Shown: piece after piece, positions 1 through 64,000 of the stretch
Position numbering within the stretch: the first letter of the stretch is position 1
Layout: each line of letters starts with the position of its first letter
From: Escherichia coli
Lineage (GTDB): Bacteria; Pseudomonadota; Gammaproteobacteria; Enterobacterales; Enterobacteriaceae
Reading direction: 5' to 3' (one strand)
Assembly (NCBI RefSeq): GCF_011045215.1
Contig: NZ_CP049201.1
Length of the DNA stretch: 64,000 nt
Translations under genes and position numbers: made by a program
Notes under the pieces: generated by a model
The model's database searches: none
The model's input: the letters and a program-made list of their open reading frames with translations, nothing else
What the model was told of the DNA's origin: nothing

Positions 1-9065: not shown

Positions 9066-9903
9066 CAATACTTTTACCTTATGCTGTCGTAAAAAATGGA
9101 ATCTCATCCGGGACATTTTCCGGTGGATATAAGACAGCCCGGTGTCTGTATTGTTCCTGTCACTTACGATGAGTGCATTTGTAATCAATAAATATCGGGG
9201 GTGACGGTCATCCCGGAACAAATGACTGAAAACGGCGTCAAAGTTACAGGAAAACACCGTTTATCGACACCGGACAAAAGAGCGTTGTCGGTATCCGGCT
9301 CAAAAGCAGGAATAACAATCAGCGTCATGGCGTGGTGAATGCCGGTGCCAGGTAGTCAGCAGGTAATTATTGATGGCAAGACCAAAAGGTGCGTTAAACA
9401 AACGAACCCTGTCAGTGGTGAATATGGTACAGCCCGGTGAGGTAAAATATTTTTCACTTGAACAATTTTTAAAGAACCGGAAACGAACCAAAATGGGGCG
9501 TCGTTCCCGGAAGAACTCATCTCAGACAGAGGGCCAGGAACAAAAACAGTGTGACGGAGTAAAGGACCGGGAGCTTACCGGTAATTCAGCACCGGCAGAA
9601 CAATCTTTATGCCACGTATACTCCGGATGTTCACTTATCAGCGGTCATGGCTGAATACATAGTTGTGCTGGTGATATTGATGATGTTCTGTCATGGGGAT
9701 GGCTGGTGTGTTTTGATAATCCGTAACTTGTATGCCCGCACAGAGCTGTTTCATCTGGTGGATATGACAGTGATGAAATCATGTTGTACCGCTGTTAAAA
9801 ACAGTCGTTCAGTCCTTTATGTTACCCGTTTTGGTAACAATCAGTTGGTCATGGACGTGTGAACCATCTGTGCTTCCATTGAATTTTATGGACTGATAAA
9901 GTT

Positions 9904-10563
9904 TTGTCAGATGAATTTTTATACGGAATTCTTTTCAGTATGCATACACGAATTGATTATCTGGTGAATAAATACAGTTTTACAGAACTGAATGAATCTC
10001 CACGTCTTCGTCGGCAGTGGCAGGATGTTCTGGAGGAGTGCCGGCAGACAGAGGCCGGGCCAGAAGAACGGCTGCGTATTGCACTGCTGAATGTGGATTA
10101 CGTCACCAGTTTTGAGCTGCCTTTTCGCTTGCTGCTTACCCGGACACCACAACTGATTGCCGCGCTGCGTGAAGAATGGGGCATCAGCCAGAAAAATGTG
10201 GTGTTCAACGATAAACGGTTTGGCTGCGTGTACAGCCTGAAGGCCAGCCTTTCGGGTGTGCCGGATACATTCCGGTATCATCTGTCTCACCGTATTCGTC
10301 GCGTGGTTGGGAATGAAAACACATCATTGCCATATCAGCAGGTTGCCCGGGAAGTGAAAGCGTCCCGTGAACGGCTGAAGTATGCGCTGGAAGCAGGTTT
10401 ACTGGTGACCGCACTGGACGGGCTGTTCTGGTCTGGCAGTCAGCGTATTGCGGCTGATGTCCTGAGATTAAGACAGAGCGGAATGCCGGTAGTGACAACG
10501 AATGTGGAGGTGCACGATAACCTGACGGGAACAACCCGCAAAGTGCCGGCATACCATCTCTGA
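9904..10563 (+). CDS. Hypothetical protein (219 aa)
   Basis: Long ORF with host-like codon usage; no recognisable motif. Confidence 0.45.
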   Translation: MSDEFLYGILFSMHTRIDYLVNKYSFTELNESPRLRRQWQDVLEECRQTEAGPEERLRIALLNVDYVTSFELPFRLLLTRTPQLIAALREEWGISQKNVVFNDKRFGCVYSLKASLSGVPDTFRYHLSHRIRRVVGNENTSLPYQQVAREVKASRERLKYALEAGLLVTALDGLFWSGSQRIAADVLRLRQSGMPVVTTNVEVHDNLTGTTRKVPAYHL

Positions 10564-10649
10564 TACGACCATCAGGGGGGGCTCTGGCAGCAGTATGACA
10601 TTCTTTATACTTTTACCCGTGCCTGAAAACATGTGCTAAGGAAACGGGA

Positions 10650-10883
10650 ATGGCAAGGTCCGATTACGATATTATCAATCTGTCTCTGGAACATGAACTG
10701 AATGAGTGGCTGGCAGAGAGAGGTTATGCCGGACTGGCGGATAACCGGAACCGCCTGGCAGAGGTGGTGACCCGCAAATTGCAGGACAGCTTTTATATAA
10801 ACGTTTCCTGGGATGCGCTGAACACAGCATACAGTGAACACCCTGAGTGGTTTTCAGGGCTTGTCTCCGGGGATGAGAATTAA
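10650..10883 (+). CDS. Hypothetical small protein (77 aa)
   Basis: ORF only; no recognisable motif. Confidence 0.35.
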   Translation: MARSDYDIINLSLEHELNEWLAERGYAGLADNRNRLAEVVTRKLQDSFYINVSWDALNTAYSEHPEWFSGLVSGDEN

Positions 10884-10935
10884 TAAGTGGATTATGCTGC
10901 CATCAGGCAGTGTGATTGCCGGCAGGGATTTCGTT

Positions 10936-11127
10936 TTATTCTGTTTCTTCCCGGGGTTCGGGTTTGAATTTTCCCAGGAAGTTGTACATCGGTCGCATGC
11001 AGGGATGCGGATAGCCGTCCCGCATAAACACCACCCGGGTTTCCTCAACACTGGTCACGGTGACAAGCGCACCATGATCGTCTCTGTATCGCTGATTGAT
11101 TTTCGGTAATGGAATATCTTCTGACAT
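10936..11127 (-). CDS. Hypothetical small protein (63 aa)
   Basis: ORF only, convergent with the upstream genes; no recognisable motif. Confidence 0.3.
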   Translation of the reverse strand: MSEDIPLPKINQRYRDDHGALVTVTSVEETRVVFMRDGYPHPCMRPMYNFLGKFKPEPREETE

Positions 11128-11480
11128 AGATTTCAGAACGGTAACAGTTAACTAAAATTTCACGTGGTATCGCTGAATCAGGAGACGGCGTTTCCTGATT
11201 CACACTGTCAATTTACTGTTTTACGAAACATTTTCTCCTCCCTTCTTCCTGTGTGTTTTATTGCGCACTTCCTTTATGCCATTTCCATTTCCCGAAACTC
11301 GCTTAAGTGTTGCTAAAACATTGCTCATCGCAATTTTCAATGACCGAAATCAAATATCACTATTTTTTATGCTAACCAACTGTATTAAAAGCATTCGGCG
11401 GAATAATTTTCTGCGGTTTTCTATTAATCATGGTTATAAGTTTTGCATTATGCTGGTTTTACGACACGGGACAGAATAAA

Positions 11481-11552
11481 GATCTGTATATTTGCTATAT
11501 ATCGATCGATACATCTGTCATATTGAGATTTTACAGATCTTTACTCTATAAT
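11481..11552 (+). promoter_or_regulatory. Putative T6SS operon promoter region with clustered GATC sites
   Basis: AT-rich 480-bp gap before tssB; TTGAGA (11523..11528) and TATAAT (11547..11552) with 18-bp spacing; GATC at 11481, 11504 and 11536 within 60 bp. Confidence 0.35.
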
Positions 11553-11632
11553 GAGCAAAATTAAATCAGTGCACAAGGGGAGGCATCTGCGGTGATGGAC
11601 CCCCTGAGATGCAGGCTTCACAGGAGAGAGTC

Positions 11633-12130
11633 ATGAGCAGTTCGTTTCAGAATGAAATCCCGAAAGCAAGGGTAAATCTGAAATTAGACCTACATACAGG
11701 TGGTGGGCAGAAGAAAGTGGAGCTTCCGCTCAAACTGCTGGTTGCCGGTGATTTCAGTAACGGACAGGAAGAGCGTCCACTGTCAGAGCGTGTAAAAACG
11801 GATATTAATAAAAACAATTTTAATGATGTTCTGGCAGATATCTCCCCGTCTGTGCGTCTGAATGTGGAGAACACGCTTGCCGGTGATGGCTCTGAAGAGA
11901 GCATCAGCCTGACGTTCCGCAATATGAACGATTTCACGCCAGAGCAGGTCGCCCGACAGATTCCCCGTCTTAAAGCCATGCTGGCCATGCGCAGCCTTCT
12001 GCGGGACCTGAAAGCCAATCTGCTGGATAACGTGACTTTCCGTAAAGAGCTGGAAAAAATTCTGCGTGACCCGGCACTGAGCCAGACGCTGCGTGATGAA
12101 TTGCGTGCACTGGTGCCGGAAAAGGCGTGA
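11633..12130 (+). CDS. tssB: T6SS contractile sheath small subunit TssB (VipA)
   Basis: 165 aa from the ATG preceded by AGGAG (the ORF-track start at 11609 lacks an RBS); first gene of the sheath pair, directly followed by tssC. Confidence 0.88.
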   Translation: MSSSFQNEIPKARVNLKLDLHTGGGQKKVELPLKLLVAGDFSNGQEERPLSERVKTDINKNNFNDVLADISPSVRLNVENTLAGDGSEESISLTFRNMNDFTPEQVARQIPRLKAMLAMRSLLRDLKANLLDNVTFRKELEKILRDPALSQTLRDELRALVPEKA

Positions 12131-12151
12131 TTTAACGGATTACGAGAGAAA

Positions 12152-13696
12152 ATGCTGATGTCTGTACAGAAAGAAAAGAACGTCGCAGAGAGTGTGGTAT
12201 CTGAAACGCATACCGGCGACAGCGTATATGCTTCCCTGTTTGAAAAAATTAACCTGAATCCGGTATCTGCCCTGAGTGCACTGGATATTTGGCAGGATCC
12301 ACAGGCCATGTCAGAAGCGTCTGCAGATGAACGCCTGACGGCAGGGATGCAGGTGTTTATGGAGTGTCTGGCAAAAGCCGGTACGCAGGTGGAAAAACTC
12401 GATAAAGCGCTGATTGACCATCATATTGCAGAGCTTGATTATCAGATCAGCCGTCAGCTGGATGCTGTGCTTCATCATCCGGAATTTCAGAAAGTTGAAT
12501 CCCTGTGGCGGGGCGTGAAGTCTCTGGTGGATAAAACGGACTTCCGCCGTAATGTGAAAATTGAGCTGCTGGATCTGTCCAAAGACGATCTGCGTCAGGA
12601 TTTTGAGGATGCGCCGGAAATTATTCAGAGCGGTCTTTATCTGCAGACCTATGTGGCTGAGTATGACACGCCGGGTGGTGAGCCCATTGCCGCCCTGGTT
12701 TCGGCCTGGGAGTTTGATGCATCTGCACAGGACGTGGCACTGCTGAAAAATATTTCCCGGGTGGCGGCATCCGCGCATATGCCGTTTATTGGTTCAGTTG
12801 GCCCGGCGTTCTTCCAGAAAGAAACCATGGAAGAAGTGGCTGCCATCAAGGATATTGGCAACCACTTTGAACGTGCCGAGTACATCAAGTGGAATACTTT
12901 CCGTGAGACGGACGATGCCCGCTATATTGGTCTGGTGATGCCCCGTGTACTGGGACGCCTGCCGTATGGCCCGGATACCGTACCTGTCCGCAGCTTTAAC
13001 TATGTTGAAGAGGTGAAAGGACCGGATCACCATAAATATCTCTGGACGAACGCGTCTTTTGCCTTTGCCGCCAACATGGTGCGTAGTTTTGTCACCAATG
13101 GCTGGTGTGTTCAGATCCGCGGGCCTCAGGCCGGTGGTGCGGTGCAGGATTTGCCAATCCATCTGTATGATCTGGGAACCGGTAATCAGGTCAAAATACC
13201 GTCAGAGGTGATGATCCCGGAAACGCGGGAGTTTGAATTCGCTAATCTGGGCTTTATTTCTCTCTCTTACTACAAGAACCGGGATTATGCCTGCTTCTTC
13301 TCCGCCAACTCCGCCCAGAAACCGGCGCTGTACGATACGCCGGATGCGACAGCGAACAGCCGTATTAATGCCCGTCTTCCCTATATCTTCCTGCTGTCCC
13401 GCATTGCGCATTACCTGAAGATCATTCAGCGGGAAAATATCGGTACCACCAAAGATCGCCGTCTGCTTGAGCTGGAGCTGAATAACTGGATCCGGGGACT
13501 GGTGACGGAGATGACCGATCCGGGCGATGAGCTGCAGGCCTCGCATCCGCTGCGTGACGGAAAAGTGGTGGTGGAAGATATCGAAGACAATCCGGGATTC
13601 TTCCGCGTGAAACTCTACGCCGTACCGCATTTCCAGGTGGAAGGTATGGATGTCAGCCTGTCACTGGTTTCGCAGATGCCGAAGGCAAAAGCGTAA
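12152..13696 (+). CDS. tssC: T6SS contractile sheath large subunit TssC (VipB)
   Basis: 514 aa, size and position after tssB; conserved core such as FIGSVGPAFF, PRVLGRLPYG. Confidence 0.9.
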   Translation: MLMSVQKEKNVAESVVSETHTGDSVYASLFEKINLNPVSALSALDIWQDPQAMSEASADERLTAGMQVFMECLAKAGTQVEKLDKALIDHHIAELDYQISRQLDAVLHHPEFQKVESLWRGVKSLVDKTDFRRNVKIELLDLSKDDLRQDFEDAPEIIQSGLYLQTYVAEYDTPGGEPIAALVSAWEFDASAQDVALLKNISRVAASAHMPFIGSVGPAFFQKETMEEVAAIKDIGNHFERAEYIKWNTFRETDDARYIGLVMPRVLGRLPYGPDTVPVRSFNYVEEVKGPDHHKYLWTNASFAFAANMVRSFVTNGWCVQIRGPQAGGAVQDLPIHLYDLGTGNQVKIPSEVMIPETREFEFANLGFISLSYYKNRDYACFFSANSAQKPALYDTPDATANSRINARLPYIFLLSRIAHYLKIIQRENIGTTKDRRLLELELNNWIRGLVTEMTDPGDELQASHPLRDGKVVVEDIEDNPGFFRVKLYAVPHFQVEGMDVSLSLVSQMPKAKA

Positions 13697-13711
13697 GGCA
13701 GGCGTCGGGAA

Positions 13712-15049
13712 ATGAAGATTTATCGTCCACTGTGGGAAGACGGGGCTTTTCTGATGCCCCAGCAGTTTCAGCAGCAGGCTGCCTGGGATGTTCATCTGGC
13801 AGACAGCGTTGCCAGAATGGGGCTGGCGCATCCATGGGGCGTGGTGGCTGCAGAGTTTGATGACTCTCTGTTACCTCTTTCACGGTTGAATGCCACCCGT
13901 CTGATTGTTCGTTTCCCGGACGGAACGCTTATTGATACGGAACGCGCGGATAATCTGCCTCCGGTCTGTGATTTATCGACGGTTTCTGATCGTTCCCTGG
14001 TGGATATTGTGCTGGCACTACCGTTACTGAATGCTAACGGTGGCAACCTTGATAATGGCAGTGAGAGCGAGCGTCCGCGTCGCTGGAAATCAGAAAGGGT
14101 GAATGTGCAGGAGCTGGCCGGGCATGAGCAAAGCGAAGTGGCGGTATTGCGGCATAACCTGACTCTGCGCATGGCTCATCAGGAAAATGCTGCCTGGCTG
14201 ACCTGTCCCGTTACCCGTCTTGTTCGTGATGCACAGGGACAGTGGTGCAGGGACCCGCGTTTTATTCCCCCTCTGCTGACGCTGTCTGCCAGTCCTTCGC
14301 TGATGACTGAACTTGCGGAGTTGCTTCATCACCTGCAGGCGCGTCGCCAGCGACTGATGTCCATGCGTCGGGAGAACAATGCCCGTCTTGCGGATTTTGC
14401 AGTGGCGGACGTGTCGTTGTTCTGGTTGCTGAATGCCCTGAACAGTGCGGAGCCTGTTCTGAAAGAGTTGCTTGACATGCCTTACCGCCACCCGGAACTG
14501 TTGTACAGGGAGCTTGCCCGACTGGCAGGCTCCCTGCTCACATTCTCGCTTGAGCATAATGTGGATGCGGTTCCGGCATACCATCATGAAACACCTGAAA
14601 ATGTTTTCCCACCTTTGCTTTCTTTGCTGAACCAGCTGCTGGAGGCAAGCCTGCCTTCCCGTGTGGTCTTCATTGAACTGAAACAAAATGGTGTGATGTG
14701 GGAGGGGGCATTACATGATGCGCGTCTGCGCGAAGGGGCTGATTTCTGGCTTTCAGTGCGCTCTTCCATGCCCGGGCATGAACTGCAGACGAAGTTTCCG
14801 CAGCTATGCAAAGCCGGAAGCCCCGATGATGTGTCTGAGGTGGTGAATGTGGCGCTGAGCGGGGTCATTATCCGTCCGGTTACGCATGTACCGGCGGCCA
14901 TTCCACTCCGGCTGGAAAACCAGTATTTCGCGCTGGATTTAAGTACGGATGCGGCCCGGGCGATGCTGGACGCGGGGCGTTGTACTTTCTACACCCCGGC
15001 ATCGCTGGGGGATGTGAAACTGGAACTTTTTGCGGTGCTGCGGACATGA
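13712..15049 (+). CDS. tssK: T6SS baseplate protein TssK
   Basis: 445 aa; N-terminal MKIYRPLWEDGAFLMPQQFQQQ typical of TssK; position between tssC and tssL. Confidence 0.85.
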   Translation: MKIYRPLWEDGAFLMPQQFQQQAAWDVHLADSVARMGLAHPWGVVAAEFDDSLLPLSRLNATRLIVRFPDGTLIDTERADNLPPVCDLSTVSDRSLVDIVLALPLLNANGGNLDNGSESERPRRWKSERVNVQELAGHEQSEVAVLRHNLTLRMAHQENAAWLTCPVTRLVRDAQGQWCRDPRFIPPLLTLSASPSLMTELAELLHHLQARRQRLMSMRRENNARLADFAVADVSLFWLLNALNSAEPVLKELLDMPYRHPELLYRELARLAGSLLTFSLEHNVDAVPAYHHETPENVFPPLLSLLNQLLEASLPSRVVFIELKQNGVMWEGALHDARLREGADFWLSVRSSMPGHELQTKFPQLCKAGSPDDVSEVVNVALSGVIIRPVTHVPAAIPLRLENQYFALDLSTDAARAMLDAGRCTFYTPASLGDVKLELFAVLRT

Positions 15050-15699
15050 ATAAACCTGTTATCTCCCGGGCTGAACAGATTTTTTATCCCGGCTGGCTGA
15101 TGGTCAGCCAGCTGCGCAGCGGGCAACCGGTTGAGGATGGTAAGGCCCTGTATCGCCGTGCCTGTCAGCTGGTGAAACAGGCGCGTGAAGAGCTGGCCGA
15201 AGCAGGATTCAGTCAGGAAAACAGTGACACCATGTTGTATGCCTTCTGTGCCCTGCTGGACGAGAGTGTGCTGAACCGCGAAAAAACAGATGATGGCTGG
15301 CACACCTGGCAGCAGGACCCGCTGCAGGCTCATTTTTTTGGTACGCTCAATGCCGGTGAAGAGCTCTGGGAGCGTATTCGTGAGCAACTGAAATTACCAG
15401 CGCCGGATGTGGCGGTACTGACATGCCTCTGCCGTACGCTTCAGCTCGGTTTTACCGGTCAGTACCGGTCGCAGGATGATGAGCGTCGCGAAGATGTAAT
15501 ACGCGCACTGACAGCGCGTGTTCCTGCATTTACTTTCGCACAGGATGCGCCGGTGGTGGTGCGTGCACCGGGTTACCGTGCTGGCAGAACGATGTACTGG
15601 TTGTCATGGGTGGCGGGTATTGTGACGCTGGCTGGTCTCTGGTGTGTGCTTTCTTCTGTGCTTGCAGACCAGGTGGCACGGCTTACCGGACAGGGATAA
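15046..15699 (+). CDS. tssL: T6SS membrane-complex protein TssL (DotU-like)
   Basis: ATG overlaps the tssK stop (ATGA); about 217 aa with a single C-terminal TM helix, as in DotU/TssL. Confidence 0.8.
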   Translation: MNKPVISRAEQIFYPGWLMVSQLRSGQPVEDGKALYRRACQLVKQAREELAEAGFSQENSDTMLYAFCALLDESVLNREKTDDGWHTWQQDPLQAHFFGTLNAGEELWERIREQLKLPAPDVAVLTCLCRTLQLGFTGQYRSQDDERREDVIRALTARVPAFTFAQDAPVVVRAPGYRAGRTMYWLSWVAGIVTLAGLWCVLSSVLADQVARLTGQG

Positions 15700-15701
15700 C
15701 C

Positions 15702-17432
15702 ATGCACGTACGTTCCCGTCTCTGGCTGACAATACTGAGTCTGTTCCTGACACTGTGGCTGATTTCGGGATTCCTGCCGCTGTCTGTAGTAAACCAGATA
15801 ATACTGACCCTGGTTTCAGTTGTGGCGGCGGGGCTTGTGCTGTGGTACCAGTGGCGTTGTCTGTCTTCCCGTCGTGATATCCCGGAGAAGGCCGGCGATG
15901 ACGGTCTGCCGCCTGAGTATTTTCAGGGACATGTGCTGCTTGTTGCCGGAAACTCAGATGCGTGGTTCGAATCCGGTCAGGCATACCGGGAAACAGCATC
16001 GGGATGGTATCTTCGTGTGGATACGCCGGAGCAGATGAGAATACTGGCAGAACGGTTGTCGTATAACCGTCCGGCCCTGTGTGGCCAGGTCGTGGTCATG
16101 CTGGGACTTTTACCGGAGCAGCATACCTCAGATGAAGCTTTTCTGCCGTGGTTGCGGAACTGGCAGCGTGCAGTCATGCAGTGCCGGCAGTGGCTGAATA
16201 CCACGCCACCGGTGCTGGTGACATTGATGGTTTCAGAGCCGTCACCACAAAACACATCCTTAAATAAGCACTCTGCACACTGGTTTACACTGACACCGGA
16301 CCTGCCGGGAATGCATATACGCCTGACAGAAGCCGGAGCCATTCCGGCAGAGGAATGGCTGCTGGCGTGTGATGCAGCGTCCAGGCTCCGGTGCGTCAGT
16401 GAACTGTTATGGCTGAATGCCATGTTGTCCTGGTACAACAGGGTTACTGATGCCCTGACAGATATTTGCCGGCAGGAGCACTTTTATTTCCGGCCGGTTG
16501 CCGTTGGATTCTGTCTGACGTCGGTTGCGGCCCACCCCGGTAATCTCTGGCAACAACAACTGACGTCCCTCACTGCACTGCCACCGTCTGCCGGCGTGTC
16601 ATCACAGGCACTGCCGTTGCCGGATATTCTGCTGTCCGGTATCCCCCGTCATCGTGGACTCAGTCACTGGCACAGACTTTGTCGCCAGACAGGGGCGATT
16701 GTCGGTGTTTTTCTTCTGCTGGCTATACTGGCGTCTTTTATGAATAACCAGCGACTGGTTCGCAGTGTGGGGGAGCACCTGACGGCCTGGCACCGGATGA
16801 GCGGATATTCATCTGAATCGAAAACAACAGCACTGCAACGTCTTCAGGCTGACAACCAGTTACTGAACGACTGGCAGCAACGTGGTGTGCCACAGCGTTA
16901 CGGACTGGGATTGTATCAGGGAATGTGGCTGATATCGCCGGTTGAGCGAGCGATTAGTGAGCGGGTTGCACCACTGCCTCCCCGTCCGGTGATACAGAAA
17001 GTTACTCAGACGCCGAAAACGGTTCGCCTTAACAGCCTGGCGCTGTTTGATGCCGGTAAATGGACGCTGAAGCCGGGCGCCACAAAATGGCTGGTGAATG
17101 CCCTGGTGGATATTAAGGCAAAAGCAGGCTGGTTGATTGTGGTCAGTGGCCACACGGACAATACCGGTGACCCGCAGCGCAACCAGGCTCTGTCCCTGAA
17201 GCGTGCAGAGGCCGTTCGCGACTGGATGCGGGATACCGGCGATATTCCTCAAAGTTGTTTTGCCGTACAGGGATACGGTGAAAGCCGCCCTGTGGCCCCG
17301 AATGACACGGCGGAAGGCCGTGCGCGTAACCGCCGTGTTGAAATCAGTCTGGTACCGCAGGCCGATGCCTGTCGTCTGCCGGACGCTTCCCCTGCGCCGG
17401 AAGAGGGCGCATCAGAAAACATAACGGAGTAA
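15702..17432 (+). CDS. tagL: TagL-like inner-membrane protein with C-terminal OmpA-family peptidoglycan-binding domain
   Basis: N-terminal TM helices, C-terminal segment VVSGHTDNTGDPQRNQALSLKRAEAVRDWM...NRRVEI is an OmpA/MotB-type PG-binding signature; start at the ATG giving MHVRSRLWL. Confidence 0.75.
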   Translation: MHVRSRLWLTILSLFLTLWLISGFLPLSVVNQIILTLVSVVAAGLVLWYQWRCLSSRRDIPEKAGDDGLPPEYFQGHVLLVAGNSDAWFESGQAYRETASGWYLRVDTPEQMRILAERLSYNRPALCGQVVVMLGLLPEQHTSDEAFLPWLRNWQRAVMQCRQWLNTTPPVLVTLMVSEPSPQNTSLNKHSAHWFTLTPDLPGMHIRLTEAGAIPAEEWLLACDAASRLRCVSELLWLNAMLSWYNRVTDALTDICRQEHFYFRPVAVGFCLTSVAAHPGNLWQQQLTSLTALPPSAGVSSQALPLPDILLSGIPRHRGLSHWHRLCRQTGAIVGVFLLLAILASFMNNQRLVRSVGEHLTAWHRMSGYSSESKTTALQRLQADNQLLNDWQQRGVPQRYGLGLYQGMWLISPVERAISERVAPLPPRPVIQKVTQTPKTVRLNSLALFDAGKWTLKPGATKWLVNALVDIKAKAGWLIVVSGHTDNTGDPQRNQALSLKRAEAVRDWMRDTGDIPQSCFAVQGYGESRPVAPNDTAEGRARNRRVEISLVPQADACRLPDASPAPEEGASENITE

Positions 17433-17437
17433 TTTTT

Positions 17438-17929
17438 ATGGCAATTCCAGTTTATCTGTGGCTGAAAGATGATGGCGGTGCAGATATCAAAGGGTCCGTG
17501 GATGTTCAGGACCGTGAGGGCAGCATTGAGGTGGTGGCTCAGGAGCACTGCCTCTACATCCCGACGGATAACAACACCGGTAAGCTGACCGGTACCCGTA
17601 TTCACACACCGTTCCTGTTTACCAAGGAAATTGATTCTTCCAGCCCGTACCTTTACAAGGCCGTGACCACCGGGCAGACCCTGAAGTCTGCTGAATTTAA
17701 GTGGTACAAAATCAATGACGCCGGTCAGGAGGTGGAGTACTTCAATACGAAGCTTGAGAACGTGAAGGTGGTGAAGGTTAATCCGGTCATGCACGACATC
17801 AAGAATCCCACCTACGAGAAGCATAACCACCTTGAACAGGTGGAACTGCGCTACGAGAAAATCACCTGGACCTACAAGGACGGCAACATCATTCATTCCG
17901 ACGCATGGAGTGAACGTACCACCGCGTAA
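17438..17929 (+). CDS. hcp: T6SS tube protein Hcp (TssD)
   Basis: 163 aa; MAIPVYLWLKDDGGADIKGSVDV start is the classic Hcp N-terminus; GGAG RBS. Confidence 0.9.
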   Translation: MAIPVYLWLKDDGGADIKGSVDVQDREGSIEVVAQEHCLYIPTDNNTGKLTGTRIHTPFLFTKEIDSSSPYLYKAVTTGQTLKSAEFKWYKINDAGQEVEYFNTKLENVKVVKVNPVMHDIKNPTYEKHNHLEQVELRYEKITWTYKDGNIIHSDAWSERTTA

Positions 17930-17936
17930 TTCTCCC

Positions 17937-17975
17937 GGACGGGCAGGGCATCCTGTCCGTCATTTTTATTTTTTC
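17937..17975 (+). terminator. Intrinsic terminator-like hairpin plus T-run after hcp
   Basis: GGACGGGCAGG-GCAT-CCTGTCCGTC stem followed by ATTTTTATTTTTT. Confidence 0.55.
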
Positions 17976-18097
17976 TTCAGCATCTGTTGGCGGGTGCTGA
18001 AGAAAAAATTCTCAATCCTGAACACAGACCTGATGCGCCTGGGTTACGGCGAAGGGCGGTAGCGTGCCTGACGGTCTCCTGACAGTGAGTGAATAAC

Positions 18098-20785
18098 ATG
18101 GAAAATTCGGCAGCTCTGTTACGTCGTCTTAATCATTACTGTGCCCGTGCACTGGAAGGCGCAGCCTCCCTTTGCCAGACCCGGGCCCATGCAGAAATCA
18201 CCCCGGAGCACTGGTTACTGAAACTGCTGGAGCAGGGGGAAGGAGACCTTACCGTGCTGGGCCGGCGTTATGGCTGGGATATGGACGCGATATGGCAGTC
18301 GCTGCTCGGCTGGCTGGATAACCAGCCCCGTAGCGTACGCAGTCGCCCGCAGCTTGCGCCGTCCCTGAATGCCCTGCTGAAACAGGCCTGGATGGTGGCC
18401 TCATTACAGGGGGAAGAACATATCCGCAGCGTGCATCTGCTGGGTGCCCTGACGGAACATCCGCACCTGGTTCGCTGTGACGGGCTGTGGCCCCTGCTGA
18501 CACTGAGTCAGAGTCAGTTGCAGCGTCTGTCCCCGCTGCTGGATGCGCAGTCTGATGAGTGTCCGGAGAGATTACAGGATGCAGAGCCTGTGCTGCCTCA
18601 GGGAGACAATGTGACCTTTATCGGGCGCCCCGTCGGTGCGGATACGGCGGGTATACCGTCAGGTGACCTGCCGCCTGTGTTACAGAGTGCGCTGGATAAA
18701 TTCACCCGGGACATCACGGCCAGTGCGAGAGAGGGTAAAATTGACCCGGTATCGGGGCGCGATACGGAAATCCGCCAGATGGTGGATATTCTCTCCCGCC
18801 GCCGCAAGAATAACCCGATTCTGGTGGGGGACCCCGGTGTGGGGAAAACGGCTCTGGTGGAAGGGCTCGCCCTGCGTATTGTGGAAGGTAACGTACCGGA
18901 ATCACTCAGACCCGTCACCCTGCGCACCCTTGACCTCGGCCTGCTGCAGGCCGGTGCCGGCGTGAAGGGGGAATTTGAACAGCGCCTGAAAAACGTGATT
19001 GATGCCGTGCAGCAGTCACCGGCTCCTGTTCTGTTGTTTATAGATGAAGCCCATACCCTTATCGGGGCCGGTAATCAGGCTGGCGGCGCGGATGCGGCGA
19101 ACCTGCTGAAGCCTGCGCTGGCGCGGGGTGAACTGCGCACCATTGCCGCCACCACCTGGTCTGAGTACAAACAATACCTGGAACGTGACGCGGCCCTGGA
19201 GCGGCGTTTTCAGATGGTCAGAGTGGACGAGCCGGATGATGAGACGGCCTGTCTGATGCTACGCTCCCTGAAATCCCGTTATGCGGAACATCATAACGTG
19301 CATATCACCGATGAGGCGGTACGTGCTGCCGTCACACTGTCGCGCCGTTATCTGACAGAACGTCAGTTACCGGACAAGGCCGTTGACCTGCTTGATACCG
19401 CTGCTGCCCGTGTGCGTATGAGCCTCGACACGGTGCCGGAACAGCTGACCCGTATCCGTTCACAGCTCGCCTCCCTCGGTATGGAAAAACAGGCACTGCT
19501 GGAAGATATTGCCGTTGGTCATCAGAATCACGGCGAACGCCTGTCTGCCATTGAGCAGGAAGAGAATGTGCTGATGACAGCACGTGATGACCTGGAGCAG
19601 CAGTACGCCCGGGAGTGCGAACTCACCGGTGAGTTACTTGAAAGCCGCAGCGATATTTCCCGCCAGAGTGAGACACATCACCTGCAGCAGGCACTGCACG
19701 ACATTCAGCAGAATCAGCCCCTGCTCAGTGTGGATGTTGATGTACGCACCGTGGCCGGTGTGGTCGCGGACTGGACCGGGGTGCCGTTATCCTCACTGAT
19801 GAAGGACGAACAGACGGAACTGCTGCATCTGGAAAAGGATATCGGCAGACGGGTGGTCGGACAGGACGTGGCACTGGAATCCATTGCACAGCGTCTGCGT
19901 GCGGCGAAAACGGGTCTGACATCCGGTAACGGCCCCCAGGGGGTGTTCCTGCTGGTTGGCCCCAGTGGTGTGGGAAAAACTGAAACGGCACTGGCACTGG
20001 CAGACGCGATGTACGGCGGCGAAAAATCACTGATTACCATCAATCTGTCGGAATATCAGGAGCCCCATACGGTTTCCCAGCTTAAGGGCTCACCGCCCGG
20101 GTACGTGGGATACGGTCAGGGGGGGATTCTGACGGAGGCTGTGCGTAAACGCCCTTACAGCGTGGTGCTGCTGGATGAAGTGGAAAAGGCCCACCGGGAT
20201 GTGCTGAATCTGTTTTATCAGGTATTTGACCGGGGCTTTATGCGCGACGGCGAGGGGCGTGAAATTGACTTCCGTAATACGGTCATACTGATGACCTCCA
20301 ACCTGGGCAGTGACCTTCTGATGCAGCAACTGAGCGAAAAGCCGGAGACAACGGAATCGGAGCTGCATGAGCTTATCCGTCCACTGCTGCGCGACCACTT
20401 CCAGCCTGCCCTGCTGGCTCGCTTTCAGACCGTGATTTACCGTCCGCTGACACAGTCTGCCATGCGCATCATTGTGGAGATGAAGCTTGCACAGGTCTGT
20501 GAACGCCTGCACTGCCATTATGGACTGAGTACATCGGTTGATGAACGTGTGTACGATGCCCTGACATCAGCCTGCCTGCTGCCGGATACGGGCGCCCGGA
20601 ATGTGGAGAGTCTGCTGAACCAGCAACTGCTGCCGGTACTGAGCCGGCAGTTGCTCAGCTATCTTGCTGCCAGACAGCATCCGACGTACCTGTCTCTGAC
20701 GTGGAATGATGAGGATGGTATTGTGATAGCGTTTGATGGAATCAATAGCGATTATCCGCAGGAAAGCATATATGGACAGTGCTAA
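18098..20785 (+). CDS. clpV: T6SS AAA+ ATPase ClpV (TssH)
   Basis: Two AAA+ modules with Walker A GDPGVGKT and GPSGVGKT, Walker B LLFIDEAH and VVLLDEVEKA, ClpB-like N-domain. Confidence 0.93.
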   Translation: MENSAALLRRLNHYCARALEGAASLCQTRAHAEITPEHWLLKLLEQGEGDLTVLGRRYGWDMDAIWQSLLGWLDNQPRSVRSRPQLAPSLNALLKQAWMVASLQGEEHIRSVHLLGALTEHPHLVRCDGLWPLLTLSQSQLQRLSPLLDAQSDECPERLQDAEPVLPQGDNVTFIGRPVGADTAGIPSGDLPPVLQSALDKFTRDITASAREGKIDPVSGRDTEIRQMVDILSRRRKNNPILVGDPGVGKTALVEGLALRIVEGNVPESLRPVTLRTLDLGLLQAGAGVKGEFEQRLKNVIDAVQQSPAPVLLFIDEAHTLIGAGNQAGGADAANLLKPALARGELRTIAATTWSEYKQYLERDAALERRFQMVRVDEPDDETACLMLRSLKSRYAEHHNVHITDEAVRAAVTLSRRYLTERQLPDKAVDLLDTAAARVRMSLDTVPEQLTRIRSQLASLGMEKQALLEDIAVGHQNHGERLSAIEQEENVLMTARDDLEQQYARECELTGELLESRSDISRQSETHHLQQALHDIQQNQPLLSVDVDVRTVAGVVADWTGVPLSSLMKDEQTELLHLEKDIGRRVVGQDVALESIAQRLRAAKTGLTSGNGPQGVFLLVGPSGVGKTETALALADAMYGGEKSLITINLSEYQEPHTVSQLKGSPPGYVGYGQGGILTEAVRKRPYSVVLLDEVEKAHRDVLNLFYQVFDRGFMRDGEGREIDFRNTVILMTSNLGSDLLMQQLSEKPETTESELHELIRPLLRDHFQPALLARFQTVIYRPLTQSAMRIIVEMKLAQVCERLHCHYGLSTSVDERVYDALTSACLLPDTGARNVESLLNQQLLPVLSRQLLSYLAARQHPTYLSLTWNDEDGIVIAFDGINSDYPQESIYGQC

Positions 20786-21413
20786 AGAAATTGCCCGGGA
20801 TATGCTGGAGTCCGTAAATATTAATGGGGATGGGTTTCTGGGGGCCGTCGGGAAGGGGCTCATATCTTTGCCAGTCAGTCTCGGTTATATGGGATATGAT
20901 TTTACAGATACCGGGCATAGGCGGGAAAACCAGAATGACAAATTCAGAATGGCCAGACTGGTAGAAAAAGGCATTTTCAGCCGTGATATTATTGGGAAAA
21001 TTATCAGTATTTGTCTTGAAGACTTTGTATCCCGGATCAATATGGAAAAAATAGGCTCCATTGTGAAGAACGTTTCAGGAGATCTGGCAGGTAGAATGGC
21101 ATTTGCTGAATTGACCGGGGTTAAACTGGGAGAGGCTCTGGTATCCAGAGGGCTGGCTGCTTTTTTTGCAGGGAGTTTTGCCGGGTTGTTATTATCTGTT
21201 GGCGCAGAGACATCGCGTGCGATTTACACATCCCGTTTTCTGAAAGACAGAAATCCGGTGTTGCATGATAAGCTGAAAGCTCAGGGGGATTTGGATCTTT
21301 TGTACTTCCTTGTTGAAGATATTGTGCGCCCGTTTGAACGAGCCTGTATTGTCGCAGACCGAAATTCGGCTGAGTTTGACCGGATATGCGAATATTTTTT
21401 CGGTGGTTTATGA
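20774..21413 (+). CDS. Hypothetical protein with a Gly/Ala-rich hydrophobic segment (putative membrane-active effector)
   Basis: 213 aa from MDSAKEIARD; segment GLAAFFAGSFAGLLLSVGAET; located between clpV and vgrG; function not recognised. Confidence 0.45.
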
Positions 21414-21637
21414 AGATAAAAAGAACATTACTTATAATGCTTTCCCGATTTATCCGTGGCGCAGGTATGGGGTTAGGTGCGTCGGGTATTGTATTTACAG
21501 TCTGGTTCTTTTTTCTCTCATCTTCTGAATTTAAATATCTGTGGGGAGGGCTCTCTGTTGCGTTATTTTTTGTCGGTTATCTGATGTATCGATTTGCATA
21601 TGCATATATTTACGATGAATGGGATGATTATCAGTAA
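21410..21637 (+). CDS. Small two-TM membrane protein (putative cognate immunity)
   Basis: 75 aa, ATG overlaps the upstream stop (ATGA); two hydrophobic helices GMGLGASGIVFTVWFFFL and LSVALFFVGYLMY. Confidence 0.4.
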   Translation: MKIKRTLLIMLSRFIRGAGMGLGASGIVFTVWFFFLSSSEFKYLWGGLSVALFFVGYLMYRFAYAYIYDEWDDYQ

Positions 21638-21715
21638 TTCTCTCTGAAAATAAAGCTTAACGGTCATCATTATATAATTGCAGTTCAATACCGGTACAGA
21701 CATGGAGTTAACAAT

Positions 21716-24238
21716 ATGAGTCTGACAGATACACTTTCAAAAACTATCTCTGTTTCCCTGAATCGTTACCATTTAATTATTCCCTCCTGCCCGTCACCAC
21801 TGGATGTTGAGCATTTCAGCGGCAGGGAGGAGATGAGTCAGACCTATTATTACATCATCAATTTTACCAGTACTGACAACGACCTGGATGCCGGGCTGCT
21901 GCTGCGTAAATCAGCCACATTTACAATGGGTACGGGAGGGCTTAAGGAGCAGGTGAGCCAGAAAGTAGTACATGGTGTCATTACAGATTTTCGCCGTATA
22001 TCGGGCTCCGCCGACCAGGCAAAATACCAGGTGATACTGGAACCATTTATTAAACTACTGGACAGGCAGCATCGTTCTCACCGATTTTTCGTTAACAAAT
22101 CGGTGCCGGAGGTGGTGACAGAGGTTCTCCAGGAGCACGGTCTGAAAGGCTGGGAGTTTGAGTTCCGTCTCAAAAAAACGTATCCGAAGCGTGAACAGAT
22201 TAACCAGTATCAGGAAAGTGACCTGCAATTTATTCAGCGTTTGCTGGCTGAAGTGGGGATTTTTTATTTTTTCACCCTGCAACCGGACACGCAGACGGAA
22301 GTGGTGCATTTTGGTGACAGCCAGGCAGCGCTGACGTTTGATAAGACGCTGGCGATAAACAGTCCGTCCGGAATGAATGATAACAGAGCGGATTCAGTGT
22401 GGGGGCTGAATGTGACGCACAATGTGGCAGAGGCTAGTGTCACCACAAAGGCTTATAACCATCGTGAAGCACAATATCTGTTGCAGTCCGCCCCGGCAGA
22501 CATGACGCATGGTGATGGTGACGGAATTAACTATGGTGAGGTGTACCACTACCATTTCCGTCATCTGGAACGGGGGGATAAAATCGACCCGGTGCCGGAG
22601 ACGGCCAATTTTTATGCCCGCCTTGGTCATGAACGCTATCTGGCGGAGCAGGTACGGATAACCGGTAACAGTACAGACGCCACGCTGGCACCTGCTCAGG
22701 TTCTGACTATCACCGACAGTCTTCCGCCGACGTTGCCTGCGCTGCTGCGCAATCCGGTGTTGCTTACCTGTGTCGGTTTTTCTGCAAGTCGCAAGGATGC
22801 CCTGCAGGTTGTACTGAAGGGCGTTCCTTACAGTGAAGTTATCTGCTGGCGTCCTCCTTTACTGCCCCGTCCGAAAGTTACCGGTACCATGACGGCCCGT
22901 GTGACCAGTGCAAAAGAAGGGGATATCTACGCCTGGCAGGATGCATCAGGTATGTACCGGGTGAAATTTGATGCTGACCGTGATGATAAAAATCCAGGAC
23001 AGGAAAGTATGCCGGTACGTCTGGCCAAACCCTACAGTGGTGATGCTTATGGTTTTCATTTTCCGCTGATTCAGGGAACGGAAGTGGCCATTGCTTTTGA
23101 GGAAGGTGATCCGGATCGTCCCTATATTGCGCATGCCCTGCATGATTCACGTCATGTTGATCACGTTACCGATAAGAACGGTACGCGCAATGTTATCCGT
23201 ACGCCAGCAAATAACAAATTGCGAATGGAGGATAAGCGCGGCGAGGAGCATATCAAGCTCAGTACCGAGTATGGCGGTAAGACACAACTTAATCTTGGCC
23301 ATAACGTTGATGAGGAGCGGGTGGTTAGAGGAGAAGGTGCAGAGTTGCGCACTGATGATTGGGTGGCAATTCGGGGGGGGAAAGGGATTTTATTAAGTGC
23401 CGACGCTCAACCAAATGCTGATGGTGTAATGCTTGATATGCATAAAGCTATACAGCAGTTGGAACATGCTCTTGCTCTTGCAAAAAGCCTCGGCAAAGCA
23501 GCTGAGACAGCAAAAGCAACTTCGGCAGATTCAGATAGCCAGTCTATTTTGAAAAGTGCGCTGTCCGGGTTGCAAAAACCAGGGATATTAGCACATTCAC
23601 CTATGGGAATTGGTGTGGTAACTCCAGAAGCAGTACGGATTGCTTCTGGAAATCAGAGTGTAGGAATAGTTTCTGGTCGTAATACGGATATTACTGCAGC
23701 TCAGTCAGTAACTGTTGCGGCATCGAATTCTGTCAGCCTATTTGCGCAAAGTGCGGGGATGCAACTTTTTGCAGGGCAGGGCAAAGTGGATGTGCAGGCT
23801 CAGGGAGATGCGCTGAATCTCCAGGCACTAAAGGACGTCACAGTTACTAGTAATCGTGGTAGTGTAACGTTAAGCGCTAGTAAGGAGTTAACTCTTGTTT
23901 GTAATGGTGCTTACATCAAGATCAGTGGCGGAAATATCGAACTTGGATGTCCAGGTAATATTCTGCTTAAATCTGCGAATGTGCAAAAAATGAGAGCGGC
24001 AAACTTAAATCTATCTCCTCAGGTGTTGCCTAAAGGATTCAAGGGAGGATTTACAATAACTAATCAGGATACGGGGGAAGTGATGCCGTACATCCTTTAT
24101 AAGATAACTACCGCAGAAGGTGATGTTTATTCAGGTACAACAGATAAACTTGGCAATACCATGCCAATTTATACAGCGTCGCCATCATTAATGAAAATTG
24201 AGTTTCCTCTAAGCAGTGAACAAGGAGGGGCATTATGA
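21716..24238 (+). CDS. vgrG: T6SS spike protein VgrG (TssI) with C-terminal extension
   Basis: 840 aa, longer than a minimal VgrG; gp27/gp5-like N-terminal region then repeat-rich beta-prism region and an extra C-terminal tail of about 100 aa. Confidence 0.9.
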   Translation: MSLTDTLSKTISVSLNRYHLIIPSCPSPLDVEHFSGREEMSQTYYYIINFTSTDNDLDAGLLLRKSATFTMGTGGLKEQVSQKVVHGVITDFRRISGSADQAKYQVILEPFIKLLDRQHRSHRFFVNKSVPEVVTEVLQEHGLKGWEFEFRLKKTYPKREQINQYQESDLQFIQRLLAEVGIFYFFTLQPDTQTEVVHFGDSQAALTFDKTLAINSPSGMNDNRADSVWGLNVTHNVAEASVTTKAYNHREAQYLLQSAPADMTHGDGDGINYGEVYHYHFRHLERGDKIDPVPETANFYARLGHERYLAEQVRITGNSTDATLAPAQVLTITDSLPPTLPALLRNPVLLTCVGFSASRKDALQVVLKGVPYSEVICWRPPLLPRPKVTGTMTARVTSAKEGDIYAWQDASGMYRVKFDADRDDKNPGQESMPVRLAKPYSGDAYGFHFPLIQGTEVAIAFEEGDPDRPYIAHALHDSRHVDHVTDKNGTRNVIRTPANNKLRMEDKRGEEHIKLSTEYGGKTQLNLGHNVDEERVVRGEGAELRTDDWVAIRGGKGILLSADAQPNADGVMLDMHKAIQQLEHALALAKSLGKAAETAKATSADSDSQSILKSALSGLQKPGILAHSPMGIGVVTPEAVRIASGNQSVGIVSGRNTDITAAQSVTVAASNSVSLFAQSAGMQLFAGQGKVDVQAQGDALNLQALKDVTVTSNRGSVTLSASKELTLVCNGAYIKISGGNIELGCPGNILLKSANVQKMRAANLNLSPQVLPKGFKGGFTITNQDTGEVMPYILYKITTAEGDVYSGTTDKLGNTMPIYTASPSLMKIEFPLSSEQGGAL

Positions 24239-26145
24239 GTGAGTCAAAAACATCTGCTGTAGGAACATTCAGTAAAGCCCATGCTCCTGCGCAAAAGAAA
24301 TGCTGGATTGAAATTCAGCTGGTTGATGAGAATGATAACGCTGTAGCTAATATGCCATGGCGAGGGGAGAATGAAGCTACTCGTGATAAAGTTATTGAGC
24401 CTTATAGCGGAGTTACTGATTTAGATGGTATTTTGAGGATCGATGATTTGCTTCACCCAGATCTTACTCTTTTTGTTGAAGCTCAACCACTTGTTGACGA
24501 AATGGAGCATAGACCTTTAAGTATAGAGAGAACATGTTCCTATTCGATGAAAAATTCACCAGTAACTGTTGATAAGCGGACCAATAATATTTGTTATTAT
24601 GTAGTTGTCGGTCAATTGTGCGATAAAGCTCCAAGTATACCTGGTTGGAATAGTAAAGAATTACCTGCCTTTCATTTTCCCGATCGTGATTTTTCAGGAC
24701 TAACTATTTCAAATGCGTACTTTAATTCGAGAGTTATAGTAAAAGTATGTCCATTTAGAGCATGGAATTTACTTCTTCATCATGCAAAGGATTACTCTAT
24801 TGTAAATGCGTTTAATTTGGGGCTTTTAGCTGAATTTGTTTATTCTGACAAAGAAAAAATCCTGTCCTTTTTTAATGAGCAGTGTCAAGATTTATCTAAA
24901 GTTCCTAGTATGCTCTATGAAACCATTTCTGTTGATGTGCCGTTTAGAGAACGTTATGTAAATCCAGTATTTCTTGATACTACAGAAGGTGATTTTGGAG
25001 AAGGGGGGACCCAGCTTTTCTTCGTCAGCAATTTGACTAAGCTATTAGTCGGCTGGAGAGGTACTGAGCCAGATAAACTAGCAGATCTTATTACTGATGG
25101 GGCATTTAGGCCGGTGCCATGTCCAGATATAGTGCCATCAGGTCATTGTCACAAAGGTTTTTTAGATGCATTTAATTTAGTTGGAAAAAAATTCAGGGAC
25201 CAACTCAAACAAATTCAGAGTTTGTCGAGTGGCCGTGAATTATTTATTGCAGGACATAGCTTAGGCGGTGCATTAGCTCTAATTCATGCTGCTGTGTTGC
25301 GTGATTATCAACCAATAATCTATACATATGGAATGCCGCGAGTATTTACGGCATCGGCTATTAATAAAATTAAAAATATTTCTCACTATAGACACGTTAA
25401 TGATTCAGATTCAGTAACAAGCATTCCACCGGAGTTAGAGTTAGATAATAAACTCTATGATCTTTGGGGACCTTACGGTGTTGTCTATGGATTTGTTGGT
25501 TCTGTTTTGGCTATGGGAATTCAAGGCGCAGGAATAAAGTTTGGTGATCCTTATTGGCACCATGGTAGCACTGTCTGCTTTTTTAAGGTTGAGCAGTCTA
25601 TTGTTAAGCGTTTAAAAAGAATTATGCCGCTTATAGGCATGGATGTTAAAAAACCATATATATCAATAAGGGAGATCTCATTTGACAAATGTAAGCTATA
25701 TCTTGTTCCAGATCTTAATGAGAAAATGTTTTGCGCTACAGCAGAGGAGCAAAATAATTTTGTGAAAAGTTTGTCCCCTGAAAGTTTAAGATGCTATTTT
25801 CCTAAAAATAGTAATCCAGAACTTGATTCTTGGACAAATCCAATAAATCATTCCATGTCAAACAAATACATGCCTTTTATTAATAATGAGCTGATTGAGC
25901 TAACAGATCCTGAGCGACCAATGGAAAGAAAACTGAATAGGAAAAAATTTTCAATTGCTGTTGATAATGCAGCGAAGTTAACAGAAAGCACTTCGAAGCA
26001 TGAGCTGGAAAGAAATAAGAACTTTTTATTGTTGCAAGATATGTTGCCAAAAACATTAGAAATATCAAAGTCAGAAAATAACTGGGTGAATGCATTGATT
26101 AGATTTAAAAATAGTGCAAAGGAAGAGTATGAGAATATTAATTAA
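24235..26145 (+). CDS. Putative T6SS phospholipase/lipase effector (class-3 lipase-like, GHSLGG nucleophile motif)
   Basis: 636 aa; start overlaps the vgrG stop; GHSLGGALALIHAA at about 25252..25290 is a GxSxG alpha/beta-hydrolase nucleophile elbow; AT-rich relative to the core genes. Confidence 0.75.
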   Translation: MSESKTSAVGTFSKAHAPAQKKCWIEIQLVDENDNAVANMPWRGENEATRDKVIEPYSGVTDLDGILRIDDLLHPDLTLFVEAQPLVDEMEHRPLSIERTCSYSMKNSPVTVDKRTNNICYYVVVGQLCDKAPSIPGWNSKELPAFHFPDRDFSGLTISNAYFNSRVIVKVCPFRAWNLLLHHAKDYSIVNAFNLGLLAEFVYSDKEKILSFFNEQCQDLSKVPSMLYETISVDVPFRERYVNPVFLDTTEGDFGEGGTQLFFVSNLTKLLVGWRGTEPDKLADLITDGAFRPVPCPDIVPSGHCHKGFLDAFNLVGKKFRDQLKQIQSLSSGRELFIAGHSLGGALALIHAAVLRDYQPIIYTYGMPRVFTASAINKIKNISHYRHVNDSDSVTSIPPELELDNKLYDLWGPYGVVYGFVGSVLAMGIQGAGIKFGDPYWHHGSTVCFFKVEQSIVKRLKRIMPLIGMDVKKPYISIREISFDKCKLYLVPDLNEKMFCATAEEQNNFVKSLSPESLRCYFPKNSNPELDSWTNPINHSMSNKYMPFINNELIELTDPERPMERKLNRKKFSIAVDNAAKLTESTSKHELERNKNFLLLQDMLPKTLEISKSENNWVNALIRFKNSAKEEYENIN

Positions 26146-26890
26146 GAACATGATGTACATCTTTTCTTTTTTTTTGTTAGGGTGTGATAAAAATGAGTCA
26201 TTGAATCCTCCATCCAATGGTGAAATGGTTTCTGTAATTGCAAAGATGCCAGCGGGCAGTAAAATATTGCCATTGGAAATTATGTATCGTTCAACCACTT
26301 GCTTGAAGAGTCGTAAAGATTCAAATGGAGGTATAGTAAAAGAACCAGGATATTATTTTGTCAAGAAAGAATTCAATTCTGTATCAGACGATAATATATT
26401 TAATCTGAAGATTCCACGTGATGGTGGAGGGCAGTGTAACTGGGAGTTAAGCAACATAACGTTAGGGTTCTATTTAAAAGAACTTCCTTCAGGTAAAGAT
26501 GAAAAGAGTGAGAATATACCAATTAAAGAAATTATTGTGTTTGATGATAATTCACCTCAGCGGCTAAGTGGAACATACGAGATTATTAATGGAGATGTTA
26601 CACTGAAAGAGAATTACTTTCCTTTAATTACAAAGCGCAGGAATAGCAATACCTTATTGGAATATTCCATTGTCAGGTCTTCACCAGATGTGATTTATAA
26701 ATCAACATCGGCAAAAAAAGTTATTTTTGAACCAAGGATTCATTTTTCAAAAGTTTTACGCGCGACAGAACCGACAGGGCAAAAAGTCGGAGTGTATATG
26801 TCGGTGTTGTATCCTGATGGAACTATCGAGAATGGGCCATATTTCCCTAATTACAAAAAACTTCAGTTCCTTGAGAGAGGTAATGATTGA
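26129..26890 (+). CDS. Lipoprotein, putative immunity protein for the lipase effector
   Basis: Signal peptide with lipobox MRILIKNMMYIFSFFLLGC; overlaps the effector 3-prime end; same low GC. Confidence 0.6.
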   Translation: MRILIKNMMYIFSFFLLGCDKNESLNPPSNGEMVSVIAKMPAGSKILPLEIMYRSTTCLKSRKDSNGGIVKEPGYYFVKKEFNSVSDDNIFNLKIPRDGGGQCNWELSNITLGFYLKELPSGKDEKSENIPIKEIIVFDDNSPQRLSGTYEIINGDVTLKENYFPLITKRRNSNTLLEYSIVRSSPDVIYKSTSAKKVIFEPRIHFSKVLRATEPTGQKVGVYMSVLYPDGTIENGPYFPNYKKLQFLERGND

Positions 26891-27493
26891 TTATTTATAA
26901 TTAATTTCTGTATTTTTAGATTGAATGTTTTATGTATCTGTGAATGCGTGGTGTTCCGAATCGGATTTTGCGTTATTATTTCTAATGTCGTAATTAAAGA
27001 GAAAGAGTTTAGCTAAAACGATTGTTTTCATTCTAAACATAGAGTAAATATGAAGTGTTTTTTATCAAGTCTACGAACTCTCAGTATTATGTTTTTTGTG
27101 CCGATTATATTTTTCATCTTTCAGTACGAATGCTGGAGTAAGTGATAGTTTTGATTTGCTTATAATTGGGGGATTGTTTCTCATTATCTTGGTTAGCAAA
27201 TCCATTTATTATAGAAGTAATCAAGATAAATAATTTATTATATTTATAATTGTCCCTGGTGTCATTTTTATTGTTCATTTCTTTCTTAGAAGTTAAAGGC
27301 ATTATTGTGAAGGTTGGGAAGGGAAAATGTTAATAATGTTTTATGGCTTGGGATATTGGATGTGAGAGTCATGCTTCATTTAGCATGATGTTAACTCAAA
27401 ATATCGACATTCATTAGCGTAAAAATTAAAATAATGAATATCTCTGATTAATTGTTGTCTTAATTTATATCGTCTTATAAAGTTGAGGTGTGG

Positions 27494-27760
27494 ATGTCAA
27501 GTAGTTTTGTTTTGCTGGGTGATAAAACAACTCATGGTGGCGAAGTGATCTCAGCTTCTTCAACCATGATTGTCGATGGTAAAAAAGTAGCTCTTGTCGG
27601 AGATATGGTTAGTTGTCCTGTTTCCGGACATGGTACTAATCCTATTGTGGAGGGCTCTCCTGAATGGATATCTGATGGAAGAGCTGTTGTGATTGATGGA
27701 TGTAAATGTCTGTGTGGGTGTAAGGTTATATCCAGTGCACCGGAATGTGCAATAGGATAA
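27494..27760 (+). CDS. PAAR-domain spike-tip protein
   Basis: About 88 aa, Gly/Cys-rich with PAAR-like motifs (VSCPVSGHG, GCKCLCGCK); GAGG RBS before the ATG. Confidence 0.8.
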   Translation: MSSSFVLLGDKTTHGGEVISASSTMIVDGKKVALVGDMVSCPVSGHGTNPIVEGSPEWISDGRAVVIDGCKCLCGCKVISSAPECAIG

Positions 27761-27763
27761 AAC

Positions 27764-28912
27764 ATGGGATGGAGCAGAACAAAATCATTATCAACAGAAT
27801 TACCTCATAAACCATCAATGATGTTGTGGTTTATGACAGGGGCATTTATGGCTGTTGTTGGTGCTCTGTTGTTTATTATCCGGGCATCAGGATATGTGAA
27901 AGCATTAAATAATTTCAGTATCTGGTGGCTTGCATTGACTCCTCCGGGGAGCTGGTTTTTCCTGTTTTGCCTGCGACACTGGCAGTGGAGCAACCAGATG
28001 GATGAACATTTGTTTCTTAAAAAAGAGGGGGAGTATGCTCAGAAACAGTGGGAATCCTGGGCCGAAAGGTATCTTGTTATTACTGCCAGTTGTGTTTATT
28101 TGCCTGATAAAATAACGGTAGCTACTCTTTGTGATGAATTGCCTCTGCAGTATGGCCTTGTAAAGAAAATAGATTATCTTTCTGACAGTGGGCATAAGGT
28201 TGAAGCCTCTTTACGTGTCTTGCTTAGGGAGATAACGGATAAATTTTGTCAGTTACCTGCCGCTCTCCCTGTAAATGTGACGCTGATAACCGATCAGCCT
28301 GATTCTGAAATCAGATCTGCTTTTGTTTCTGCATGGGAAGCGTTATTTCCCCAACGCGTCGTTCCTGACAATATTGAGGTTACTCCCGACTTTTCCATGG
28401 GGTGGGGTGATGAGCGTCTGAAACAACCAGTGCTGACTGTGGATTTGATACTGGTAATACAGCTTAATGGGGGAAATGCATACTCTGACGGACTGGCTGC
28501 ACTTTTGTTGACCAGCGATGATGTTGCGCAAAAATATAATCTGCCGCATTCAGCCCGTCTGCTACGCCCGATGTCGCTGGATATCAACAAGTTTAATGAT
28601 GAATTCACACTTTTCCTTGAAACCCAGACAGCTGCCTGTCGTACCGCTCGTGTACTGGGGGACTGTTATCACTGGGAAAAGATTGCTGCACCGCTGATGA
28701 CTATTGGAAACCAGTATGGTGCCGGATGGGAACCGTCCGGACGTATGTTACTGGAAAAATGGTGCGGTATCCCGGGACCTGCTGCTCCGTGGCTGCTTAC
28801 TGCTCTGGCAGCCGATCTGGTCTGTCTTGGTAATGATTCTCTCCTGACTTTATTCTCATCCGGAGAAGAACATTTTATCAGTACTGTTACATCAGGAAAC
28901 CAGAATGAATAA
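27764..28912 (+). CDS. T6SS-associated inner-membrane protein of unknown function
   Basis: 382 aa with two N-terminal TM helices; 3 bp after PAAR and overlapping the tssM start. Confidence 0.55.
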   Translation: MGWSRTKSLSTELPHKPSMMLWFMTGAFMAVVGALLFIIRASGYVKALNNFSIWWLALTPPGSWFFLFCLRHWQWSNQMDEHLFLKKEGEYAQKQWESWAERYLVITASCVYLPDKITVATLCDELPLQYGLVKKIDYLSDSGHKVEASLRVLLREITDKFCQLPAALPVNVTLITDQPDSEIRSAFVSAWEALFPQRVVPDNIEVTPDFSMGWGDERLKQPVLTVDLILVIQLNGGNAYSDGLAALLLTSDDVAQKYNLPHSARLLRPMSLDINKFNDEFTLFLETQTAACRTARVLGDCYHWEKIAAPLMTIGNQYGAGWEPSGRMLLEKWCGIPGPAAPWLLTALAADLVCLGNDSLLTLFSSGEEHFISTVTSGNQNE

Positions 28913-31900
28913 ACTGGCCTGTCTGTCTGGTCGCTTTGGGCGACCGGGGATTGTATTTATTGGTGTGGCTGCGCTCTGGTGGCTGATAACCCGATATGGA
29001 GCATATCTGGGGGCAGAAACACGCCGGGATCAAATACTACTGCTGATATTGCTGAGTCTGGGGTTGCTCTTTGTCTGTTACCTGCCTGTGATGAAAAAAT
29101 ATGTTCAGGAACTGACATATCGACGCAGGGCCCGTAAGGAGCAAAGGTTACCTGACGATGAAGAGCGACTGGCTCAGACGCCACCGCGCTATGTTACTGT
29201 TCAGGATATTCGTCATACTCTGCGGCGCCAGTATGGCAGATTCTGGGGACGTAAGATACGCATTCTGTTGATAACAGGTACCGCCTCTGAGGTTGAGTTG
29301 TTGACCCCGGGCCTGACAGAACAGTTCTGGCAGGAAGAGCAGGGGACATTGCTTCTCTGGGGAGGAGACCCCTCGCAGCCGGAAAACGCAGACTGGCTGG
29401 CTGCGTTACGCCGTCTGCGTTACCGGCCTGCTGATGGCATTGTCTGGGTAACTTCCGGACTGAGTGAAACATTATCCGCACCACTTACAGAAGATGCCCT
29501 TGACAGGGTTTCCCGTGCAGTCAGTTCATGTTGTGAGCGCCTTGGCTGGCGTCTGCCGCTGTATGTCTGGTCACTGCAGGAGAGTCCGGATGAGCGTGGG
29601 CGTATTACTCAGCCCGTGGGATGCCTTCTGCCGGCAGAATGTCGTTCTGACAAACTGAAAGCACAACTACAGGCCATGCTCCCCGGGCTTGTTACTCAGG
29701 GGATACAGCAGATATGCAGTGCCCCTCGGTATTATTTTTTGTTGTCGCTGGCAGAGCGATTCAGACGAAATATTGATGCTGTGGTGGAGCCATTATCCGT
29801 ATTACTCCGTTCATACCGTCAGTTGTTGCTGGCGGGTATTGTTTTCAGTCCGGCAACTGTCGGTGGTGAACGAAGTGTCAGACATCGCTGGCGAATGGAT
29901 AACCGCTGGGAGGCGTTGCCGGAGACAGTGCAGCAATTACCTGTCCGGCTACAGCCTTCCCGCACAGGTCATAACTGGCGCAGAAGCCTGACTGTTATGG
30001 CGGTCATACTGATGATGGCTCAGGGAACAGGAATGGTGGTTTCCTTTCTGGCAAACCGGAGTCTGGTTGCTGAAGTACAGGAACAGATTCGTCCAGTTCA
30101 GAACCAGCAACAGTCTCTTACAGAACGTCTGCAGGCGTTGCTGAATCTGCAGAAATCCCTGGCCCGCCTTCAGTATCGTGAGGAGCACGAGGCGCCATGG
30201 TACCTGCGGGCCGGTATGAATCAGAATGCAGACCTGCTCGCGGTCGTAATGCCTCTTTATGCACAAAATGCACATCTTTTACTGCGTGATGCCGCTGCTG
30301 CTCATCTTGAGCAGCAGCTCAGAATATTTATTCGTCTTCCTCCGGACAGCCCGCAGCGGGGGAAAATGGCAAAAGCCGCCCGTGACCAGCTCAGACTGTA
30401 TCTGATGCTGGCGCAACCGCAACATATGGAGTCCGCCTGGTTCAGTCGTACGCTCATGCGGGAATGGCCACAGCGTGACGGTGTGAGTGCCGGTTTCTGG
30501 CAGGCTAACGGCCCGACGCTGCTGGCGTATTATGCCTCCGGGCTTATTACCCATCCTCAGTGGAAGCTGACAGTTGATGAAGAGCTGGTCAGCCAGAGCA
30601 GGACTCTGCTGCTTCGCCATATGGGAACACAGAACAGCGATGCCATGCTGTATCAGAAAATGCTGGCACGGGTGGCACATCAGTTTGCGGATATGCGTCT
30701 GACGGATATGACCGGTGATACTGATGTCTCCCGCCTCTTTTTCACCGATGAAGTGGTCCCCGGTATGTTTACCCGCCAGGCCTGGGAAGAGGCCGTATTG
30801 CCGGCCATAGATACCGTGATTAATGAGCGTCGTGAAGAAATGGACTGGGTACTGACTGATGGCAGGCAGAAGACACCGTCACCGGTATCGCCGGAAGCAC
30901 TCAGACAGCGCCTGAAAACGCGCTATTTTGCTGATTTTGGTAATGCCTGGCTGAATTTTCTGAACAGTCTGCAGTTACGCCGGGCTCAGACGCTGTCTGA
31001 TGTGACAGAGCAGCTGACGCTGATGGCTGATGTGCGCCAGTCCCCCCTGGTTGCACTGATGAATACGCTGGCGGTTCAGGGGCGTACTGGTCAGCCCCGG
31101 GAAGCAGTTACTGATTCACTGGTTAAATCTGCCAGAAACCTGCTTTCACAGGAAAAACAGCCGGTGACAGCACAGGAAAGCCGGCTTCACGGTCCTCTGG
31201 CGACGACTTTCGGGCCGGTGCTTGCACTGATGGATAATCAGAACAACAGCGCGGATATGCTGAATCTGCAGACGTATCTGATCCGGATTACACAGGTTCG
31301 TCTGCGTCTGCAACAGATTGCCGGCTCTTCTGACCCGCAGGCCATGATGCAGATGCTGGCACAGACAGTATTGCAGGGGAAATCGGTTGATTTAACTGAT
31401 ACCCGGGATTACGGCAGCCTGGCCGCTGCCGGACTCGGACAGGAGTGGTATGGCTTCGGACAGACGGTCTTTGTTCGCCCGATGGAGCAGGCGTGGCAGC
31501 AGGTTCTTACACCCGCGGCAGAAAGTCTGAATACCCGGTGGCGTACTGCGGTGGTGGATGGCTGGAATAATGCATTTTCCGGGCGTTATCCGTTTAAAAA
31601 TGTCAGCAGCGATGCTTCACTTCCCCTGCTGGCAAAATACCTGAATACGGACACGGGACGTATTGCCCGTTTTCTGCAGAATAACCTGAGTGGTGTGTTG
31701 CGCAGGGAAGGCAATCGCTGGGTACCGGATACCATTAATACCCGGGGGCTGACATTCAACCCTGCGTTTCTGAAAGCCATCAATACCCTGAGTGAAATAG
31801 CAGATGTGGCGTTCACCACAGGTAACGCGGGGCTGCATTTTGAGCTGCGACCGGGAACTGCTGCCGGTGTGATGCAGACGACGCTGATAACCGATAATCA

Positions 31901-32294
31901 GAAACTGATTTATGTTAATCAGATGCCGGTATGGAAGCGATTTACCTGGCCGGCTGATACGGAAGCACCTGGCGCCAGTTTAAGCTGGGTAAGCACTCAG
32001 GCCGGTACCCGTCAGTATGCAGACCTGCCGGGAAGCTGGGGGCTGATACGTCTGCTTGAGATGGCCCGACGGAAAGCCGCACCGGGCGTTGCCAGTGGCT
32101 GGAGCCTGAGCTGGCAGGCGCAGGACGGTCGTATGCTGAATTACACACTGCGAACTGAAGCGGGGGAAGGGCCGCTTGTATTGCTGAAACTCCGCAATTT
32201 TGTTCTGCCGGAAACGGTTTTCGAACTCTCCGGTACGTCAGCGTTTACAGGCAATGACGAAGATGCCGGGGATTCCGTGGAGGAGACTGACTGA
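28905..32294 (+). CDS. tssM: T6SS membrane-complex protein TssM (IcmF-like)
   Basis: 1129 aa with N-terminal TM helices and large periplasmic region; size and position match IcmF/TssM. Confidence 0.88.
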   Translation: MNKLACLSGRFGRPGIVFIGVAALWWLITRYGAYLGAETRRDQILLLILLSLGLLFVCYLPVMKKYVQELTYRRRARKEQRLPDDEERLAQTPPRYVTVQDIRHTLRRQYGRFWGRKIRILLITGTASEVELLTPGLTEQFWQEEQGTLLLWGGDPSQPENADWLAALRRLRYRPADGIVWVTSGLSETLSAPLTEDALDRVSRAVSSCCERLGWRLPLYVWSLQESPDERGRITQPVGCLLPAECRSDKLKAQLQAMLPGLVTQGIQQICSAPRYYFLLSLAERFRRNIDAVVEPLSVLLRSYRQLLLAGIVFSPATVGGERSVRHRWRMDNRWEALPETVQQLPVRLQPSRTGHNWRRSLTVMAVILMMAQGTGMVVSFLANRSLVAEVQEQIRPVQNQQQSLTERLQALLNLQKSLARLQYREEHEAPWYLRAGMNQNADLLAVVMPLYAQNAHLLLRDAAAAHLEQQLRIFIRLPPDSPQRGKMAKAARDQLRLYLMLAQPQHMESAWFSRTLMREWPQRDGVSAGFWQANGPTLLAYYASGLITHPQWKLTVDEELVSQSRTLLLRHMGTQNSDAMLYQKMLARVAHQFADMRLTDMTGDTDVSRLFFTDEVVPGMFTRQAWEEAVLPAIDTVINERREEMDWVLTDGRQKTPSPVSPEALRQRLKTRYFADFGNAWLNFLNSLQLRRAQTLSDVTEQLTLMADVRQSPLVALMNTLAVQGRTGQPREAVTDSLVKSARNLLSQEKQPVTAQESRLHGPLATTFGPVLALMDNQNNSADMLNLQTYLIRITQVRLRLQQIAGSSDPQAMMQMLAQTVLQGKSVDLTDTRDYGSLAAAGLGQEWYGFGQTVFVRPMEQAWQQVLTPAAESLNTRWRTAVVDGWNNAFSGRYPFKNVSSDASLPLLAKYLNTDTGRIARFLQNNLSGVLRREGNRWVPDTINTRGLTFNPAFLKAINTLSEIADVAFTTGNAGLHFELRPGTAAGVMQTTLITDNQKLIYVNQMPVWKRFTWPADTEAPGASLSWVSTQAGTRQYADLPGSWGLIRLLEMARRKAAPGVASGWSLSWQAQDGRMLNYTLRTEAGEGPLVLLKLRNFVLPETVFELSGTSAFTGNDEDAGDSVEETD

Positions 32295-33892
32295 TGGCTT
32301 CCATTCATTCGCTCCTCAGTGCATGCCAGACGACACCCCGGGATGTGGCTGAACCGGCTCAGGTGCGTATTGTGCTGTGGGATAAATGGCTTGCTCCCGT
32401 GACGCCAGATAATCCCGCAGGTGATGATGCGGGGTACGATGATGATTTTCAGCAGATGCGTGAAGAGGTCAATAAATTCTCCGGAGCCGATGCCGGAATA
32501 GTCAGCCAGCTTGCAGAAAAATTACTGACCACCAGAACCAAAGATATCCGGGTGGCGACCTGGTATATCTGGGCCCGTCTGCGGCAGGATGGTGAAAAAG
32601 GTCTGGCCGACGGTCTGGAGCTGCTGACCGGTTTGTTGCAGCGTTTTGGAGAGCACCTGCATCCACAACGGTCACGGGCCAGGAAGGCGGCGCTGGAGTG
32701 GTTATGCAGCGCCCGCATACTGGACAGTCTGTCTCTGTATCCGGAGGTGGTGAAGGCGGATACCCTGCGCATTGCCGGGGCGCTGTGGCTGGCAGAACAG
32801 ACCTTTACGGATGAGGCTTCCGCCCCGGTGCTGAACGGGTTATATCAGGCACTTGAAAATCGCCTGATGAAGGCCGGTGGTGTTGATGCAGTGGTGCCTC
32901 AGGAGGCTGCCGCGCCGGCACCGACGGTAACATCCGGCAGCGTCACGGCACTATCTGCCATCACCTCCGGACAGGAACTGCTGTCACAGGCTCGTGTTCT
33001 GGCAAAATATCTGCGTGACCAGCCTGAGGGCTGGCTGGCGGCTCATCGGCTGATGAAAAGCGTCCGGCATGACACGCTGCATCAGTTACCGCCGTTATCT
33101 GCTGATGGACGGACCCGTATTGCCCCACCGGGGCCGGACCGGCGTGCGTCACTGAAACGGTTGTATCTGCAGCAGAACTGGTTGTCACTACTTGAGCAGT
33201 GTGACGATATGTTTGCCCGGGGAGCCAGTCATCTGTGGCTGGACCTGCAGTGGTATATTCATCAGGCGCTGTTGCAGACCGGAAAAGAAAATTATGCTGC
33301 CATTATTCAGTATGACCTGAAAGGATTGCTTCTGCGCCTGCCGGGGCTTGAGACACTGGCTTTTAACGACGGCATGCCGTTTGCCGATGACGTGACGCTG
33401 AGCTGGATACAGCAGCAGGTGATGGAGTGTGGTGAACGCTGGGCGGAAGAACTTTCTGTAACGATAACGGCAGCTCCCGGAGATAACGACATTTTATCTC
33501 TTGAGCCGGAAGCCCTGCAGATTGCGGATAATGAAGGAACAGAAGCCGCTTTAAGCTGGTTACAGGCACGTCCCGGTATTCAGTCTGACCGCAGCAACTG
33601 GCTACTGCGCCTGTTGATGGCCCGTGTTGCCGAACAGACTGGAAAAAATGACCTTGCCCTGCATCTGCTTGCGGAGCTGGATGAACGTGCAACCCGGCTG
33701 ACCCTGTCACAATGGGAACCTGAACTGGTATTTGAAGTAAAAGCCCGCCGCCTGAAACTGTTGCGTATGAAGTCCGCAAAAACTGAAAGTGACAGAGTGC
33801 GTCTGCAACCTGATATGGAACATCTTCTTGCCGGGCTTATTGCTATTGATGCTGCCAGAGCTGCTGTGTTGTGCAATCCGGGAAGTTCATGA
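32294..33892 (+). CDS. tssA: T6SS protein TssA (ImpA N-terminal domain)
   Basis: 532 aa; N-terminal VTPDNPAGDDAGYDDDFQQMREEVNK is the ImpA_N signature. Confidence 0.8.
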   Translation: MASIHSLLSACQTTPRDVAEPAQVRIVLWDKWLAPVTPDNPAGDDAGYDDDFQQMREEVNKFSGADAGIVSQLAEKLLTTRTKDIRVATWYIWARLRQDGEKGLADGLELLTGLLQRFGEHLHPQRSRARKAALEWLCSARILDSLSLYPEVVKADTLRIAGALWLAEQTFTDEASAPVLNGLYQALENRLMKAGGVDAVVPQEAAAPAPTVTSGSVTALSAITSGQELLSQARVLAKYLRDQPEGWLAAHRLMKSVRHDTLHQLPPLSADGRTRIAPPGPDRRASLKRLYLQQNWLSLLEQCDDMFARGASHLWLDLQWYIHQALLQTGKENYAAIIQYDLKGLLLRLPGLETLAFNDGMPFADDVTLSWIQQQVMECGERWAEELSVTITAAPGDNDILSLEPEALQIADNEGTEAALSWLQARPGIQSDRSNWLLRLLMARVAEQTGKNDLALHLLAELDERATRLTLSQWEPELVFEVKARRLKLLRMKSAKTESDRVRLQPDMEHLLAGLIAIDAARAAVLCNPGSS

Positions 33893-34025
33893 GATGTCTG
33901 AATTATATTCATGTGTAATCTGATTAATGAAATCCGGCCTGCAGTTCAGTTCGGACGATTGTTTGAAGTATGGTTGAAGTCAGAGCGCGAGTCTCCGGAA
34001 CAGTTAGCTTTATTCTGAGAAGATA

Positions 34026-35789
34026 ATGGACGATTTAACCCTGCGTTATTTTGACGCTGAAATGCGTTATCTGCGTGAAGCCGGAAAGGCGTTTGCACAG
34101 GCTCATCCCGATCGGGCGGCGATGCTGGATCTCGATAAAGCGGGTACGCCTGATCCCTGCGTGGAGCGCCTGTTTGAAGGTTTCGCCTTTTCCATGGGAC
34201 GACTGCGCCAGAAAATCGACGATGATTTGCCGGAGCTTACTGAAAGTCTGGTCAGTATGCTCTGGCCTCATTACCTGCGTACTATCCCGTCCCTGTCGGT
34301 GGTGGCACTGACTCCCCGGTTATCCGTCATGAAAATGGCTGAAACCGTACCAGCCGGACTGGAAGTGACTTCCCGCCCTGTTGGCCCCGGAAATACAGTC
34401 TGTCGTTACCGTACCACCCGGGCCATACCACTGAATCCACTGGCAGTGGAGAAGGTTGTTATGACGACGGAGCCGGACGGGCGTTCAGTGTTGAAAATAG
34501 GTTTTGCCTGCAGTGAACTGGCTGACTGGTCTCAGGTCGATTTGCATCGTCTGAGCCTGTATCTGGCAGCAGAAGCCCCGGTCAGCAGCACCCTTCATCT
34601 GATGATGACAAAGCGTCTGGCTGCGCTGTATCTGAGGCTGCCGGGAAATGATGAGCGGATCCGCATTGACGGATGGTTTTCTCCCGGTGGTTTTGCAGAA
34701 GAAGATCGGCTGTGGCCGAAAGGTGACAGTGCTTTCAGTGGGTATCAGTTATTGCTGGAATATTTCACCTTTCGGGAAAAGTTTATGTTTGTTCATCTGA
34801 ACGGACTGGAGAATGTTTCTCTGCCGGCAGGTATTTCCGGATTTGATCTTGAGGTGGTGCTGAGTCAGCCCTGGCCGGCAGATTTACCTGTGACAGACGA
34901 TGCCCTGTGTCTGCATTGTGTGCCGGTGATTAACCTTTTTACGCTTGAAGCCGATCCACTCATCATCAATGGGCTGGAGAGCGAATACCTGCTGCGCCCG
35001 AAGCGTCTGCAGGATGGGTATACGGAGATATATTCCGTGGATGCGGTGACGGGCTCCGGGCGAACCGGCAGTGCAGAGTACGTGCCTTTTACCAGCTTCC
35101 GTCACCGTGGGGGAATGCTGCGCCATGATGCACCCGAACGTTATTATCATACCCGGGTGAAGCGGGGTGTCACGGGGATGTATGACACATGGCTTATCCT
35201 TGGCGGTCAGCGGTGGGAGGCGGATCGGATGCCGGAGCGGGAAACGCTTTCATTACGTATTACAGGTACCAATGGTCAGCTTCCCCGTCGTGCGTTGCAG
35301 AGTACGCTGCTTGATCGGTGTGAACAGGTACTGCAGACCCCGGTCAGTGTACGTAATCTTTGTAAACCCACGCTACCGGTTTATCCGCCGACAGAAGATC
35401 GTTTTCACTGGCGGGTGATGAGTCATCTGGGGACAGGATTTCTTAACATGCTGAGCAGTGCGGAAGTGCTGCGTGGCACGCTGGCGCTTTATAACTGGCG
35501 GGACGATGAACTTAATCACCGTCGGCTTGATGCCATTCTGGCTGTACAGCATCATCGTATTCAGCGTTTTGAAAAGGGTTTTCTGCTCCGGGGGCTTGAT
35601 GTGGAGGTAACTCTTGATGGCAACGGGTTTGCCGGAGAGGGAGATATTCACCTGTTTGGCGAAATGCTCAACCGTTTCCTGGCCCTGTACGCCGATATGA
35701 ATCAGTTCAATCAGCTCACACTGATTGTTCAGCCTGAAGGAAAATGCATCCGGTGGAAAGAAAATCACAATCCGCGCCTGCCCGGTTAA
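34026..35789 (+). CDS. tssF: T6SS baseplate protein TssF
   Basis: 587 aa; MDDLTLRYFDAEMRYLREAGKAFAQAHPDRAAMLDL start typical of TssF. Confidence 0.85.
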   Translation: MDDLTLRYFDAEMRYLREAGKAFAQAHPDRAAMLDLDKAGTPDPCVERLFEGFAFSMGRLRQKIDDDLPELTESLVSMLWPHYLRTIPSLSVVALTPRLSVMKMAETVPAGLEVTSRPVGPGNTVCRYRTTRAIPLNPLAVEKVVMTTEPDGRSVLKIGFACSELADWSQVDLHRLSLYLAAEAPVSSTLHLMMTKRLAALYLRLPGNDERIRIDGWFSPGGFAEEDRLWPKGDSAFSGYQLLLEYFTFREKFMFVHLNGLENVSLPAGISGFDLEVVLSQPWPADLPVTDDALCLHCVPVINLFTLEADPLIINGLESEYLLRPKRLQDGYTEIYSVDAVTGSGRTGSAEYVPFTSFRHRGGMLRHDAPERYYHTRVKRGVTGMYDTWLILGGQRWEADRMPERETLSLRITGTNGQLPRRALQSTLLDRCEQVLQTPVSVRNLCKPTLPVYPPTEDRFHWRVMSHLGTGFLNMLSSAEVLRGTLALYNWRDDELNHRRLDAILAVQHHRIQRFEKGFLLRGLDVEVTLDGNGFAGEGDIHLFGEMLNRFLALYADMNQFNQLTLIVQPEGKCIRWKENHNPRLPG

Positions 35790-36844
35790 TTACCCGTTAC
35801 CGGAAACAGCTTCCGTATATTAATTTTTACCGCTTCTGTCAGTTACTGGAACAAAGCCAGCCAGACCAGCCTCCCATTGGCAGTGGCTGGCAGGCCCGTC
35901 AGGAAGCGGTTCGCTTTTGTCCATACCCGGGAATGGGGTTTCCTGCGAGTGAAATAAAAGACGCTGTAATTCCTGAAGAATCCCATCTGCCACCCACTGT
36001 ACATGTGACGTTTATGGGACTTTACGGGGTCACGTCTCCGTTGCCGGCACACTATATCAGTGATATTGCACAGCAGCGGGAAGGCCATGAGGCGGCAGCG
36101 GATTTTCTCGATATATTCAGTCATCGTCTGATCACCCAGTATTACCGTATCTGGCGCAAATATTCGTACCCGGCCACCTTTGAGGCGGGAGGGCAGGATA
36201 AAACGTCTCAGTATCTGCTCGGTCTGGCTAGGCTGGGGATCCCCGGATGTGCACAGAATATTGCCACGCCGGTATCGCGTTTTCTGGCGTTATTGCCCCT
36301 GATGTTGTTACCCGGAAGAACAGCTGAAGGGCTGACATCACTGGTAACGCTACTAGCTCCCGGAACACAGGCCCGTGTCTGGCATCATGACCGACGACGG
36401 ATCCCGCTGAAAACACCGCTGACCATGCGTGTTCATCATCCGGTCAGTCTGAAGAGTCGCCCGGTGATGGGCGATCATGCCACGGATGTGAACGGACAGG
36501 TGTTATTACAGCTTTCAACACAGACGGGCAGCGAGGTACAGGGCTGGTTACCGGGCGGGCAGCTGTATTCTGATTTGCTGGCGTTGTTGCACGTTTATCT
36601 GGGAAGCCGTCTGGATGTACGTCTGCAACTTTGTGTTGAGCGTTCACTGTTACCAGATGCCCGGCTCAGTTGCCGGCCGGCAGCCGGTAGTCCGCAACTG
36701 GGGCGCACGGCAGTAATGAGAACACAGGCAAAGATAACGAATTCAGCGGCACGCGTCATGACCATCAGTCTGGGGCGTTATCAGCGGGTTCAGGAACATT
36801 ATCAACGTAAGGAGACTCAGGAAAATGGCGATTATCGCTGGTAA
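35744..36844 (+). CDS. tssG: T6SS baseplate protein TssG
   Basis: 366 aa immediately after tssF with overlap; start codon uncertain. Confidence 0.78.
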   Translation: MHPVERKSQSAPARLITRYRKQLPYINFYRFCQLLEQSQPDQPPIGSGWQARQEAVRFCPYPGMGFPASEIKDAVIPEESHLPPTVHVTFMGLYGVTSPLPAHYISDIAQQREGHEAAADFLDIFSHRLITQYYRIWRKYSYPATFEAGGQDKTSQYLLGLARLGIPGCAQNIATPVSRFLALLPLMLLPGRTAEGLTSLVTLLAPGTQARVWHHDRRRIPLKTPLTMRVHHPVSLKSRPVMGDHATDVNGQVLLQLSTQTGSEVQGWLPGGQLYSDLLALLHVYLGSRLDVRLQLCVERSLLPDARLSCRPAAGSPQLGRTAVMRTQAKITNSAARVMTISLGRYQRVQEHYQRKETQENGDYRW

Positions 36845-37361
36845 GGCTGGTTACGGTCTGATTATTGCGTTGTTTTCCCTGTCGTTATCAGGGTGCGGTC
36901 TGACGCAAAGAGTGGCAGACGGTACGGTATCTGCCACGAAATCCCTGTTTTACCGACAGATAAAAACACTTCACCTGGATATTCGTGCAAGGGAGGCCAT
37001 TAACACCAGTGCTGCCGGTATTCCCCTGTCGGTTGTGGTGCGGATTTATCAGCTTAAAGACAACCGGAATTTTGACAGTGCGGATTATCAGGCGCTTTTT
37101 ACGGGGGACAATGAAATTCTGGCAGGCGATATCATTGCACAGAAAGATGTATGGCTGCAGCCAGGAGGTTCAGTAGCCGTGGATATGCCCCTGGATGATG
37201 CGGCGAAATTTACCGGTGTGGCAGCAATGTTTCTGGAGCCTGACCGGAAGAAAAATACCTGGCGGGTGGTGCTGAGCCGGGATGAGCTTGAGCCGGACAC
37301 GCCCCGTCTTATTGAAGTATCCGGTAACACCCTGACGCTGTTACCGGTGAAGGATAAATAG
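36825..37361 (+). CDS. tssJ: T6SS outer-membrane lipoprotein TssJ
   Basis: 178 aa with lipobox LSLSGCGL; position before tssE. Confidence 0.72.
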   Translation: MAIIAGKAGYGLIIALFSLSLSGCGLTQRVADGTVSATKSLFYRQIKTLHLDIRAREAINTSAAGIPLSVVVRIYQLKDNRNFDSADYQALFTGDNEILAGDIIAQKDVWLQPGGSVAVDMPLDDAAKFTGVAAMFLEPDRKKNTWRVVLSRDELEPDTPRLIEVSGNTLTLLPVKDK

Positions 37362-37363
37362 CG

Positions 37364-37795
37364 ATGCCGCGTCCTTCCCTTTATGAAATTCTCTATGGCA
37401 ATTTCGCTGGCGGGCTGGAGTTAAATCAGGTCGGTGAGGAAGAGCAGGTTATTCTTTCGGTGCTCGATAACATGCAGCGTATTCTGAATACCCGGGCCGG
37501 AAGCCTTAAACATCTGCCGGATTATGGTCTGCCGGATATAACAACCATTCTGCAGGGAATGCCGGGGACGGCGCATCAACTGATGCGCGTGCTTTCAGAT
37601 GTTCTGCTGAAGTATGAGCCACGTATTAAGCGTGTCGACGTGACGATGCAGGAACAGACTCAGCCAGGTGAGTTGCATTATGTCATTGATGCAGAACTTA
37701 AAGATGCAGGGCTGGTTCGCTACGGAACAACATTTATGCCGGAGGGCAGGGTGTTGTTGCGCCATCTGAAACAGCAGCGGTACGTTCAGACGTGA
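37364..37795 (+). CDS. tssE: T6SS baseplate protein TssE (gp25-like)
   Basis: 143 aa; SLYEILYGNF...ILSVLDNMQRILNTRAGS... matches the gp25/TssE family pattern. Confidence 0.8.
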   Translation: MPRPSLYEILYGNFAGGLELNQVGEEEQVILSVLDNMQRILNTRAGSLKHLPDYGLPDITTILQGMPGTAHQLMRVLSDVLLKYEPRIKRVDVTMQEQTQPGELHYVIDAELKDAGLVRYGTTFMPEGRVLLRHLKQQRYVQT

Positions 37796-37951
37796 GCCGG
37801 AGCAGGGAGGGCAAAACAGAAATTAATAAACAGTGATGGATATATGTCAGGTGTGAATGTGACATTATACTGGCTTATGACAACACTGGCTGAATGTTTC
37901 ATCATCCTGATAACTCTGGCATATCAACAATAACAATGTATGAGTTTTTAA

Positions 37952-38353
37952 ATGAAGAAAATTATCTGTTTTCTGTTCGTGGGGCTTTTATTTTCGGTTC
38001 AGGCAGATGCTGCGCGGGGAAGAAAACCCTGCTCGGGTGCTAAAGGTGGTATTTCACACTGCACGTCAGACGGACGTTTTGTCTGCAATGACGGAAGTCT
38101 GAGTCAGTCGAAGCGCTTTTGTTCCGGTTATGGCGTGGCACCCGACAAACGTCAGGTGGAATCACCGGTCACCACGAAGCCGGTTCAGAAGAAAAAATCA
38201 GCGGCTGTCCGGAAGGTGTCACAACCGTCGGTGGCCGGGAAAAATGAGGTTGTACCGGTCACTGAACCCCGTAAACCCACCTGTGCGCCGCTTTATATGG
38301 CCAGCAAACCTGGATTTACACATCTGCCCATTTGTTCCGGTAATCAGTATTAA
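37952..38353 (+). CDS. Secreted Cys-containing small protein (signal peptide)
   Basis: 133 aa; signal peptide MKKIICFLFVGLLFSVQADA; mature part has Cys-containing Gly-rich N-terminal segment and Lys-rich middle. Confidence 0.5.
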   Translation: MKKIICFLFVGLLFSVQADAARGRKPCSGAKGGISHCTSDGRFVCNDGSLSQSKRFCSGYGVAPDKRQVESPVTTKPVQKKKSAAVRKVSQPSVAGKNEVVPVTEPRKPTCAPLYMASKPGFTHLPICSGNQY

Positions 38354-38508
38354 TCTGACACTGAAATAGCAGAGAAATCTGTGCTCAGCCTGCAGTTAAT
38401 TCTGTACTGGTGGGCATCATAAAGCCGGACAGCCTTCCGGGTATAAATATTTCCGGAGGGCGTTAATCAAAGATATTCAGTTACTGAGAAGGAAAATAAA
38501 GGAAAGTC

Positions 38509-39752
38509 ATGGCAGGAAGAAAAAAAGATGATAATGCAGCGGGATTTGTTCTGATTTTAGTTTGCGTTATTCTCTGGGGGATTTATGTGGCGGTCAGGGC
38601 GCTGATAAATCTTAATGAGCGCTTTATTGATGCAGTATCGAATCCGGCAGGTATTATTGGTTTGTTTTTGGGTTTGCTTACTGTATTTGCAATTTTACTT
38701 CGTTTTTTTATTTACCGGAGACTCAGAAAGAAAACAGCAGCCTTTGAGCAGGCCGTTTCAGAGCTGGTTCAGAGAGAACGGGGTTTTAATGAAACTGTCA
38801 ATGCCGCGATAGCCCGGGGAATACGACAGGAAAAGGAGCAACTAGCCAGACGTCGTGAGGATTTCATACCGCCAGACAGAAGGCCAGCCGTGCAATGCAA
38901 CGGATTGTTGATTCCGCTTGGAAATTTAAGGCGAAGACTCTGCTGGCTGGTGTAACGATTAATAACTGGCAAAGCAAATATGACCAGCTTCGTAAGGAAA
39001 GAGAGGCTTACGCTGCTGTCAGTGAGAAAATTGCCTTTCTTAACCTGGAAGATAATTCTGACTGGGAGAGTGTCAGGCAACAGTTTCTGGACAAAGTGGC
39101 GTTGCTGGAAAAAGCGCAGGAAGAAAAGGAATATCAGGCAGAGCTTAAGCGTCAGATGCGTGAAGAAAAAGAGCGTCAGGATGAACTTGACCGGCGCCAG
39201 CGGGAAGCGGAAGAGGAAGAGCGGCGTCTTGCCGAGCAGCAGAAACTGATTGAAGAGGCGCTGCGTGCCGCAGAAGGGGCTCACAGGGAGGAGCTGGAGA
39301 AACAACGCCTGGCGCTGGAACAGAAAATTCAGGAAGCGCATGCGCAGTACGAACGTGCTAAATCCATGGCTCAGCTTACGAAACAGGGGCATGTTTATAT
39401 CATTTCGAATATTGGTTCGTTTGGTGAGGATGTCTTTAAAATTGGCATGACCCGACGGCTGGAACCCATGGACAGGGTCAAAGAGTTAAGTGGTGCTTCT
39501 GTTCCGTTTGATTTTGATGTTCACGCCATGATTTCCTGTGATGATGCGCCTGCGCTGGAAAAAACACTTCATGACAGTCTGGAAAAATACCGCATTAACA
39601 GGATTAACCTGCGTAAAGAATTTTTCCGCGTGAAGCTTGAGAAAATCATTAATGAAGTGGAGCGTCACCACGGGCAGGTGGAATATGTGGCTGACCCGGC
39701 GGCGCTGCAGTACCTGCAGAGTCTGGAGTGCGCGGAAAATGAAGCTGCCTGA
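38509..39752 (+). pseudogene. Membrane-anchored coiled-coil protein with C-terminal T5orf172/GIY-YIG-like domain (DUF4041-type), frameshifted as given
   Basis: ORF 38509..38955 (two TM helices then helical region) and ORF 38895..39752 (coiled coil then GHVYIISNIGSFGEDVFKIGMTRRLEPMDRVKEL...FDFDVHAMI) are adjacent, overlap, and lie in different frames; both frames read as natural protein up to the 38860..38900 interval. Confidence 0.6.
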
Positions 39753-39944
39753 CAATCAGTGTTCTGATTTTATTCCGGCCGGATATAACAGAAGGGATAT
39801 CTGCACATATCCTGCAGCATGGTTCACGGTATTCCGGTCATGTTAATGATTCTGTTTTTTATTTCTGAATAAAACGACACCCACGATATAACGTCGTGGG
39901 TGTCGGTGGTGATTATTTTTTTGTTCACAGATTAAGGTGCGTTT

Positions 39945-41732
<1,788 letters not shown>

Positions 41733-41797
41733 TACCGGATTATTTCTTTATTCCGGGCTTTCACCATACTGTTATTATCAGGTTTATTTAATTCGCC

Positions 41798-42103
41798 ATG
41801 AACCCGTTATTTAACGATATTCAGATGCGTCTTTTTTATCTGAACCACTCTCCGTACTCCTGGCACTGGAATGTCAGATTCAGACCTCAGGAAGCCGTAT
41901 ATATTGGCAACGATACCTGTCATATCACCATTACCTGTAATCAGTCAGGTTTTCATTTAACCCGGGACGGACAACGGCTGTTCACTGAGCGTTATATCAG
42001 AAACCTTAATGAGCTGTTACCGGTTCTGAAACGGCGGTGGGATGTGACACCGGCAATCATCCGTGCAGTGGAATACCTTTCCCGGGTCCCGGTATCACAC
42101 TGA
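41798..42103 (+). CDS. Hypothetical protein (101 aa)
   Basis: ORF only; no recognisable motif. Confidence 0.3.
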   Translation: MNPLFNDIQMRLFYLNHSPYSWHWNVRFRPQEAVYIGNDTCHITITCNQSGFHLTRDGQRLFTERYIRNLNELLPVLKRRWDVTPAIIRAVEYLSRVPVSH

Positions 42104-42157
42104 CATTCTTTCCGTAACTGTTAATCATGATTTAATACAGCAACACTGAATCTGCCG

Positions 42158-43522
42158 ATGACTTCTGAAGTGAAACTGAAAACCGGTGGTGACCCCCGGT
42201 CATTACCGGATTATACTGCCCTACGTGATGAAATCAGCAAACTGACCCACCCGGCACGCCCGGATGTGGACTGGCGTTATGTGGAAACACTCTGCCTGCG
42301 TCTGTATGAACACAATGGCGTGGAATTACAGACGGCATCCTGGTACACCATCGCCCGGATGCATACAGCAGGGTTAAGTGGCCTGAATGAAGGGCTGGCT
42401 CTGATTGTGGCGCTGACCCGGCATCACTGGTCAGTGATGTGGCCGCTGAATACCCACGCCCGGCTGGAAATTATTACCGGTCTGTTCAACCGTCTGCAAA
42501 AAACGCTCCGGGCCATGCCACCGGATAACCGTGACAACCTGCCTCAGCTGTATCAGACCGAAACATTCCTGAAGGTACTGAGTGACATATTTATCCGACA
42601 TGAGCTGAAGCAAAACAGCCGGCTGGTGTTACTGGAAAACATGGTGAAGGGATATATCATTCGTCTGGAGAATCAGCCTTTACAGGGGGATGATTCGTCC
42701 CCGGTAACGCTTCCTGCTCAGGCACTCCGGTCTGATGCACCGGATGTGCAGGAACATCAGACCCTGCCGCACTCCCGTCTGGTGTATATTGTTTCTGAAA
42801 CAAAAGCAGAACCCTCCCCCTCCCTTCAAAAGTCTTCACCCACGTTTCTGAAACCGTTTGTGGCTGGTGTCTGTGCGGCATTGCTGGCTGTCAGCATGGC
42901 CATTCCGGGATGGCAGTTTCTGACACAGCCATCACCGGCGGAGCAGCAACTCAGGGCGCTGCTGACCCCCCCACCGGATGTGCTTTCAGCAGACCAGATG
43001 ACACAGCTCAGCAGAATACCCTCACTGTTAAATCATGTGTCAGAGTGGATACCCCTTTCCGGTCAGCAGATAACGCGACTGACAGAACTACCGCCGGCAT
43101 ACAACCTGCAACGCAGTGCGCAGCTGCTGCAGCAACTGATGGTGCTTTTTCCCGATAATCCCCGTGTCCAGGAAATGGTGGATAACTGGCAGAAGAGTGT
43201 AATGAGCCGTGCGCTCCCGGAAGAGGCGATGACGGGCTGGAACGAAGGTATGACCCGCTTACAGCAGCTGGCTGAGCGCCTGAACCGTCTGGATGAACAG
43301 CGGGGAAAATACATAACGGTCAGTGAACTGAAAACGGAGGTGTTTGGCATCATGCAGGCTTTTAACCGGCATATCCCGGCAGAAGAGCAGTTACGTCGCT
43401 ATGGCGAAGCCCGCAACCAGAATGGCAGTGAACAGCAGCAAAAACAGGCTGAAATGGCGCTGAATCAGTTGATTAACCGTTATCAGATGGAACACACAGG
43501 CAATCAGGAGGGGCAGCCATAA
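42158..43522 (+). CDS. ImpA_N-domain protein (TssA-related, TagA/VasL-like) with internal TM helix
   Basis: 454 aa; N-terminal GGDPRSLPDYTALRDEISKL...PDVDWRYVETLCLRLYEHNGVELQTASWYTIARMHTAGLSGLNEGL matches the ImpA-related N-terminal domain; hydrophobic segment FVAGVCAALLAVSMAIPGW mid-protein. Confidence 0.65.
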   Translation: MTSEVKLKTGGDPRSLPDYTALRDEISKLTHPARPDVDWRYVETLCLRLYEHNGVELQTASWYTIARMHTAGLSGLNEGLALIVALTRHHWSVMWPLNTHARLEIITGLFNRLQKTLRAMPPDNRDNLPQLYQTETFLKVLSDIFIRHELKQNSRLVLLENMVKGYIIRLENQPLQGDDSSPVTLPAQALRSDAPDVQEHQTLPHSRLVYIVSETKAEPSPSLQKSSPTFLKPFVAGVCAALLAVSMAIPGWQFLTQPSPAEQQLRALLTPPPDVLSADQMTQLSRIPSLLNHVSEWIPLSGQQITRLTELPPAYNLQRSAQLLQQLMVLFPDNPRVQEMVDNWQKSVMSRALPEEAMTGWNEGMTRLQQLAERLNRLDEQRGKYITVSELKTEVFGIMQAFNRHIPAEEQLRRYGEARNQNGSEQQQKQAEMALNQLINRYQMEHTGNQEGQP

Positions 43523-43846
43523 TGGCTGATTAGATAGGGTAATGTAAAATAATGCAACAATAACGTTTACACAATAAGGTGTAAGCTGAAATTAACTCGT
43601 TCGTGGAATAACCTAATGAGTAAGGTTCTGCTACTTTGAGTTGGATAAGTTATATAGAACAGCAGTCCTGATAGTCAGAAAGAGTTTTTTCTGGGGTGTA
43701 TTTTTATAGGGTGTTAATCTGGTATTTAATTAAAAGACGGAGTTATTTATACTGACATATCAAATAAATAATTTTTAACGACTTTTCTATTTGGCTGATT
43801 GTTTTGCGTTCTTTTTATAAGGTGTTTTATTTTTAAAGGTTTTTTG

Positions 43847-45662
43847 ATGAGATTACATAGTCTTAAAATAAAAGGATTTAAACGTATCCAAACTGCAAGA
43901 GATAATATTTGGTGATACCACGTTTCTCATTGGTGCTAATAATGCCGGTAAAAGTTCTGTTCTGAAGGCCGTTGAATGGCTGCTTTCAGATAAAAAGAAG
44001 ATGGATATTGACTTTTTTTATTGTGAATCTGATGAATCACGTGAAAATAAAATAGCAACTGAGTCAATTGTACTCGAGGCTGAATTCAGAAATGTACCGG
44101 AAGAGGCATTGCAATGGAGAGGTTTTAGGGGGAGGATATTTGAATATAATGCTGGAAATAGTGGGGAAACGGGAAAGTCTCTGATTTACAGGAAAACATA
44201 TGAACCGGGGAATGATGTTGTTATTGAATTGAAATCTTTTTCAAGAAAATTGAATACACGATTTGAAACCGCAGTCAGAGCATCTGACTTGGTAGAAGCT
44301 GGTGCTGATGCCGAAATCATCACTGAGTATTTTCCAGATCAAGCTAAAAGATTTAATGCAGCTGACAAAGAAAAATTAAAACTCATTGATGAATTATGGG
44401 ATATTTCTGATGATGAAGAAGTTTGGGATAAAAACCCGGGGGGAATTGCAGGTGTTGTGTTATCCCGATTACCTGCTTTTCTATTAATACCAGCAGAATC
44501 AGCTTCTCATGAAATTGACACAAAAGCGGGAGCTTTGCAGAAAACGCTGAATGAACTATTCAAAGATGTTCGTGGCAATTCAGAAAATTATAGAAAGGCC
44601 CAGGAGTCTCTGAATGCGCTTGCGAAGGAATTAGATCCTGCAGATGAAACGTCAGAATTTGGTGTGATGATGGGAGAACTTAACAGTGTATTAAGCGGAG
44701 TTTTTCCAGAGTCAAAGATATATGCTACGGCTGATTTATCTGATCCTGATAATGTTCTCCTACCTTCATTTTCGGTTGAAATGTCGAGTAACATTAAAAC
44801 ATGTGTATCGAATCAAGGAACCGGAATGATTCGAGCAGCTGTATTTGGATTGTTGAGATTTCGGCAGCAATGGCTGAGAAAAAAAGGTAAGGATGATGCT
44901 GCTACCAGAAGTCTTATTATTGGATTTGAAGAACCAGAAATTTATTTACACCCTAGTGCAGCAAACCAGATGAGAGATTTGATTTATGAATTATCAGATG
45001 GACAGTCACAAATAATAGCGACAACACATTCACCTTATTTGATTGATTTGTCGAGAAAACCCCGACAGGTACTTAACCGATTCCATTATGATAATTCACA
45101 TACGACAGTCTACCCGCTCTCAGTGACAGAGAAATTTCTGGCCTTGCAGGATAATGATAAAGATCAGATAAAAATGCTGATTAAGCTGGATGATCATGTA
45201 TCAAGGATCTTTTTTACCCGAAAAGTTGTTGTTGTCGAGGGAGATACAGAGGAAGTCATTATCAAAGAAGCTATCCGCAGAATGCCAAAAGCAATGCGAA
45301 ATAAGTTGCTTGCATCAACAGAGCTGGTTAAAGCACGTGGCAAGGCTGCGATTATCGGCCTGGTGAAGTATCTTAGCGCGCTGGATGTTGATTTTTTTGT
45401 TATCCATGATCGTGATGGCGGAACTCCCGGTGCGGAGATCTTTAATGCGCCGATTGCTGCTGCTGTTGGGGATGCCAGCAAAGTTATCATGCTGGAAGAG
45501 TGTATTGAGGATCTGCTGGGGTACCCAGCTCCAAGTGGTGAAAAACCGTTTAAGGCGTATCAGGAAGCACAGCGCTGGGGAGATAACTGGAATGACGTGC
45601 CTGAACCATTAAGGAGAATACTGACTAGAGCTTTTTCCCCATTTATCGATTTGGCTGAATGA
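43847..45662 (+). pseudogene. OLD-family ATP-dependent endonuclease (ABC-type ATPase plus Toprim), N-terminal frameshift as given
   Basis: ATG at 43847 encodes MRLHSLKIKGFKRIQTARDNI then TGA at 43913; shifting frame at 43908..43913 gives FGDTTFLIGANNAGKSSVLKAVEWLL (Walker A) continuous with the 44001..45662 ORF; downstream TTHSPYLIDLS and Toprim-like VVVVEGDTEE...FFVIHDRDGG. Confidence 0.75.
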
Positions 45663-46077
45663 GCAAAAGGGAAAAACTCTGATAAGTAGAGAGTTGAAGA
45701 TGAGCGCTTGGTGCATTGCCAGCACTCTTTTGATTGAAGATCTTTATTTCAGTGAAAGTGGTGCCTGGTTTGCCTTGCCTAAACGTATCATAAAGTCGGC
45801 ACACCATACCTGATGCTGCTATGCGATGTTCCTGCTGGATGTGATGTCGGAAAGAAAGGCGGAATATTACTGCAATAAGGTAGCAGTCCATATCAGACGC
45901 GGGCCTTTCATGATGAACAGGAGAATAACTTGAGTTGCCGGGAATTGCCGCGGCCATACGACATAATCGGGCCAGAGGAAAACACCAGATGGCCTCAATA
46001 TCTGACATTGTCAGAGACCTTTCGCGGCTCGGCTGGACGGATGAACGCATTGGCACTGAGCGGGGCAAGTGCTAAGG

Positions 46078-46135
46078 CTGAAACAGATTAGCGGGCTGAC
46101 GGGCCTGTTTCAGGAAGAGGATTTCAGCCCGGCAT
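46078..46135 (+). repeat. Diverged copy of the gene tail seen at 1..74 (26-codon fragment)
   Basis: CTGAAACAGATTAGCGGGCTGACGG-CTGTTTCAGGAAGA--ATTTCAG shared with 3..53; reads ...LKQISGLTGLFQEEDFSPA then TAG; in-frame TGA just upstream, so not an intact gene. Confidence 0.5.
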
Positions 46136-46181
46136 AGACGCTTCGCTGATACTGTTATTGTTATTTCAGTGAGTTGATGTT

Positions 46182-46511
46182 TTGAGCAGGAAAAAGAGTA
46201 CCCTGGAAGTTGTGGAAGACAAGGTTGCACAGAAACTGGAGGCTGCAGGTTACTGGCGCAGAGCTTCTGCCCGCTGGTTATTTGTTATGGGCAATTTTGA
46301 ATGTACAGAAGCACAAGGGGAGTGGTTGTTGTTACGCAGGAATTATTGCCTGACGCAGATATCGTCCCCGCCGCTACCTGAAAAGCTGGATATCAGCGAA
46401 GTGGTAAAAGCTGCAGATGCCACGCTGAGGCGAATGGGGATTGCCAGCCCGTCCGGAGAGGTATTCAGAAAAGGTATATTGACCTGTAGATATTCAGATA
46501 ACAGGTATTGA
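46182..46511 (+). CDS. Small regulator-like protein, possibly PerC-family
   Basis: 109 aa; KLEAAGYWRRASARWLFVM...RRNYCL resembles the PerC-family pattern (from recall; low certainty). Confidence 0.4.
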   Translation: MSRKKSTLEVVEDKVAQKLEAAGYWRRASARWLFVMGNFECTEAQGEWLLLRRNYCLTQISSPPLPEKLDISEVVKAADATLRRMGIASPSGEVFRKGILTCRYSDNRY

Positions 46512-47128
46512 TGATGAATAAAGGAAGTATATCAATGACATGGCAGCTTTTATGCGATGAACATGGTTTTACCCGGGAACATTACAGTGAACTGAAGAAA
46601 TTCAGTCCGGAGGTATTACATGAAATTATTGTTGAAATGGCCTGCTGCCATCCATCAACCAGTGTATTGCTCAGGAATAAGTGGCTGACACCGCCGGAGG
46701 ATATTCTGGGGCAGGTTACCCGTGAATACGAACGAAGAATACAGAACTGTCCATCTTTCAGGAGCGAGAAGGAGGTGGAGTCCTGGTTAAATGAACTGTT
46801 TTTTGCTGTGATTGCTCCGCTATACCGTGTTGCTCCCGGACAAACAGAACAGGCTGAATCCTTTATTCTGCAGCTTATTGCGGAGCAGGTTTGGGGACTT
46901 ATTTTAACCAATGATGGTTATTCATGGCATTGTGCCCTTTATGACATGTTATTCTGTCTTGTTTTACGAAACACGAAAGGCCAGCCTGAATATCTGAGAA
47001 AACGAATAACGGAAATAATTAATGAATCTGATATAAGACTGACTGTAGACGAAATTGAATGCCAGATTCAGTATGTTCAGGATAATGAACAAAAGGTGGT
47101 TTTACGTGAGTTGATAAATAATTTGTAA
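46508..47128 (+). CDS. Hypothetical protein (206 aa)
   Basis: ORF overlapping the upstream stop; no recognisable motif. Confidence 0.4.
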   Translation: MMMNKGSISMTWQLLCDEHGFTREHYSELKKFSPEVLHEIIVEMACCHPSTSVLLRNKWLTPPEDILGQVTREYERRIQNCPSFRSEKEVESWLNELFFAVIAPLYRVAPGQTEQAESFILQLIAEQVWGLILTNDGYSWHCALYDMLFCLVLRNTKGQPEYLRKRITEIINESDIRLTVDEIECQIQYVQDNEQKVVLRELINNL

Positions 47129-47168
47129 TGGACGGGGCATACAATAATTCATGTAAGACCATGGAGAA

Positions 47169-47417
47169 ATGAAAGTGAATATGTTCCTTAAGTATCATGA
47201 TGTAATGTCCACCCTGAAAGGCCGACACCAACATTTTGACAGATTATACAGTCAGTATTGTTCGCTTGAACGCCAGATAGCCAGACTTGAAACTGATTTT
47301 GGAGGAGGATATTCCATGAAAGTCGTGATACTCAAACTTGAGAGACTTGATGTGAAACGGGAGTTACAGACGCTTCTTGAAGAAGAAGCAAAACACTTAA
47401 GGCAGGGACTTAAATAA
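47169..47417 (+). CDS. Hypothetical small protein (82 aa)
   Basis: ORF only. Confidence 0.3.
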   Translation: MKVNMFLKYHDVMSTLKGRHQHFDRLYSQYCSLERQIARLETDFGGGYSMKVVILKLERLDVKRELQTLLEEEAKHLRQGLK

Positions 47418-47450
47418 CGTTTTCTTAACAGGAAAAGCGAACTGTTCTTA

Positions 47451-48086
47451 TTGTCGGAGAATGTTATGCGTATTCCATCTTGCAAAGAACCCGGTGAAGG
47501 ACATGTAATACAGGCACTGCGTCAGGCGTATGCCGATAATCCCCGGATATTACCGGGAGACTTATGTGCAAAATTCGACGTATCTGTGTCAACAATGAAA
47601 CGCTGGCTGGCCATGCCAGAGAATGACGTTCAGGCGCTCGTTAATGAAGAAGTGCGGGATATGGCTACTGTTGATGAGGTTATTGAACATTTCTGTCCGA
47701 ACGGACGGGATATACCAGACACGCAGCGTAGATGGCGGCTGTATCAGATTATGCGTGCACTGGAGGACAAGGGCTGGAACAGGATAAAAATTGCCCGTTA
47801 TCTCGGGCTGAATCGGGGGACAGCCCGGTATTATCTTTCAATGTCCGAAGATGAAGTGCAGCGCATCCGGGATATTGCTGAAGGGCGACTGATTATCAAC
47901 GTACGGCGGACAAAAAAACCACTGAAGAAATCAGAACTTCTGGAAATTATTGATGCGCAGAACAAGCTACCAACAATAACACGACCACAGATTTGCGAAG
48001 TTACGGGCCTGAGTATGTCCCGGCTCATGCGGTATCTGGCGTTAAGTCCTGCAGACCGTGAGGCCCTGCTTACTGGTAATAAGTAG
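47451..48086 (+). CDS. Hypothetical DNA-binding protein (HTH-like segments)
   Basis: 211 aa; putative HTH segments CAKFDVSVSTMKRWL and IARYLGLNRGTARYYL. Confidence 0.4.
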   Translation: MSENVMRIPSCKEPGEGHVIQALRQAYADNPRILPGDLCAKFDVSVSTMKRWLAMPENDVQALVNEEVRDMATVDEVIEHFCPNGRDIPDTQRRWRLYQIMRALEDKGWNRIKIARYLGLNRGTARYYLSMSEDEVQRIRDIAEGRLIINVRRTKKPLKKSELLEIIDAQNKLPTITRPQICEVTGLSMSRLMRYLALSPADREALLTGNK

Positions 48087-48306
48087 CCCACAGATGACAA
48101 CCAGTACATTTACAATGTGTGGCGTTTCCGGAGGGTAATGATAAACCGCTTAATCTCCGGAGCGAGAAAACATCACGCTGACCATCTGATATTCATGGGG
48201 TGGGGAAAATCGTGCATTTTGGTTTTGTTAATTTCCGGGAGACAGGGCATTGATTTCCGGGGGAGATTAAACAAATCTTAATCAAAGAAACAGTTGGAGA
48301 TATGTC

Positions 48307-48555
48307 GTGATTTTTTTCATCAAGCTTTTAGTATGTTCCTGTATTTTTTGTGTATCTGCTTATTTTCTTGTCGGTGGAATGGTGTCGTTTATCATATGCA
48401 TTACGACAGGGAATTTTTTAATTCCGGACGGGCAGGTGGTGAGAAGTATTATATGGGGGTGTATTACGGGGGCGGTAATTACATTTATTGTAATGTTTTT
48501 TAATCTGATGGACAGACTCAGTTCCCGTAAAAAAACACGGTCAGATTATGAGTGA
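48307..48555 (+). CDS. Hypothetical small membrane protein
   Basis: 82 aa with two hydrophobic helices; AT-rich. Confidence 0.3.
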   Translation: MIFFIKLLVCSCIFCVSAYFLVGGMVSFIICITTGNFLIPDGQVVRSIIWGCITGAVITFIVMFFNLMDRLSSRKKTRSDYE

Positions 48556-48816
48556 AATTTCCGCTGGTATAACAAACAGGGTTATGGATATTCTCGTTTA
48601 TGTGGAACATTCAGTTTGTATCGGAACTGGTAAGAACCTGACAGTTACATTCCCAATGTTTTATGGGGCTTCGGGGATATATATAATAGTTTATTGATAC
48701 ATGTTCTGTAGTTATACTGCGTATTCCGCTCTATTCGATCACGGATTTGCATCGAAGTCCGATCAGCGATTCGCATACTTTCGATCAACCGGGAACTTAA
48801 CTTTTTCTACCGCTTT

Positions 48817-49572
48817 TTAACTCGTTTTTTCGATGCTTTCCACTACCGGGGGGTTTTTCCTCAGGGACTCTCCCTGAAGGACCAGTCTGTGTGAGTTATG
48901 TACCAGTCTGTCCAGGATGGCATCTGCTGTTGTTGGGTTCTCCATCAGACCATGCCATTTATCTACCGGGAACTGGCTTACCACTATCGTGCTGCTTTGA
49001 CCGTAACGATCTTCTATGAGCTCCAGAAGGTCATTACACTGGGCGTTACTTAACTGTTCCAGCCCCAGATCGTCCAGGATTAGAACCTGTATTTTTTGCA
49101 ACTGTTTCAGATATTTCAGCCAGCTGCCATCAACACGTCCCTGAGCCAGTTGTTCCAGTAATCGCCCGGTTCTACAGTACCGGACGCTGTGTTTCTGTCG
49201 ACATGCCTGTTCGCCCAGCGCATTGGCTATCCAGCTCTTGCCACATCCTGTCGGACCGGTTATCAGCAGGTTTTTCCTGTGGGTTATGTAGTGGCCGTTC
49301 AGCAGTTCCCTCATCTGTTCAGCCCGCAGACCTCTTGAGGCCGGATAGCGCAGCCCTTCCGGTGTTGCCTGATATTTCAGGCCGGCATTTTTTCTCAACC
49401 GTGCCACACGGCTGTTTTCCCTGCTCAGAAGCTCGTCATCAACCAGCAGCGTCAGCCTTTCCTCGAACGACAGTTCGTCGTAGGTCTGAGGCGTTTCCCG
49501 CTGCCGTATCAGGCTCCCGGCCATCGCCGGGAGTTTCAGTTGGGTCAGTTTGTTTAACAGATTATCACTCAT
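48817..49572 (-). CDS. istB: IS21 helper ATPase IstB
   Basis: Start at ATG giving MSDNLLNKLTQ; Walker A GPTGCGKS and Walker B VLILDDLG; the ORF-track N-terminal extension is judged spurious. Confidence 0.85.
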   Translation of the reverse strand: MSDNLLNKLTQLKLPAMAGSLIRQRETPQTYDELSFEERLTLLVDDELLSRENSRVARLRKNAGLKYQATPEGLRYPASRGLRAEQMRELLNGHYITHRKNLLITGPTGCGKSWIANALGEQACRQKHSVRYCRTGRLLEQLAQGRVDGSWLKYLKQLQKIQVLILDDLGLEQLSNAQCNDLLELIEDRYGQSSTIVVSQFPVDKWHGLMENPTTADAILDRLVHNSHRLVLQGESLRKNPPVVESIEKTS

Positions 49573-49588
49573 TCGGTTGTTCCTTCTG

Positions 49589-51235
49589 TCAGTGGTAGTA
49601 GCCAGGACCACGCAGGTTTTCATGCTCTGAAGCATATGCCGGATGTTGTTCGCCCTGGCGGGATAACGGAAGCTCAACGTTATCCCGATGATGACGCAGC
49701 AGATTGTCGATAAAGCGTCTGTCCGGGGCGTTATAGTGCAGGGCAACGTAACAGGCCTTTTCCAGCCGTTCCGGGCCGTATTTTTTCTGAAGTGCCAGCA
49801 GACCCAGGACTGCACGGTAAGCCAGCTCCGGATGGGGTTTGGCTTTCAGCATGGATTCAACCACCCGGCCTGTGGACGGACCTGTACGGTTTCCCTGCTC
49901 GATAAGGCGTTCCGGTGTCCATGTCCCATGCCGCCGGTGGCGTTCTGGCATGTGAAGCGGATTGGTTGTGTGTTTATATTCATGTGTGCTGCGCGGATGT
50001 TGCGCCACACACTGCCCCTTGTGCCAGAGTTGTACCACCGACTGCCCCGCCTTCAGTGACAGACGCTGACCGACCAGTTCGTGTGGAACGGAGTACCAGT
50101 GACGGGCATATTCAACGTGATAGTCAGGGCCAACCTTCACGGCTTTGTATTCCGTGTATTCATAAGGTGCCAGAGGCAGCGGAGAGAGTGCTGGCGCATC
50201 CAGTATGCGGAAGCGTTCTGCACGGGTTTGATTGCCGTACCCCTTCATTGGCCGGTTATTCATGTCTGTCAGTAACTCCCGAAGGCGCGCATTCAGCGCC
50301 CTGAGCGTGTGGAAGGTTTCATTACGGATGCGGGCAAGAAGCCATCGTTCGACGATGAGGACGCCGTTTTCTGCTTTTGGTTTATCTTTAGGTTTGCGTG
50401 GTCGGGCCGGGATAATAACCGTGCCATAGTGCTCAGCCAGCGCCTGATAACTGTCGTTGATGACAGGCTCATAGCGATCGGCTTTTTTCACTGCGCTTCT
50501 GAGGTTATCGGGGATGAGCAGCTTCGGTACGCCGCCCAGGAAGGTCAGGCAACGGCTGTGGGCATTTAACCATGACATCATGTCCTGACCTTCGCACGCT
50601 TCAACATAGGTATAGTTGGACGCCCCCATTACAGCCACGAAGATTGCCACGCGGCGTATCTCTCCGGTGTCCGGATTAATAACAGGGACCGTAGGACCAC
50701 AGAAGTCGATAAAGAGCTTTTCGCCAGCACGATGCTCCTGTCGCATGGAGAGGCGTCGCGTTTTTTTCCACTTCCGGTAGCAACGGCAGAAGTGTGAGTA
50801 TCCCATCGCTTTGTCACCCGCCTGTGCCTTGTATTCCATCCACAACAGTTGGCGCGTCACGCCAGGTTTTCTCATTTCCGTATCGAAGTACAGCATGTCA
50901 GGCATAACAAGCTCCGACGCAGAGGTGTCTTTGGGCGGGTAAATGAGTTTCTCCAGCGTGTCATGGGATATATCAGCAGGTAATGGCCATGACAGAGAAG
51001 AGGCTTTGAAGCGTGCAAGAACCTCAAAAACGGTTGAGGCGCTGATGTGTAATGTCAGCCCGATACAACGGTTAGTCAGCTTCTGGTCGAACTTGAGCTG
51101 AAGGATCTTAAAACAGGTTTCCATAGTGCTCCTGGATTTTCTCTTTCTGGACATTGCCGTCTCCATTGGTTTAAACACGGCAATGAAGACTGTGGCGAAA
51201 AGAGTTAATTCCCGGAGTGACTGGCAGGATGCCAA
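49589..51235 (-). CDS. istA: IS21 transposase IstA
   Basis: 548-aa ORF upstream of and adjacent to istB; start codon uncertain within the first 40 codons. Confidence 0.85.
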   Translation of the reverse strand: MASCQSLRELTLFATVFIAVFKPMETAMSRKRKSRSTMETCFKILQLKFDQKLTNRCIGLTLHISASTVFEVLARFKASSLSWPLPADISHDTLEKLIYPPKDTSASELVMPDMLYFDTEMRKPGVTRQLLWMEYKAQAGDKAMGYSHFCRCYRKWKKTRRLSMRQEHRAGEKLFIDFCGPTVPVINPDTGEIRRVAIFVAVMGASNYTYVEACEGQDMMSWLNAHSRCLTFLGGVPKLLIPDNLRSAVKKADRYEPVINDSYQALAEHYGTVIIPARPRKPKDKPKAENGVLIVERWLLARIRNETFHTLRALNARLRELLTDMNNRPMKGYGNQTRAERFRILDAPALSPLPLAPYEYTEYKAVKVGPDYHVEYARHWYSVPHELVGQRLSLKAGQSVVQLWHKGQCVAQHPRSTHEYKHTTNPLHMPERHRRHGTWTPERLIEQGNRTGPSTGRVVESMLKAKPHPELAYRAVLGLLALQKKYGPERLEKACYVALHYNAPDRRFIDNLLRHHRDNVELPLSRQGEQHPAYASEHENLRGPGYYH

Positions 51236-51327
51236 TCAATGATCGGAAGCGTGCCAAATCGTGATCGATTGTGATGCCAAACTGTGATCGGAGATGGATG
51301 CCAAATCATGATCGATTCGAATGCCAA

Positions 51328-52817
51328 CATACCCTTACCCACAAGTTTTCTGGGCTATTTCTATGGCATTAATTGACAGCATTAATTGTGTTAATCCTGA
51401 CCATATAGTCTTAGGGCCTGGAGGCGAATCATTTTTTCTTGCCAGATATCCTCCTAATCTTGCAAGCATTAAAACCGCCGTTCTTATATTCGGTATGTTT
51501 TCAGGTGGAGGCGTATTCTCTACCAATATCCAGAGATACTCATATTCTTTCTTTTCGAAAATTAAATCACAGGGTTCCTCCGGAACCATTTTATACAATG
51601 AGCTAAGATAAAGTATTCTCCATGAGATTATAAGGTATAAGGCCAGACAGTTCCTTGTGCGTTCAAATGTCTCAAGTTGTAATTTCTCAACCTGACATCC
51701 GCTTTTTAATACCTTAAAGAAAACTTCAATCTGCCAGCGTAATAAATACCATTGAATAAGCTGTGCGGGTTCCGTCAGCTTTTCTGGAGGTACACTACTC
51801 ATTAGCCACCATACTAATGGCTGGACACTTTCTGGAGCATTTATTTCCTTTGCAAGTAATACAGTTACCGTTACCGGAGAACAACGTAACTTTCCTCTTC
51901 GACCGGTGGGTGGATGTAGCGTCAACCTTGCTAAGCGTAGCTCCTGCTGGACTTTGCGGGAAGGTTGTCCTCGTCCTTCCGGAAGGGTAAACTCAATTAT
52001 CTGCTGTGGCAAAATCTGCATCATTTTTTCATTCAGGAGTAATGAGTCTCTTTTTCCTGATGAATTCAGTATAGCCCGGTTAATGCTCTTCATTCTTACG
52101 AGCCAGTCAGCCTTTATCCCACTTTCATTTTCTGCACTCTCAAAGAGGTCGTAAATATCACCTTCACGGTCTGAAACAGAAATTATCTGGGTATCAGGAC
52201 AGGACCTAGCCAGTTCTGTTGCTTTTTTATATCCTTCTATCCACCGTCCTGTTTCTTTCTCACTGATATGTTTCCTGTGAAGTGAATCATTAGTTATTTC
52301 TTTACGACTTTGTTTCTGAGTTTTGAGTTCTTTTCTGAACCATTGATAATCATCATAAACCCCTAAGCAAATACCTGAATCACTTATAACCAATTGAGGG
52401 TGAATAAACAAATCTCGCTCATTTTCATGTCGTCTGGGACCGACGCCCTGTTTCTTTTTTTGACCAGAATAATTTAGTTCAGTCGTATCCTGTAAAACCA
52501 GAGCCCGTTTAAACTGTTTAGTCCTTTCGATGATATTTTTCTTATGGGGAGCCATGATTTTATCGGCTGAAATTTTATCACTGGAAAAGCAACGATAAGC
52601 AGCTTTTGTCTCACTCCAGGTACGGCAGGATACGGGAATACTTTCCTTTGGTGAACGGCTAAGCACACTGAGAACGTGCTTTATTCGCTTTTCGAGCCTG
52701 ATATCACCAACATTCAGAGATTCCAGCTCCTTAATAACCCAGTTTTCCATAGTTCCTCTAAATTATGGTTAATTTATCAACAGAATAACATCACTCGGAT
52801 TTATGGGTAAGGATATG
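51328..52817 (-). mobile_element. IS4-family (IS50-like) insertion sequence, copy B
   Basis: Inverted duplicate of 440..1929 with the same 14-bp terminal repeats and the same 9-bp flanking repeat (GAATGCCAA on this strand at 51319..51327 and 52818..52826). Confidence 0.75.
51335..52750 (-). CDS. IS4-family transposase (identical to 507..1922)
   Basis: Identical 471-aa translation to the copy at 507..1922. Confidence 0.85.
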   Translation of the reverse strand: MENWVIKELESLNVGDIRLEKRIKHVLSVLSRSPKESIPVSCRTWSETKAAYRCFSSDKISADKIMAPHKKNIIERTKQFKRALVLQDTTELNYSGQKKKQGVGPRRHENERDLFIHPQLVISDSGICLGVYDDYQWFRKELKTQKQSRKEITNDSLHRKHISEKETGRWIEGYKKATELARSCPDTQIISVSDREGDIYDLFESAENESGIKADWLVRMKSINRAILNSSGKRDSLLLNEKMMQILPQQIIEFTLPEGRGQPSRKVQQELRLARLTLHPPTGRRGKLRCSPVTVTVLLAKEINAPESVQPLVWWLMSSVPPEKLTEPAQLIQWYLLRWQIEVFFKVLKSGCQVEKLQLETFERTRNCLALYLIISWRILYLSSLYKMVPEEPCDLIFEKKEYEYLWILVENTPPPENIPNIRTAVLMLARLGGYLARKNDSPPGPKTIWSGLTQLMLSINAIEIAQKTCG

Positions 52818-53658
52818 GAATGCCAAACCGTGATCGATTCAGATGCCATTTTGCAGTTATACACTATTGAGTATTATATTGTTATGAAAATATCTGTACT
52901 TATGGAATATTTAATTCTGATGATGGGGCTCTGGTTTGTTGTATGGTTAATTACGGACTGGTTACCTCATATCTGACGGAAAGTGGTATCAGTGTGTATT
53001 CGCATTGACCGGACATCGACATATAACGAATTACGTTCCGGACAAAACTCTCCTGCAGGAAAGGGTAACATTGTATTTTAAACATATTATTCAACCAGTC
53101 ATAAGCATAAACCGACCGCCGTATGTAGCCATTAAGCCAGTATTGGTAACGAAGATACCCACCTTTTCAAAAAGGAAGTGGATAAAAGATAACGAAAATG
53201 CGAAGAGTTGATTAATACATTGAAACAAAATTCATTAATGATGAACTTGGAGAAAAGCTCCATCAAAATACGACACGACCTGTCGTAATTTGTGTTAGCC
53301 AGGAAAGAATATCTACTACTCACTAAAATGATTTAGTGCTGAAAATATTTACAAGCCAATAAATTGACTGGTATTACGGAGTAACGCCCAGGCTATGTTA
53401 ACGAACCCGCTGTTTTATTGGCTCAAAAAACATATCCCAGAGATGTTCAGCCATACCCTCGTTAGTGAGCAAGGTATCCCCTTAGTAGCCAGGGCTGAAG
53501 ATGCCCATTGATGGGCGAAAACCAAGGATCTGGCCGTTAGAACAGTTATGTCGTTAAACACATCACCACCATATGCCATCCGGTTCACTTCGTCGGCCAA
53601 ATTAGTGTGATATTCTTTCCAGAAATGCTGTTGTATCCACGACATAAGGCGATGATTG

Positions 53659-56600
53659 ATGGAGCAGTCTCTCAATTTTGAAATGTTGCGCAGCCAGTGG
53701 CCGGAACTGGCTGAACTCGCGTGTATGGCGGAACGCTATGTTCACTCCGATCCGGAAAGCTGTCTGGTCAAGCTGCGCAACTACACCGAATTGATGGTGC
53801 GCTGGTTGTATCGTCAGGAGCGGTTGCCGGAAGGTATTAAGGCTAATCTTTACGATTTAATGAATGCTGATGTCTTTACCAGCATGATGCCGGAAGCCAT
53901 CATCATGAAAATGGATGCGCTGCGTATCCATGGCAACCGTGCCGCGCACGGCGGACATATCAAAGCTAAAGATACTTACTGGCTGCTCAAAGAAGCGTAT
54001 TTGTTGGGAATTTGGCTGTATGTTCGCTACGCCCACGGTAATGTTGATGACTGCCCCAAATTTACACTCCCTCCATTAACACAATCTTCAGGTCGTGCAG
54101 ATGAAAAACGTCTGGAAGATGCAATCAGGGCTCAGGATGAAAGCCGTGAGCGCGAACTGGCGCTGCAACGCGCACTACAGCAAGAACAGGAAAAGGCCGA
54201 ACACCTCACTCAACGCCTGAATGAAGCCAGAGCGCGTAACCAGCATGTTGCCGATATTCTCTCTATTGATGAAGCGGAAACCCGCCGTCGCCTGATTGAC
54301 TCTCGCCTGCTTGCTGCTGACTGGAATGTAGGCGAAGACCTTAAAAATACCGATCAGGTTACGCAGGAACATCCCGTTAAAGAACAACCTACCGCGACCG
54401 GAGACGGTTATGCGGACTATGTCTTGTGGGATGAGGCACACAAACCGCTGGCGGTGGTGGAAGCAAAAAAAACCAGCGTCAATGCCGAGCAAGGACGAAT
54501 TCAGGCCCGGCTGTATGCAGACTGGCTGGAAAAAGAATACGGCCAGCGTCCGATCATCTTCTACACCAACGGCTATGATATCTGGCTGTGGGATGACCAT
54601 AAAACTCATGGTTATCCCCCGCGTCGGGTGTTTGGCTTCTACAGCAAGGAAAGCCTGCAATATCTTATTCAACAGCGTGAAACCCGTCTGCCGCTGAACA
54701 ATGTGCTGCACGTAAAGGATAACGAAGGTAAGGCCGTTGCCGGACGTTTGTACCAGCTTGAAACCATTGCTCGTGTCAGCGAACGGTTTACCAATAAATA
54801 TCGTCAGTCATTAATCGTTCAGGCCACCGGCACCGGTAAAACCCGTGTAGCGATTACACTGAGCAAACTGATGATAGATGCCCGCTGGGTAAAACGCGTC
54901 CTGTTTCTTTGTGACCGCAAGGAATTACGTAAACAGGCGGCGAATGCCTTTAATCAATTCACCAATGAGCCGCTGTATGTAGTTGGAAAATCGAAAAAAG
55001 CAGACAGGCAGAACGCCAGGATCTACATCGCCACCTATCCAGGCATGATGAAAATCATGGACCATTTCGATGTCGGTTATTTCGATTTGATCATCGCCGA
55101 TGAATCCCACCGCTCTATCTACAACGTCTACGGCGATCTGTTTAAGTATTTTGATGCCCTCCAGATTGGCCTGACGGCCACGCCGATTGACATGGTAAGT
55201 AAAACCACTTTCGGCCTGTTTGGTTGTGAAGGACGTATTCCTACCGCCAACTACAGCCTGGAAGATGCCATCGCCGATAACAATCTGGTTCCCTATGAGG
55301 TTGTCACGCACACCACAGAATTCCTGCGGGAAGGCATCAAACGGGAGAAATTAAGCGACGCACAAATCCGCGAGCTGGAAGAACAAGGCATAGATCCCAA
55401 TACGCTGGAGTTTGATGGCAAGGTGCTGGATGAGGCGATCTACAACAAAGACACCAACCGCTATATCCTGCGTAACCTGATGGAAAATGGCCTGAAAGAT
55501 CGGGACGGCCAGTTGCCAGGTAAAACCATCATTTTCGCCCGTAACCACAAACACGCGCTGCTGTTGAATGAATTGTTCGACGATATGTACCCACAGTTTG
55601 CCGGGCGCTTCTGCTAGGTCATCGACAATTACGATCCCCGTGCCGAGCAACTGATTGATGATTTTAAAGGGCTGGATGAAAGCACCAACAAAGAGCTGAC
55701 CATCGCTATCTCCGTTGACATGCTCGATACCGGTATTGATGTCCCGGAAATTGTGAATCTGGTCTTTGCCAAACCGGTCAAATCAAAAGTGAAGTTCTGG
55801 CAGATGATTGGCCGTGGTACGCGCCTCTGTCCGGGGTTGTACGGTTACGACGATAACGGCAAGCCGCTGGATAAACAGAAATTCCGCATTTTCGATCACT
55901 GGGGCAATTTTGAGTATCACGAACTGCATACCGAAGAGGCCGAAGTCACAGCGACAAAATCGCTTGCACAAAAACGCTTCGAAGCGTGGGTTATGCTGGG
56001 GGCCGCTGCGCAACGTAAATTCGACAAACAGGCGGTGGATTTAGTTGCTCACCAGCTTCGCGAGCAAATCAACGCACTGGATGAAAAGTCGATTGCCGTA
56101 CAGGAAAAGTGGCAGCAAAAAGCGCAGTACAGTGATGCAAAGGTGCTGCGCCAGCTTTCTCCGAAAACACAGCAGGATCTGCTATCTGTTCTGGCCCCGC
56201 TGATGCAGTGGCTGGACGTACGCGGGCAAAGCGATGCCATACGCTTTGATATGGATATTCTGGCGGCGCAAACTGCCCGTTATACCAACCCGGAAGAGCT
56301 GGATGTGCTCTGGCCGGTCATCGTCGAAAAAGTGGAGCGCCTGCCGTCGCATTTGGCGCAGGTGCAACAGCAGGGACAGCGAATCAATCAGCTTCGTGAT
56401 TTGGGCTGGTGGAAGCAAGCCAGTCTGGAAGAGCTGGAGGATATCCGCATTCATTTGCGCGGTATCATGCACCTGATGGAAAAAGACGCGACGCCGAAAT
56501 TTGGTTCTATACAGGTGGATATTACCGAAGATGCGAACCTGATCCAGACGGAAACCCGCAAAACCAACATTCGCTCGATTGATTTCAAACTCTATCGCCA

Positions 56601-57072
56601 GCAGGTTCAGGGGGCACTGGAGCCGCTGTTCCAGCAAAATCCGGTGCTGAAGAAAATCCGCAACGGCGAGCCAGTCACGCAAAACGAGCTGGATGAACTG
56701 GCGAAGCTGGTGCTGATCCAGAACCCCAACGTTGATATCCGGGCACTGAAAGAGTTCTATCCGCAGGCAACCGCCAGCCTGGATAAACTTTTGCGTACCA
56801 TCATCGGGATGGACAGCGACGCGGTGGAAGTGCGCTTTGCTCAGTTCGCCGCTGATAACAGTCTGACCAGCCAACAACTGCGCTTCCTGTCATTGCTGAA
56901 AAACCACATTCGCGATTACGGCACCATTGAAATGCGGCAGCTCTTTGAACAGCCTTTTACGCATATCCACAACGAAGGCGTTACCGGTGTGTTCCCTGAT
57001 ATAGAGCAGATCGCCCGCCTGCAAAAGATAGTCGAAGAGCTGGGTGTTGTGACCGACGTAGCGACGGTATAA
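53659..57072 (+). pseudogene. hsdR: Type I restriction enzyme R subunit HsdR, interrupted by an in-frame TAG at 55615..55617
   Basis: ORFs 53656..55617 and 55720..57072 are in the same frame and the codons between them read on as HsdR (VIDNYDPRAEQLIDDFKGLDE...); helicase motifs QATGTGKT (Walker A), DESH, FWQMIGRGTRL present; likely a CAG to TAG change. Confidence 0.8.
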
Positions 57073-57135
57073 TACGCACATGACAAGCCCCGGCAGCGGG
57101 GCTTTTGTATTTAAAACAGGATATAAAAGCTAACA

Positions 57136-58770
57136 ATGATCACTGGTGACTTAAAAAGTAAAATCAACGGCCTGTGGGAAGATTTCTGGGTGGGTGGTAT
57201 CACCAACCCGCTGACCGTAATCGAACAGATCACCTATCTGATGTATTCCCGGATGCTGGATACCCAGGAACAACGCGACGAGAAGCGTAAACAAATCGCG
57301 GGAATTGATTTTAAACCGCGTTTTGCGCCAGAACAGCAGGAGTTCCGTTTCAGTCACTATAGCAATCTTGGCTCGGATGAGATGATGGAAGTGGTGCGCG
57401 ATGGCGTATTCCAGCATTTTCGTCAGCTCGGCCAGGCCGATGCGTCGAAGGTGACGCTGCTGGGCAACTTTATGAAAGATGCTCGTCTGGAGATTGTTAA
57501 GCCGTCATTACTGACCAAAGCGGTTGAGGTGATCAAAAACCTGCCGCTGGATCGTGGCGACACCAAAGGCGACCTTTACGAATACCTGTTAAGCAAGCTG
57601 ACCACTGCCGGAATCAACGGTCAGTTCCGCACGCCGCGCCACATTATCCGCACGATGGTTGAAATGATGGAGCCGAACCCGGCCCGCGGCGAGACGATTT
57701 GTGATCCCGCCTGTGGCACCGGTGGTTTTCTGGCAACCAGCTATGAATATCTTCTGGAGAAGTACAGCTCGCTGGAATCCATCCATACTGAGATTGGCAC
57801 CAACGAACGTGGCGAGCTGGAAGAGCAAAAAATCTTTACCGGCGATCTGCTGACACCGTGGCGTAACCATGTAGATAACAATATGTTCCACGGTTACGAT
57901 TTTGATACCACCATGCTGCGTATCGCCGCCATGAACCTGATTATGCACGGTGTGGAAGCGCCGGATATTCACTATCAGGACACCATGAGCCAGAGCTTCA
58001 GCACTAACTTCCCTCAGGCCAGTAAAAACGCTTTCAATCTGATTCTGGCGAACCCGCCTTTTACCGGTTCACTGGACGAGGAAGATATCGACTCCACGCT
58101 GTCGGCAATGGTGAAAACCAAAAAAACCGAACTGCTGTTCCTGGCGCGTATTCTGCAAATGCTGAAAGTGGGCGGGCGCAGTGCCACTATCGTGCCGCAG
58201 GGCGTGCTGTTTGGCTCCAGCAAGGCGCACCAGTTACTTCGCAAAACGCTGGTGGAAGATAACCAACTGGAAGCGGTGATCAATCTGCCTTCTGGTGTAT
58301 TTAAACCTTACGCTGGCGTGGCGACGGCGATCCTGATCTTTACCAAAGGCGGTCAAACGGATGAGGTCTGGTTCTACGATCTACAAAATGACGGCTACAG
58401 CCTGGATGATAAGCGCAACCCGATAAAAGACAACGATCTGCCGCATCTGCTGGCAAGCTGGAAGCATTACCGTACTTTACGCGGGCTACCGGTTGATAAC
58501 TTTATGGGTGAGAAGTTAGCCTCGTTGCTTAAACAGCAGTACCCGGAAGGGATTGATGCTGGCGTTGATTTTAAAGATCGCACGCAGGCGGCGTTTGTTG
58601 TACCGAAAGCGGATATTGCTGCGCAGAAATACGATCTCTCTATCAATCGTTATAAAGAGGTGGTGTATCAGGCGGAGGAATATGAAGATCCGAAGGTGAT
58701 ACTAAAGCGCTTAAAAGATTTGGAAAAAGAAATTCTGGCGGATCTGGATGAGCTGGAGGGGATGCTGTGA
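57136..58770 (+). CDS. hsdM: Type I R-M N6-adenine DNA methyltransferase HsdM
   Basis: 544 aa; catalytic NPPF motif ([11 protein letters not shown]), AdoMet-binding region [11 protein letters not shown]. Confidence 0.9.
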
Positions 58771-59894
58771 GTTCGGCGATGGTGAAGTTAGGGGATGTTA
58801 TTAATGTTCACTACGGAAAAGCATTAAAAGCTGATCAGCGAGTATCGAATGGAAGTGTCCATGTTTTTGGTAGTTCAGGAATTGTCGGCAACCACGATAA
58901 AACGCTTTGCAGCTATCCCACGATAATTATTGGCCGCAAAGGCAGCGTTGGTGCTATTACCTGGGCTCCTGACGGAGGTTGGATCATTGATACTGCTTAT
59001 TACGTTGAGATCAAAGATAATAATAAGTTAGATCTCCGATACTTGTTTTATATTCTGAGCGGAATTGATCTCACTAAGAAAACGATTACCACAAGTATTC
59101 CTGGATTAAATAGAGACGATCTCTATGATACATTTATTAAATTACCACCTTTTGAAGAGCAGAAACGAATTGTGGATCTTCTCGATAAAGCTGAGGGTAT
59201 ACGCCAAAAACGTGAGCAATCCATCAAACTGGCTGATGATTTTTTGCGTGCTACGTTTTTAGAGATGTTTGGTGACCCTGTTGAAAATCCCAAAAAATTA
59301 AAAAAATCCCCCATTACTGAATTGGCAGATGTCATTACAGGTTTTGCATTCAAAAGTAATGAGTACATTAATGATTCGTCTGAAGCGGTACGGCTTTGCA
59401 GAGGGGCAAATACGCTTACGGGATATTTAGATTGGGCTGATACAAAATTCTGGACAAAAAACAAACTGGAAAAACTAGATAATTATTTAATTAAGGCAGG
59501 TGATATTATCCTCGCTATGGACCGTCCGTGGATATCAAGCGGGTTAAAAGTATGCATATTCCCTGAAAATCAGCGAGAAACGTACTTAGTTCAGCGAGTA
59601 GCTAGGTTACGACCTCGTTGCGAATCTTACACAAACTATATTTACAGTTGTATTAAATCGCCAGCTTTCGAAAAGCATTGCTGCCCAACAGAAACAACGG
59701 TGCCACATATATCTCCTGTTGAACTTAAAAATTTTGAAGTTCTAATTCCGCCCGACGAACTTATGGTTAATTTTCATTCGATTGTATCAATAATCAACAA
59801 TAGCTTAAATAAAATGGCATCAGGCGATATTGATAGCGACGCCCTCTTCTCTAAGTTAAGTCAGCAGGCTTTTTCAGGACATCTTAAGAGGTAA
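58767..59894 (+). CDS. hsdS: Type I R-M specificity subunit HsdS
   Basis: 375 aa, GTG start overlapping the hsdM stop; two target-recognition halves separated by conserved central helix (LPPFEEQKRIVDLLDKA) and C-terminal conserved LSQQAFSGHL; AT-rich. Confidence 0.85.
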   Translation: MSSAMVKLGDVINVHYGKALKADQRVSNGSVHVFGSSGIVGNHDKTLCSYPTIIIGRKGSVGAITWAPDGGWIIDTAYYVEIKDNNKLDLRYLFYILSGIDLTKKTITTSIPGLNRDDLYDTFIKLPPFEEQKRIVDLLDKAEGIRQKREQSIKLADDFLRATFLEMFGDPVENPKKLKKSPITELADVITGFAFKSNEYINDSSEAVRLCRGANTLTGYLDWADTKFWTKNKLEKLDNYLIKAGDIILAMDRPWISSGLKVCIFPENQRETYLVQRVARLRPRCESYTNYIYSCIKSPAFEKHCCPTETTVPHISPVELKNFEVLIPPDELMVNFHSIVSIINNSLNKMASGDIDSDALFSKLSQQAFSGHLKR

Positions 59895-59900
59895 GTACAT

Positions 59901-64000: not shown

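Follow-up and report, generated by a model that had tools for sequence, protein, structure and literature searches.

The gene found immediately downstream of tssE in the window analysed here, a 64,000-nucleotide stretch of an Escherichia coli genome, encodes a long form of the YdcA protein, and this long form has a fixed and conserved place in the accessory block of type VI secretion systems (T6SS) of the Sci-1 type. The gene will be called ydcAL. Its product is predicted to be a Sec-exported, disulfide-bonded and basic periplasmic protein of about 12 kDa, and its N-terminal domain is homologous, by sequence and predicted fold, to the first lobe of Dis2, a peripheral subunit of the Legionella type IV secretion system (T4SS) known as Dot/Icm. 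The chances are about even that YdcAL serves as a periplasmic docking or tether protein for the trans-envelope machine encoded in its block. The YdcA family has already been named by RefSeq, where some copies are labelled 'YdcA family protein'; the long form, its place in the accessory block and the link to Dis2 are apparently new. A literature search combining YdcA with type VI secretion returned nothing relevant, and no description of these three features was found in the literature searched. YdcA has been an orphan E. coli family and Dis2 has been regarded as a Legionellales-specific T4SS subunit without relatives. The link would provide both with the working hypothesis of an outer-membrane-proximal docking module, for which E. 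coli and in particular EAEC constitute a tractable system.

The features of ydcAL and of its neighbourhood are collected in Table 1. This is clearly a real gene, far beyond a chance open reading frame, because 212 homologues are detected at E<=1e-3 and both conserved modules of the protein show a low dN/dS ratio. Its ribosome-binding site is weak (GAG, about 10 nt upstream of the start). The counterpart in E. coli 042 is EC042_RS24280 (WP_001403987.1), which from the gene order probably bears the locus tag EC042_4546. The N-terminus, MKKIICFLFVGLLFSVQADA followed by ARGRK, shows a positively charged n-region, then a hydrophobic core, and ends in an A-x-A site, and the junction of A-x-A with ARGR is kept in all the aligned long forms. 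The YdcAL sequence has no lipobox Cys at position +1 and is therefore predicted not to be a lipoprotein. The mature protein (113 aa) contains 6 Cys, 12 Lys and 7 Arg, with a pI of 9.9. A preliminary description of this DNA had placed an exported, Lys-rich, Cys-containing protein of 133 aa next to tssE and had considered that it could be periplasmic. The position, the length, the basic composition, the Cys residues and the exported character are borne out, and a periplasmic location is very likely. Two statements of this description need correction: the gap to tssE measures 156 nt and not 157 bp, and ydcAL does not follow the last T6SS gene, as an intact tagA lies further downstream.

Table 1. 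Features of ydcAL and of the surrounding genes (positions in the window).
Feature	Position	Strand	Remarks
tssJ	36825-37361	+	upstream T6SS gene
tssE	37364-37795	+	upstream T6SS gene, stop at 37795
tssE-ydcAL intergenic region, 156 nt	37796..37951	+	p156 absent here
ydcAL CDS, 133-aa long-form YdcA-family protein	37952..38353	+	ATG start; end coordinate counts the stop
Sec signal peptide, aa 1-20, MKKIICFLFVGLLFSVQADA	37952..38011	+	predicted cleavage after A-D-A (between ADA and AR)
YdcA/Dis2-lobe-like domain, aa 21-61	38012..38134	+	C27, C37, C45, C57; PCSGxKGGIxHC...FVCNDGSxSxSKRxC
Disordered basic K/T/P/Q-rich linker, aa 62-105 (~44 aa)	38135..38266	+	from alignment, pLDDT and dN/dS
C-terminal 2-Cys motif, aa 106-133	38267..38350	+	C111, C128; long forms only
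SNIPE/PD-lambda-1-like gene	38509..39752	+	2 TM helices, coiled coil/DUF4041 region, T5orf172 (GIY-YIG) nuclease domain
12-bp-stem hairpin (39875-39905), then CGGTGGTGAT and T-run	39875..39916	.	intergenic
NERD + UvrD-type helicase	39945..41732	+	RefSeq '3'-5' exonuclease'; PADLOC candidate C3a187; optional insert
p101, 101-aa ORF preceding tagA	41798..42103	+	function not assigned
Intact TagA-type gene, ImpA_N + VasL, 454 aa	42158..43522	+	the block's actual 3' T6SS gene

The locus corresponds to the Sci-1-type T6SS on the island of EAEC 042 in which tle1/tli1 are found. The genes tssG, tssJ and tssE precede ydcAL, and the intact tagA downstream places ydcAL inside the T6SS cluster. In related genomes tagA is labelled by RefSeq as pseudogene fragments; it was found by TBLASTN to be continuous in 042, E70 and RSHH22 as well as in the window, and an argument based on the survival of ydcAL beside a decaying tagA was dropped for this reason. 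Beyond tagA are found an OLD-family nuclease gene, IS elements and a type I restriction-modification system.

The synteny around ydcAL was investigated at loci obtained from exact-protein look-ups and from one scan of species-representative genomes. The order tssE-(p156)-ydcAL-SNIPE-like nuclease-(NERD helicase)-tagA/vasL, in which p156 is a 156-aa gene present between tssE and ydcAL in other genera, is conserved in at least 15 enterobacterial species, and 15-16 of the 19 species loci with a long form lie between tssE and vasL/tagA. In its full extent the order reads tssM-tssA-[variable PAAR/Ntox44 + DUF1240 slot]-tssF-tssG-tssJ-tssE-(156-aa ORF)-ydcAL-(414-aa T5orf172 gene)-[optional NERD helicase]-vasL/tagA. 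It can be observed in Klebsiella, Salmonella arizonae, Citrobacter, Pantoea, Yersinia and Serratia, and also in Pluralibacter, Huaxiibacter, Tenebrionibacter, Dryocola and others. TssF itself falls into two deep lineages (61% amino acid identity, dS ~1.6); this division is not followed by tssE, p156, ydcAL, the T5orf172 gene or vasL, and the 3' block is therefore common to both. ydcAL thus displays the conserved synteny across taxa by which T6SS accessory (Tag) genes are recognized. With Tag proteins of the EAEC Sci-1 system such as TagA (EC042_4550) and TagL, YdcAL shares a coding position in the accessory part of the cluster and a conserved synteny. TagA and TagL have demonstrated roles in type VI secretion, whereas a role of YdcAL is putative, and YdcAL bears no sequence relationship to either of them. 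The suggestion that this protein could be an unrelated secreted factor is consequently not quite right: the factor is secreted, by prediction, but its long form is conserved in the T6SS accessory block of these species.

Within E. coli the gene is rare, being present in 117 of 5,426 complete genomes, and about 129 E. coli genomes carry this tssE allele. Several rearrangements could be detected among these strains. ETEC strains have lost tssK to tssE and retain ydcAL; in some strains the T6SS core is replaced by a CDI locus and the segment from ydcAL through tagA is retained. In STEC1575, ydcAL, the nuclease gene and the helicase were lost together, with a breakpoint within the 3' end of tssE. 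In O104:H4 strains the nuclease gene is retained and ydcAL is missing, and in one strain an IS110 element is inserted in ydcAL. Natural T6SS clusters devoid of ydcAL do exist.

The position of the gene raises the question of immunity, which the preliminary description had considered in the form of a periplasmic or orphan immunity protein neutralizing an effector of sibling strains. YdcAL is indeed small, predicted to be periplasmic and encoded in a T6SS cluster, and many anti-envelope effectors are neutralized in the periplasm. No effector gene was nevertheless present beside ydcAL in any locus read, the neighbours being tssE (or p156) and the SNIPE-like gene, and the variable slots of these clusters are situated elsewhere: vgrG-tle1-tli1 in 042, and PAAR/Ntox44 + DUF1240 between tssA and tssF. 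Immunity proteins diversify with their toxins, whereas the modules of YdcAL are near-invariant across genera, with a dN/dS of at most 0.12 in spite of saturated dS. Moreover, YdcAL matches no immunity family in Pfam or NCBIfam, nor any in PADLOC, and members of the YdcA family abound in genomes and mobile elements that show no T6SS link. Since effector adjacency and diversification both fail, immunity is not supported and must be considered very improbable. The occurrence of homologues away from T6SS genes, which had been proposed as an argument against immunity, is only partly verified: it holds for the short forms and for three long forms, and the long form otherwise resides in the T6SS block of at least 15 species. 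A relationship with DUF3761 (PF12587) had also been put forward. Proteins of this family are small, secreted and Cys-containing, with a C-x-DG-x-x-S-x-S-like motif, and one UniRef record (P0091) names a YdcAL homologue 'DUF3761 domain-containing protein'. No Pfam match to this domain could be obtained, however, either with YdcAL at E<=1 or across 150 representatives of the family at E<=0.001.

Judged from its profile matches, YdcAL is instead a long-form member of the YdcA family (PF27300). It has no match in the local copy of Pfam-A, to which PF27300 is posterior; a precomputed PF27300 match is carried by every listed homologue, including those 95-99% identical to it. The NCBIfam model of E. 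coli YdcA (PRK10040/NF007462) matches residues 1-58 with an E of 1.9e-24, and PHROG 6000 (phrog_6000) is matched at 1.8e-19. The E. coli K-12 YdcA (57 aa) shares with YdcAL a signal peptide followed by PCSGxKGGIxHC...FVCNDGSxSxSKKxC, and the first 58 residues of YdcAL are 67% identical to it. YdcAL is not its equivalog, as indicated by a score below the NCBIfam equivalog cut-off (85.6 versus 118 bits), a length of 133 aa and an additional basic linker of ~44 aa and C-terminal 2-Cys motif, both missing from the short forms. Across the 150 representatives, the columns conserved at >=90% are P, C, S, K, G, G, C, C, G, S, S and C.

An exhaustive profile search showed that the family comprises about 360 clusters at 50% identity, mostly of 60-100 aa. 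The gene for YdcAL lies within a T6SS cluster, whereas no T6SS gene occurs less than ~10 kb away from the short E. coli-type copies that were read; in the loci read, short forms of about 57 aa were never near T6SS genes, whether K-12-type ydcA or the copies of Pasteurellaceae, Hydrogenophaga and Pectobacterium. Short copies are also present in Moraxella, Acinetobacter and Haemophilus temperate phages; in the Haemophilus phage HP2, an unannotated ydcA copy directly follows cI in the pL lysogeny operon. Many others reside on plasmids of Acinetobacter, Pantoea and Rhizobium, in cargo rather than transfer regions. A location of YdcA genes inside plasmid T4SS clusters was considered and rejected, the Acinetobacter copies lying in the cargo regions of phage-plasmids. 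Three long forms are found outside the T6SS block as well: in Ewingella, in a non-T6SS context beside an M23/DUF3289 protein; in Yersinia artesiana, in an integrase island; and in Trabulsiella, in a prophage, where a 186-aa ORF and then an SNase gene lie downstream. The function of K-12 ydcA is not established; its deletion confers sensitivity to 3-hydroxypropionate and the gene has been reported to be acid-induced (PMC7642389).

These observations would agree with YdcAL being a stand-alone periplasmic passenger, a generic small envelope protein comparable to chromosomal E. coli ydcA or to the 'moron' copies of phages and plasmids, inherited with the block and independent of both the T6SS and the nuclease. 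Its role might lie in the tolerance of envelope stress or acid, in superinfection exclusion or the like. The mostly short members without T6SS link, the phage and plasmid copies, the three displaced long forms and the phenotype and induction of K-12 ydcA all go in this direction, as does the persistence of ydcAL at loci deprived of the T6SS core or of the nuclease gene. Persistence without the core is not peculiar to ydcAL, because tagA too is retained in a strain with a replaced T6SS core. The long form with its C-terminal motif is confined to a few Enterobacterales clusters, and it occupies the same position, from tssE to the nuclease gene or tagA, in 15-16 of the 19 species loci with a long form and in both TssF lineages; hitch-hiking alone is therefore hard to sustain. 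A passenger is the main rival explanation, if a rather unlikely one. Even as a mere passenger, ydcAL would not deserve annotation as a T6SS immunity gene.

The alignment, the structure prediction and the selection analysis divide mature YdcAL into three parts. Pairwise dN/dS values amount to 0.00-0.06 for the N-domain (residues 20-61) and 0.01-0.12 for the C-motif (residues 106-133), compared with 0.24-0.47 for the linker, which evolves much faster than the modules flanking it; synonymous sites of ydcAL are saturated between E. coli and the other genera. Both modules are thus under strong purifying selection and the linker is free to vary. The linker sequence changes along the alignment, its length and its K/T/P/Q-rich composition being kept, and its pI is 10.1. 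The consensus of the C-motif is P-T-C-A-P-L-Y-M-A-x-K-P-G-[FY]-T-H-L-P-I-C-S-G-N-Q-Y. This motif is never separate from the YdcA domain: when it was sought without this domain, the sole candidates were frameshifted or truncated ORF calls. AlphaFold gave a pLDDT of 53 from 19 close homologues; with a deeper alignment, it rose to 78-94 for the N-domain, 55-61 for the linker and 65-75 for the C-motif.

Dis2 (Lpg0823) is the sole sequence match of YdcAL in the PDB (E 0.0056). The comparison of the mature-domain profile with the Dis2 family is far more significant (hhalign 94.5%, E 7.8e-8), and four Legionella Dis2 homologues carry Pfam YdcA matches. In a Foldseek search of 350,542 PDB chains with the predicted fold, Dis2 took the top two places (prob 0.51-0.54), with an rmsd of 1.5 A over 32 columns at 44% identity. 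A 37-column profile devoid of the signal peptide was ambiguous against the PDB, with Dis2 at an E of 0.026 and LDL-receptor repeats at 0.007-0.04; this ambiguity is resolved by the profile-profile comparison with the Dis2 family. In the resulting alignment, lobe 1 of Dis2 (CCSKMGGINYCDSSAGRLVCNNGFYS) matches the YdcA domain with the four Cys in register.

The two proteins are alike in being small, Sec-exported and disulfide-pinned, by prediction in the case of YdcAL. Dis2 consists nevertheless of two tandem lobes with five disulfides and has neither basic linker nor C-motif; YdcAL possesses a single YdcA lobe (4 Cys) and an unrelated 2-Cys C-motif. Dis2 belongs to a T4SS and not to a T6SS, and its link to a trans-envelope secretion machine is physical, that of YdcAL being by gene position only. 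Dis2 is encoded outside the dot/icm loci. Structural work on the Dot/Icm T4SS identified it as a 13-copy subunit of the outer-membrane cap, adjoining the outer membrane and contacting the lipoproteins DotK, DotC and DotD; the complex still assembles upon Dis2 deletion, the translocation of some substrates being subtly altered, and the protein was called Legionellales-specific by its authors (PMC8486379, PMC12716638).

On this model, the YdcA module of YdcAL would dock at an outer-membrane-proximal site, for instance on a lipoprotein or an OmpA-like component of the machine. The flexible basic tether of ~44 residues would link this module to the C-motif, whose Cys-loop may engage a second partner, and YdcAL would act as a peripheral and dispensable adaptor or stabilizer of the machine encoded in its block. 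The membrane complex TssJ-TssM-TagL is tentatively proposed as the most likely partner; a more doubtful alternative is the SNIPE-like nuclease encoded next door, an inner-membrane protein. The T6SS membrane complex is slightly the likelier of the two, given the precedent of Dis2 and the conserved gene order with tssJ, tssE and tagA, and the nuclease is supported by its tight pairing with ydcAL, by the nuclease theme of the family and by a conserved periplasmic loop described below.

The 414-aa T5orf172 protein encoded next to ydcAL matches the PADLOC model PD-Lambda-1 (E 5e-88). PD-lambda-1 was renamed SNIPE and is a GIY-YIG nuclease, anchored in the inner membrane, by which phage DNA is cleaved while it is being injected; the N-terminal region of SNIPE is variable and was termed 'adapter', and 7% of the homologues have two TM helices (bioRxiv 10.1101/2025.11.03.685801). 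The gene is frameshifted in the window by a 1-bp deletion at ~38861 and intact (414 aa) in 042, E66 and E70. The copies of the T6SS block are 95-98% identical across genera (dN/dS ~0.03-0.07), and the most conserved part of their N-terminus is the predicted periplasmic loop between the TM helices, with the strictly conserved sequence VRALINLNERFIxxVSNPAG. The two genes occur together in ~104-115 E. coli genomes and in most species loci. Their co-occurrence is not obligate, each gene persisting without the other: ydcAL remains intact at loci whose nuclease gene carries a frameshift, is degraded or is missing (the window and loci L013, L017, L019 and L025), and phage SNIPE homologues were found without a YdcA neighbour, as in phiP27, which has a SNIPE match and no YdcA match. 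SNIPE acts as a single gene, and PADLOC yields no match for ydcAL itself, nor for p156, p101 or TagA.

The proximity of this nuclease is also one ground for supposing that the basic YdcA module binds incoming DNA or positions nucleases at entry sites, YdcAL being here a cofactor of envelope nucleases. Among the 150 representatives, no recurrent fusion partners occur other than secreted nucleases (Endonuclease_NS in four, SNase in one), the Trabulsiella prophage copy precedes an SNase gene, ydcAL lies directly upstream of a gene of the GIY-YIG (SNIPE) type, and the mature protein is strongly basic. These fusions are however rare (5/150), and Dis2, the only relative whose structure has been solved, serves as a structural subunit and has no known DNA role. 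The nuclease domain of SNIPE is cytoplasmic, so that a periplasmic YdcAL cannot be its direct DNA-binding cofactor. A function directed towards nucleic acids appears quite improbable.

A bolder extension of the docking proposal, which we hold to be unlikely, would see in YdcAL the periplasmic arm of an anti-phage device that spans the envelope and consists of two parts, and in YdcA/Dis2 a general docking domain. The Dis2-like head would dock under the outer membrane, the tether would cross the periplasm and the C-terminal Cys-loop would bind the conserved loop of the SNIPE-like protein, so that outer-membrane events such as phage tail penetration could be coupled to the inner-membrane nuclease. 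Secretion machines, periplasmic nucleases and prophage exclusion genes might all have drawn on this outer-membrane-side domain. The 'accessory operon' of Sci-1, the best-studied E. coli T6SS, holds in any case a conserved protein, predicted to be periplasmic, and a SNIPE-type membrane nuclease, either of which could affect T6SS assembly or tie T6SS clusters to anti-phage defence.

The expression of ydcAL can be approached through published data on EAEC. EC042_4547 and EC042_4548 were described there as the 'accessory genes' of an 'accessory operon' with an ops2 (RfaH) element between them, and a reporter downstream of EC042_4548 drops in ops1, ops2 and rfaH mutants (bioRxiv 10.1101/2025.02.08.637259). 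This drop implies that transcription of the main T6SS operon reaches the accessory region, and ydcAL may be co-transcribed with the T6SS. No terminator-like site was found in the tssE-ydcAL intergenic region, and no Rfam match within 36500-44000. Two weak sigma-70-like sites (37844-37871 and 37877-37905) are not above the shuffled expectation; the first one overlaps the palindrome ATGTCA-N10-TGACAT. A conserved ydcAL promoter was sought by comparing intergenic regions, and those of E. coli do not align with those of other organisms. The ops2 element was reported for the intergenic region that holds the hairpin at 39875-39905 (bioRxiv 10.1101/2025.02.08.637259), and the sequence of this hairpin and of the CGGTGGTGAT that follows it is also present in 042.

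The T6SS clusters of the compared loci L003-L024 contain two deep lineages of TssF, TssG and TssJ, with TssF at 61% amino acid identity and a dS of ~1.6. The 3' block tssE-p156-ydcAL-nuclease-vasL, in which ydcAL is the 133-aa long-form YdcA-family gene, is common to both lineages, with dS values of 0.2-1.0. Judged from these sequences, the clusters are mosaic: two core lineages are associated with one common 3' block, an arrangement that implies recombination at or close to tssE. Some E. coli strains have a CDI locus, comprising cdiA and several orphan VENN-CT/immunity modules, in place of the T6SS core upstream of ydcAL (L040 1-9000; L041 1-7200), and keep the segment from ydcAL through tagA. 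E. coli and Pluralibacter lack the p156 ORF of the block; this ORF has no signal peptide and no match in Pfam, PADLOC or PHROG.

Features of the 3' block, the adjoining island and related loci (window coordinates unless a locus is named)
Feature	Position	Strand	Remarks
p156, conserved 156-aa ORF	L003 7408-7878 and equivalents		flanked by tssE and ydcAL in most genera
Palindrome ATGTCA-N10-TGACAT	37844-37865		upstream of ydcAL
SNIPE/PD-lambda-1-type membrane GIY-YIG nuclease gene	38509-39752	+	PADLOC E 5e-88
Perfect hairpin, 12-bp stem	39875-39916		between nuclease and helicase genes; CGACACCCACGA...TCGTGGGTGTCG, then CGGTGGTGAT and a T-run
tagA (ImpA_N+VasL, 454 aa)	42158-43522	+	uninterrupted ORF
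tagA in compared loci	L001 24364-25722; L044 15161-16534; L041 11415-12770
Defence and mobile-element island	44001-63182		directly after tagA
OLD-family AAA+TOPRIM nuclease	44001-45662		in island
IS21-type and Tn5/IS4-type transposase genes	48817-52750	-	in island
Type I R-M hsdR	53656-55617 + 55720-57072		appears split, two ORFs
Type I R-M hsdM	57136-58770		in island
Helicase, 1093 aa	59901-63182		in island
YdcA-like ORF, ~57 aa	Haemophilus phage HP2 (L042, NC_003315.1) 2495-2668	-	unannotated; 54% identical to aa 1-57

The SNIPE-like nuclease adjoining ydcAL has two TM helices and a predicted periplasmic loop that is strictly conserved. Intact proteins are 95-98% identical between genera (dN/dS ~0.03-0.07), a conservation that exceeds that of TssE, TssF and VasL in the cross-genus comparison and that, from these sequence values, is unusually high for a defence gene. 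The window copy carries a 1-bp deletion at ~38861 (GAGGAATTT -> GAGG-ATTT), which splits the gene into ORFs of 148 aa and 285 aa.

At the 3' end of the block, tagA is also continuous in strains 042, E70 and RSHH22 by tblastn. RefSeq/PGAP divides this gene into two to three pseudogene fragments ('ImpA N-terminal', 'POTRA' and 'VasL domain'), a labelling that looks like an annotation artefact. The island position 3' of tagA is occupied by Zorya type II in related genomes.

An ops2/RfaH element of EAEC has been reported in the same nuclease-helicase intergenic region (bioRxiv 10.1101/2025.02.08.637259). The hairpin located there looks like a terminator that would need to be overridden by RfaH; a sequence search of this region in the window and in 042 found no exact copy of GGTAGNNT. 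Two weak promoter-like sites precede ydcAL, and the palindrome overlaps the better one; this palindrome is kept in 042, is not alignable to other genera and is a putative operator.

YdcA-like genes are also encountered in phages and in nuclease fusions. The ORF of HP2, also carried by phage S2, directly follows cI and precedes orf1 and int within the pL lysogeny operon, by gene order the place of a lysogenic-conversion or exclusion gene. YdcA domains are fused N-terminally to secreted nucleases of the Endonuclease_NS or SNase type in the family representatives P0197, P0235, P0260, P0205 and P0223, and in a Trabulsiella prophage (L028 9995-11400) a 186-aa ORF and then an SNase gene come after a long-form ydcA.

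Follow-up and report, generated by a model that had tools for sequence, protein, structure and literature searches.

The stretch of DNA analysed here (the window) comprises 64,000 nucleotides of Escherichia coli, and five co-directional genes lie on its + strand between positions 38509 and 45662, where an ORF check of the window placed them exactly as a preliminary description had done. The domains assigned in that description (T5orf172, NERD with UvrD, ImpA_N, and OLD ATPase-Toprim) all hold in Pfam and PADLOC matches, and the IS21 element reported downstream of the block is indeed there. The features of the locus, including a ydcA-like gene upstream of the five, are collected in Table 1. Two of the three defence-like genes are frameshifted in the window, which had been missed. 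Only the NERD-UvrD gene and tagA are intact, the SNIPE-like gene and the OLD gene carry one frameshift each, and a nearby hsdR has a nonsense codon (substitution CAG -> TAG, with the T at about 55615); because of these three lesions we read the locus as a decaying copy.

Table 1. Features of the locus, with positions in the window
Feature	Position	Strand	Basis
ydcA-like small protein with N-terminal signal-like hydrophobic segment, first gene past tssE	37952..38353	+	NCBIfam PRK10040, 1.9e-24
SNIPE/PD-lambda-1-like gene, pseudogene here	38509..39752	+	1-bp deletion near 38862; alignment to intact genes
Hairpin with 12-bp stem, then GGTGGTGATTATTTTTTTG	39875..39905	+	Terminator-like scan of the SNIPE-like/helicase spacer
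NERD (PD-(D/E)xK) nuclease fused to UvrD-like SF1 helicase, 595 aa, intact	39945..41732	+	Pfam NERD 17-108, AAA_19/UvrD_C
101-aa ORF (EC042_4549 equivalent)	41798..42103	+	ORF; E. coli loci only
tagA, ImpA_N + TM + VasL, 454 aa, intact	42158..43522	+	Pfam ImpA_N 6e-17, VasL 1.7e-37
AT-rich spacer upstream of OLD	43523..43846	.	GC 0.302 (30%) vs 0.48-0.54 for the T6SS block
Class-1-like OLD ATPase-Toprim nuclease, pseudogene here	43847..45662	+	1-bp insertion at 43897/8; alignment to 604-aa E70 gene

The hydrophobic segment of the ydcA-like protein covers residues 3-22; RefSeq names the orthologue 'YdcA family protein', and a member of the Pfam YdcA family occupies the same position in Enterobacter. 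The hairpin in the spacer between the SNIPE-like and helicase genes is kept in strains 042, E70 and S2. A preprint on enteroaggregative E. coli (EAEC) located an RfaH ops2 site between these two genes; the ops2 motif GGTAGNNT has no exact match in the spacer examined here, and its 9 exact matches in the whole window are fewer than the approximately 20 expected by chance. The 101-aa ORF is 95-97% conserved in E. coli loci, has no counterpart in Serratia, Cedecea, Enterobacter or any other locus compared, and gave no match in Pfam, PADLOC or NCBIfam.

[quoted passage not shown] RefSeq lists tagA of 042 and E70 as three pseudogene fragments; we do not follow this annotation, since 042 has an unbroken ORF of 455 aa. 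Its product would be the sheath stop-and-hold factor of the T6SS. The description of the locus as a defence island between the T6SS and IS21 had to be abandoned for most of its length, since 38509-43522 is the T6SS cluster proper and is conserved with the T6SS across genera.

The SNIPE-like gene, the NERD-UvrD gene and tagA recur together in Escherichia, Serratia, Cedecea, Enterobacter and other Enterobacterales. The order in Serratia marcescens is TssF-G-J-E, DUF1283, T5orf172, NERD-UvrD and TagA, and is repeated in a Pectobacterium-labelled assembly; Enterobacter bugandensis keeps the order but lacks the helicase, the T5orf172 gene of Cedecea neteri is reduced to a 150-bp remnant, and GCA_025215155.1 carries the module without the T5orf172 gene. 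Identity to the E. coli proteins amounts to 74-79% for the SNIPE-like protein, whose orthologues sit at the same T6SS position in other genera, 59-66% for the helicase, 46-81% for TssF/G/J and 38-44% for TagA. A preprint on EAEC 042 calls the genes of the module T6SS accessory genes and reports that RfaH-dependent transcription reads through them, so that they are co-transcribed with the T6SS. Judged from gene order and sequence conservation, the three genes are accessory genes that stay together at the 3' end of this type of T6SS cluster, and are not island cargo.

The first gene of the five had been described as a membrane-anchored T5orf172 protein. Domains and anchor were recovered, the latter predicted from two hydrophobic segments in a TM scan (residues about 7-36 and 42-70); in the window, though, a 1-bp deletion (GAGGAATTT -> GAGGATTT) divides the gene into ORFs 38509-38955 and 38895-39752 and thereby parts the TM region from the nuclease, so that the single ORF joining anchor and C-terminal GIY-YIG/T5orf172 nuclease, which characterises SNIPE, is lacking here. 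Alignment with the window showed the gene to be intact, at 414 aa, in E. coli E70 and 042. The intact orthologue matches T5orf172/MUG113 in Pfam (T5orf172 at 9.8e-17) and the PD-Lambda-1 HMM of PADLOC at 4.5e-88 over HMM positions 189-476; for the gene of the window the PD-Lambda-1 value is 5.8e-88. PD-lambda-1/SNIPE, a membrane nuclease of E. coli, has been proven to defend against phage as a single gene (Vassallo 2022; bioRxiv 10.1101/2025.11.03.685801). Its central DUF4041 domain binds DNA and the tape-measure protein and is needed for function; 7% of SNIPE homologues have two TM segments, according to the SNIPE literature. Pfam DUF4041 gave no match in the present protein or in 120 close homologues, while the PD-Lambda-1 HMM still aligns from position 189. 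An AlphaFold2 model built with 23 close homologues reached a mean pLDDT of 56, with the nuclease domain below 50, too low to judge the central region by. Its homology to SNIPE suggests an inner-membrane protein that would cleave phage DNA on entry.

The call of a NERD-fused UvrD-like helicase was borne out by Pfam, which finds both domains in the 595-aa protein, and the PADLOC model C3a187 ('NERD+UvrD') matches it over its full length (2.5e-141). Residues D50, E64 and K66, Walker A G243-T250 and D349/E350 are kept across 40 relatives, among which the M1-A2 start is conserved as well, and the helicase part is of the UvrD/PcrA type. The protein would use ATP-driven SF1 translocation to bring its PD-(D/E)xK nuclease onto DNA. 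Since all proteins retrieved with the helicase in a word-indexed search were from E. coli and at least 90% identical, relatives were taken from an exhaustive representative search. De novo clustering of the ORFs within 5 kb of 80 relatives gave no partner common to more than 8 loci, the most widely shared one spanning 8 of the 80, all from closely related genera. Three sampled contexts, together with synteny in Xanthomonadales, resemble housekeeping neighbourhoods, and many distant relatives are likewise found among housekeeping genes, so that a defence role of the family is no more than putative.

The SNIPE-like and helicase genes each look autonomous, because each is missing in some lineages, the helicase is found alone, and SNIPE is proven as a single gene. 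Alternatively, both might be tied to T6SS activity instead of being passengers, either as nucleic-acid defence co-expressed against phage or foreign DNA from lysed neighbours or through an action on the T6SS machinery. This is the strongest of the alternatives considered, and we still hold it to be unlikely. The position between tssE and tagA is kept in at least six lineages, the SNIPE-like protein is conserved like TssE and above TssF/G/J and TagA, its length staying at 414 aa in at least 10 genera, and helicase and tagA overlap in Serratia, Cedecea and the Pectobacterium-labelled locus. Matrices of six lineages further show that T6SS core lineages have swapped the 3' module from TssE to TagA together with the helicase (between Cedecea and the Pectobacterium-labelled locus, identity is 91% in the helicase and 84% in TagA but 62% in TssF), and the RfaH-dependent transcription shared with the T6SS in EAEC fits such a tie. 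However, each gene has been lost in some lineages that keep T6SS genes and tagA; the full-length helicase occurs in 614 E. coli genomes, whereas the adjoining tssJ-tssE-ydcA stretch is found at megablast level in only 39; and the helicase stands alone on plasmid pZH48-2. In E. coli S2, NERD-UvrD is intact, orf101 and tagA are frameshifted, and the 9 kb upstream hold no T6SS core gene. Relatives of both families are also widespread outside T6SS clusters, prophages included (phiP27 encodes a relative of residues 117-413 of the SNIPE-like protein at 64% identity), and in the preprint mutation of ops2 did no more than reduce sheath assembly, which lower tagA expression explains. It is likewise doubtful, though conceivable, that the two genes are long-standing selected components of the T6SS in Enterobacterales, co-transcribed with the firing machinery to arm cells that lyse their neighbours against the phage and foreign DNA thereby released, with the 3' end of the cluster serving as a docking slot for defence cargo such as OLD, Kiwa, Mokosh-like and Qat systems. 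We found no report of the T6SS linkage of the SNIPE-like and NERD-UvrD genes in the searchable literature.

The last gene of the block had been named an OLD-family ATPase-Toprim. The domains are present in the intact E70 orthologue (Pfam AAA_15 1-399, OLD-like_TOPRIM 455-523), which has the Walker A ATPase and Toprim of class 1 OLD proteins; the window copy does not, being frameshifted, and its ORF begins after the Walker A motif. The true start is the ATG at 43847, from which the extra A at 43897/8 stops the frame after 22 codons; the longest ORF, 44001-45662 (553 aa), is without the first 51 residues, including Walker A GANNAGKSS, and deleting the extra A restores an ORF of 604 aa. The Walker A lysine is required for activity of P2 Old in vivo, as the P2 Old literature has established. 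In PADLOC the intact orthologue matches Old best (2.1e-66), followed by AriA (1e-41) and the best GajA model (1.7e-32); the sole structure match is the class 1 protein TsOLD (PDB 6P74, 2e-18), and no chain of the GajA structures reaches E<=1e-3. An intact copy would work as an ATP-dependent Toprim nuclease like P2 Old.

Several lines of evidence set this gene apart from the T6SS genes beside it. Its GC content is 0.40 against approximately 0.5 for its neighbours, and it is 87% identical to a Serratia copy whose flanking proteins are only 38-75% identical, with nucleotide homology ending at the ends of the ORF. A copy of 89% identity stands alone in a Salmonella integrase island, and further relatives occur singly in P4-like satellites of Klebsiella and in Pseudomonas; across these orthologues, 66-89% identical with Salmonella included, no conserved helicase, retron or AriB partner accompanies the gene. 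It is also rare, being carried by 14 of 5426 E. coli genomes, and the slot after tagA is occupied by Kiwa in strain 042, by a Mokosh-like helicase in a second strain, and by a PD-Lambda-4_B-like gene with QatABCD elsewhere. Against a separate history speaks that OLD follows tagA both in a subset of E. coli and in Serratia. On account of GC content, divergence level, stand-alone copies, rarity and the variable content of the slot, the OLD gene is probably separately acquired cargo in a variable defence slot after tagA. The earlier suggestion of stacked, independent single-gene systems holds in essence for OLD, and probably also for the SNIPE-like and NERD-UvrD genes; the three nuclease genes would act independently of each other.

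Decay of the locus has itself to be weighed against error: both frameshifts and the hsdR stop might stem from sequencing or assembly, in which case the living strain would have all three defence-like genes in working form. Each indel concerns one A residue, and the closest genomes, C5 and E70, have intact genes. Yet the indels fall in runs of one or two A's and not in long homopolymers, hsdR is hit by a substitution instead, none of the T6SS ORFs compared is broken (TssF matches that of E70 at 100% identity), and OLD has been independently split or disrupted by IS elements in most of the other 13 E. coli carriers, which together make this explanation improbable, slightly more so than a functional tie to the T6SS. 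Programmed frameshifting in either gene is unlikely as well, because the orthologues are single ORFs in E70, C5, 042 and the Serratia, Enterobacter and Pectobacterium-labelled loci.

The preliminary description had also raised a non-canonical Gabija-like arrangement, in which the NERD-UvrD helicase would sense or process DNA ends and OLD would execute; the proposed pair fails every test run (class, adjacency, order and co-occurrence), and we consider such cooperation very improbable. It is true that the two proteins belong to the families of GajB (PADLOC 5e-21) and GajA, that the helicase-TagA-OLD order recurs in Serratia, and that in Acidovorax sp. Leaf191 NERD-UvrD is directly followed by a P2-type Old, although tblastx of the Acidovorax locus against the other 79 loci gave mostly noise. 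However, the OLD protein is best modelled by class 1 and not by the class 2 GajA type; the helicase, NERD-fused and non-adjacent to the ATPase as had been noted, ends at 41732 and OLD starts at 43847, leaving 2.1 kb with orf101 and a T6SS gene (tagA) between them in an order that reverses gajA-gajB. The co-occurrence expected of a conserved pair did not materialise either: OLD is carried by 14 of the 614 E. coli with a full-length helicase, it lies within 10 kb of helicase relatives in 2 of 80 loci with no conserved neighbour, its 66-89% orthologues are without the helicase within 8-9 kb in four contexts, several lineages have the helicase inside the T6SS cluster without OLD, and OLD differs in GC and divergence level.

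Taken together, the 7-kb block is probably a composite of two units with different histories, preserved here as a decaying copy and not as a working multi-gene system. Unit 1 (37952-43522) would be the conserved set of accessory genes at the 3' end of a Sci-1-type T6SS cluster, consisting of the ydcA-like gene, the SNIPE/PD-lambda-1-like GIY-YIG nuclease gene, NERD-UvrD, the small ORF and tagA; unit 2 (43523-45662) would be an AT-rich, separately acquired single-gene nuclease of class-1-type OLD in the variable post-tagA defence slot. Overall, most of these genes are of familiar kinds that have come to lie side by side; what is new is that their link with the T6SS cluster is conserved. The idea of a new Gabija variant does not hold up, and the interest of the block may lie in its context, in that a SNIPE homologue and a NERD-UvrD protein stay inside a T6SS operon across several enterobacterial genera, conserved at least as well as most of the T6SS proteins compared. 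If this linkage is functional, contact-dependent killing would be joined to nucleic-acid immunity, and the EAEC 042 genes EC042_4547 and EC042_4548 would offer a genetically tractable test case. The region directly after tagA emerges as a hotspot of defence genes, and the locus adds a subclade of class 1 OLD proteins encoded singly in many natural settings, stand-alone defence by OLD being among the questions listed by the OLD field (PMC10568477).

Compared with known systems, the window shares with Gabija two protein superfamilies within 6 kb on one strand, and differs in that the genes are non-adjacent, reversed and without conserved co-occurrence, OLD is class-1-like where GajA is class 2, and the helicase bears a NERD domain. 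Like Nhi/AbiO-Nhi, for which NERD is listed among 'Nhi-like' systems (PMC10952713), NERD-UvrD joins a nuclease domain and an SF1 helicase in one polypeptide; the AbiO match of the window protein, however, reaches 2.2e-6 over only about 90 residues, its helicase is of the UvrD/PcrA type, and the Serratia orthologue matches Nhi at 2.8e-5 with no single stretch passing alone, so membership of that family was rejected on marginal short-stretch similarity. Another counterpart is C3a187, an accessory cluster beside type III CRISPR-Cas that rests on three loci (Shah et al. 2018, PMC6546367): the architecture is the same over the full length of the HMM, whereas the neighbours here are T6SS genes, tagA and OLD instead of cas genes. 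With class 1 OLD proteins (P2 Old; Thermus scotoductus OLD, PDB 6P74) the present gene has in common an ABC-type ATPase with Toprim in a single gene with no conserved partner, and its relatives occupy P4-like satellite hotspots; its identity to P2 Old is only about 24%, across 55% of the protein, and the window copy has lost Walker A through the frameshift. TagA corresponds to that of the EAEC Sci-1 T6SS, with the same ImpA_N, TM and VasL arrangement downstream of tssE and no notable difference. Finally, the SNIPE-like protein resembles SNIPE in starting with a membrane anchor, continuing in a long helical stretch and ending in a GIY-YIG/T5orf172 nuclease. It departs from SNIPE in having two TM segments instead of one, 414 aa instead of about 490 and no detectable Pfam DUF4041, a feature common to its close homologues, as well as in the frameshift of the window copy; and whereas SNIPE is carried by mobile elements, this gene is fixed in a T6SS cluster across genera.

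The block lies where the preliminary description placed it, with tssF, tssG, tssJ, tssE and the remainder of the T6SS cluster on its 5' side and a PerC-like gene, two unknown ORFs, IS21 istA/istB, IS4 and a type I R-M system on its 3' side. ORF and domain searches of the block bore it out in part: the genes and domains named there are right, and two of the genes proved to be pseudogenes here. The region is about 96% identical to E. coli genomes, with strain C5 as nearest relative. Segment 48717-52847, occupied by IS21 and IS4, is missing from C5, and a second IS4 transposase ORF, whose HMM scores are identical, adjoins IS110 and IS66 transposase genes. Putative ibrA/ibrB-like remnants (PAPS reductase and IbrB-like gene), judged from the E70 annotation, directly follow OLD; the pair is intact in 042, located after Kiwa. 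A GGTAGCGT motif was found between hcp and clpV, the location given for the RfaH ops1 element in an EAEC preprint.

Features of the block and of related positions (window coordinates unless a comparison locus is named)
Feature	Coordinates	Strand	Remark
IS4 transposase ORF, second copy, 471 aa	507-1922		
hcp	17438-17929		
GGTAGCGT motif	18058-18065		
clpV	18089-20785		
ORF, 133 aa, ydcA-like	37952-38353	+	
ORF, 148 aa, front piece of split SNIPE-like gene	38509-38955	+	overlaps 38895-39752
ORF, 285 aa, rear piece of split SNIPE-like gene	38895-39752	+	overlaps 38509-38955
Conserved hairpin then T-run	39875-39905		spacer between SNIPE-like and NERD-UvrD genes
NERD-UvrD ORF, 595 aa	39945-41732	+	
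orf101, 101 aa	41798-42103	+	
tagA ORF, 454 aa	42158-43522	+	
OLD, longest ORF, 553 aa	44001-45662	+	
ibrA/ibrB-like remnants	45663-46180		
istB (IS21)	48817-49815	-	
istA (IS21)	49589-51235	-	
IS4	51335-52750	-	
hsdR, type I restriction subunit	53656-57072		in-frame ORFs 53656-55617 and 55720-57072
tagA locus fragmented in RefSeq	10260-11637		E70 (L001) and 042 (L002) loci

The 454-aa protein was identified as TagA because it combines ImpA_N, a TM segment and a VasL domain, the TagA definition; the tagA of 042 is the one studied experimentally. In the RefSeq annotation tagA is broken up, in 042 as in E70, into three pseudogene fragments (ImpA_N, 'POTRA' and VasL), a reading we rejected, the ORF being intact (455 aa) in 042. 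No match to orf101 was found in PADLOC, NCBIfam and Pfam profile searches. The order TssF-G-J-E, DUF1283, T5orf172 (414 aa), NERD-UvrD, TagA, OLD was found in Serratia marcescens, and TssE, a 156-aa ORF, YdcA (called in one of two contigs), T5orf172, NERD-UvrD and TagA, then housekeeping genes, in a Pectobacterium-labelled assembly; Enterobacter bugandensis has the latter arrangement without the helicase, Cedecea neteri has TssE, a 150-bp T5orf172 gene remnant, NERD-UvrD and TagA, and GCA_025215155.1 has TssE, a 159-aa ORF, NERD-UvrD and TagA. Identities to the E. coli proteins were 74-79% for the SNIPE-like protein, 59-66% for NERD-UvrD, about 75% for TssE, 60-81% for TssF, 46-72% for TssG, 47-59% for TssJ, 38-44% for TagA and 87% for OLD (Serratia only), and the E. 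coli and Serratia OLD copies are homologous at nucleotide level only up to the ORF ends. Gene order, identities and the ORF-limited homology of OLD mark the stretch 38509-43522 as a 3' accessory module conserved in this T6SS type, and OLD as later cargo. In pairwise matrices, Cedecea and the Pectobacterium-labelled locus share 91% identity in the helicase and 84% in TagA versus only 62% in TssF, showing exchange of the TssE-to-TagA module between two T6SS core lineages.

The 285-aa ORF matches PADLOC PD-Lambda-1 (5.8e-88), and the intact E70 orthologue (414 aa) has T5orf172/MUG113 domains and two N-terminal hydrophobic segments. PD-lambda-1, now named SNIPE, cleaves phage DNA as it is being injected; this inner-membrane GIY-YIG nuclease requires its TM segment, a DUF4041 domain and the nuclease domain for its function. 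A Pfam search of the protein and close homologues did not detect DUF4041 in the SNIPE-like clade, and the AF2 model was of too poor quality to judge this domain. At least 10 enterobacterial genera carry the 414-aa protein at 75-80% identity and unchanged length. The helicase protein combines NERD and UvrD-type SF1 helicase domains, and its PD-(D/E)xK residues D50/E64/K66 and Walker A and B motifs are kept across 40 relatives. Its top PADLOC model is C3a187, a three-locus 'type III CRISPR accessory' cluster (Shah et al. 2018) and not a validated system. The defence role of NERD-UvrD is inferred; several distant relatives sit amid housekeeping genes. The 042 counterparts EC042_4547 (SNIPE-like) and EC042_4548 (NERD-UvrD) were called T6SS accessory genes in a 2025 EAEC 042 preprint, which locates an RfaH ops site in the spacer separating the two and reports RfaH-dependent read-through towards EC042_4549 (orf101).

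It is rather unlikely that the function of these two genes is coupled to T6SS activity. Each is missing from some lineages retaining T6SS genes and tagA; in E. coli the helicase is found in 614 genomes versus 39 for the tssJ-tssE-ydcA stretch (at least 80% coverage); an intact helicase persists at loci with frameshifted orf101 and tagA; plasmid pZH48-2 (91.5 kb, E. coli) carries a lone helicase gene (L112 7054-8802, 93% nucleotide identity) beside a RelE/ParE-NadS toxin-antitoxin pair, a DUF6710 gene and sodC, with no T6SS, tagA, SNIPE-like or OLD gene nearby; and the SNIPE-like protein has a 64%-identical relative in prophage phiP27. These observations favour autonomous genes physically and transcriptionally embedded in the T6SS cluster. 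Many E. coli genomes, such as S2 (L012), have a helicase-orf101-tagA stretch without T6SS core genes, its orf101 and tagA frameshifted, and an IS66 truncates the helicase gene itself in STEC genomes, O157:H7 among them.

The Gabija-like pairing of OLD and NERD-UvrD suggested earlier was not supported. The last gene is a member of the OLD family (its intact orthologue has AAA_15 and OLD-like Toprim domains), and for the intact protein PADLOC ranks 'Old' first (2.1e-66), then AriA, then GajA (1.7e-32); in the structure search its sole OLD match was class 1 TsOLD (6P74), with no match to GajA. The helicase lies upstream of OLD, with orf101 and tagA between them, and among 5426 complete E. coli genomes the full-length helicase occurs in 614 and OLD in 14. 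Relatives of OLD were found in a Salmonella island bounded by an integrase (89% identical), among IS remnants (80%), in the defence hotspot of Klebsiella P4-like satellites (67%) and amid Pseudomonas housekeeping genes (69%), with no helicase within 8-9 kb in these four contexts. Co-occurrence was checked in 80 loci of helicase relatives from other species (about 40% identity): within 10 kb of the helicase, OLD is present in two, T6SS genes in one and the SNIPE-like gene in none, and there is no conserved neighbour beyond close relatives. The only direct adjacency is in Acidovorax sp. Leaf191 (L087 10001-13563), where NERD-UvrD (10001-11818) is followed 15 bp on by a P2-type full-length Old (11833-13563; PADLOC Old 4.4e-186) with an IS-like gene immediately downstream. 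GC content is 40% in OLD, 30% in the spacer before it and about 50% in its neighbours. Taken together, OLD class, arrangement, genome counts, solo OLD relatives, helicase contexts and GC argue against a functional pair. In C5 (L099 8717-11674), a partial tandem duplication has fused the first ~155 OLD codons to the helicase gene's 3' part, and behind this fusion come second orf101 and tagA copies and then the full OLD gene; IS110 is inserted after the first helicase copy.

The slot after tagA holds OLD in the window, E70 and C5, Kiwa (KwaA/KwaB) in 042 (L002 11842-13235), a Mokosh-like helicase in JNEC-KY177 (L013 10281-12962) and, after OLD, a PD-Lambda-4_B-like gene and QatABCD in Serratia (L003 12280-17809). 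This position is a defence hotspot at the T6SS cluster end, which accounts for the recurrence of OLD there in two genera with no helicase link required.

Alignment against E70 and 042 revealed that one A was lost from the SNIPE-like gene at ~38862 (GAGGAATTT to GAGGATTT), so that the TM region and the nuclease domain no longer share an ORF. The rear ORF would encode a coiled coil and nuclease domain without membrane anchor; since TM-less SNIPE is reported as highly toxic, it is presumably not expressed or not active. OLD starts at ATG 43847, and an extra A at 43897/8 stops the frame after 22 codons; the 553-aa ORF lacks the first 51 residues, among them Walker A GANNAGKSS, whose lysine is necessary for P2 Old activity in vivo, and removing the A regains a 604-aa ORF. 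Relative to C5, whose hsdR is intact (1121 aa), a CAG-to-TAG change near 55615 cuts hsdR in two, making it a third inactivated defence gene of the same island. That the frameshifts and the hsdR stop are sequencing or assembly errors, all three genes being intact in the living strain, is improbable; we read the lesions as probably real decay, because all T6SS ORFs compared are intact and, of the other 13 E. coli genomes carrying OLD, most have the gene split or interrupted by an IS.

The block is a T6SS accessory module with two probably independent nuclease genes, joined by a separately acquired class 1 OLD gene, and the copy in the window is decaying. We found no paper in the searchable literature describing the T6SS linkage of the SNIPE homologue and the NERD-UvrD protein, and this linkage is the sole part of real interest, the components of the block being of known kinds or close variants of them.

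What the first reader, a model, noticed from the sequence alone, without database searches (positions are those of the whole stretch)
38509..39752. Membrane-anchored coiled-coil protein with T5orf172 (GIY-YIG-like) domain, split by a frameshift
The two-TM N-terminal part and the coiled-coil plus T5orf172 C-terminal part are in different frames with a 60-nt overlap (38895..38955), and both frames read as natural protein up to the 38860..38900 interval, pointing to a single indel in one gene. The combination of membrane anchor, long coiled coil and predicted nuclease-like domain is an uncommon architecture. There is no homopolymer at the junction, so a true mutation is more likely than a read error.
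Basis: partly seen in the sequence, partly recalled or inferred. Interest (0 to 1): 0.55.

Follow-up and report, generated by a model that had tools for sequence, protein, structure and literature searches.

The report
Frameshifted SNIPE-like membrane nuclease in T6SS cluster
A one-base deletion has broken a gene for a membrane-anchored DNA-cutting enzyme related to the anti-phage nuclease SNIPE; the break is an ordinary strain-private pseudogene, but the intact gene turns out to be a conserved, so far unstudied resident of enterobacterial type VI secretion gene clusters.

Summary
ORF1 (38509..38955) and ORF2 (38895..39752) are two halves of one gene, split by loss of a single A (GAGGAATTTC to GAGGATTTC, 38857..38865). 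Intact 414-aa orthologues occur in 142 of 5426 complete E. coli genomes. None of the 100 genomes matched across the junction carries the deletion. An independent read assembly (Logan SRR11014969) does carry it, so it is probably a real mutation private to this isolate.

The restored protein has a two-helix membrane hairpin, a helical middle domain, a long charged linker helix and a T5orf172/MUG113 (GIY-YIG-like) nuclease. Its closest characterised relative is SNIPE (PD-lambda-1), a membrane-bound nuclease that cuts phage DNA during injection. The match is 47% identity over linker plus nuclease and 296 bits to the PADLOC PD-Lambda-1 model. Pfam DUF4041, which SNIPE needs, is not detected. Profile-profile comparison and predicted topology suggest only a reduced version of it.

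One result was unexpected. This clade sits in a fixed slot of the T6SS cluster (tssE ... gene ... vasL/tagA) in at least 10 enterobacterial genera, and is as conserved as the T6SS core genes. Its nearest other relatives are prophage genes (phiP27 L22 and a Mu-like prophage).

Verdict: an inactivated new variant of a known kind, of moderate interest.

The parts
38509..39752 (+). Whole disrupted gene. It is the orthologue of the E. coli 414-aa 'GIY-YIG nuclease family protein' and, by inference, of EC042_4547 in EAEC 042.
   Evidence: The EC042_4547 assignment is inferred from the position of ops2.
38857..38865 (+). Frameshift site: GAGGATTTC, where orthologues have GAGGAATTTC. One A is deleted at 38861/38862.
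   Evidence: All 100 E. coli matches across the junction keep the A.
38509..38955 (+). ORF1, 148 aa: native residues 1-117 (membrane hairpin plus the start of the stalk helix), then 31 out-of-frame residues and a stop.
   Evidence: No Pfam family matched.
38539..38601 (+). Predicted transmembrane helix 1 (residues about 11-31).
   Evidence: Hydropathy. AF2 helix 10-42.
38647..38715 (+). Predicted transmembrane helix 2 (residues about 47-69), followed by the basic stretch YRRLRKK. I infer an N-in/C-in hairpin from the positive-inside rule.
   Evidence: Hydropathy and flanking charge. AF2 helix 46-147.
38895..39752 (+). ORF2, 285 aa, equal to restored residues 130-414: middle domain, linker helix and nuclease, without the membrane anchor.
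38913..39074 (+). Middle helical domain core (restored residues 136-189). It is positionally equivalent to Pfam DUF4041 of a true SNIPE homologue and contains the conserved 'VTINN' loop (N153).
   Evidence: MAFFT mapping. hhalign gives probability 68%, P=4.8e-5, in the same register. AF2 topologies are co-linear. The Pfam DUF4041 model itself is negative.
39063..39383 (+). Long charged linker helices (restored residues 186-292; about 27% Glu), corresponding to SNIPE's 'downstream alpha helix'.
   Evidence: Composition. AF2 helices H186-254 and H258-292. BLASTP to a SNIPE homologue starts at residue 224.
39387..39665 (+). T5orf172/MUG113 (GIY-YIG-like) nuclease core (restored residues 294-386). 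Residues Y297, K311, G313, R316, R317, N364 and E371 sit in invariant columns and are intact.
   Evidence: Pfam. Invariant columns in the 60-sequence alignment.
37952..38353 (+). Upstream neighbour: a YdcA-like small protein that belongs to the conserved slot.
39945..41732 (+). Downstream neighbour: a NERD + UvrD-like helicase. It is an optional partner in this slot, present in E. coli, Serratia and some Enterobacter.
   Evidence: PADLOC C3a187, 2.5e-141. Contexts.
42158..43522 (+). ImpA_N/VasL (TagA-like) T6SS gene that closes the slot.
37364..37795 (+). tssE, the T6SS baseplate gene that opens the slot.

Best explanation
**What the gene encodes.** The locus is one gene for an inner-membrane-anchored nuclease of the SNIPE type.
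- In intact orthologues, an N-terminal two-helix hairpin tethers the protein to the inner membrane. I infer that both ends are cytoplasmic.
- A long stalk helix leads into a small helical domain, which is a reduced counterpart of SNIPE's DNA-binding DUF4041.
- A charged linker helix then leads to a T5orf172/GIY-YIG-like nuclease.

**Inferred mechanism.** By analogy with SNIPE, the tethered nuclease would cut foreign DNA (phage DNA above all) as it crosses the inner membrane, and the tether would keep it away from the chromosome.

**Where the clade lives.** This clade is carried as a stable accessory gene of an enterobacterial T6SS cluster, between tssE and the TagA-like vasL gene. In EAEC the accessory genes EC042_4547-4549 in this slot are described as one accessory operon, whose transcription downstream of ops2 depends on the cluster's RfaH/ops elements.

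**What happened in this genome.** A single-A deletion after codon 117 splits the gene.
- One product is a 148-aa membrane stub.
- The other is an anchor-less nuclease ORF that has no obvious ribosome-binding site of its own.
- The allele is most likely null: a recent pseudogene private to this isolate.

**Shown:** the deletion, the domain content, the homology and the synteny.
**Inferred:** the topology, the DNA-entry mechanism and the loss of function.
For: **Frameshift**
- The deletion is located by alignment and restoration and is absent from the 100 complete E. coli genomes matched across the junction.
- It is reproduced in an independent assembly.

**Family assignment**
- PADLOC PD-Lambda-1: 1.8e-88 over residues 201-412 and 1.4e-83 over residues 125-412.
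- 47% identity over residues 224-406 to a full-length PD-Lambda-1/DUF4041 protein from a Salmonella plasmid.
- Foldseek top hits are all T5orf172/DUF4041 proteins.
- phrog_8430 matches the full length, 1-410; phrog_1847 matches from residue 120.

**Anchor:** hydropathy and the AF2 model.

**Nuclease residues:** in invariant columns of the alignment.

**Middle domain**
- Three methods give the same register: MAFFT, the PADLOC HMM envelope and hhalign (P=4.8e-5).
- The order helix, N-loop, helix, loop, long helix is the same in both AF2 models.

**SNIPE mechanism, from the paper**
- SNIPE consists of a TM anchor, DUF4041 and a GIY-YIG nuclease.
- It cleaves lambda DNA during injection.
- The version without the TM anchor is toxic.
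- Its N-terminal region is hypervariable, and 7% of homologues have two TM helices.

**Mobile or defence ancestry**
- The 66%-identical relative lies in a Mu-like prophage.
- phiP27 L22 has one TM helix and is 63.6% identical over residues 117-413. It sits just after the Q antiterminator.
Against: - Pfam DUF4041, which SNIPE requires for defence, gives no hit.
- The profile-profile signal for the middle domain is weak, with probability 29-68%. The SNIPE homologue's model has an extra helix and a small beta-sheet that this protein lacks.
- PD-Lambda-1 models are matched only over their C-terminal 45-60%.
- No NCBIfam model matches and no solved structure matches.
- Tight, cross-genus conservation inside a T6SS cluster is unusual for a phage-defence gene. 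The protein is 78% identical between genera, as high as or higher than TssF, TssG, TssJ and TssA.
- No experiment on this clade was found in the searchable literature.
- Loss of function is inferred, not measured.
Confidence: 0.6

Rival explanations
1. The protein is a dedicated T6SS accessory factor and not a phage-defence nuclease. It would work with the T6SS machinery or its regulation, for example by acting on DNA at the membrane complex, processing DNA released from prey, or controlling the TagA-dependent step.
For: - The slot tssE-(ydcA-like)-gene-(NERD helicase)-vasL is fixed in Serratia, Enterobacter, Citrobacter, E. coli, Salmonella arizonae, Pluralibacter, Huaxiibacter, Tenebrionibacter, Kosakonia, Lelliottia and Rosenbergiella.
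- The protein is 78% identical across genera. The flanking T6SS proteins are 42-80% identical.
- An EAEC study calls EC042_4547-4549 'accessory genes' and places them in an accessory operon. Its reporter between EC042_4548 and EC042_4549 depends on ops1, ops2 and RfaH.
Against: - No T6SS-specific domain is present.
- The closest relatives outside the clade are prophage genes.
- Everything from residue about 125 onward matches the PD-Lambda-1 defence model.
- The gene is dispensable in this isolate, and it is truncated or only a remnant in some others: Citrobacter braakii L026 and Rosenbergiella L031, and a 166-aa form on 17 contigs.
- The sheath phenotype of the ops2 mutant is explained by tagA downstream.
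Confidence: 0.15
2. The frameshift is a sequencing or assembly artefact and the gene is intact in the living organism.
For: - It is a single-base indel next to a short AA/TTT run.
- The exact split products are seen in only one sequencing run.
- The window's assembly and the Logan contig may come from the same reads.
Against: - An independent assembler produced the identical 11,104 nt, including the deletion.
- The run is only 2 nt long.
- The rest of the T6SS cluster reads as intact long ORFs.
- The other broken gene nearby is a substitution (CAG to TAG), not an indel. This argues against an indel-prone assembly.
Confidence: 0.08
3. The split is functional. The two ORFs would be expressed as a membrane stub plus a free nuclease (by coupling or internal initiation), or rejoined by programmed -1 frameshifting.
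For: - ORF2 starts at a native in-frame Met (M130), 60 nt before the ORF1 stop.
- All nuclease residues are intact.
- In the AlphaFold database a 285-aa protein (A0A1V8P5X6) is listed for Citrobacter braakii, and the braakii locus L026 matches only residues 81-414.
Against: - There is no slippery heptamer at 38857..38865.
- Only a weak GAAGG lies 11 nt upstream of the ORF2 ATG, as read directly from the sequence.
- Every other genome encodes one polypeptide.
- In SNIPE, the anchor-less nuclease is highly toxic to the host. Efficient ORF2 expression should therefore be selected against.
Confidence: 0.05
4. It is a selfish homing-endonuclease-type T5orf172 gene, like those in phages T5 and ICP1.
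For: T5orf172 domains in phages are often homing-endonuclease-like (papers listed; PMC10448857).
Against: - The protein has a membrane anchor and a long stalk.
- It lacks the sequence-specific DNA-binding modules typical of homing endonucleases.
- It is a stable single copy in one syntenic slot across genera.
Confidence: 0.02

Closest known systems
SNIPE (= PD-lambda-1), E. coli membrane-bound anti-phage nuclease (Saxton et al., bioRxiv 10.1101/2025.11.03.685801; discovered by Vassallo et al. 2022)
   Same: - It has an N-terminal membrane anchor with the remainder of the protein inferred to be cytoplasmic.
- The order of parts is the same: middle helical domain, long linker helix, C-terminal T5orf172/GIY-YIG nuclease.
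- It is 47% identical over linker plus nuclease to a full-length family member.
- It scores 280-296 bits against the PADLOC PD-Lambda-1 models.
- The N-terminal region varies among relatives, with 1-TM and 2-TM forms. The paper reports the same for SNIPE.
   Different: - It has a two-helix hairpin where E. coli SNIPE has one TM helix.
- It is shorter: 414 aa, against 509-519 aa for the two full-length family members compared here.
- Pfam DUF4041 is not detected. The predicted middle domain lacks the extra helix and the beta-strands.
- PD-Lambda-1 models are covered only from position about 189 or 264 onward.
- It is embedded in a T6SS cluster and highly conserved, not scattered in defence islands or prophages. 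The SNIPE paper does not mention T6SS.
- No functional data exist for this clade.
Phage phiP27 protein L22 (NP_543074.1) and PHROG 8430
   Same: - phiP27 L22 is 63.6% identical over residues 117-413, which covers the same type of middle domain, the linker and the nuclease. It also has an N-terminal membrane helix.
- phrog_8430 matches the whole protein, residues 1-410.
   Different: - phiP27 L22 has one TM helix and an unrelated N-terminal 100 residues.
- It is encoded in a lambdoid Stx2e prophage just after the Q antiterminator, not in a T6SS cluster.
- Its function is unknown.
EAEC 042 sci1 T6SS accessory genes EC042_4547-4549 (bioRxiv 10.1101/2025.02.08.637259)
   Same: The locus is orthologous. 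Gene order and about 97% DNA identity are shared with E. coli 042. In that study, transcription downstream of ops2 depends on the cluster's RfaH/ops elements.
   Different: - The paper assigns no function to these genes.
- The locus-tag assignment (EC042_4547 = this gene) is my inference from the ops2 position.
- In the window the gene is frameshifted, and the 042 ops2 core GGTAGCTT reads GGTGGCTT.

Membership tests
SNIPE / PD-lambda-1 | C-terminal GIY-YIG-type (T5orf172) nuclease domain with conserved catalytic residues | tested here: met
   Pfam T5orf172 9.8e-17 and MUG113 1e-18 at residues 294-386. Y297, K311, G313, R316, R317, N364 and E371 sit in invariant columns of the 60-sequence alignment. 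The equivalence of E371 to SNIPE E414 is inferred and was not aligned to the SNIPE sequence itself.
SNIPE / PD-lambda-1 | N-terminal membrane anchor that places the nuclease in the cytoplasm | tested here: met
   There are two hydrophobic segments, 11-31 and 47-69, predicted as helices. Basic residues flank both cytoplasmic ends (MAGRKK and YRRLRKK). The topology is inferred from the positive-inside rule and was not measured.
SNIPE / PD-lambda-1 | DUF4041 middle domain (DNA and tape-measure binding; required for defence) | tested here: inconclusive
   - The Pfam DUF4041 model gives no hit. Among 60 homologues, 23 hit it at E<=0.001.
- hhalign of the middle region against DUF4041-family profiles gives probability 29-68%, best P=4.8e-5, always in the same register around the conserved N153.
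- AF2 topology is co-linear with a true homologue, but one helix and the beta-strands are missing.
SNIPE / PD-lambda-1 | Full-length match to the family profile (PADLOC PD-Lambda-1) | tested here: not met
   Only profile positions 264-476 of 491 and 189-475 of 496 are matched, at 280-296 bits. True members match end to end with 525-682 bits.
SNIPE / PD-lambda-1 | Protects against phage by cutting DNA during genome injection; the anchor-less form is toxic | not testable with these tools
   This needs plaque assays, a labelled-DNA injection assay and toxicity tests on the repaired allele.
T6SS core or known accessory (Tss/Tag) proteins | Homology to a named Tss/Tag family | tested here: not met
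   No T6SS family was found in Pfam, NCBIfam or PADLOC. The only link is synteny.
Pseudogene by frameshift | A single indel relative to intact orthologues, with no recoding signal | tested here: met
   A one-A deletion. Orthologues are uninterrupted. No slippery site is present in the sequence.

The most novel reading that the evidence does not exclude
The T6SS-embedded clade would be a functional partner of the secretion system and not passive cargo. It would be a SNIPE-like nuclease whose membrane hairpin docks at or near the T6SS membrane complex. It would be expressed as part of the same accessory operon as tagA. It would destroy DNA entering at that site, whether from phages that exploit the envelope breach or the T6SS components, or DNA taken up after killing prey.

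Under this reading, the frameshift in this isolate would uncouple that guard. Through polarity it might also lower TagA expression.
Probability: 0.12. Interest if true: 0.7.

Novelty: new variant of a known kind. Interest (0 to 1): 0.38.

Why it matters
The broken gene is routine in itself: one isolate has lost one accessory nuclease.

What it pointed to is more useful. A SNIPE-related membrane nuclease with a reduced middle domain is kept in a fixed slot of the T6SS cluster in at least ten enterobacterial genera. These include the model EAEC sci1 cluster, where it is probably EC042_4547, and I found no study of its function.

If it works like SNIPE, it extends the 'cut DNA at the point of entry' defence strategy to a minimal, two-TM form. 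It would also show that T6SS islands carry conserved anti-phage cargo. If it serves the T6SS instead, it would be a new accessory component.

The natural frameshift allele also sets up a simple test. SNIPE without its anchor is toxic, so it is worth asking whether the surviving ORF2 is silent.

Tried and rejected
- **Programmed frameshifting.** Rejected: there is no slippery site and all orthologues are unsplit.
- **Pfam DUF4041.** No hit on ORF2 or on the restored protein.
- **NCBIfam.** No model for the protein.
- **PDB sequence search.** No relatives.
- **Promoter and terminator scan of 37800..40100.** Promoter-like sites were no more frequent than in shuffled sequence; six terminator-like sites against about two expected, none of which I could interpret.
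- **ops2 in the intergenic region upstream of the gene.** No GGTAGNNT motif there in the window or in 042. In 042 the motif lies downstream of the gene, at the start of the NERD-helicase ORF.
- **Exact look-up of the restored 414-aa sequence.** Not in the collection. The nearest intact alleles differ by 5-6 residues, so the parental allele was not sampled and the age of the deletion cannot be bounded.
- **Foldseek on the whole elongated model.** It confirms the family, but the rmsd is too high (10-50 A) to judge the middle domain.
- **Literature search linking T5orf172 or GIY-YIG to T6SS accessory genes.** Nothing relevant.
- **First identity script.** It returned blanks because of a loading error; it was redone.
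Full report
**1. The observation**

The window has ORF1 at 38509..38955 (148 aa) and ORF2 at 38895..39752 (285 aa) on the + strand. They overlap by 61 nt and ORF2 is in the -1 frame relative to ORF1.

A megablast of 38300..39900 against 5,426 complete E. coli genomes finds the locus in 142 of them. In 138 the match covers at least 80% of the query, at about 96-98% identity. Each time it is annotated as one 'GIY-YIG nuclease family protein'.

In strain STEC313 the gene is 1245 nt, or 414 codons. The window's span is 1244 nt. The pairwise alignment shows one gap only: GAGGAATTTC in STEC313 against GAGGATTTC in the window, at 38857..38865. Re-inserting the A restores a 414-aa reading frame. The restored gene differs from STEC313 at 24 nucleotides, only 5 of which change an amino acid.

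**2. Is the deletion real, and how common is it?**

- A 70-nt probe centred on the junction matches 100 complete genomes. Every match spans 71 nt in the subject, so every one keeps the A.
- An exact-sequence look-up finds the 148-aa and 285-aa products on a single contig among the indexed public assemblies: Logan SRR11014969_186.
- That contig is 100.000% identical to window 28895..39998 over 11,104 nt, deletion included.
- An independent assembler working from raw reads therefore reproduces the deletion. If both assemblies rest on the same reads, a systematic read error is not formally excluded. The run is only AA, however.
- The second broken gene I noticed nearby is a substitution, not an indel.
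- I conclude that this is most likely a real mutation private to this isolate.
- The exact restored protein is not in the collection. The nearest intact alleles differ by 5-6 residues, so I cannot date the event.

**3. What the intact protein is**

*N-terminal anchor.* Hydropathy gives two hydrophobic segments, about 11-31 and 47-69. They are flanked by MAGRKK at the N-terminus and YRRLRKK after the second segment. By the positive-inside rule this predicts an N-in/C-in hairpin with a 15-residue periplasmic loop. That topology is an inference.

*Domains.* Pfam finds only MUG113 (1e-18) and T5orf172 (9.8e-17), at residues 294-386.

*Predicted structure.* AlphaFold2 with a 60-sequence alignment gives mean pLDDT 87. 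The elements in order are:
- helices 10-42 and 46-147, which form the hairpin and continue as a long stalk;
- a loop at 148-153;
- helix 154-174;
- a loop;
- helices 186-254 and 258-292, which are about 27% Glu and rich in Arg, Lys and Gln;
- an alpha/beta nuclease domain at 294-414.

*Nuclease residues.* Y297, K311, G313, R316, R317, N364 and E371 fall in invariant columns of the alignment. All of them lie in ORF2 and are intact.

I did not test whether the long helices form a true coiled coil. 'Charged linker helix' is the safer description.

**4. Closest known system**

PADLOC-DB assigns the protein to PD-Lambda-1, at 1.8e-88 and 1.4e-83. PD-lambda-1 has since been characterised and renamed SNIPE (bioRxiv 10.1101/2025.11.03.685801). 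The paper reports the following:
- SNIPE has an N-terminal transmembrane anchor, a DUF4041 domain that binds DNA and probably the phage tape-measure protein, a downstream helix and a GIY-YIG nuclease.
- It cuts lambda DNA during injection.
- The nuclease mutant E414A and the DUF4041 deletion both lose defence.
- The version without the anchor is toxic because it attacks the chromosome.
- Homologues have hypervariable N-terminal regions: 59% have one TM helix and 7% have two.

A true family member, a Salmonella plasmid protein of 509 aa, matches the PD-Lambda-1 models end to end at 525-559 bits. It shares 47% identity with the window protein, but only over residues 224-406, which is linker plus nuclease. 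Foldseek against AFDB50 returns only T5orf172/DUF4041 proteins. No solved structure is related by sequence.

**5. The DUF4041 question**

This is the one defining SNIPE feature that is in doubt.

- The Pfam DUF4041 model does not hit the protein.
- Among 60 homologues drawn from an exhaustive search (3,422 proteins at E<=1e-3), all have T5orf172. Only 23 hit DUF4041 at E<=0.001.
- In a Klebsiella plasmid homologue, DUF4041 lies at residues 220-271. MAFFT maps this to window residues 136-189.
- I compared the middle regions alone with hhalign:
  - The Pfam-negative majority group is clearly homologous to the DUF4041 group: probability 97.7%, E=1.5e-12.
  - The window's own subgroup gives only 29-39% with 5 sequences.
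  - It gives 48-68% (best P=4.8e-5) with 15 sequences.
  - The register is always the same, around a conserved '(V/L)T.NN(W/Y)' loop. N153 is at least 90% conserved.
- An AF2 model of the Klebsiella homologue shows H204-231, a loop at 232-237, H238-255, a strand, a long helix H265-337, H343-378 and then the nuclease. This order is co-linear with the window protein.
- The Klebsiella homologue also has an additional helix (165-184) and a small beta-sheet that the window protein lacks.

My reading is that the window protein has a reduced, divergent DUF4041 core. The test is inconclusive. I therefore describe the protein as SNIPE-like and do not file it as a strict member.

**6. Genomic context, the unexpected part**

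In the window the order is tssF, tssG, tssJ, tssE, a YdcA-like ORF, this gene, a NERD+UvrD helicase (PADLOC candidate C3a187, 2.5e-141), a 101-aa ORF, then an ImpA_N/VasL (TagA-like) gene.

The same slot holds a 414-aa orthologue, 75-79% identical, in several other places:
- Serratia;
- Enterobacter;
- a Citrobacter plasmid-borne T6SS;
- EAEC 042.

I also scanned one genome per bacterial species. Of 19 loci with relatives at least 71% identical, 18 have VasL and/or TssE/YdcA next to the gene. The genera are Enterobacter, Serratia, Pluralibacter, Huaxiibacter, Salmonella arizonae, Tenebrionibacter, Kosakonia, Lelliottia and Rosenbergiella. The exception is a truncated copy in Citrobacter braakii. 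None of the more distant relatives has T6SS neighbours.

Identity of window proteins to their Serratia and Enterobacter counterparts:

| Protein | Serratia | Enterobacter |
|---|---|---|
| This protein | 78% | 78% |
| TssF | 80% | 61% |
| TssG | 72% | 46% |
| TssJ | 56% | 47% |
| TssE | 75% | 76% |
| TssA | 60% | 61% |
| VasL | 42% | 43% |

The gene is therefore under purifying selection at least as strong as that on the T6SS core.

A recent EAEC study calls EC042_4547-4549 'accessory genes' of the sci1 cluster. It places them, with the ops2 element, in an accessory operon, and its reporter inserted between EC042_4548 and EC042_4549 depends on RfaH, ops1 and ops2. It assigns them no function. 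From the position of the ops2 motif in 042, I infer that EC042_4547 is this gene. That TagA is EC042_4550 is my recollection and was not checked.

I found no paper connecting T5orf172 or SNIPE with T6SS clusters.

**7. Relatives outside the T6SS slot are prophage genes**

- The next representative, at 66% identity with two TM helices, lies among Mu-like prophage genes: GemA, Mu gp27 and baseplate J.
- Stx2e phage phiP27 encodes L22, 409 aa with one TM helix. It is 63.6% identical over residues 117-413 and sits directly after the Q antiterminator.
- PHROG 8430 matches the whole protein.

This pattern of a conserved C-terminal three-quarters with swapped membrane anchors in mobile elements is what the SNIPE paper describes for its family. 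It supports a defence or superinfection-exclusion origin.

**8. Consequence of the frameshift**

- ORF1 keeps residues 1-117, then adds 31 unrelated residues.
- ORF2 begins at native M130 and encodes an anchor-less middle domain, linker and nuclease.
- Only a weak GAAGG lies 11 nt upstream of the ORF2 ATG (read).
- SNIPE without its anchor is highly toxic. I therefore infer that ORF2 is poorly translated or not translated, and that the allele is null.
- About 800 nt of untranslated mRNA might also reduce expression of the downstream helicase and vasL/tagA genes through polarity. This is speculation.

**9. Verdict**

The gene is an inactivated copy of a SNIPE-like membrane nuclease.

It differs from SNIPE in four ways: the two-TM hairpin, the reduced middle domain that Pfam does not detect, the partial profile coverage, and above all its conserved residence in a T6SS cluster. 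I rate it a new variant of a known kind.

Interest is moderate. The pseudogene itself is ordinary. The T6SS-embedded clade deserves an experiment in EAEC 042.

Noticed in passing
window 53656..57072 (stop codon at 55615..55617): A second defence gene in the same island is broken. It is a type I restriction R-subunit-like DEAD-box helicase, 1121 aa and intact in E. coli C5. Here it carries a nonsense substitution, CAG to TAG (Q637*), with no indels over 3.6 kb at 99.5% identity. Both halves hit the same PADLOC REase_I model (positions 5-636 and 668-1099 of 1107).
   Followed up: yes
window about 40005..40015 (start of the NERD-helicase ORF) versus L012 7184..7191: The RfaH 'ops2' core reported for EAEC 042 (GGTAGCTT) reads GGTGGCTT in the window, and also in strains STEC313 and C5. 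The ops1-like GGTAGCGT upstream of clpV (18058..18065) is present. ops2 may be specific to 042, or non-functional here.
   Followed up: partly
window 39945..41732: A NERD + UvrD-like helicase (PADLOC candidate C3a187, 2.5e-141; RefSeq calls it a '3'-5' exonuclease') lies directly downstream. It also follows the nuclease gene in Serratia and some Enterobacter, but is absent from the slot in others. It may be an optional partner of the nuclease.
   Followed up: partly
window 44001..45662 and 48817..52750: An OLD/GajA-like ATPase-Toprim protein (PADLOC Old, 1.7e-50) is followed by an IS21 element (istA/istB on the minus strand) and an IS4 transposase. A type I R-M system (M, S and a second large helicase ORF) lies at 57136..63182. 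Together they form a defence island appended to the T6SS cluster.
   Followed up: partly
loci L016-L031 versus window 34026..43522: T6SS core genes fall into two divergence classes across genera: TssF about 80% or about 60%, TssG about 72% or about 47%. TssE (70-79%), the nuclease (71-79%) and VasL (41-44%) are uniform. This suggests that the block from tssE to vasL has a separate recombination history from the baseplate genes upstream of it.
   Followed up: no
clusters; L026, L027 and L031: Other independent truncations of the same gene exist:
- a 166-aa form in Escherichia sp. 4_1_40B, on 17 contigs;
- a copy in Citrobacter braakii ATCC 51113 (L026) that matches only residues 81-414 and lies outside any T6SS cluster; the AlphaFold database lists a 285-aa C. 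braakii protein;
- a 120-aa C-terminal remnant in Rosenbergiella;
- a partial match in Kosakonia.
The gene is lost repeatedly despite its overall conservation.
   Followed up: no
L012 9334..10701 (E. coli 042), L001 and L005: RefSeq annotates the TagA-like ImpA_N/VasL gene of EAEC 042, STEC313 and C5 as three pseudogene fragments. The window (42158..43522, 454 aa) and the Citrobacter plasmid have one intact ORF. This may reflect real decay in those strains or an annotation artefact.
   Followed up: no

Follow-up and report, generated by a model that had tools for sequence, protein, structure and literature searches.

Three broken DNA-cutting defence genes beside an intact T6SS-1 cluster in an Escherichia coli island

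Gene content of the island

The window, that is, the whole stretch of 64,000 nucleotides that was analysed, covers an accessory, IS-rich island of the E. coli chromosome, with anti-phage genes placed within and behind a T6SS-1 cluster. All comparisons were made to E. coli C5 (NZ_CP010122), the closest RefSeq relative, which is 96 to 99.5% identical. The features are as follows.

11609..37795, + strand: T6SS-1 cluster (tssB, tssC, tssK, tssL, tagL, hcp, tssH, vgrG, lipase effector, PAAR, tssM, tssA, tssF, tssG, tssJ, tssE), all open and full length
38509..39752, + strand: SNIPE/PD-lambda-1-like membrane nuclease pseudogene with a 1-bp deletion (PADLOC PD-Lambda-1, Pfam T5orf172/MUG113, hydropathy)
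39987..41732, + strand: NERD plus UvrD-type helicase, intact, 581 aa (PADLOC C3a187 NERD+UvrD, 2.5e-141)
42158..43522, + strand: tagA, T6SS accessory gene (ImpA_N plus VasL), intact, 454 aa, with a TssA N-terminal domain; ORF open in most relatives
43847..45662, + strand: OLD-family (ATPase plus TOPRIM) nuclease pseudogene with a 1-bp insertion (PADLOC Old, Pfam domains)
45742..46137, + strand: ibrA (PAPS-reductase-like) and ibrB-like remnants, coordinates mapped from C5
46508..47128, + strand: hypothetical gene, non-nuclease, with a lineage-private 1-bp deletion
48718..52854, - strand: composite IS insertion, IS21 family (istB, istA), interrupted by an IS4-family element at 50915-52857
53707..57072, + strand: hsdR pseudogene of a type I restriction-modification system, amber codon at 55615-55617 (PADLOC REase_I)
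57136-58770, + strand: hsdM, intact, 544 aa (PADLOC MTase_I, Pfam N6_Mtase)
58767-59894, + strand: hsdS, intact, 375 aa (PADLOC Specificity_I, Pfam Methylase_S)
59901..63182, + strand: ResIII/DEAD helicase-type gene, intact, 1093 aa

The secretion cluster is of the T6SS-1/Sci-1 type, with 13 of 13 core components present and open. TssA to TssC, TssE to TssM, Hcp, VgrG, PAAR, TagL and TagA gave full-length, gap-free tblastn matches to the C5 proteins, the exact TssM and VgrG proteins were found on 145 and 107 other contigs, respectively, and no lesion was seen across the ~26 kb of T6SS genes. Together with the intact hsdM and hsdS ORFs, this bore out the initial annotation, which had described the T6SS core, hsdM and hsdS as free of lesions. 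The TagA architecture has been defined previously (PMC6745524). Defence genes are interleaved with T6SS genes here, the SNIPE-like and NERD-UvrD genes lying between tssE and tagA.

The island also holds porin, ibrAB and IS66 remnants as well as IS21, IS4 and IS110 elements, and five IS elements or remnants were counted in the 64 kb. The IS21 and IS4 insertions are fresh; the composite insertion is missing from C5 and is flanked by an 8-bp duplication, AGTTATAC, and the two IS4-family copies in the window are 100% identical. In C5, APEC20/16, E70 and L2_E1649, the annotation gives ibrA and ibrB as incomplete or frameshifted; they are old pseudogenes common to other E. coli. In the hypothetical gene, a run of four T residues is shortened to three (47122-47124), with loss of the last 16 residues, a lineage-private frameshift that comes fourth when counted alongside the three lesions described below; the same gene carries a window-private in-frame 6-bp deletion at ~46881. 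Further split genes (5'-nucleotidase, SBD/HNH) lie just outside the window. A tRNA scan of the 64 kb found none, and the window thus holds no suppressor tRNA.

Lesions in the three DNA-cutting genes

SNIPE is a GIY-YIG nuclease of the membrane that cleaves phage DNA as it is being injected; in its membrane-bound form it is reportedly auto-inhibited and non-toxic, while a version stripped of the transmembrane domain strongly poisons E. coli (PMC13190303). The first of the three broken genes resembles SNIPE/PD-lambda-1 in having an N-terminal membrane anchor, an elongated middle, here predicted to be a coiled coil, and a C-terminal T5orf172/GIY-YIG nuclease domain. In the in-silico repaired protein, Pfam T5orf172 (9.8e-17) and MUG113 (1e-18) matched residues 294-386, and both PADLOC PD-Lambda-1 profiles matched residues 125-412 (1.8e-88). 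The PADLOC alignment begins at profile position 189 (residue 125), and Pfam DUF4041, the central domain with which SNIPE binds DNA and the tape-measure protein, was unreported even at E<=10. The gene differs from SNIPE/PD-lambda-1 in encoding 414 aa instead of ~490 and in its unrelated N-terminal region, which has two hydrophobic helices (Kyte-Doolittle hydropathy peaks around residues 11-33 and 46-68, both exceeding 2.3); two transmembrane helices occur in 7% of SNIPE homologues (PMC13190303). It also differs in being broken, and this exactly at the boundary between the anchor and the cytoplasmic part. Relative to C5, the sequence lacks one base between 38861 and 38862, in codon 118 of 414, where the window reads GGATTT and intact alleles read GGAATTT or GGAGTTT. 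The deletion splits the gene into a 148-aa ORF (38509-38955) and an overlapping 285-aa ORF (38895-39752), and a single reading frame joining anchor and nuclease is absent; membrane-anchored SNIPE-like nuclease would consequently not be produced.

Class 1 OLD-family nucleases, such as P2 Old, are stand-alone proteins combining an ATPase and a TOPRIM domain. The OLD gene of the island is of this kind, since the best PADLOC match of the repaired protein was Old (1.8e-66, 223 bits), a Walker A ATPase (GANNAGKS, residues 29-36) is followed by an OLD-like TOPRIM domain (Pfam AAA_15, AAA_21 and OLD-like_TOPRIM), and there is no adjoining helicase partner. Unlike P2 Old, it is chromosomal, lies behind tagA in the T6SS island and is frameshifted at codon 18. 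The native gene starts with the ATG at 43847 and not with that at 44001. Insertion of an A at 43897/8 (GCAGAG>GCAAGAG), in codon 18 of 604 and ahead of Walker A, shifts the frame into a stop at 43913-43915 after 22 codons, and the first in-frame ATG past the insertion, at 44001, is downstream of the Walker A motif; an ATPase-competent OLD protein is thus not expected to be made. We rejected a Gabija system (GajA plus GajB), since a 101-aa ORF and tagA lie between the helicase at 39987-41732 and OLD at 43847-45662, and the best PADLOC matches of the two were C3a187 NERD+UvrD and Old rather than GajB and GajA.

The third lesion is a single C>T substitution in hsdR, turning CAG into TAG at 55615-55617, codon 637 of 1121, with no indels relative to C5. 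This hsdR is of the long form (Pfam DUF4145, HSDR_N, ResIII and EcoEI_R_C), and hsdR, hsdM and hsdS are all present together by PADLOC and Pfam. The amber codon falls between the two helicase lobes, and full-length HsdR is thus not encoded. This type I system is probably r- m+ in the strain: methylation through M2S1 would remain possible, translocation and cutting would not. Precedents for the r- m+ state, natural and from the laboratory, include E. coli K-12 cloning strains null for hsdR and S. aureus RN4220 with its nonsense mutation in hsdR. As in these mutants, a single hsdR nonsense mutation stands beside intact hsdM and hsdS, and methylation without restriction would be expected; in contrast to them, the hsdR described here is long-form and belongs to a natural E. 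coli lineage. The hsdRMS locus is recombinant and has acquired a different hsdS, and strains with an identical HsdS protein have a full-length hsdR. We rejected a recombination breakpoint at the amber codon: the mosaic is real, but its breakpoint is not placeable in hsdR, and the T is unique to the lineage.

All three genes are thus real pseudogenes of DNA-cutting defence proteins, with the lesions where the initial annotation had placed them. That they still function, OLD from an internal start (CTG 43893), the SNIPE-like gene as a split pair of a 148-aa membrane and a 285-aa nuclease protein and hsdR by read-through, is very improbable. The NCBI pipeline does call a 589-aa OLD CDS from this CTG in the sister strain GCA_036881245.1, but no Shine-Dalgarno sequence lies near the codon, and a protein starting there would be missing 17 residues at the beginning of the ATPase fold. 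For the SNIPE-like gene, the 285-aa ORF (residues 130-414) covers nearly exactly the PD-lambda-1-homologous part (HMM match 125-412) and is open in all three frameshift alleles, among which pN/pS is as low as 0.06 to 0.12. However, its putative Shine-Dalgarno sequence (AGAAGG) is 11 nt from the ATG, and selection on the split gene was rejected on two grounds. In the variable-site table, the frameshifted alleles share a 5' haplotype and have a mosaic 3' part resembling intact alleles, so that the low pN/pS is explained by import of this part from them. In addition, SNIPE without its membrane domain is toxic (PMC13190303), and an expressed 285-aa ORF should thus be counter-selected. Read-through of hsdR would in turn find no suppressor tRNA in the window. 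The loss of protein function at the three genes is, like the selective regime acting on them, inferred.

Recurrence and age of the lesions

The initial annotation had left room for low-quality homopolymer calls. Two of the lesions are indeed 1-bp indels, and the source genome lies outside the RefSeq complete-genome set searched. Against errors of sequencing or assembly, no site lies in a homopolymer of three or more bases, the indels altering runs of one or two bases and the third lesion being a substitution. All three lesion contexts were found exactly in the draft GCA_036881245.1 (contigs 31 and 50), whose contigs are common to 6 samples. Over 21 kb, 52 SNPs and one 6-bp indel distinguish this draft from the window, and it therefore comes from a different strain. 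The hsdR and T5orf172 lesions were also present in the Logan assembly of SRR11014969, an independent read set, and the T5orf172 deletion occurs in at least four unrelated assemblies. Because the lesions recur in this way in another strain's draft and in an independent read-set assembly, there is next to no chance that they are artefacts of the source assembly.

Exact look-up of the repaired SNIPE-like, OLD and HsdR proteins gave no match, and none of the strains sampled therefore has an intact copy of exactly these alleles. Three further products, namely the 553-aa OLD fragment, the 595-aa helicase ORF and the 454-aa TagA, likewise matched no contig by exact look-up, whereas the helicase with its annotated start did match contigs. 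A literature search under the strain and run identifiers returned nothing relevant.

Comparison with relatives separated the lesions by age, and the lineage-specific pattern held for two of them only. The OLD and hsdR lesions were seen in no sampled strain outside the lineage, and 0 of 5,426 RefSeq complete genomes carried any of the three lesion 61-mers; the OLD and hsdR lesions would have arisen later and be private to a clonal lineage. In contrast, the identical T5orf172 deletion is found in at least four unrelated E. coli assemblies (GCA_029943505.1, GCA_012050665.1, GCA_025242965.1 and GCA_014105865.1), including strains in which OLD is intact. The carriers (compared loci L011, L013, L015, L016 and L019), whose T6SS flanks are 1.3 to 1.8% divergent from the window, share a SNP-free block that runs from ~37.4-37.9 kb to 38.9 kb and is followed by a mosaic 3' part. 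ORF products of the frameshifted SNIPE-like alleles occur on 9 to 21 contigs each, those of the commonest intact allele on more than 1,000. Since the same deletion sits on a shared haplotype in unrelated strains, the T5orf172 frameshift is an older allele that predates the lineage. Recurrent mutation at a hotspot is less likely than a single origin, given the shared SNP-free block of 1 to 1.5 kb; the frameshift probably arose once on this haplotype and then recombined into several unrelated backgrounds.

Ordinary decay and selection against nucleases

The lesions themselves, their inheritance, their differing ages and the intact neighbours are shown here. Each pseudogene has one disabling mutation and no excess of non-synonymous change, which suggests that the pseudogenisation events are recent. 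We consider it likely that the pattern reflects ordinary, asynchronous decay of costly accessory defence genes, each of the three having taken one real loss-of-function point mutation and these mutations differing in age. On average, defence systems are reported to carry a cost, because of autoimmunity and because they block gene transfer, and to be lost rapidly (bioRxiv 10.1101/139725). Disabling mutations may accordingly persist in such dispensable, mildly costly genes and be purged from the T6SS genes, which would still be under selection and whose function the three lesions would leave unaffected. As in the defence-island turnover described in that work, the locus is a patchwork when close relatives are compared, with some defence genes intact, some broken and some replaced. 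Other lineages broke different genes, the T6SS among them: in L009, L010 and L018, OLD has an independent frameshift, tagA is interrupted by IS1 and the T6SS core is deleted, and in L016 and L019 UvrD is truncated. What departs from typical turnover is the interleaving of defence and T6SS genes.

The initial annotation had raised the possibility of selection in this lineage against self-targeting or costly nucleases, or for permissiveness to incoming DNA. On such a reading, the lineage would have shed DNA-cutting immunity, be it to escape self-damage and cost or to let plasmids and phages enter, and retained methylation and the T6SS. In its favour, an intact T6SS, hsdM and hsdS stand beside three broken nuclease genes, defence is reported to be costly (10.1101/139725), IS elements were gained recently (an IS21 insertion not in C5 and IS4-family copies, two in number, that are 100% identical), and the recombinant hsdRMS locus with its new hsdS could in principle make an active HsdR risky. 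Such adaptive loss is nevertheless unlikely, and the comparison did not support a coordinated, lineage-specific loss of nucleases: the T5orf172 lesion predates the lineage and occurs in strains with intact OLD, the NERD-UvrD and 1093-aa helicase genes are intact, the fourth, private frameshift is in a non-nuclease gene, older non-nuclease pseudogenes and several IS elements lie in the island, other lineages broke OLD independently or lost tagA, UvrD or the T6SS core instead, and membrane-bound SNIPE is reportedly auto-inhibited and non-toxic (PMC13190303). All three flagged lesions, and two of the three lineage-private ones, are in DNA-cutting genes, but two private lesions are too few for a statistical case; by length alone, the probability that both fall within the five nuclease/helicase genes is ~0.06, which is suggestive, not significant and post hoc. 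There is a slim chance that the OLD and hsdR knock-outs alone were adaptive, on top of an inherited SNIPE-like null, in a young, IS-gaining lineage that kept its methylase and T6SS, with the swap of hsdM/hsdS to a new specificity as the possible trigger; the locus would then be a natural example of stepwise disarmament favouring DNA uptake.

If IS elements were expanding in the lineage and its whole genome were decaying, pseudogenes would be common throughout, among housekeeping genes as well. Such general decay would account for the five IS elements or remnants with their identical IS4-family copies, the private frameshift in a non-defence gene and the split genes beyond the window. We regard it as rather unlikely, since ~26 kb of T6SS genes are free of lesions and the lineage is young, with 100% identity to the window over the 11 kb that was compared in L002 and over the initial 10.5 kb of L004; the window itself contains no housekeeping genes. 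Ordinary decay of the defence genes is preferred over a targeted purge because the lesions differ in age and other broken genes lie nearby. Within the one 64-kb window analysed, lineage-specific selection against nucleases is not shown and is not needed to explain the pattern, though it keeps a small probability.

These findings call for caution, since a cluster of broken nucleases beside an intact T6SS resembles a pattern, while the relatives reveal mutations of mixed age in a decaying, IS-ridden island. Automatic annotation may hide lesions, as with OLD, for which the sister strain's annotation gives a 589-aa CDS, or invent them, as with tagA, called as fragments although its ORF is open. 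For the strain itself, SNIPE-like and OLD defence is probably absent, which bears on its phage susceptibility and transformability.

Locus layout and integrity of the T6SS

The window comes from an E. coli chromosome, and its best relative in the RefSeq complete-genome set is strain C5 (NZ_CP010122; 96-99.5% identity), to which all comparisons below refer.

Features of the window
400-5400: IS4-family, IS110 and IS66 elements
6-11 kb: porin fragment and a few small genes
11609-37795: complete T6SS-1 cluster
38509-39752: SNIPE/PD-lambda-1-like T5orf172 gene
39987-41732: NERD-UvrD helicase
41798-42103: 101-aa ORF
42158-43522: tagA
43847-45662: OLD-family gene
45742-46137: ibrA/ibrB remnants
46.2-48.1 kb: PerC, hypothetical, DUF465 and HTH block
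48718-52854: IS21 and IS4 composite insertion
53707-59894: hsdR, hsdM, hsdS
59901-63182: 1093-aa helicase-type gene

The SNIPE-like and NERD-UvrD genes sit between tssE and tagA, and the first two defence genes thus lie inside the T6SS locus. The cluster belongs to the described T6SS-1 family. As the initial annotation had stated, its core is free of lesions, every core protein aligning with its C5 counterpart over the full length with zero gaps, and the same holds for hsdM and the NERD-UvrD helicase. hsdS, also reported as spared, differs from that of C5 only in the variable target-recognition domains, and the exact 375-aa HsdS sequence is present on 23 other contigs.

TagA consists of ImpA_N, a membrane segment and VasL (PMC6745524); ImpA_N and VasL are present in the TagA products of relatives. 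In several genomes (loci L001, L007 and L008), tagA is broken up by the NCBI annotation into pseudogene pieces named "ImpA N-terminal," "POTRA" and "VasL." These look like an annotation artefact, since the window and most relatives have an open ORF of 453 to 465 aa. In C5 (L001 8099-13200), the segment from the 101-aa ORF to tagA is tandemly duplicated, accompanied by an IS110 insertion and a junction gene that joins OLD 5' to helicase 3' sequence, a further sign of frequent rearrangement at this locus.

The IS21 element is interrupted by an IS4-family element, and this composite insertion (48710-52862 with its borders) is absent from C5. At its two borders stands the 8-bp direct repeat AGTTATAC (48710-48717 and 52855-52862), next to an IS21 end on one side and an IS4 end on the other. 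Within the composite, istA is interrupted in its 5' part by the IS4 copy, and the far IS21 end is missing. Two 1943-bp copies of the IS4-family element (400-2342 and 50915-52857), 100% identical, inverted and 48.5 kb apart, enclose the entire T6SS and the majority of the defence genes. Inversion between them could occur, but the order is collinear with C5. A 145-nt perfect direct repeat (100-244 and 2364-2508), far longer than a target-site duplication, surrounds the first copy at some distance.

Three lesions in defence genes

Alignment to C5 confirmed the disruption of three defence genes reported by the initial annotation. The T5orf172 gene has lost 1 base between 38861 and 38862 (codon 118 of 414; GGATTT versus GGAATTT or GGAGTTT), the OLD gene has 1 additional A at 43897/8 (GCAGAG>GCAAGAG; codon 18 of 604, before the Walker A motif), and a single C>T in hsdR changes CAG to TAG at 55615-55617 (codon 637 of 1121). 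Low-quality homopolymer calls, which had been proposed as one explanation, do not account for them: no homopolymer of at least 3 bases lies at any of the three sites, and all three sequence contexts recur in the draft assembly GCA_036881245.1. The contigs concerned (31 and 50) end at IS copies, and 6 samples contain identical contigs. Over 21 kb, contig 31 and the window are separated by 52 SNPs and one 6-bp indel, showing that this sister belongs to the same lineage but is a distinct strain. The Logan assembly of SRR11014969, a run possibly from the source isolate, also has the amber codon in hsdR and the T5orf172 gene split. The three lesions are thus not sequencing errors.

For all three systems, we infer loss of function from where the lesions fall. 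SNIPE (PD-lambda-1), a GIY-YIG nuclease anchored in the membrane, cleaves phage DNA as it is being injected; without its transmembrane domain it is highly toxic (PMC13190303). The T5orf172 protein has two hydrophobic helices (residues about 11-33 and 46-68), its residues 125-412 match PD-lambda-1 profiles, and the T5orf172 domain is also present; the frameshift falls exactly at the boundary between anchor and cytoplasmic part. An anchor-less form would result from the 285-aa ORF downstream, whose possible Shine-Dalgarno sequence has poor spacing. Given the reported toxicity of such a form, this ORF is presumably unexpressed and the window allele null.

In the OLD gene, the shifted frame stops at 43913-43915 and the following ATG is at 44001; the real gene start is 43847, the initial annotation having placed it too late. 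In the sister strain (L004 13907-15676, equal to window 43893-45662), the annotation gives the frameshifted gene as a normal 589-aa CDS from CTG 43893, which conceals the lesion. Since the native N terminus is removed, and this form has no evident ribosome-binding site and lacks 17 residues at the start of the ATPase fold, OLD function is probably lost. Assignment of OLD and UvrD to Gabija was rejected by gene order and best profile matches.

The hsdR amber codon separates the ResIII/DEAD lobe from the remaining helicase and EcoEI_R_C domain. HsdR cut off at residue 636 would lack the second helicase lobe and the C-terminal domain and, with hsdM and hsdS intact, methylation without restriction would be expected. 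hsdR-null strains with intact hsdMS are familiar among laboratory and natural isolates. The T5orf172, OLD and hsdR genes each fit a described family, the lack of an intact ORF being the one clear departure.

Ages of the lesions

Lesion-bearing 61-mers were found in 0 of 5,426 RefSeq complete genomes (a set without the window's source genome) for any of the three lesions. We compared loci chosen by a common neighbouring YdcA-like protein, scoring genes on DNA. That the lesions belong to this lineage held for two of them: among the loci sampled, only the window lineage showed the insertion in OLD and the amber codon in hsdR, and hsdR was full length in 6/6 sampled strains (L020-L025) that encode the identical HsdS and whose hsdR region is complete. 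The identical T5orf172 deletion, however, occurs in four assemblies outside it (GCA_029943505.1, GCA_012050665.1, GCA_025242965.1 and, in two copies, GCA_014105865.1). The three lesions thus differ in age. Each pseudogene carries one disabling hit, with an unremarkable synonymous/non-synonymous ratio, indicating that the private events are recent.

The T6SS flanks of the deletion carriers are 1.3 to 1.8% from the window, no closer than those of intact-gene strains, and all carriers have in common a SNP-free block from about 37.4-37.9 kb to 38.9 kb. On the 3' side of the deletion, their alleles are mosaic, each resembling different intact alleles; this explains why the differences among carriers are mainly synonymous (pN/pS 0.06-0.12), and continued function is not needed. 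Split-allele products were found on 9 to 21 contigs each, versus >1000 for the commonest intact allele.

In GCA_014105865.1, the tssM-tagA segment is present twice, on separate contigs (L016 and L019, two contigs >1.2 Mb); in each copy the T5orf172 gene has the frameshift and the NERD-UvrD gene is truncated. OLD follows one and MotA/OmpA-like genes follow the other. OLD is absent from three carrier loci (L011, L013 and L019), the MotA/OmpA-like genes lying near its place in L019.

The hsdRMS locus is recombinant: the 5' two-thirds of hsdR are C5-like (1-2 differences per 250 nt), and the hsdR 3' end, hsdM and hsdS are nearly identical to L020-L024, whose specificity differs from C5.

Selection or ordinary decay

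Decay in the island is not nuclease specific. A fourth private frameshift (T4>T3 at 47122-47124), shared with GCA_036881245.1, truncates a hypothetical non-nuclease gene (46508-47128) whose neighbours are the PerC-like and DUF465 genes; compared with C5, L015 and L016, the final 16 residues are lost. A 6-bp deletion that keeps the frame, at about 46881, is found in the window alone. Further non-nuclease debris comprises an OmpC/PhoE-type porin fragment (7281-7919; N-terminal ~150 residues missing, same pseudogene in C5), an IS66 remnant and ibrA/ibrB remnants common to other strains. Beyond the window end (~1.1-3 kb; L003 12270-14159), a 5'-nucleotidase gene called as 211 and 94 aa, split also in another lineage (L022), and an SBD (ScoMcrA-type) and HNH restriction-type gene called as 128 and 138 aa are more pseudogenes of the same island. 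In other lineages, different genes were hit: ETEC strains have IS1 in tagA, most of the T6SS core deleted and OLD frameshifted independently, with a stop at residue 212, yet their SNIPE-like gene is intact. Fifty nucleotides of the ibrB-like remnant (46078-46127) are repeated, 92% identical, at window 3-52, suggesting that a second ibrB-like gene may lie directly upstream.

Selection against DNA-cutting genes, as initially proposed, draws on two private hits in nuclease genes; by length alone, both would fall within the island's five nuclease/helicase genes with p ~0.06, our own post hoc and nonsignificant figure. Against it stand the non-nuclease frameshift and two intact nuclease/helicase-type genes (NERD-UvrD and the 1093-aa helicase). 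That the lineage adaptively disarmed its nucleases, perhaps after a recombinational hsdM/hsdS swap, is improbable, with two private mutations as its basis. Decay that is asynchronous, with selection relaxed or weakly negative, fits the published estimate that defence systems are costly on average and quickly lost (bioRxiv 10.1101/139725). The broken defence genes are thus real yet ordinary, and all genes involved belong to already described families: SNIPE/PD-lambda-1, OLD, type I R-M and T6SS-1.

Follow-up and report, generated by a model that had tools for sequence, protein, structure and literature searches.

The locus studied here raises the question of what is encoded by an ORF lying well downstream of the T6SS-1 gene cluster on Escherichia coli contig NZ_CP049201.1, and why it lies there. 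In the 64,000-nt stretch that was analysed (hereafter the window), the last core gene of the cluster, tssE (37364–37795, plus strand; Pfam GPW_gp25, E 8e-16), ends 4,362 nt before the ORF (42158–43522, plus strand) begins, in agreement with the distance of 4.4 kb given in a first-pass annotation. We conclude, with a probability of roughly 0.9, that the ORF encodes the E. coli TagA protein, the putative stopper and anchor of the T6SS-1 (Sci-1-type) sheath, its function being assigned by orthology, and that the gene has been displaced from tssE by a cassette.

Identity and anatomy of TagA

The ORF is intact, begins with ATG and comprises 454 codons specifying a class B TssA-like protein of 454 aa; no clear Shine–Dalgarno sequence was found upstream of the ATG. 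The HMM search with Pfam models showed an ImpA_N domain at aa 8–109 (42179–42484, plus strand; PF06812, E 1.4e-17, 64.3 bits against a cutoff of 26.9) and an all-helical VasL domain at aa 302–443 (43061–43486, plus strand; PF12486, E 7.9e-38, 130.2 bits against a cutoff of 27.3). A hydrophobic membrane-association helix is predicted at aa ~229–255 (42842–42922, plus strand) by the Kyte–Doolittle profile, whose maximum lies at aa 231–249 (19-residue mean 2.0), and by the AlphaFold2 model. The N-terminal ImpA-related domain and the VasL-like mid-sequence TM helix proposed by the first-pass annotation were thus both recovered. Of 54 aligned homologues, 52 have a hydrophobic stretch at this position, although its sequence is not conserved.

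The AlphaFold2 model (mean pLDDT 86) showed a helical N-domain at aa 17–171 (pLDDT >90), which runs past ImpA_N up to aa ~171 (nt 42670), then a disordered, low-pLDDT linker from aa 172 to about aa 228–231, a lone helix at aa 232–255 and a helical C-domain at aa 260–451, with pLDDT values of ~90–96 in the VasL domain. A sequence-profile search of the PDB matched the N-domain to the TssA structures 6rju and 6hs5 and returned TssA N-domains alone. The best Foldseek match in the PDB was likewise the TssA N-domain 6hs5 (E 1.2e-3), the matches below it being weak TPR-like helical-repeat noise. Neither search of the PDB returned a solved homologue of the VasL domain.

Comparison with EAEC 042 showed that the protein is 88% identical over its full length (453 aa) to the product of an intact 455-aa ORF (L002:34070–35437). 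The two share the succession of ImpA_N domain, linker, hydrophobic helix and VasL domain and the flanking genes, among them all four that separate tssE from tagA, and the partner TssA proteins are 99% identical. The closest complete-genome matches have ~96–98% identity, and the closest protein match, an E. coli protein, has 96%. All seven invariant residues of the family are retained. The dN/dS ratio against 042 is 0.27 overall and 0.16–0.17 in both domains, which by this measure are under purifying selection. However, the linker region (aa 121–228) and the C-terminal tail (aa 421–454) have diverged strongly, and dS against 042 reaches 0.55–2.2 in these two segments, which indicates from the sequence that tagA in the window is a mosaic or recombinant allele. 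The order tssE, YdcA-like gene, GIY-YIG gene, NERD-helicase gene, 101-aa ORF, tagA is identical in the window, 042, 55989, E70 and E203449, and the tagA ORF is intact in these strains and in GPEC484-624.

TagA of the Sci-1 T6SS of EAEC 042/17-2 is reportedly the subject of a 2018 Nat Microbiol paper by Santin et al. (cited in PMC6745524 and PMC6450956), and we take it, from gene counting, to be the product of EC042_4550. By gene order the 042 tagA ORF is the tenth gene after TssA and, because EAEC TssA is EC042_4540 (PMC6745524), it stands at the position of EC042_4550. A literature search for 'EC042_4550' returned no paper, and the strings 'EC042' and '4550' are absent from PMC6450956.

The genes between tssE and tagA

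The interval between tssE and tagA, described in the first-pass annotation as holding three genes, contains four, which appear as five ORFs. The first encodes a YdcA-like small protein of 133 aa (37952–38353, plus strand) with sub-threshold NCBIfam matches to PRK10040/YdcA, and YdcA is also the precomputed Pfam label of its orthologue; it likewise directly precedes the GIY-YIG gene in other genera (L027, L028, L034, L062, L065 and L073). The second, the orthologue of EC042_4547, encodes a putative GIY-YIG/T5orf172 membrane nuclease resembling PD-lambda-1/SNIPE (38509–39752, plus strand; Pfam T5orf172/MUG113). Alignment with 042 showed one base missing near 38860, and this 1-bp deletion splits the gene into ORFs at 38509–38955 and 38895–39752. 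On the intact 042 copy, the PADLOC model PD-Lambda-1 matched the C-terminal two thirds with an E value of 5e-88. The protein may resemble PD-lambda-1/SNIPE in a putative N-terminal membrane segment followed by a C-terminal GIY-YIG nuclease, but it is 414 aa long against a profile of ~490 positions, its N-terminal third is unaligned and the window copy is frameshifted. Pfam DUF4041, the middle domain of PD-lambda-1/SNIPE, was not detected in it, and its hydrophobic N-terminus gave only a weak holin-like match. PD-lambda-1 is the same system as SNIPE, which has been shown experimentally to be an anti-phage nuclease (PMC13190303); a literature search found no link between PD-lambda-1 and T6SS loci.

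The third gene, the orthologue of EC042_4548, is a defence candidate encoding a NERD nuclease joined to a UvrD-type SF1 helicase (39945–41732, plus strand; Pfam NERD, UvrD-helicase and UvrD_C). It matched the PADLOC model C3a187 'NERD+UvrD' with an E value of 2.5e-141, and it occupies the tssE–tagA slot of only a few other genera (L028, L038 and L085). The fourth is a 101-aa ORF (41798–42103, plus strand) whose position immediately before tagA proved to be conserved in E. coli when loci were compared. It had no Pfam, NCBIfam or PADLOC match and was not detected in the related loci examined outside E. coli. All E. coli loci examined carry it, even L089, which lacks the cassette, and it belongs with tagA and not with the inserted genes. 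Its dN/dS against 042 is 0.04. Other genera have a 156-aa ORF between tssE and tagA; the idea that the 101-aa ORF is a diverged copy of it was rejected, the hhalign probability being 0.2%.

The arrangement was compared in 80 related loci. T6SS core genes flank tagA in 76 of them, so that the orthologues are consistently linked to T6SS loci. An upstream tssE on the strand of tagA was found in 73 of the 80, from which the distribution of gap lengths was taken; the two genes are adjacent (gap ≤120 bp) in 32 of these 73, and in other Enterobacterales it is usually tssE that directly precedes tagA. The slot is occupied by homologues of the intervening genes in 13 loci of scattered genera. Among complete E. 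coli genomes, 37 have an empty junction, in which tssE, the 101-aa ORF and tagA follow each other (as in L089), and 106 have a filled one. The GC content is 0.45–0.50 in the cassette, 0.52–0.54 in tagA and 0.51–0.58 in the T6SS core genes. The 32 adjacent loci, the empty site within E. coli, the lower GC and the PADLOC matches fit the proposal of the first-pass annotation that tagA was split off by defence genes, and a later insertion of these genes between tssE and tagA is supported by the sequence data. The distance of 4.4 kb between tssE and tagA in the window is due to a three-gene cassette (YdcA-like, GIY-YIG and NERD/UvrD) that fills the slot. This cassette is absent from most orthologous loci but present in EAEC 042, and since this reference strain, in which TagA has been characterised, has the displaced arrangement too, it is not special to the window. 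When the empty site of L089 was aligned with the two junctions of the window, neither direct repeats nor conserved ends could be made out convincingly at the edges of the cassette, and the interior of the cassette contains no integrase or transposase.

The genes on the other side of tagA also vary. Directly downstream, the window carries an OLD nuclease gene, whereas 042 has two hypothetical genes, and Zorya II is found there in other strains. This region may be a second variable defence slot. Apart from the missing base near 38860, apparent frameshifts in the window include an extra A at 43897 and a split of hsdR near 55617–55720; each of the three may be real or an assembly error.

Transcription and competing explanations

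In the interval from hcp to clpV, a motif scan found a perfect copy of the RfaH ops consensus, GGCGGTAGCGTG (ops1; 18055–18066, plus strand), the only zero-mismatch ops match within the window. The site is placed as described for EAEC, in which ops1 is needed for transcription to the EC042_4548/4549 junction (EAEC preprint); a reporter between EC042_4548 and EC042_4549 was lower in ops1, ops2 and rfaH mutants (EAEC preprint). On the plus strand of the 042 tssE–tagA interval, GGTAGNNT occurs once, at L002:31920, and we infer that this site is the ops2 of the preprint. GGTAGNNT is absent from the tssE–tagA interval of the window. Alignment with 042 placed the equivalent of the EAEC ops2-like site GGTAGCTT at 40007–40014 (plus strand), where the window reads GGTGGCTT; the A-to-G change at 40010, by which the EAEC core GGTAG becomes GGTGG, is shared by the window, L006, E70 and E203449. 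Because of this substitution in the ops2-like core, tagA expression could be lower in the window.

By analogy with the EAEC reporter data, upstream transcription of the T6SS operon probably reads through into tagA, and RfaH loaded at ops1 would assist this. Some transcripts could end at a strong hairpin (39875–39905) that lies between the GIY-YIG gene and the helicase gene. Promoter and terminator scans of 37300–46200 gave counts no higher than expected from shuffled sequences, and therefore no dedicated tagA promoter is claimed.

Two other readings of tagA itself have to be weighed. That the gene encodes a second TssA, a cap/chaperone paralogue, is suggested by the shared ImpA_N domain, by the TssA models that head its NCBIfam matches and by the TssA N-domains that are its nearest solved structures. 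However, the TssA model TIGR03362 gave only 85.7 bits on TagA (cutoff 230.1) and aligned only aa 9–196, Pfam found no VasJ domain but VasL and the hydrophobic helix in its place, and a bona fide long-form TssA, the cap protein and cognate partner of TagA, is already encoded at 32294–33892 (plus strand; Pfam ImpA_N and T6SS_VasJ, E 6.3e-73), its product scoring 359 bits with TIGR03362 (cutoff 230) and being 99% identical to EAEC TssA. On predicted domains this highly improbable reading is already refuted. The gene might also be a decaying remnant that the T6SS does not use, severed from its operon by the insertion and heading for fragmentation: tagA sequence of some extent occurs in 1,507 E. 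coli genomes, but only 436 of these have 80% or more of the gene, strains without the T6SS core have premature stops in tagA (for example at codon 147 in L004), RefSeq annotates the gene as pseudogene pieces, and each of the two neighbouring defence genes carries a frameshift in the window. We regard decay as very unlikely. The pseudogene label is an annotation artefact, RefSeq/PGAP cutting intact tagA ORFs into three pieces even in reference strain 042, and therefore automated surveys will undercount TagA. The intact ORFs of the window and the five other strains named above and the dN/dS values likewise argue against decay; moreover, the T6SS core set, complete upstream of tagA, and TssA are intact, and the identically placed EAEC gene is functional. 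Judged from their sequences, the T6SS machine and tagA look functional in the window.

A further explanation denies any displacement and takes the intervening genes as genuine T6SS components in an accessory operon with tagA. The EAEC preprint, the only paper found to mention EC042_4547 and EC042_4548, calls them accessory genes, co-transcribed in a 'T6SS accessory gene operon', and reports that ops2 mutation reduces sheath assembly, an effect that reduced tagA expression alone can explain. The intervening genes and tagA are co-oriented with short gaps, and the cassette recurs beside tagA in several genera; nevertheless, the cassette is missing from most orthologous loci and from the 37 E. coli genomes that retain the junction of tssE, the 101-aa ORF and tagA, its GC is lower, and the GIY-YIG gene is frameshifted in the window, where the T6SS genes are intact. 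The strong matches to PD-lambda-1/SNIPE and NERD+UvrD, the former anti-phage by experiment, also stand against this explanation, which we consider unlikely, and displacement of tagA by inserted defence genes is preferred.

Role of TagA and the tssE–tagA slot

EAEC TagA is described in published work as the protein that stops and clamps the T6SS-1 sheath at its distal end and as the partner of long-form TssA (PMC6745524, PMC6450956); long-form TssA usually co-occurs with TagA (PMC7896307), and a tagA mutant keeps about 12% of antibacterial activity (PMC6730261). TssA binding, location at the distal sheath end, arrest of polymerisation and retention of the sheath in its extended form are known for the EAEC and V. 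cholerae proteins only. On the picture drawn for the EAEC orthologue, the ImpA_N domain of the window protein would lie on the cytoplasmic side, the central hydrophobic helix would keep the protein at the inner membrane, and its binding would halt sheath polymerisation and clamp the sheath in an extended, ready-to-fire state. We infer this function and mechanism from orthology, for an allele with 12% of its residues changed relative to the characterised protein. Of the earlier suggestion that the gene is a T6SS cap or accessory gene, the second half holds for a TagA orthologue, but not the first, as a stopper and clamp binds the TssA cap.

Related proteins differ from TagA of the window to varying degrees. 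The class B V. cholerae TagA/VasL (VCA0121) likewise has ImpA_N followed by a hydrophobic region, and Pfam VasL covers both proteins, but it is a distant family member and not an orthologue. [quoted passage not shown] Long-form TssA (class A, EC042_4540 in EAEC), a core and essential cap/chaperone, carries VasJ as its C-terminal oligomerisation domain and is without a membrane helix, whereas TagA lacks VasJ and falls below the TssA equivalog cutoff. [quoted passage not shown]

As the function of TagA and its genomic arrangement are already known, there is very little new for the gene itself; a modest side finding is the tssE–tagA slot as a recurrent site of defence insertion inside a T6SS operon. 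EC042_4547 and EC042_4548, 'accessory' genes to the T6SS field, look like inserted phage-defence genes, and this bears on polar effects and on the interpretation of ops2 mutants. We tentatively suggest, at somewhat less than even odds, that the tssE–tagA junction is a recurrent slot in Enterobacterales for a small anti-phage cassette co-transcribed within the RfaH-dependent T6SS operon. If so, anti-phage and anti-bacterial weapons would be carried on one transcript and tagA expression would need read-through of foreign genes, and such a defence hotspot co-transcribed with the T6SS would provide a simple example from nature in which two kinds of defence are regulated together.

tagA in the T6SS-1 cluster and its orthology to EAEC TagA

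The window encodes a complete E. coli-type T6SS-1 (Sci-1-type) cluster, comprising tssB (11609) followed by tssC, tssK and tssL, TagL with an OmpA domain (15606–17432), hcp, clpV, vgrG and a class-3 lipase effector, tssM (28905), a long-form tssA with ImpA_N and VasJ (32294), and tssF, tssG, tssJ and tssE (37364–37795). A 693-nt gene present between tssA and tssF in EAEC 042 and 55989 is missing here (33892–34026), and only a 117-nt remnant of it is annotated in strains E70 and E203449. The cluster, tagA, the defence genes and an IS21 copy occupy the 48.6 kb between the arms of a perfect 1,943-nt inverted repeat (400–2342 and 50915–52857, 100% complementary), each coding for a 471-aa Tn5/IS4-type transposase, a composite-transposon-like architecture. 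Beyond it, a type I restriction R subunit seems to occupy two ORFs (53656–55617, with DUF4145, HSDR_N and ResIII; 55720–57072, with EcoEI_R_C), which may reflect another frameshift, and is followed by hsdM (57136), hsdS (58767) and a gene for a 1,093-aa DEAD/ResIII helicase.

The tagA ORF (42158–43522, + strand) is intact and has 454 codons. A Pfam search, the check proposed by the first-pass annotation, showed ImpA_N at aa 8–109 (E = 1.4e-17), as claimed for the N-terminus, and VasL at aa 302–443 (E = 7.9e-38), both far over the gathering cutoffs. The claimed mid-sequence helix was also recovered: hydrophobicity peaks at aa 231–249 (Kyte-Doolittle 19-residue mean, maximum 2.0), a stretch whose position is kept in 52 of 54 aligned homologues and whose sequence is not conserved. 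The AlphaFold2 model built from the 54-sequence alignment (mean pLDDT 86) predicts a helical N-domain (17–171), a disordered linker (172–231), a lone helix (232–255) and an all-helical C-domain (260–451). A TssA paralogue was rejected as an identity for this protein, as the TssA equivalog model scored 85.7 bits (cutoff 230.1) and aligned to the N-terminal part only, and Pfam detected no VasJ domain.

When 5,426 complete E. coli genomes were compared at the DNA level, the tssE–tagA region showed about 96% identity. In EAEC 042 (NC_017626.1, locus L002) the order is identical to the window: tssE, a YdcA-like hypothetical gene, a GIY-YIG nuclease gene, a ‘3′-5′ exonuclease’ (NERD/UvrD) gene, a hypothetical gene and a 455-codon ORF. 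This last ORF (L002:34070–35437) is intact and its product is 88% identical to window TagA over the full length. TssA of EAEC 042 is EC042_4540 (PMC6745524). The 455-codon ORF, as the tenth gene after TssA, falls at the position of EC042_4550. We take EC042_4550 to be the TagA locus tag.

TagA proteins combine ImpA_N with a transmembrane or hydrophobic region and with VasL. Loss of TagA leads to excess sheath polymerisation, bending and breaking (PMC6745524), and a tagA mutant retains about 12% of its antibacterial activity (PMC6730261). TagA and TssM together bring TssA to the envelope, and both the termination of elongation and non-canonical contractions depend on TagA (PMC6450956). The TagA anchor usually accompanies long TssA proteins (PMC7896307). 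By orthology with EAEC TagA, the window tagA product is predicted to be the T6SS sheath stopper/clamp. Accordingly, of the ‘T6SS cap or accessory gene’ first suggested, the accessory role stands, whereas the cap is TssA.

The tssE–tagA interval

The end of tssE lies 4,362 nt upstream of tagA, matching the 4.4 kb first reported; four genes rather than three were counted between them, namely a YdcA-like gene (37952–38353), a GIY-YIG gene (38509–39752), a NERD/UvrD helicase gene (39945–41732) and a 101-aa ORF (41798–42103). A frameshift in one of the four raises the ORF count to five. The GIY-YIG gene lacks one A at about 38860 compared with its intact orthologue.

An alignment-driven scan with one genome per species yielded 80 loci (79 from non-E. 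coli Enterobacterales), on which the window proteins were placed by tblastn. The results showed that tssE precedes tagA, in the same orientation, in 73 of the 80 loci and was undetected upstream in seven. As to whether orthologous loci place tagA straight after tssE, the gap is 120 bp or less in 32 loci, 172–419 bp in nine, 560–790 bp in 21 and 1.1–4.2 kb in 11. Gaps of 560–790 bp are mostly filled by a conserved 156-aa ORF without a Pfam match. It occurs between tssE and tagA in many non-E. coli Enterobacterales (L014:9474–9944, L028:5797–6267 and about 20 other loci), with a mean column identity of 71% among 20 members. This ORF, absent from E. coli, may be an undescribed T6SS accessory gene; it proved unrelated to the E. 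coli 101-aa ORF on comparison, and kinship between the two was rejected.

Homologues of the intervening genes lie directly upstream of tagA in 13 of the 80 loci, in scattered genera and differing combinations. YdcA-like and GIY-YIG genes occur together in loci such as those of Salmonella enterica arizonae (L034), Pluralibacter (L027) and Huaxiibacter (L073); L028 and L038 have the helicase gene in addition, Cedecea neteri (L085) has the helicase gene alone, and L035, L048 and L067 retain only fragments. E. coli GPEC484-624 has an empty site, in which tssE is followed by 64 bp, the 101-aa ORF and an intact tagA; among complete E. coli genomes, the junction is contiguous and empty in 37 and filled in 106. 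The GC content of the cassette is 0.45–0.50, versus 0.52–0.54 for tagA and 0.51–0.58 for core genes. PADLOC placed the GIY-YIG gene under PD-lambda-1 (5e-88); for the NERD/UvrD gene it gave the candidate ‘C3a187 NERD+UvrD’ (2.5e-141). [quoted passage not shown] Given the spread of gaps, the empty E. coli site, the low GC and the PADLOC matches, later insertion is well supported for the YdcA-like, GIY-YIG and NERD/UvrD genes. The proposed displacement by defence genes thus holds for the cassette and not for the 101-aa ORF, which accompanies tagA in E. coli and has a dN/dS of 0.04, indicating strong purifying selection.

The region from tagA to ibrAB/perC (43523–46200) also varies among E. coli, carrying an OLD nuclease gene in the window, E70 and locus L006. 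In 042 and 55989 the same place holds two hypothetical genes, and in E203449 and GPEC484-624 it holds a type II Zorya system. On these gene contents, the stretch immediately after tagA is a second, putative variable defence slot. The window OLD gene (43847–45662; PADLOC Old, 1.7e-50) has, compared with intact orthologues, an extra A at about 43897, 50 nt past the start. The single-base indels in the SNIPE-like and OLD genes could be real pseudogenes or assembly errors.

Selection, decay and annotation of tagA

Compared with 042, tagA has a dN/dS of 0.27 overall and 0.16–0.17 in the ImpA_N and VasL domains, and all seven invariant family residues are kept. Divergence is mosaic, with dS of 0.55–2.2 in aa 121–228 and 421–454 and of 0.07–0.15 elsewhere, as in flanking genes, a pattern better explained by allelic recombination in the linker and tail than by decay. 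True decay was found where the T6SS core is deleted, with a stop at codon 147 in E. coli locus L004.

The tagA ORF is intact (454–458 codons) in 042, 55989, E70, E203449 and GPEC484-624 (042 as locus L002, the other strains as L001, L003, L005 and L089), yet RefSeq/PGAP gives it in these five strains as three ‘incomplete’ pseudogene pieces (ImpA_N, POTRA and VasL). The misannotation extends even to EAEC 042, the reference strain of TagA characterisation. In an E. coli O157:H7 86-24 derivative, a chimeric 348-aa ORF annotated ‘POTRA domain-containing protein’ (L088:5122–6168) lies in the same island (DUF4222 ... ibrAB, perC) without a T6SS. Its 3′ end corresponds to tagA nt 658–791, hence the ‘POTRA’ label on the middle tagA fragment. 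The ORF appears to be a deletion-born chimera and the source of the misannotation elsewhere. Separately, a 2.2-kb contig labelled Collinsella sp. MAG (L008, JAIJJM010000548.1) carries the E. coli 101-aa ORF and tagA at 91–95% aa identity and almost certainly belongs to E. coli, having been mis-binned into an actinobacterial MAG.

Expression of tagA and standing of the finding

All genes from tssE through tagA are co-oriented, with gaps of 54–192 bp. For EAEC, a 2025 preprint describes two RfaH ops elements, ops1 between hcp and clpV and a weaker ops2 between EC042_4547 and 4548. There, mutation of ops1, ops2 or rfaH lowered the signal of a reporter placed at the EC042_4548/4549 junction, and fewer sheaths were assembled when ops2 was mutated. 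The window has an exact ops consensus between hcp and clpV (18055–18066). In the 042 tssE–tagA interval, GGTAGNNT occurs solely at L002:31920, a site that we infer to be ops2 of the preprint; its window counterpart (40007–40014) reads GGTGGCTT, a reading shared by three other E. coli strains. Generic scans for promoters and terminators around tssE–tagA were uninformative. Between the GIY-YIG and helicase genes lies a perfect, GC-rich 12-bp hairpin flanked on either side by T-runs (39875–39905), which looks like a bidirectional terminator amid the presumed tssE–tagA transcript. Transcription running on from the T6SS operon through the inserted genes would be the main route of tagA expression.

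Taken together, the tagA observation is real and its interpretation as displacement is essentially right. The gene and its ‘displaced’ arrangement are already known, because both are those of the EAEC reference strain in which TagA was characterised. A description of the intervening ‘accessory’ genes as defence-type insertions at a recurrent tssE–tagA slot was not found in the searchable literature. Defence insertions at this recurrent slot are a modest comparative-genomics observation and come as no surprise.

Follow-up and report, generated by a model that had tools for sequence, protein, structure and literature searches.

Within the 64,000-nt stretch of Escherichia coli chromosome analysed here (the window), an OLD-family ATPase-Toprim gene carries one additional A shortly after its start codon. 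We consider it very likely that this AT-rich gene was acquired horizontally and encodes a lone class 1 OLD anti-phage nuclease, in a variable defense slot at the end of a T6SS cluster, and that the present allele has recently lost its function through the insertion of this A. It would represent ordinary decay of a defense gene, of a known kind. The features of the locus are given in Table 1.

Table 1. Features of the OLD gene and its surroundings (window coordinates; residues numbered on the repaired protein)
Feature	Position	Strand	Details
NERD and UvrD-like helicase gene	39945..41732	+	2.1 kb upstream of OLD, two genes between; neighbor, not partner
ImpA_N/VasL (TssA/TagA-like) T6SS accessory gene	42158..43522	+	Open ORF, 454 aa; immediately upstream of OLD, at the edge of the T6SS cluster
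Whole OLD-family gene	43847..45662	+	1816 nt, one base more than the intact 1815-nt, 604-aa alleles
Remnant leader ORF	43847..43915	+	22 codons, MRLHSLKIKGFKRIQTARDNIW; TGA stop at 43913-43915; frame reading
CDS annotation of the identical allele (GCA_036881245.1, RefSeq)	43893..45662	+	CTG start, Walker A frame; WP_334285390.1, 589 aa
Lesion	43897..43898	+	AA for the single A of intact alleles (CTGCAG to CTGCAAG), codon 17/18, +1 frameshift; alignment with four E. coli alleles
Walker A / P-loop, G29-ANNAGK35-S36	43932..43955	+	Invariant alignment columns; now out of the ATG frame
Longest canonical-start ORF	44001..45662	+	ATG, 553 aa; starts at residue 52 of the intact protein, without the Walker A P-loop
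Walker B, E361-E362 in FEEPE	44928..44933	+	Aligns with Ts OLD E276 and P2 Old D299 (PMC7049728)
OLD-like Toprim core, residues 455-523	45210..45416	+	PF20469 match (8.9e-12); alignments to 6p74 and P2 Old
Metal-A ligand E464	45237-45239	+	Residue role from PMC7049728
Metal-A ligand D521	45408-45410	+	Residue role from PMC7049728
Metal-A ligand D523	45414-45416	+	Residue role from PMC7049728
E554	45507..45509	+	Aligned with Ts OLD E480 (second metal-B ligand); nearly invariant in the family
Terminator-like hairpin with trailing T-run	45710..45726	+	48 nt 3' of the stop codon; consensus match only

An earlier note, made from the sequence alone, had assigned the gene to the OLD family, and this identity was supported by PADLOC, Pfam, PDB sequence matches and Foldseek. 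With the reading frame repaired, the protein matched the Pfam families AAA_15 (1.4e-40) and OLD-like_TOPRIM, and the PADLOC Old model (1.8e-66, compared with 3e-32 for the top GajA model). The closest solved structure was the class 1 OLD of Thermus scotoductus (Ts OLD, 6p74), which came first both in the PDB sequence search (7e-19) and in a Foldseek search with the AlphaFold2 model (pLDDT 79.1, pTM 0.77; 4.3e-21), where 6p74, GajA and the retron-Eco8 OLD were the top matches (E-values 4e-21 to 1e-16). The repaired protein retains every catalytic residue, each with a counterpart among those tested in PMC7049728. These residues are invariant in a 53-sequence alignment of homologues, including the P-loop, both Walker B glutamates and the H-loop histidine (H394). 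In the Toprim part, E464, D521, D523, E468 (a predicted metal-B ligand by alignment) and E554 correspond in the alignment to E377, D431, D433, D381 and E480 of Ts OLD, and the position of Ts OLD S478 is taken by C552. The two proteins nevertheless differ: identity is 17% in the structural alignment, the deposited chain has 528 residues compared with 604 aa, and the domain orientation of the crystal differs from that of our model (rmsd 11 Å, TM about 0.5). From these matches and the model, the repaired protein is predicted to be an OLD-family ABC-ATPase with a Toprim nuclease.

The earlier note had also proposed a one-base frameshift near the start, located at the T-run at 43908-43913. Alignment to intact homologues, the check it had suggested, bore out the single-base indel but moved its site: the extra A lies at 43897/43898, 10-15 nt upstream of the T-run, and the alignment to E. 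coli alleles rules out a slip at the T-run itself. The site is not in a homopolymer run (CTGC[A]AGAG). Indel lists against the alleles of strains C5, SC418 and APEC20/16 contained a single gap over the entire length of the gene, so that a second, compensating indel is ruled out; with all ATPase and Toprim motifs present, the gene body is otherwise intact, as had been stated. Also as stated, the start codon and the Walker A segment are in different frames: the frame from ATG 43847 stops at codon 23, and the segment GDTTFLIGANNAGKSS is read in the +1 frame relative to this ATG. The residues RDNI(W), which had been taken for the natural N-terminus, are an out-of-frame read-through downstream of the lesion, given where the indel maps; in the repaired frame the true N-terminus reads MRLHSLKIKGFKRIQTA-EIIFGDTTFLIG.... 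The remainder of the ORF is clean, with dN/dS values of 0.03-0.2 against relatives, and given this clean ORF the frameshift is probably a recent event.

A frameshift of this kind could be an error of sequencing or assembly, in which case the strain would truly have CTGCAG and an intact 604-aa gene. Such an error would also leave the rest of the gene flawless, as it is, and a CTGCAG (PstI-type) motif lies right at the lesion in the intact allele; methylated motifs can cause systematic errors in long reads, and one at methylated CTGCAG is conceivable if both genomes that carry the allele share a long-read pipeline. However, the second of these genomes, the draft assembly GCA_036881245.1, contains the identical OLD allele, extra A included, and differs from the window elsewhere (99.8% identity over 17.7 kb, with 29 substitutions and one 6-bp indel). 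Its 44-kb contig ends in an IS, as in short-read assemblies. A one-off sequencing error is therefore very unlikely, and the same applies to the homopolymer error that the earlier note had offered as an alternative. The product of the frameshift allele is represented by two GenBank protein accessions and one RefSeq accession, with separate accessions for the product of GCA_036881245.1; direct independent support for the extra A thus consists of this assembly and the protein accessions, one of which could be the window's own genome. Against an error linked to the motif stand 42 other CTGCAG sites, all intact. A generally error-rich assembly is ruled out: three single-base coding indels relative to close relatives occur in about 35 kb, and the T6SS core genes have none (zero indels in about 18.5 kb aligned). 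In addition, the Logan assembly of run SRR11014969, made independently from raw reads, recovered two neighboring lesions at 100% identity, the PD-Lambda-1 frameshift and the hsdR amber codon, the latter a substitution. An error therefore appears highly improbable, and the extra A is, as judged from these comparisons, a real and inherited mutation.

The GTDB representative genomes held no match to either OLD allele. A scan of JGI metagenomes returned two contigs, none of them with the extra A (0/2): in one the allele is intact; in the other, the G-run at codons 197-199 has lost 1 nt, as it has in ETEC strains. Exact look-ups found the 581-aa helicase, the 285-aa PD-Lambda-1 fragment and the 450-aa hsdR fragment, and gave no match for the 553-aa ORF, the repaired 604-aa protein, the 454-aa TagA-like protein and the 595-aa helicase.

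Inactivation by a 1-nt indel, the other reading in the earlier note, is the one we retain, loss of function being deduced from the stop at codon 23. The leader ATG is preceded at 7 nt by a Shine-Dalgarno-like AAAGG motif, and with the A inserted at codon 17/18, ribosomes starting at this only good start terminate after 22 codons. The Walker A frame is free of stops from 43872 to the terminal stop at 45660-45662, and reading it upstream of 44001 revealed neither ATG nor GTG nor TTG; before that point a usable ribosome-binding site is also missing. Given early termination and the lack of a usable start in this frame, we infer that the allele yields no protein with a competent ATPase; the extra A very probably knocked the gene out. 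The consequence of losing ATP binding is not the same for all OLD proteins. K-to-A mutants of Walker A abolished killing by P2 OLD (PMC7049728) and defense by the Vibrio cholerae protein Vc OLD (PMC12392090), whereas a Walker A mutant of E. coli YbjD retained its anti-phage phenotypes (PMC13261556), so this loss is not universally inactivating.

The allele could instead be leaky, with a low level of near-full-length OLD arising by initiation or termination-reinitiation at CTG 43893, or by +1 slippage at GCA-AGA-G with the rare arginine codon AGA in the A site; we regard this as improbable. The CTG lies in the Walker A frame 20 nt upstream of the leader stop codon, the leader has a good ATG with its Shine-Dalgarno-like motif, and PGAP/RefSeq calls the 589-aa CDS from this very codon; for slippage, AGA is a rare and slow codon in E. 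coli. On the other hand, CTG is a very poor start codon in E. coli, and no Shine-Dalgarno motif is suitably spaced from this one: the closest such motif is about 17 nt upstream, which makes a translation start there doubtful. The 589-aa CDS in RefSeq is probably an annotation workaround. A product begun at the CTG would also lack residues 1-16 and with them, according to the AlphaFold2 model, strand beta-1 of the ATPase core. Slippage, for its part, would have no slippery codon for re-pairing of the P-site tRNA and no upstream stimulator as in prfB; reading of 43872-43915 revealed neither a CUU-UGA-type site nor a Shine-Dalgarno-like stimulator. Since all other alleles are simply in frame, which is the ancestral state, nothing points to a conserved recoding signal, and a programmed ribosomal frameshift is ruled out by the same alleles together with more than 50 in-frame homologues. 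It is more doubtful still that the extra A serves as an attenuator of expression, limiting a nuclease that may be toxic to its own cell to a tolerable level in this lineage by re-initiation at CTG 43893 or slippage at GCA-AGA-G.

Turning to the class of the system, the genomic environment of the OLD gene fits class 1, as had been proposed from the lack of a helicase partner. There is no helicase immediately downstream and no retron; ibrA/ibrB remnants and PerC follow the gene instead. Homologues elsewhere stand alone: those in Klebsiella, Pseudomonas and Enterobacter (65-69% identity) and one in a Vibrio inovirus (48%) have neither a helicase nor a reverse-transcriptase neighbor. The Klebsiella homologue occupies the terminal position of a P4-like satellite, and the Pseudomonas and Enterobacter homologues are found among housekeeping genes. 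The putative terminator 3' of the gene is consistent with a single-gene unit. A promoter scan around the gene gave no more sites than shuffled sequence, and the window contains no tRNA that could mark an integration site.

The statement that no helicase is adjacent holds for the immediate downstream position, but it had overlooked the NERD-UvrD helicase gene upstream. This raises the alternative of a multi-gene, Gabija-like or class 2-like system made of OLD, the upstream GIY-YIG gene (PD-Lambda-1) and the helicase. The block tssE - DUF1283 - GIY-YIG - NERD/UvrD - ImpA_N/VasL - OLD is kept in E. coli and Serratia marcescens, and the helicase has a weak match to GajB models (5e-21). However, the helicase is 5' of OLD and two genes away rather than immediately 3', and PADLOC matches it best to a candidate family of its own, NERD+UvrD (2.5e-141). 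Of 5426 E. coli genomes, 1047 carry the helicase and 14 carry OLD, which shows the two to be unlinked; the helicase is also found with Zorya in place of OLD. Together with the lone homologues and a PADLOC Old score far above the GajA models, these observations make a multi-gene system extremely unlikely.

The other OLD classes were excluded on similar grounds. Gabija GajA (class 2) shares the two-domain fold (Foldseek 2e-18) and matches the repaired protein with HMMs up to 3e-32, but the Old model outscores the GajA models by far, and no GajB-type helicase directly follows the gene. Class 2 proteins have a helical insert in Toprim and a helical domain at the C-terminus; at the level of overall fold, TM-scores of class 2 structures against the AlphaFold2 model (0.44-0.52) are similar to those of class 1, the best sequence and fold matches being class 1. 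A retron effector (class 3) is ruled out by the absence of any Rfam family, retron RNA included, at gathering score anywhere in the window and of a reverse-transcriptase ORF nearby; the NCBIfam retron Eco8 effector model gave 56.7 bits, below its cut-off of 250. Class 4 (PARIS, AriA and AriB) is ruled out as well: intact alleles encode one 604-aa protein, and the AriA model covers the ATPase part only.

Within class 1, we compared the gene with known members. Like P2 Old, the archetype, it is a single cargo gene carried by a mobile element, and the Walker A lysine, the Walker B acidic residue, the H-loop histidine and the Toprim E/DxD residues all align. Unlike P2 Old, with which it shares about 24% identity over residues 189-523 only, it is chromosomal, sits beside a T6SS cluster rather than in a P2 prophage, and is frameshifted here. 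YbjD/OldB, the core-genome class 1 OLD of E. coli (PMC13261556), is also a lone gene, and the repaired protein has a weak match to its Pfam family (DUF2813, 2e-06); in contrast to ybjD, the window gene is accessory and AT-rich, with the restricted distribution given above, and is not an orthologue. Vc OLD, a bacterial lone class 1 OLD, is a DNA nickase whose defense activity requires the Walker A, Walker B and Toprim acidic residues (PMC12392090), and is the likeliest functional model for the intact allele, by analogy.

By extension from the P2, Thermus and Vibrio proteins, the intact 604-aa protein would dimerize via its ABC-ATPase head. Binding and hydrolysis of ATP (K35, E361/E362 and H394) would license the two-metal Toprim nuclease (E464, D521, D523, E468 and E554), and upon a phage cue this nuclease would cleave nucleic acid and bring replication of the phage to a halt. 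Candidate targets are DNA, which is nicked by Vc OLD, or tRNA anticodon stems, the target of P2 OLD, which senses inhibition of RecBCD and cleaves tRNA-Thr (PMC12445682).

The gene belongs to a defense-rich islet with PD-Lambda-1, the NERD-UvrD helicase and a type I restriction-modification system, in which two further nuclease genes are broken, that of PD-Lambda-1 through a 1-nt deletion and hsdR through the amber codon. The slot at the end of the T6SS cluster holds OLD in some E. coli and a type II Zorya system in STEC strains. Intact OLD alleles are found in strains C5 (WP_073521218.1), APEC20/16, SC418 and E70, and ETEC strains have the same gene broken at the G-run; the gene has thus been broken at least twice independently. 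The frameshifted allele leaves the current understanding of OLD systems unchanged, and adds one more case of rapid turnover in this slot. It also calls for caution with annotations: WP_334285390.1 is listed as an intact 589-aa "AAA family ATPase" translated from the CTG and is almost certainly the product of a frameshifted pseudogene, so that finders of defense systems would score such a strain as an OLD carrier. The intact alleles of C5, APEC20/16, SC418 and E70 point to a clade of putative class 1 OLD nucleases of bacteria, a group described in the literature as under-explored, and judging by its homologues this clade is also carried by P4-like satellites and a Vibrio inovirus.

At 43847-45662 the window carries an accessory class 1 OLD gene that has very probably lost its function in this lineage; it is located in a fast-turning defence slot. 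Direct reading showed AAAGG 7 nt upstream of ATG 43847; the frame opened by this codon encodes MRLHSLKIKGFKRIQTARDNIW and ends at a TGA stop at 43913-43915. The Walker A frame (...EIIFGDTTFLIGANNAGKSS... onward) runs uninterrupted between 43872 and its stop codon at 45660-45662, and its earliest ATG, GTG or TTG, at 44001, gives an ORF of 553 aa that lacks the P-loop. Start codon and Walker A are thus in separate frames, as the earlier note had observed. Alignment to intact homologues, a check proposed in that note, was done with four E. coli alleles and revealed a single extra A at 43897/43898 (CTGCAAG in the window vs CTGCAG in the four alleles). From 43899 onward, T-run included, the five sequences do not differ. 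The frameshift therefore exists, but the earlier note was mistaken about its position and nature, having placed the junction at the T-run 43908..43913. Its interpretation as a single-base disruption of a class 1 OLD-family gene is supported by family models, this alignment and the genomic context. The gene is 1816 nt long, vs 1815 nt (604 aa) for intact alleles; deleting one A yields a 604-aa protein (hereafter the repaired protein) that differs from intact alleles at only 3-6 residues. Alignment with these alleles identifies the true N-terminus as MRLHSLKIKGFKRIQTAEIIFGDTTF....

The repaired protein fits OLD-family models at every level. The Pfam matches were AAA_15 (residues 1-399, 1.4e-40) and OLD-like_TOPRIM (residues 455-523, 8.9e-12). 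The top PADLOC model was Old (1.8e-66), well above both AriA, which matches just the ATPase portion, and every GajA model (best 3e-32). None of the NCBIfam models reached its cut-off for this protein (retron Eco8 effector, 56.7 bits vs 250). A sequence search of solved structures ranked 6p74, the class 1 OLD of Thermus scotoductus, first (7e-19), and a fold search with an AlphaFold2 model (53 homologues as input, pLDDT 79, pTM 0.77) returned 6p74 followed by Gabija GajA and retron-Eco8 OLD. P2 Old shares ~24% identity over residues 189-523. The catalytic residues are all encoded in the window's downstream frame: K35, E362, H394, E464, E468, D521 and D523 are invariant, and E554 nearly so, in alignments of 9 and 53 sequences. 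Mutation has shown that their equivalents are needed in Ts OLD and P2 OLD (PMC7049728) and in Vibrio cholerae (Vc) OLD (PMC12392090). The intact protein would be an ATP-licensed two-metal Toprim nuclease. P2 OLD severs tRNA anticodon stems (PMC12445682) and Vc OLD nicks phage DNA (PMC12392090); the intact protein may act in either way. The gene is of a known kind.

The one good start codon gives a peptide of just 22 residues, and the P-loop frame contains no canonical start ahead of residue 52; the frameshift allele would thus be expected to make no ATPase-competent protein. Walker A lysine mutants abolish killing by P2 OLD (PMC7049728) and defence by Vc OLD (PMC12392090), and the frameshift allele is therefore predicted to be non-functional. 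As a caveat to this null reading, E. coli YbjD kept its anti-phage phenotypes when mutated in Walker A (PMC13261556). Leaky expression is conceivable but very improbable, whether ribosomes were to start at CTG 43893, reinitiate once the leader ORF has been read or slip +1 at GCA-AGA-G: no Shine-Dalgarno motif is suitably spaced from the CTG, a slippery site is absent, a product from the CTG would be without strand beta-1 of the ATPase core in the AlphaFold2 model, and every other allele is plainly in frame.

The A insertion is very probably a real, inherited mutation rather than a sequencing error, and exact-protein look-ups provided the decisive evidence. The window's 581-aa helicase led to contig JBAJZH010000031.1 (44 kb, reported in 6 samples) of NCBI draft assembly GCA_036881245.1. 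Over 17.7 kb, 29 substitutions and one 6-bp indel separate this contig from the window, which makes the assembly that of another strain. The OLD genes of the two match at 100% identity, extra A included, and the deletion in PD-Lambda-1 is also common to both. The gene table of GCA_036881245.1 starts the OLD CDS at CTG 43893 (589 aa; 3001..4770 of the compared locus L033, corresponding to window 43893..45662), and the 589-aa product exactly matches WP_334285390.1, MEH0134440.1 and MEH0144832.1. RefSeq/GenBank call this product an intact "AAA family ATPase", with no frameshifted-pseudogene flag. Over 20 kb outside the OLD gene, a Logan assembly of run SRR11014969 matches the window at 100% identity, and it shows both the frameshift in PD-Lambda-1 and the amber codon of hsdR. 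The surrounding assembly looks clean: no indel was found vs the closest complete relatives in ~18.5 kb of aligned T6SS genes, and none of the T6SS core ORFs in the window is interrupted. No homopolymer is present at the lesion. CTGCAG occupies this position in the intact allele, and the other 42 CTGCAG sites of the window show no such change. The chief by-products of the analysis are the RefSeq mis-annotation and a list of intact alleles for testing bacterial class 1 OLDs.

Seven of the 14 OLD alleles from complete E. coli genomes were aligned with the intact SC418 allele as reference. Those of C5, APEC20/16 and E70 are intact, bringing the verified intact alleles to 4 of 14 with SC418 counted. 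The other four (ETEC 99-3165, L2_E1649, SCAID WND1-2022 and F5656C1) have lost one G from a run of six at codon 197 (G6 to G5); the SCAID allele has an IS1 insertion in addition, and that of F5656C1 is truncated by IS66. This run lies at codons 197-199 (window equivalent ~44432..44443), and the 1-nt deletion in it was seen in the compared loci L003, L024, L025 and L026 and in the metagenome locus L021. RefSeq gives the ETEC-lineage deletion alleles as two CDSs, and the remaining 6 of 14 show the same split annotation ("ATP-dependent nuclease" and "AAA family ATPase"). The ETEC-lineage deletion is independent of the window's A insertion. [quoted passage not shown] The frameshift is recent, because the window allele has accumulated no further damage.

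The gene (40% G+C, vs 48% for the window) lies after the E. coli T6SS cluster, in the order tssE, DUF1283/YdcA, GIY-YIG (PD-Lambda-1), NERD-UvrD helicase, 101-aa ORF, ImpA_N/VasL (TagA-like), OLD, ibrA/ibrB remnants and PerC. A terminator-like hairpin follows the OLD stop codon, and no Rfam family or tRNA was found within the window. A helicase immediately downstream is the defining feature of class 2 OLDs (Gabija; PMC7049728, PMC10568477), whereas the NERD-UvrD helicase here is upstream with two genes intervening. Of 5426 complete E. coli genomes, 1047 have this helicase and 14 have OLD. Serratia marcescens carries an OLD homologue (87% identity) in the same gene block. Homologues outside E. 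coli are mostly lone: those of Klebsiella (65-69% identity) lie at the end of P4-like satellites, those of Pseudomonas and Enterobacter (65-69%) among housekeeping genes, and a Vibrio inovirus carries a 48%-identical homologue as cargo. No conserved partner gene was found across the neighbourhoods compared (E. coli, Serratia, Klebsiella, Pseudomonas, Enterobacter and Vibrio inovirus). By the context definition, the window OLD is class 1.

The slot bounded by the TagA-like gene on one side and the ibrAB remnants on the other has variable defence content. OLD occupies it in this window as well as in 14 complete E. coli genomes; in several STEC strains type II Zorya (zorA2-zorB2-zorE) replaces OLD, with ibrAB intact (18108..22542 of the compared locus L027). 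The adjacent ImpA_N/VasL ORF is open in both the window and C5, and RefSeq nonetheless breaks it up in C5 into three partial pseudogene fragments. In Serratia, the corresponding gene encodes 407 aa and overlaps the end of the helicase gene.

The OLD region is a decaying island. Two nuclease genes besides OLD, PD-Lambda-1 and hsdR, are broken in the window. The PD-Lambda-1 deletion splits the gene into ORFs 38509..38955 and 38895..39752. The hsdR amber codon leaves ORFs 53656..55617 (653 aa, from an upstream TTG) and 55720..57072 (450 aa), the first part having 636 codons when counted from the start of the C5 gene at 53707. The intact-looking hsdM and hsdS beside a broken hsdR suggest an r-minus m-plus state. 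Relative to C5, the window also carries a 4.1-kb insertion made of IS21 and IS4-family elements.

Features of the OLD protein and of the surrounding window
Feature	Position	Strand	Remarks
Walker A	G29-x-NNAGK35S		repaired protein
Walker B	E361/E362		repaired protein
H-loop residue	H394		repaired protein
Second IS4 transposase ORF	507..1922	plus	family-model scores equal to 51335..52750 gene
PD-Lambda-1 / GIY-YIG (T5orf172)	38509-39752		1-nt deletion at 38862, GAGGA[g]TTTC, vs three E. coli references
ImpA_N/VasL (TssA/TagA-like) ORF	42158..43522		454 aa; 458 aa in C5
Variable defence slot	43523..45943
4.1-kb insertion	48717..52849		relative to strain C5
istB	48817..49815	minus	IS21 element
istA	49589..51235	minus	IS21 element
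IS4-family transposase gene	51335..52750	minus
hsdR, type I restriction subunit	53707-57072		CAG to TAG at 55615 (stop 55615..55617), codon 637
hsdM	57136..58770		looks intact
hsdS	58767..59894		looks intact
ResIII/DEAD helicase-like ORF	59901..63182		1093 aa, directly after hsdS

The helicase-like ORF that follows hsdS has weak family matches only (PADLOC PbeA, 1.7e-08, and NCBIfam RadD), and a 208-aa ORF with no family match comes after it. At window 8575, a 1-nt difference vs C5 (TGT[c]CCGG) lies ~15 nt from the 3' end of a ProQ/FinO-family gene.
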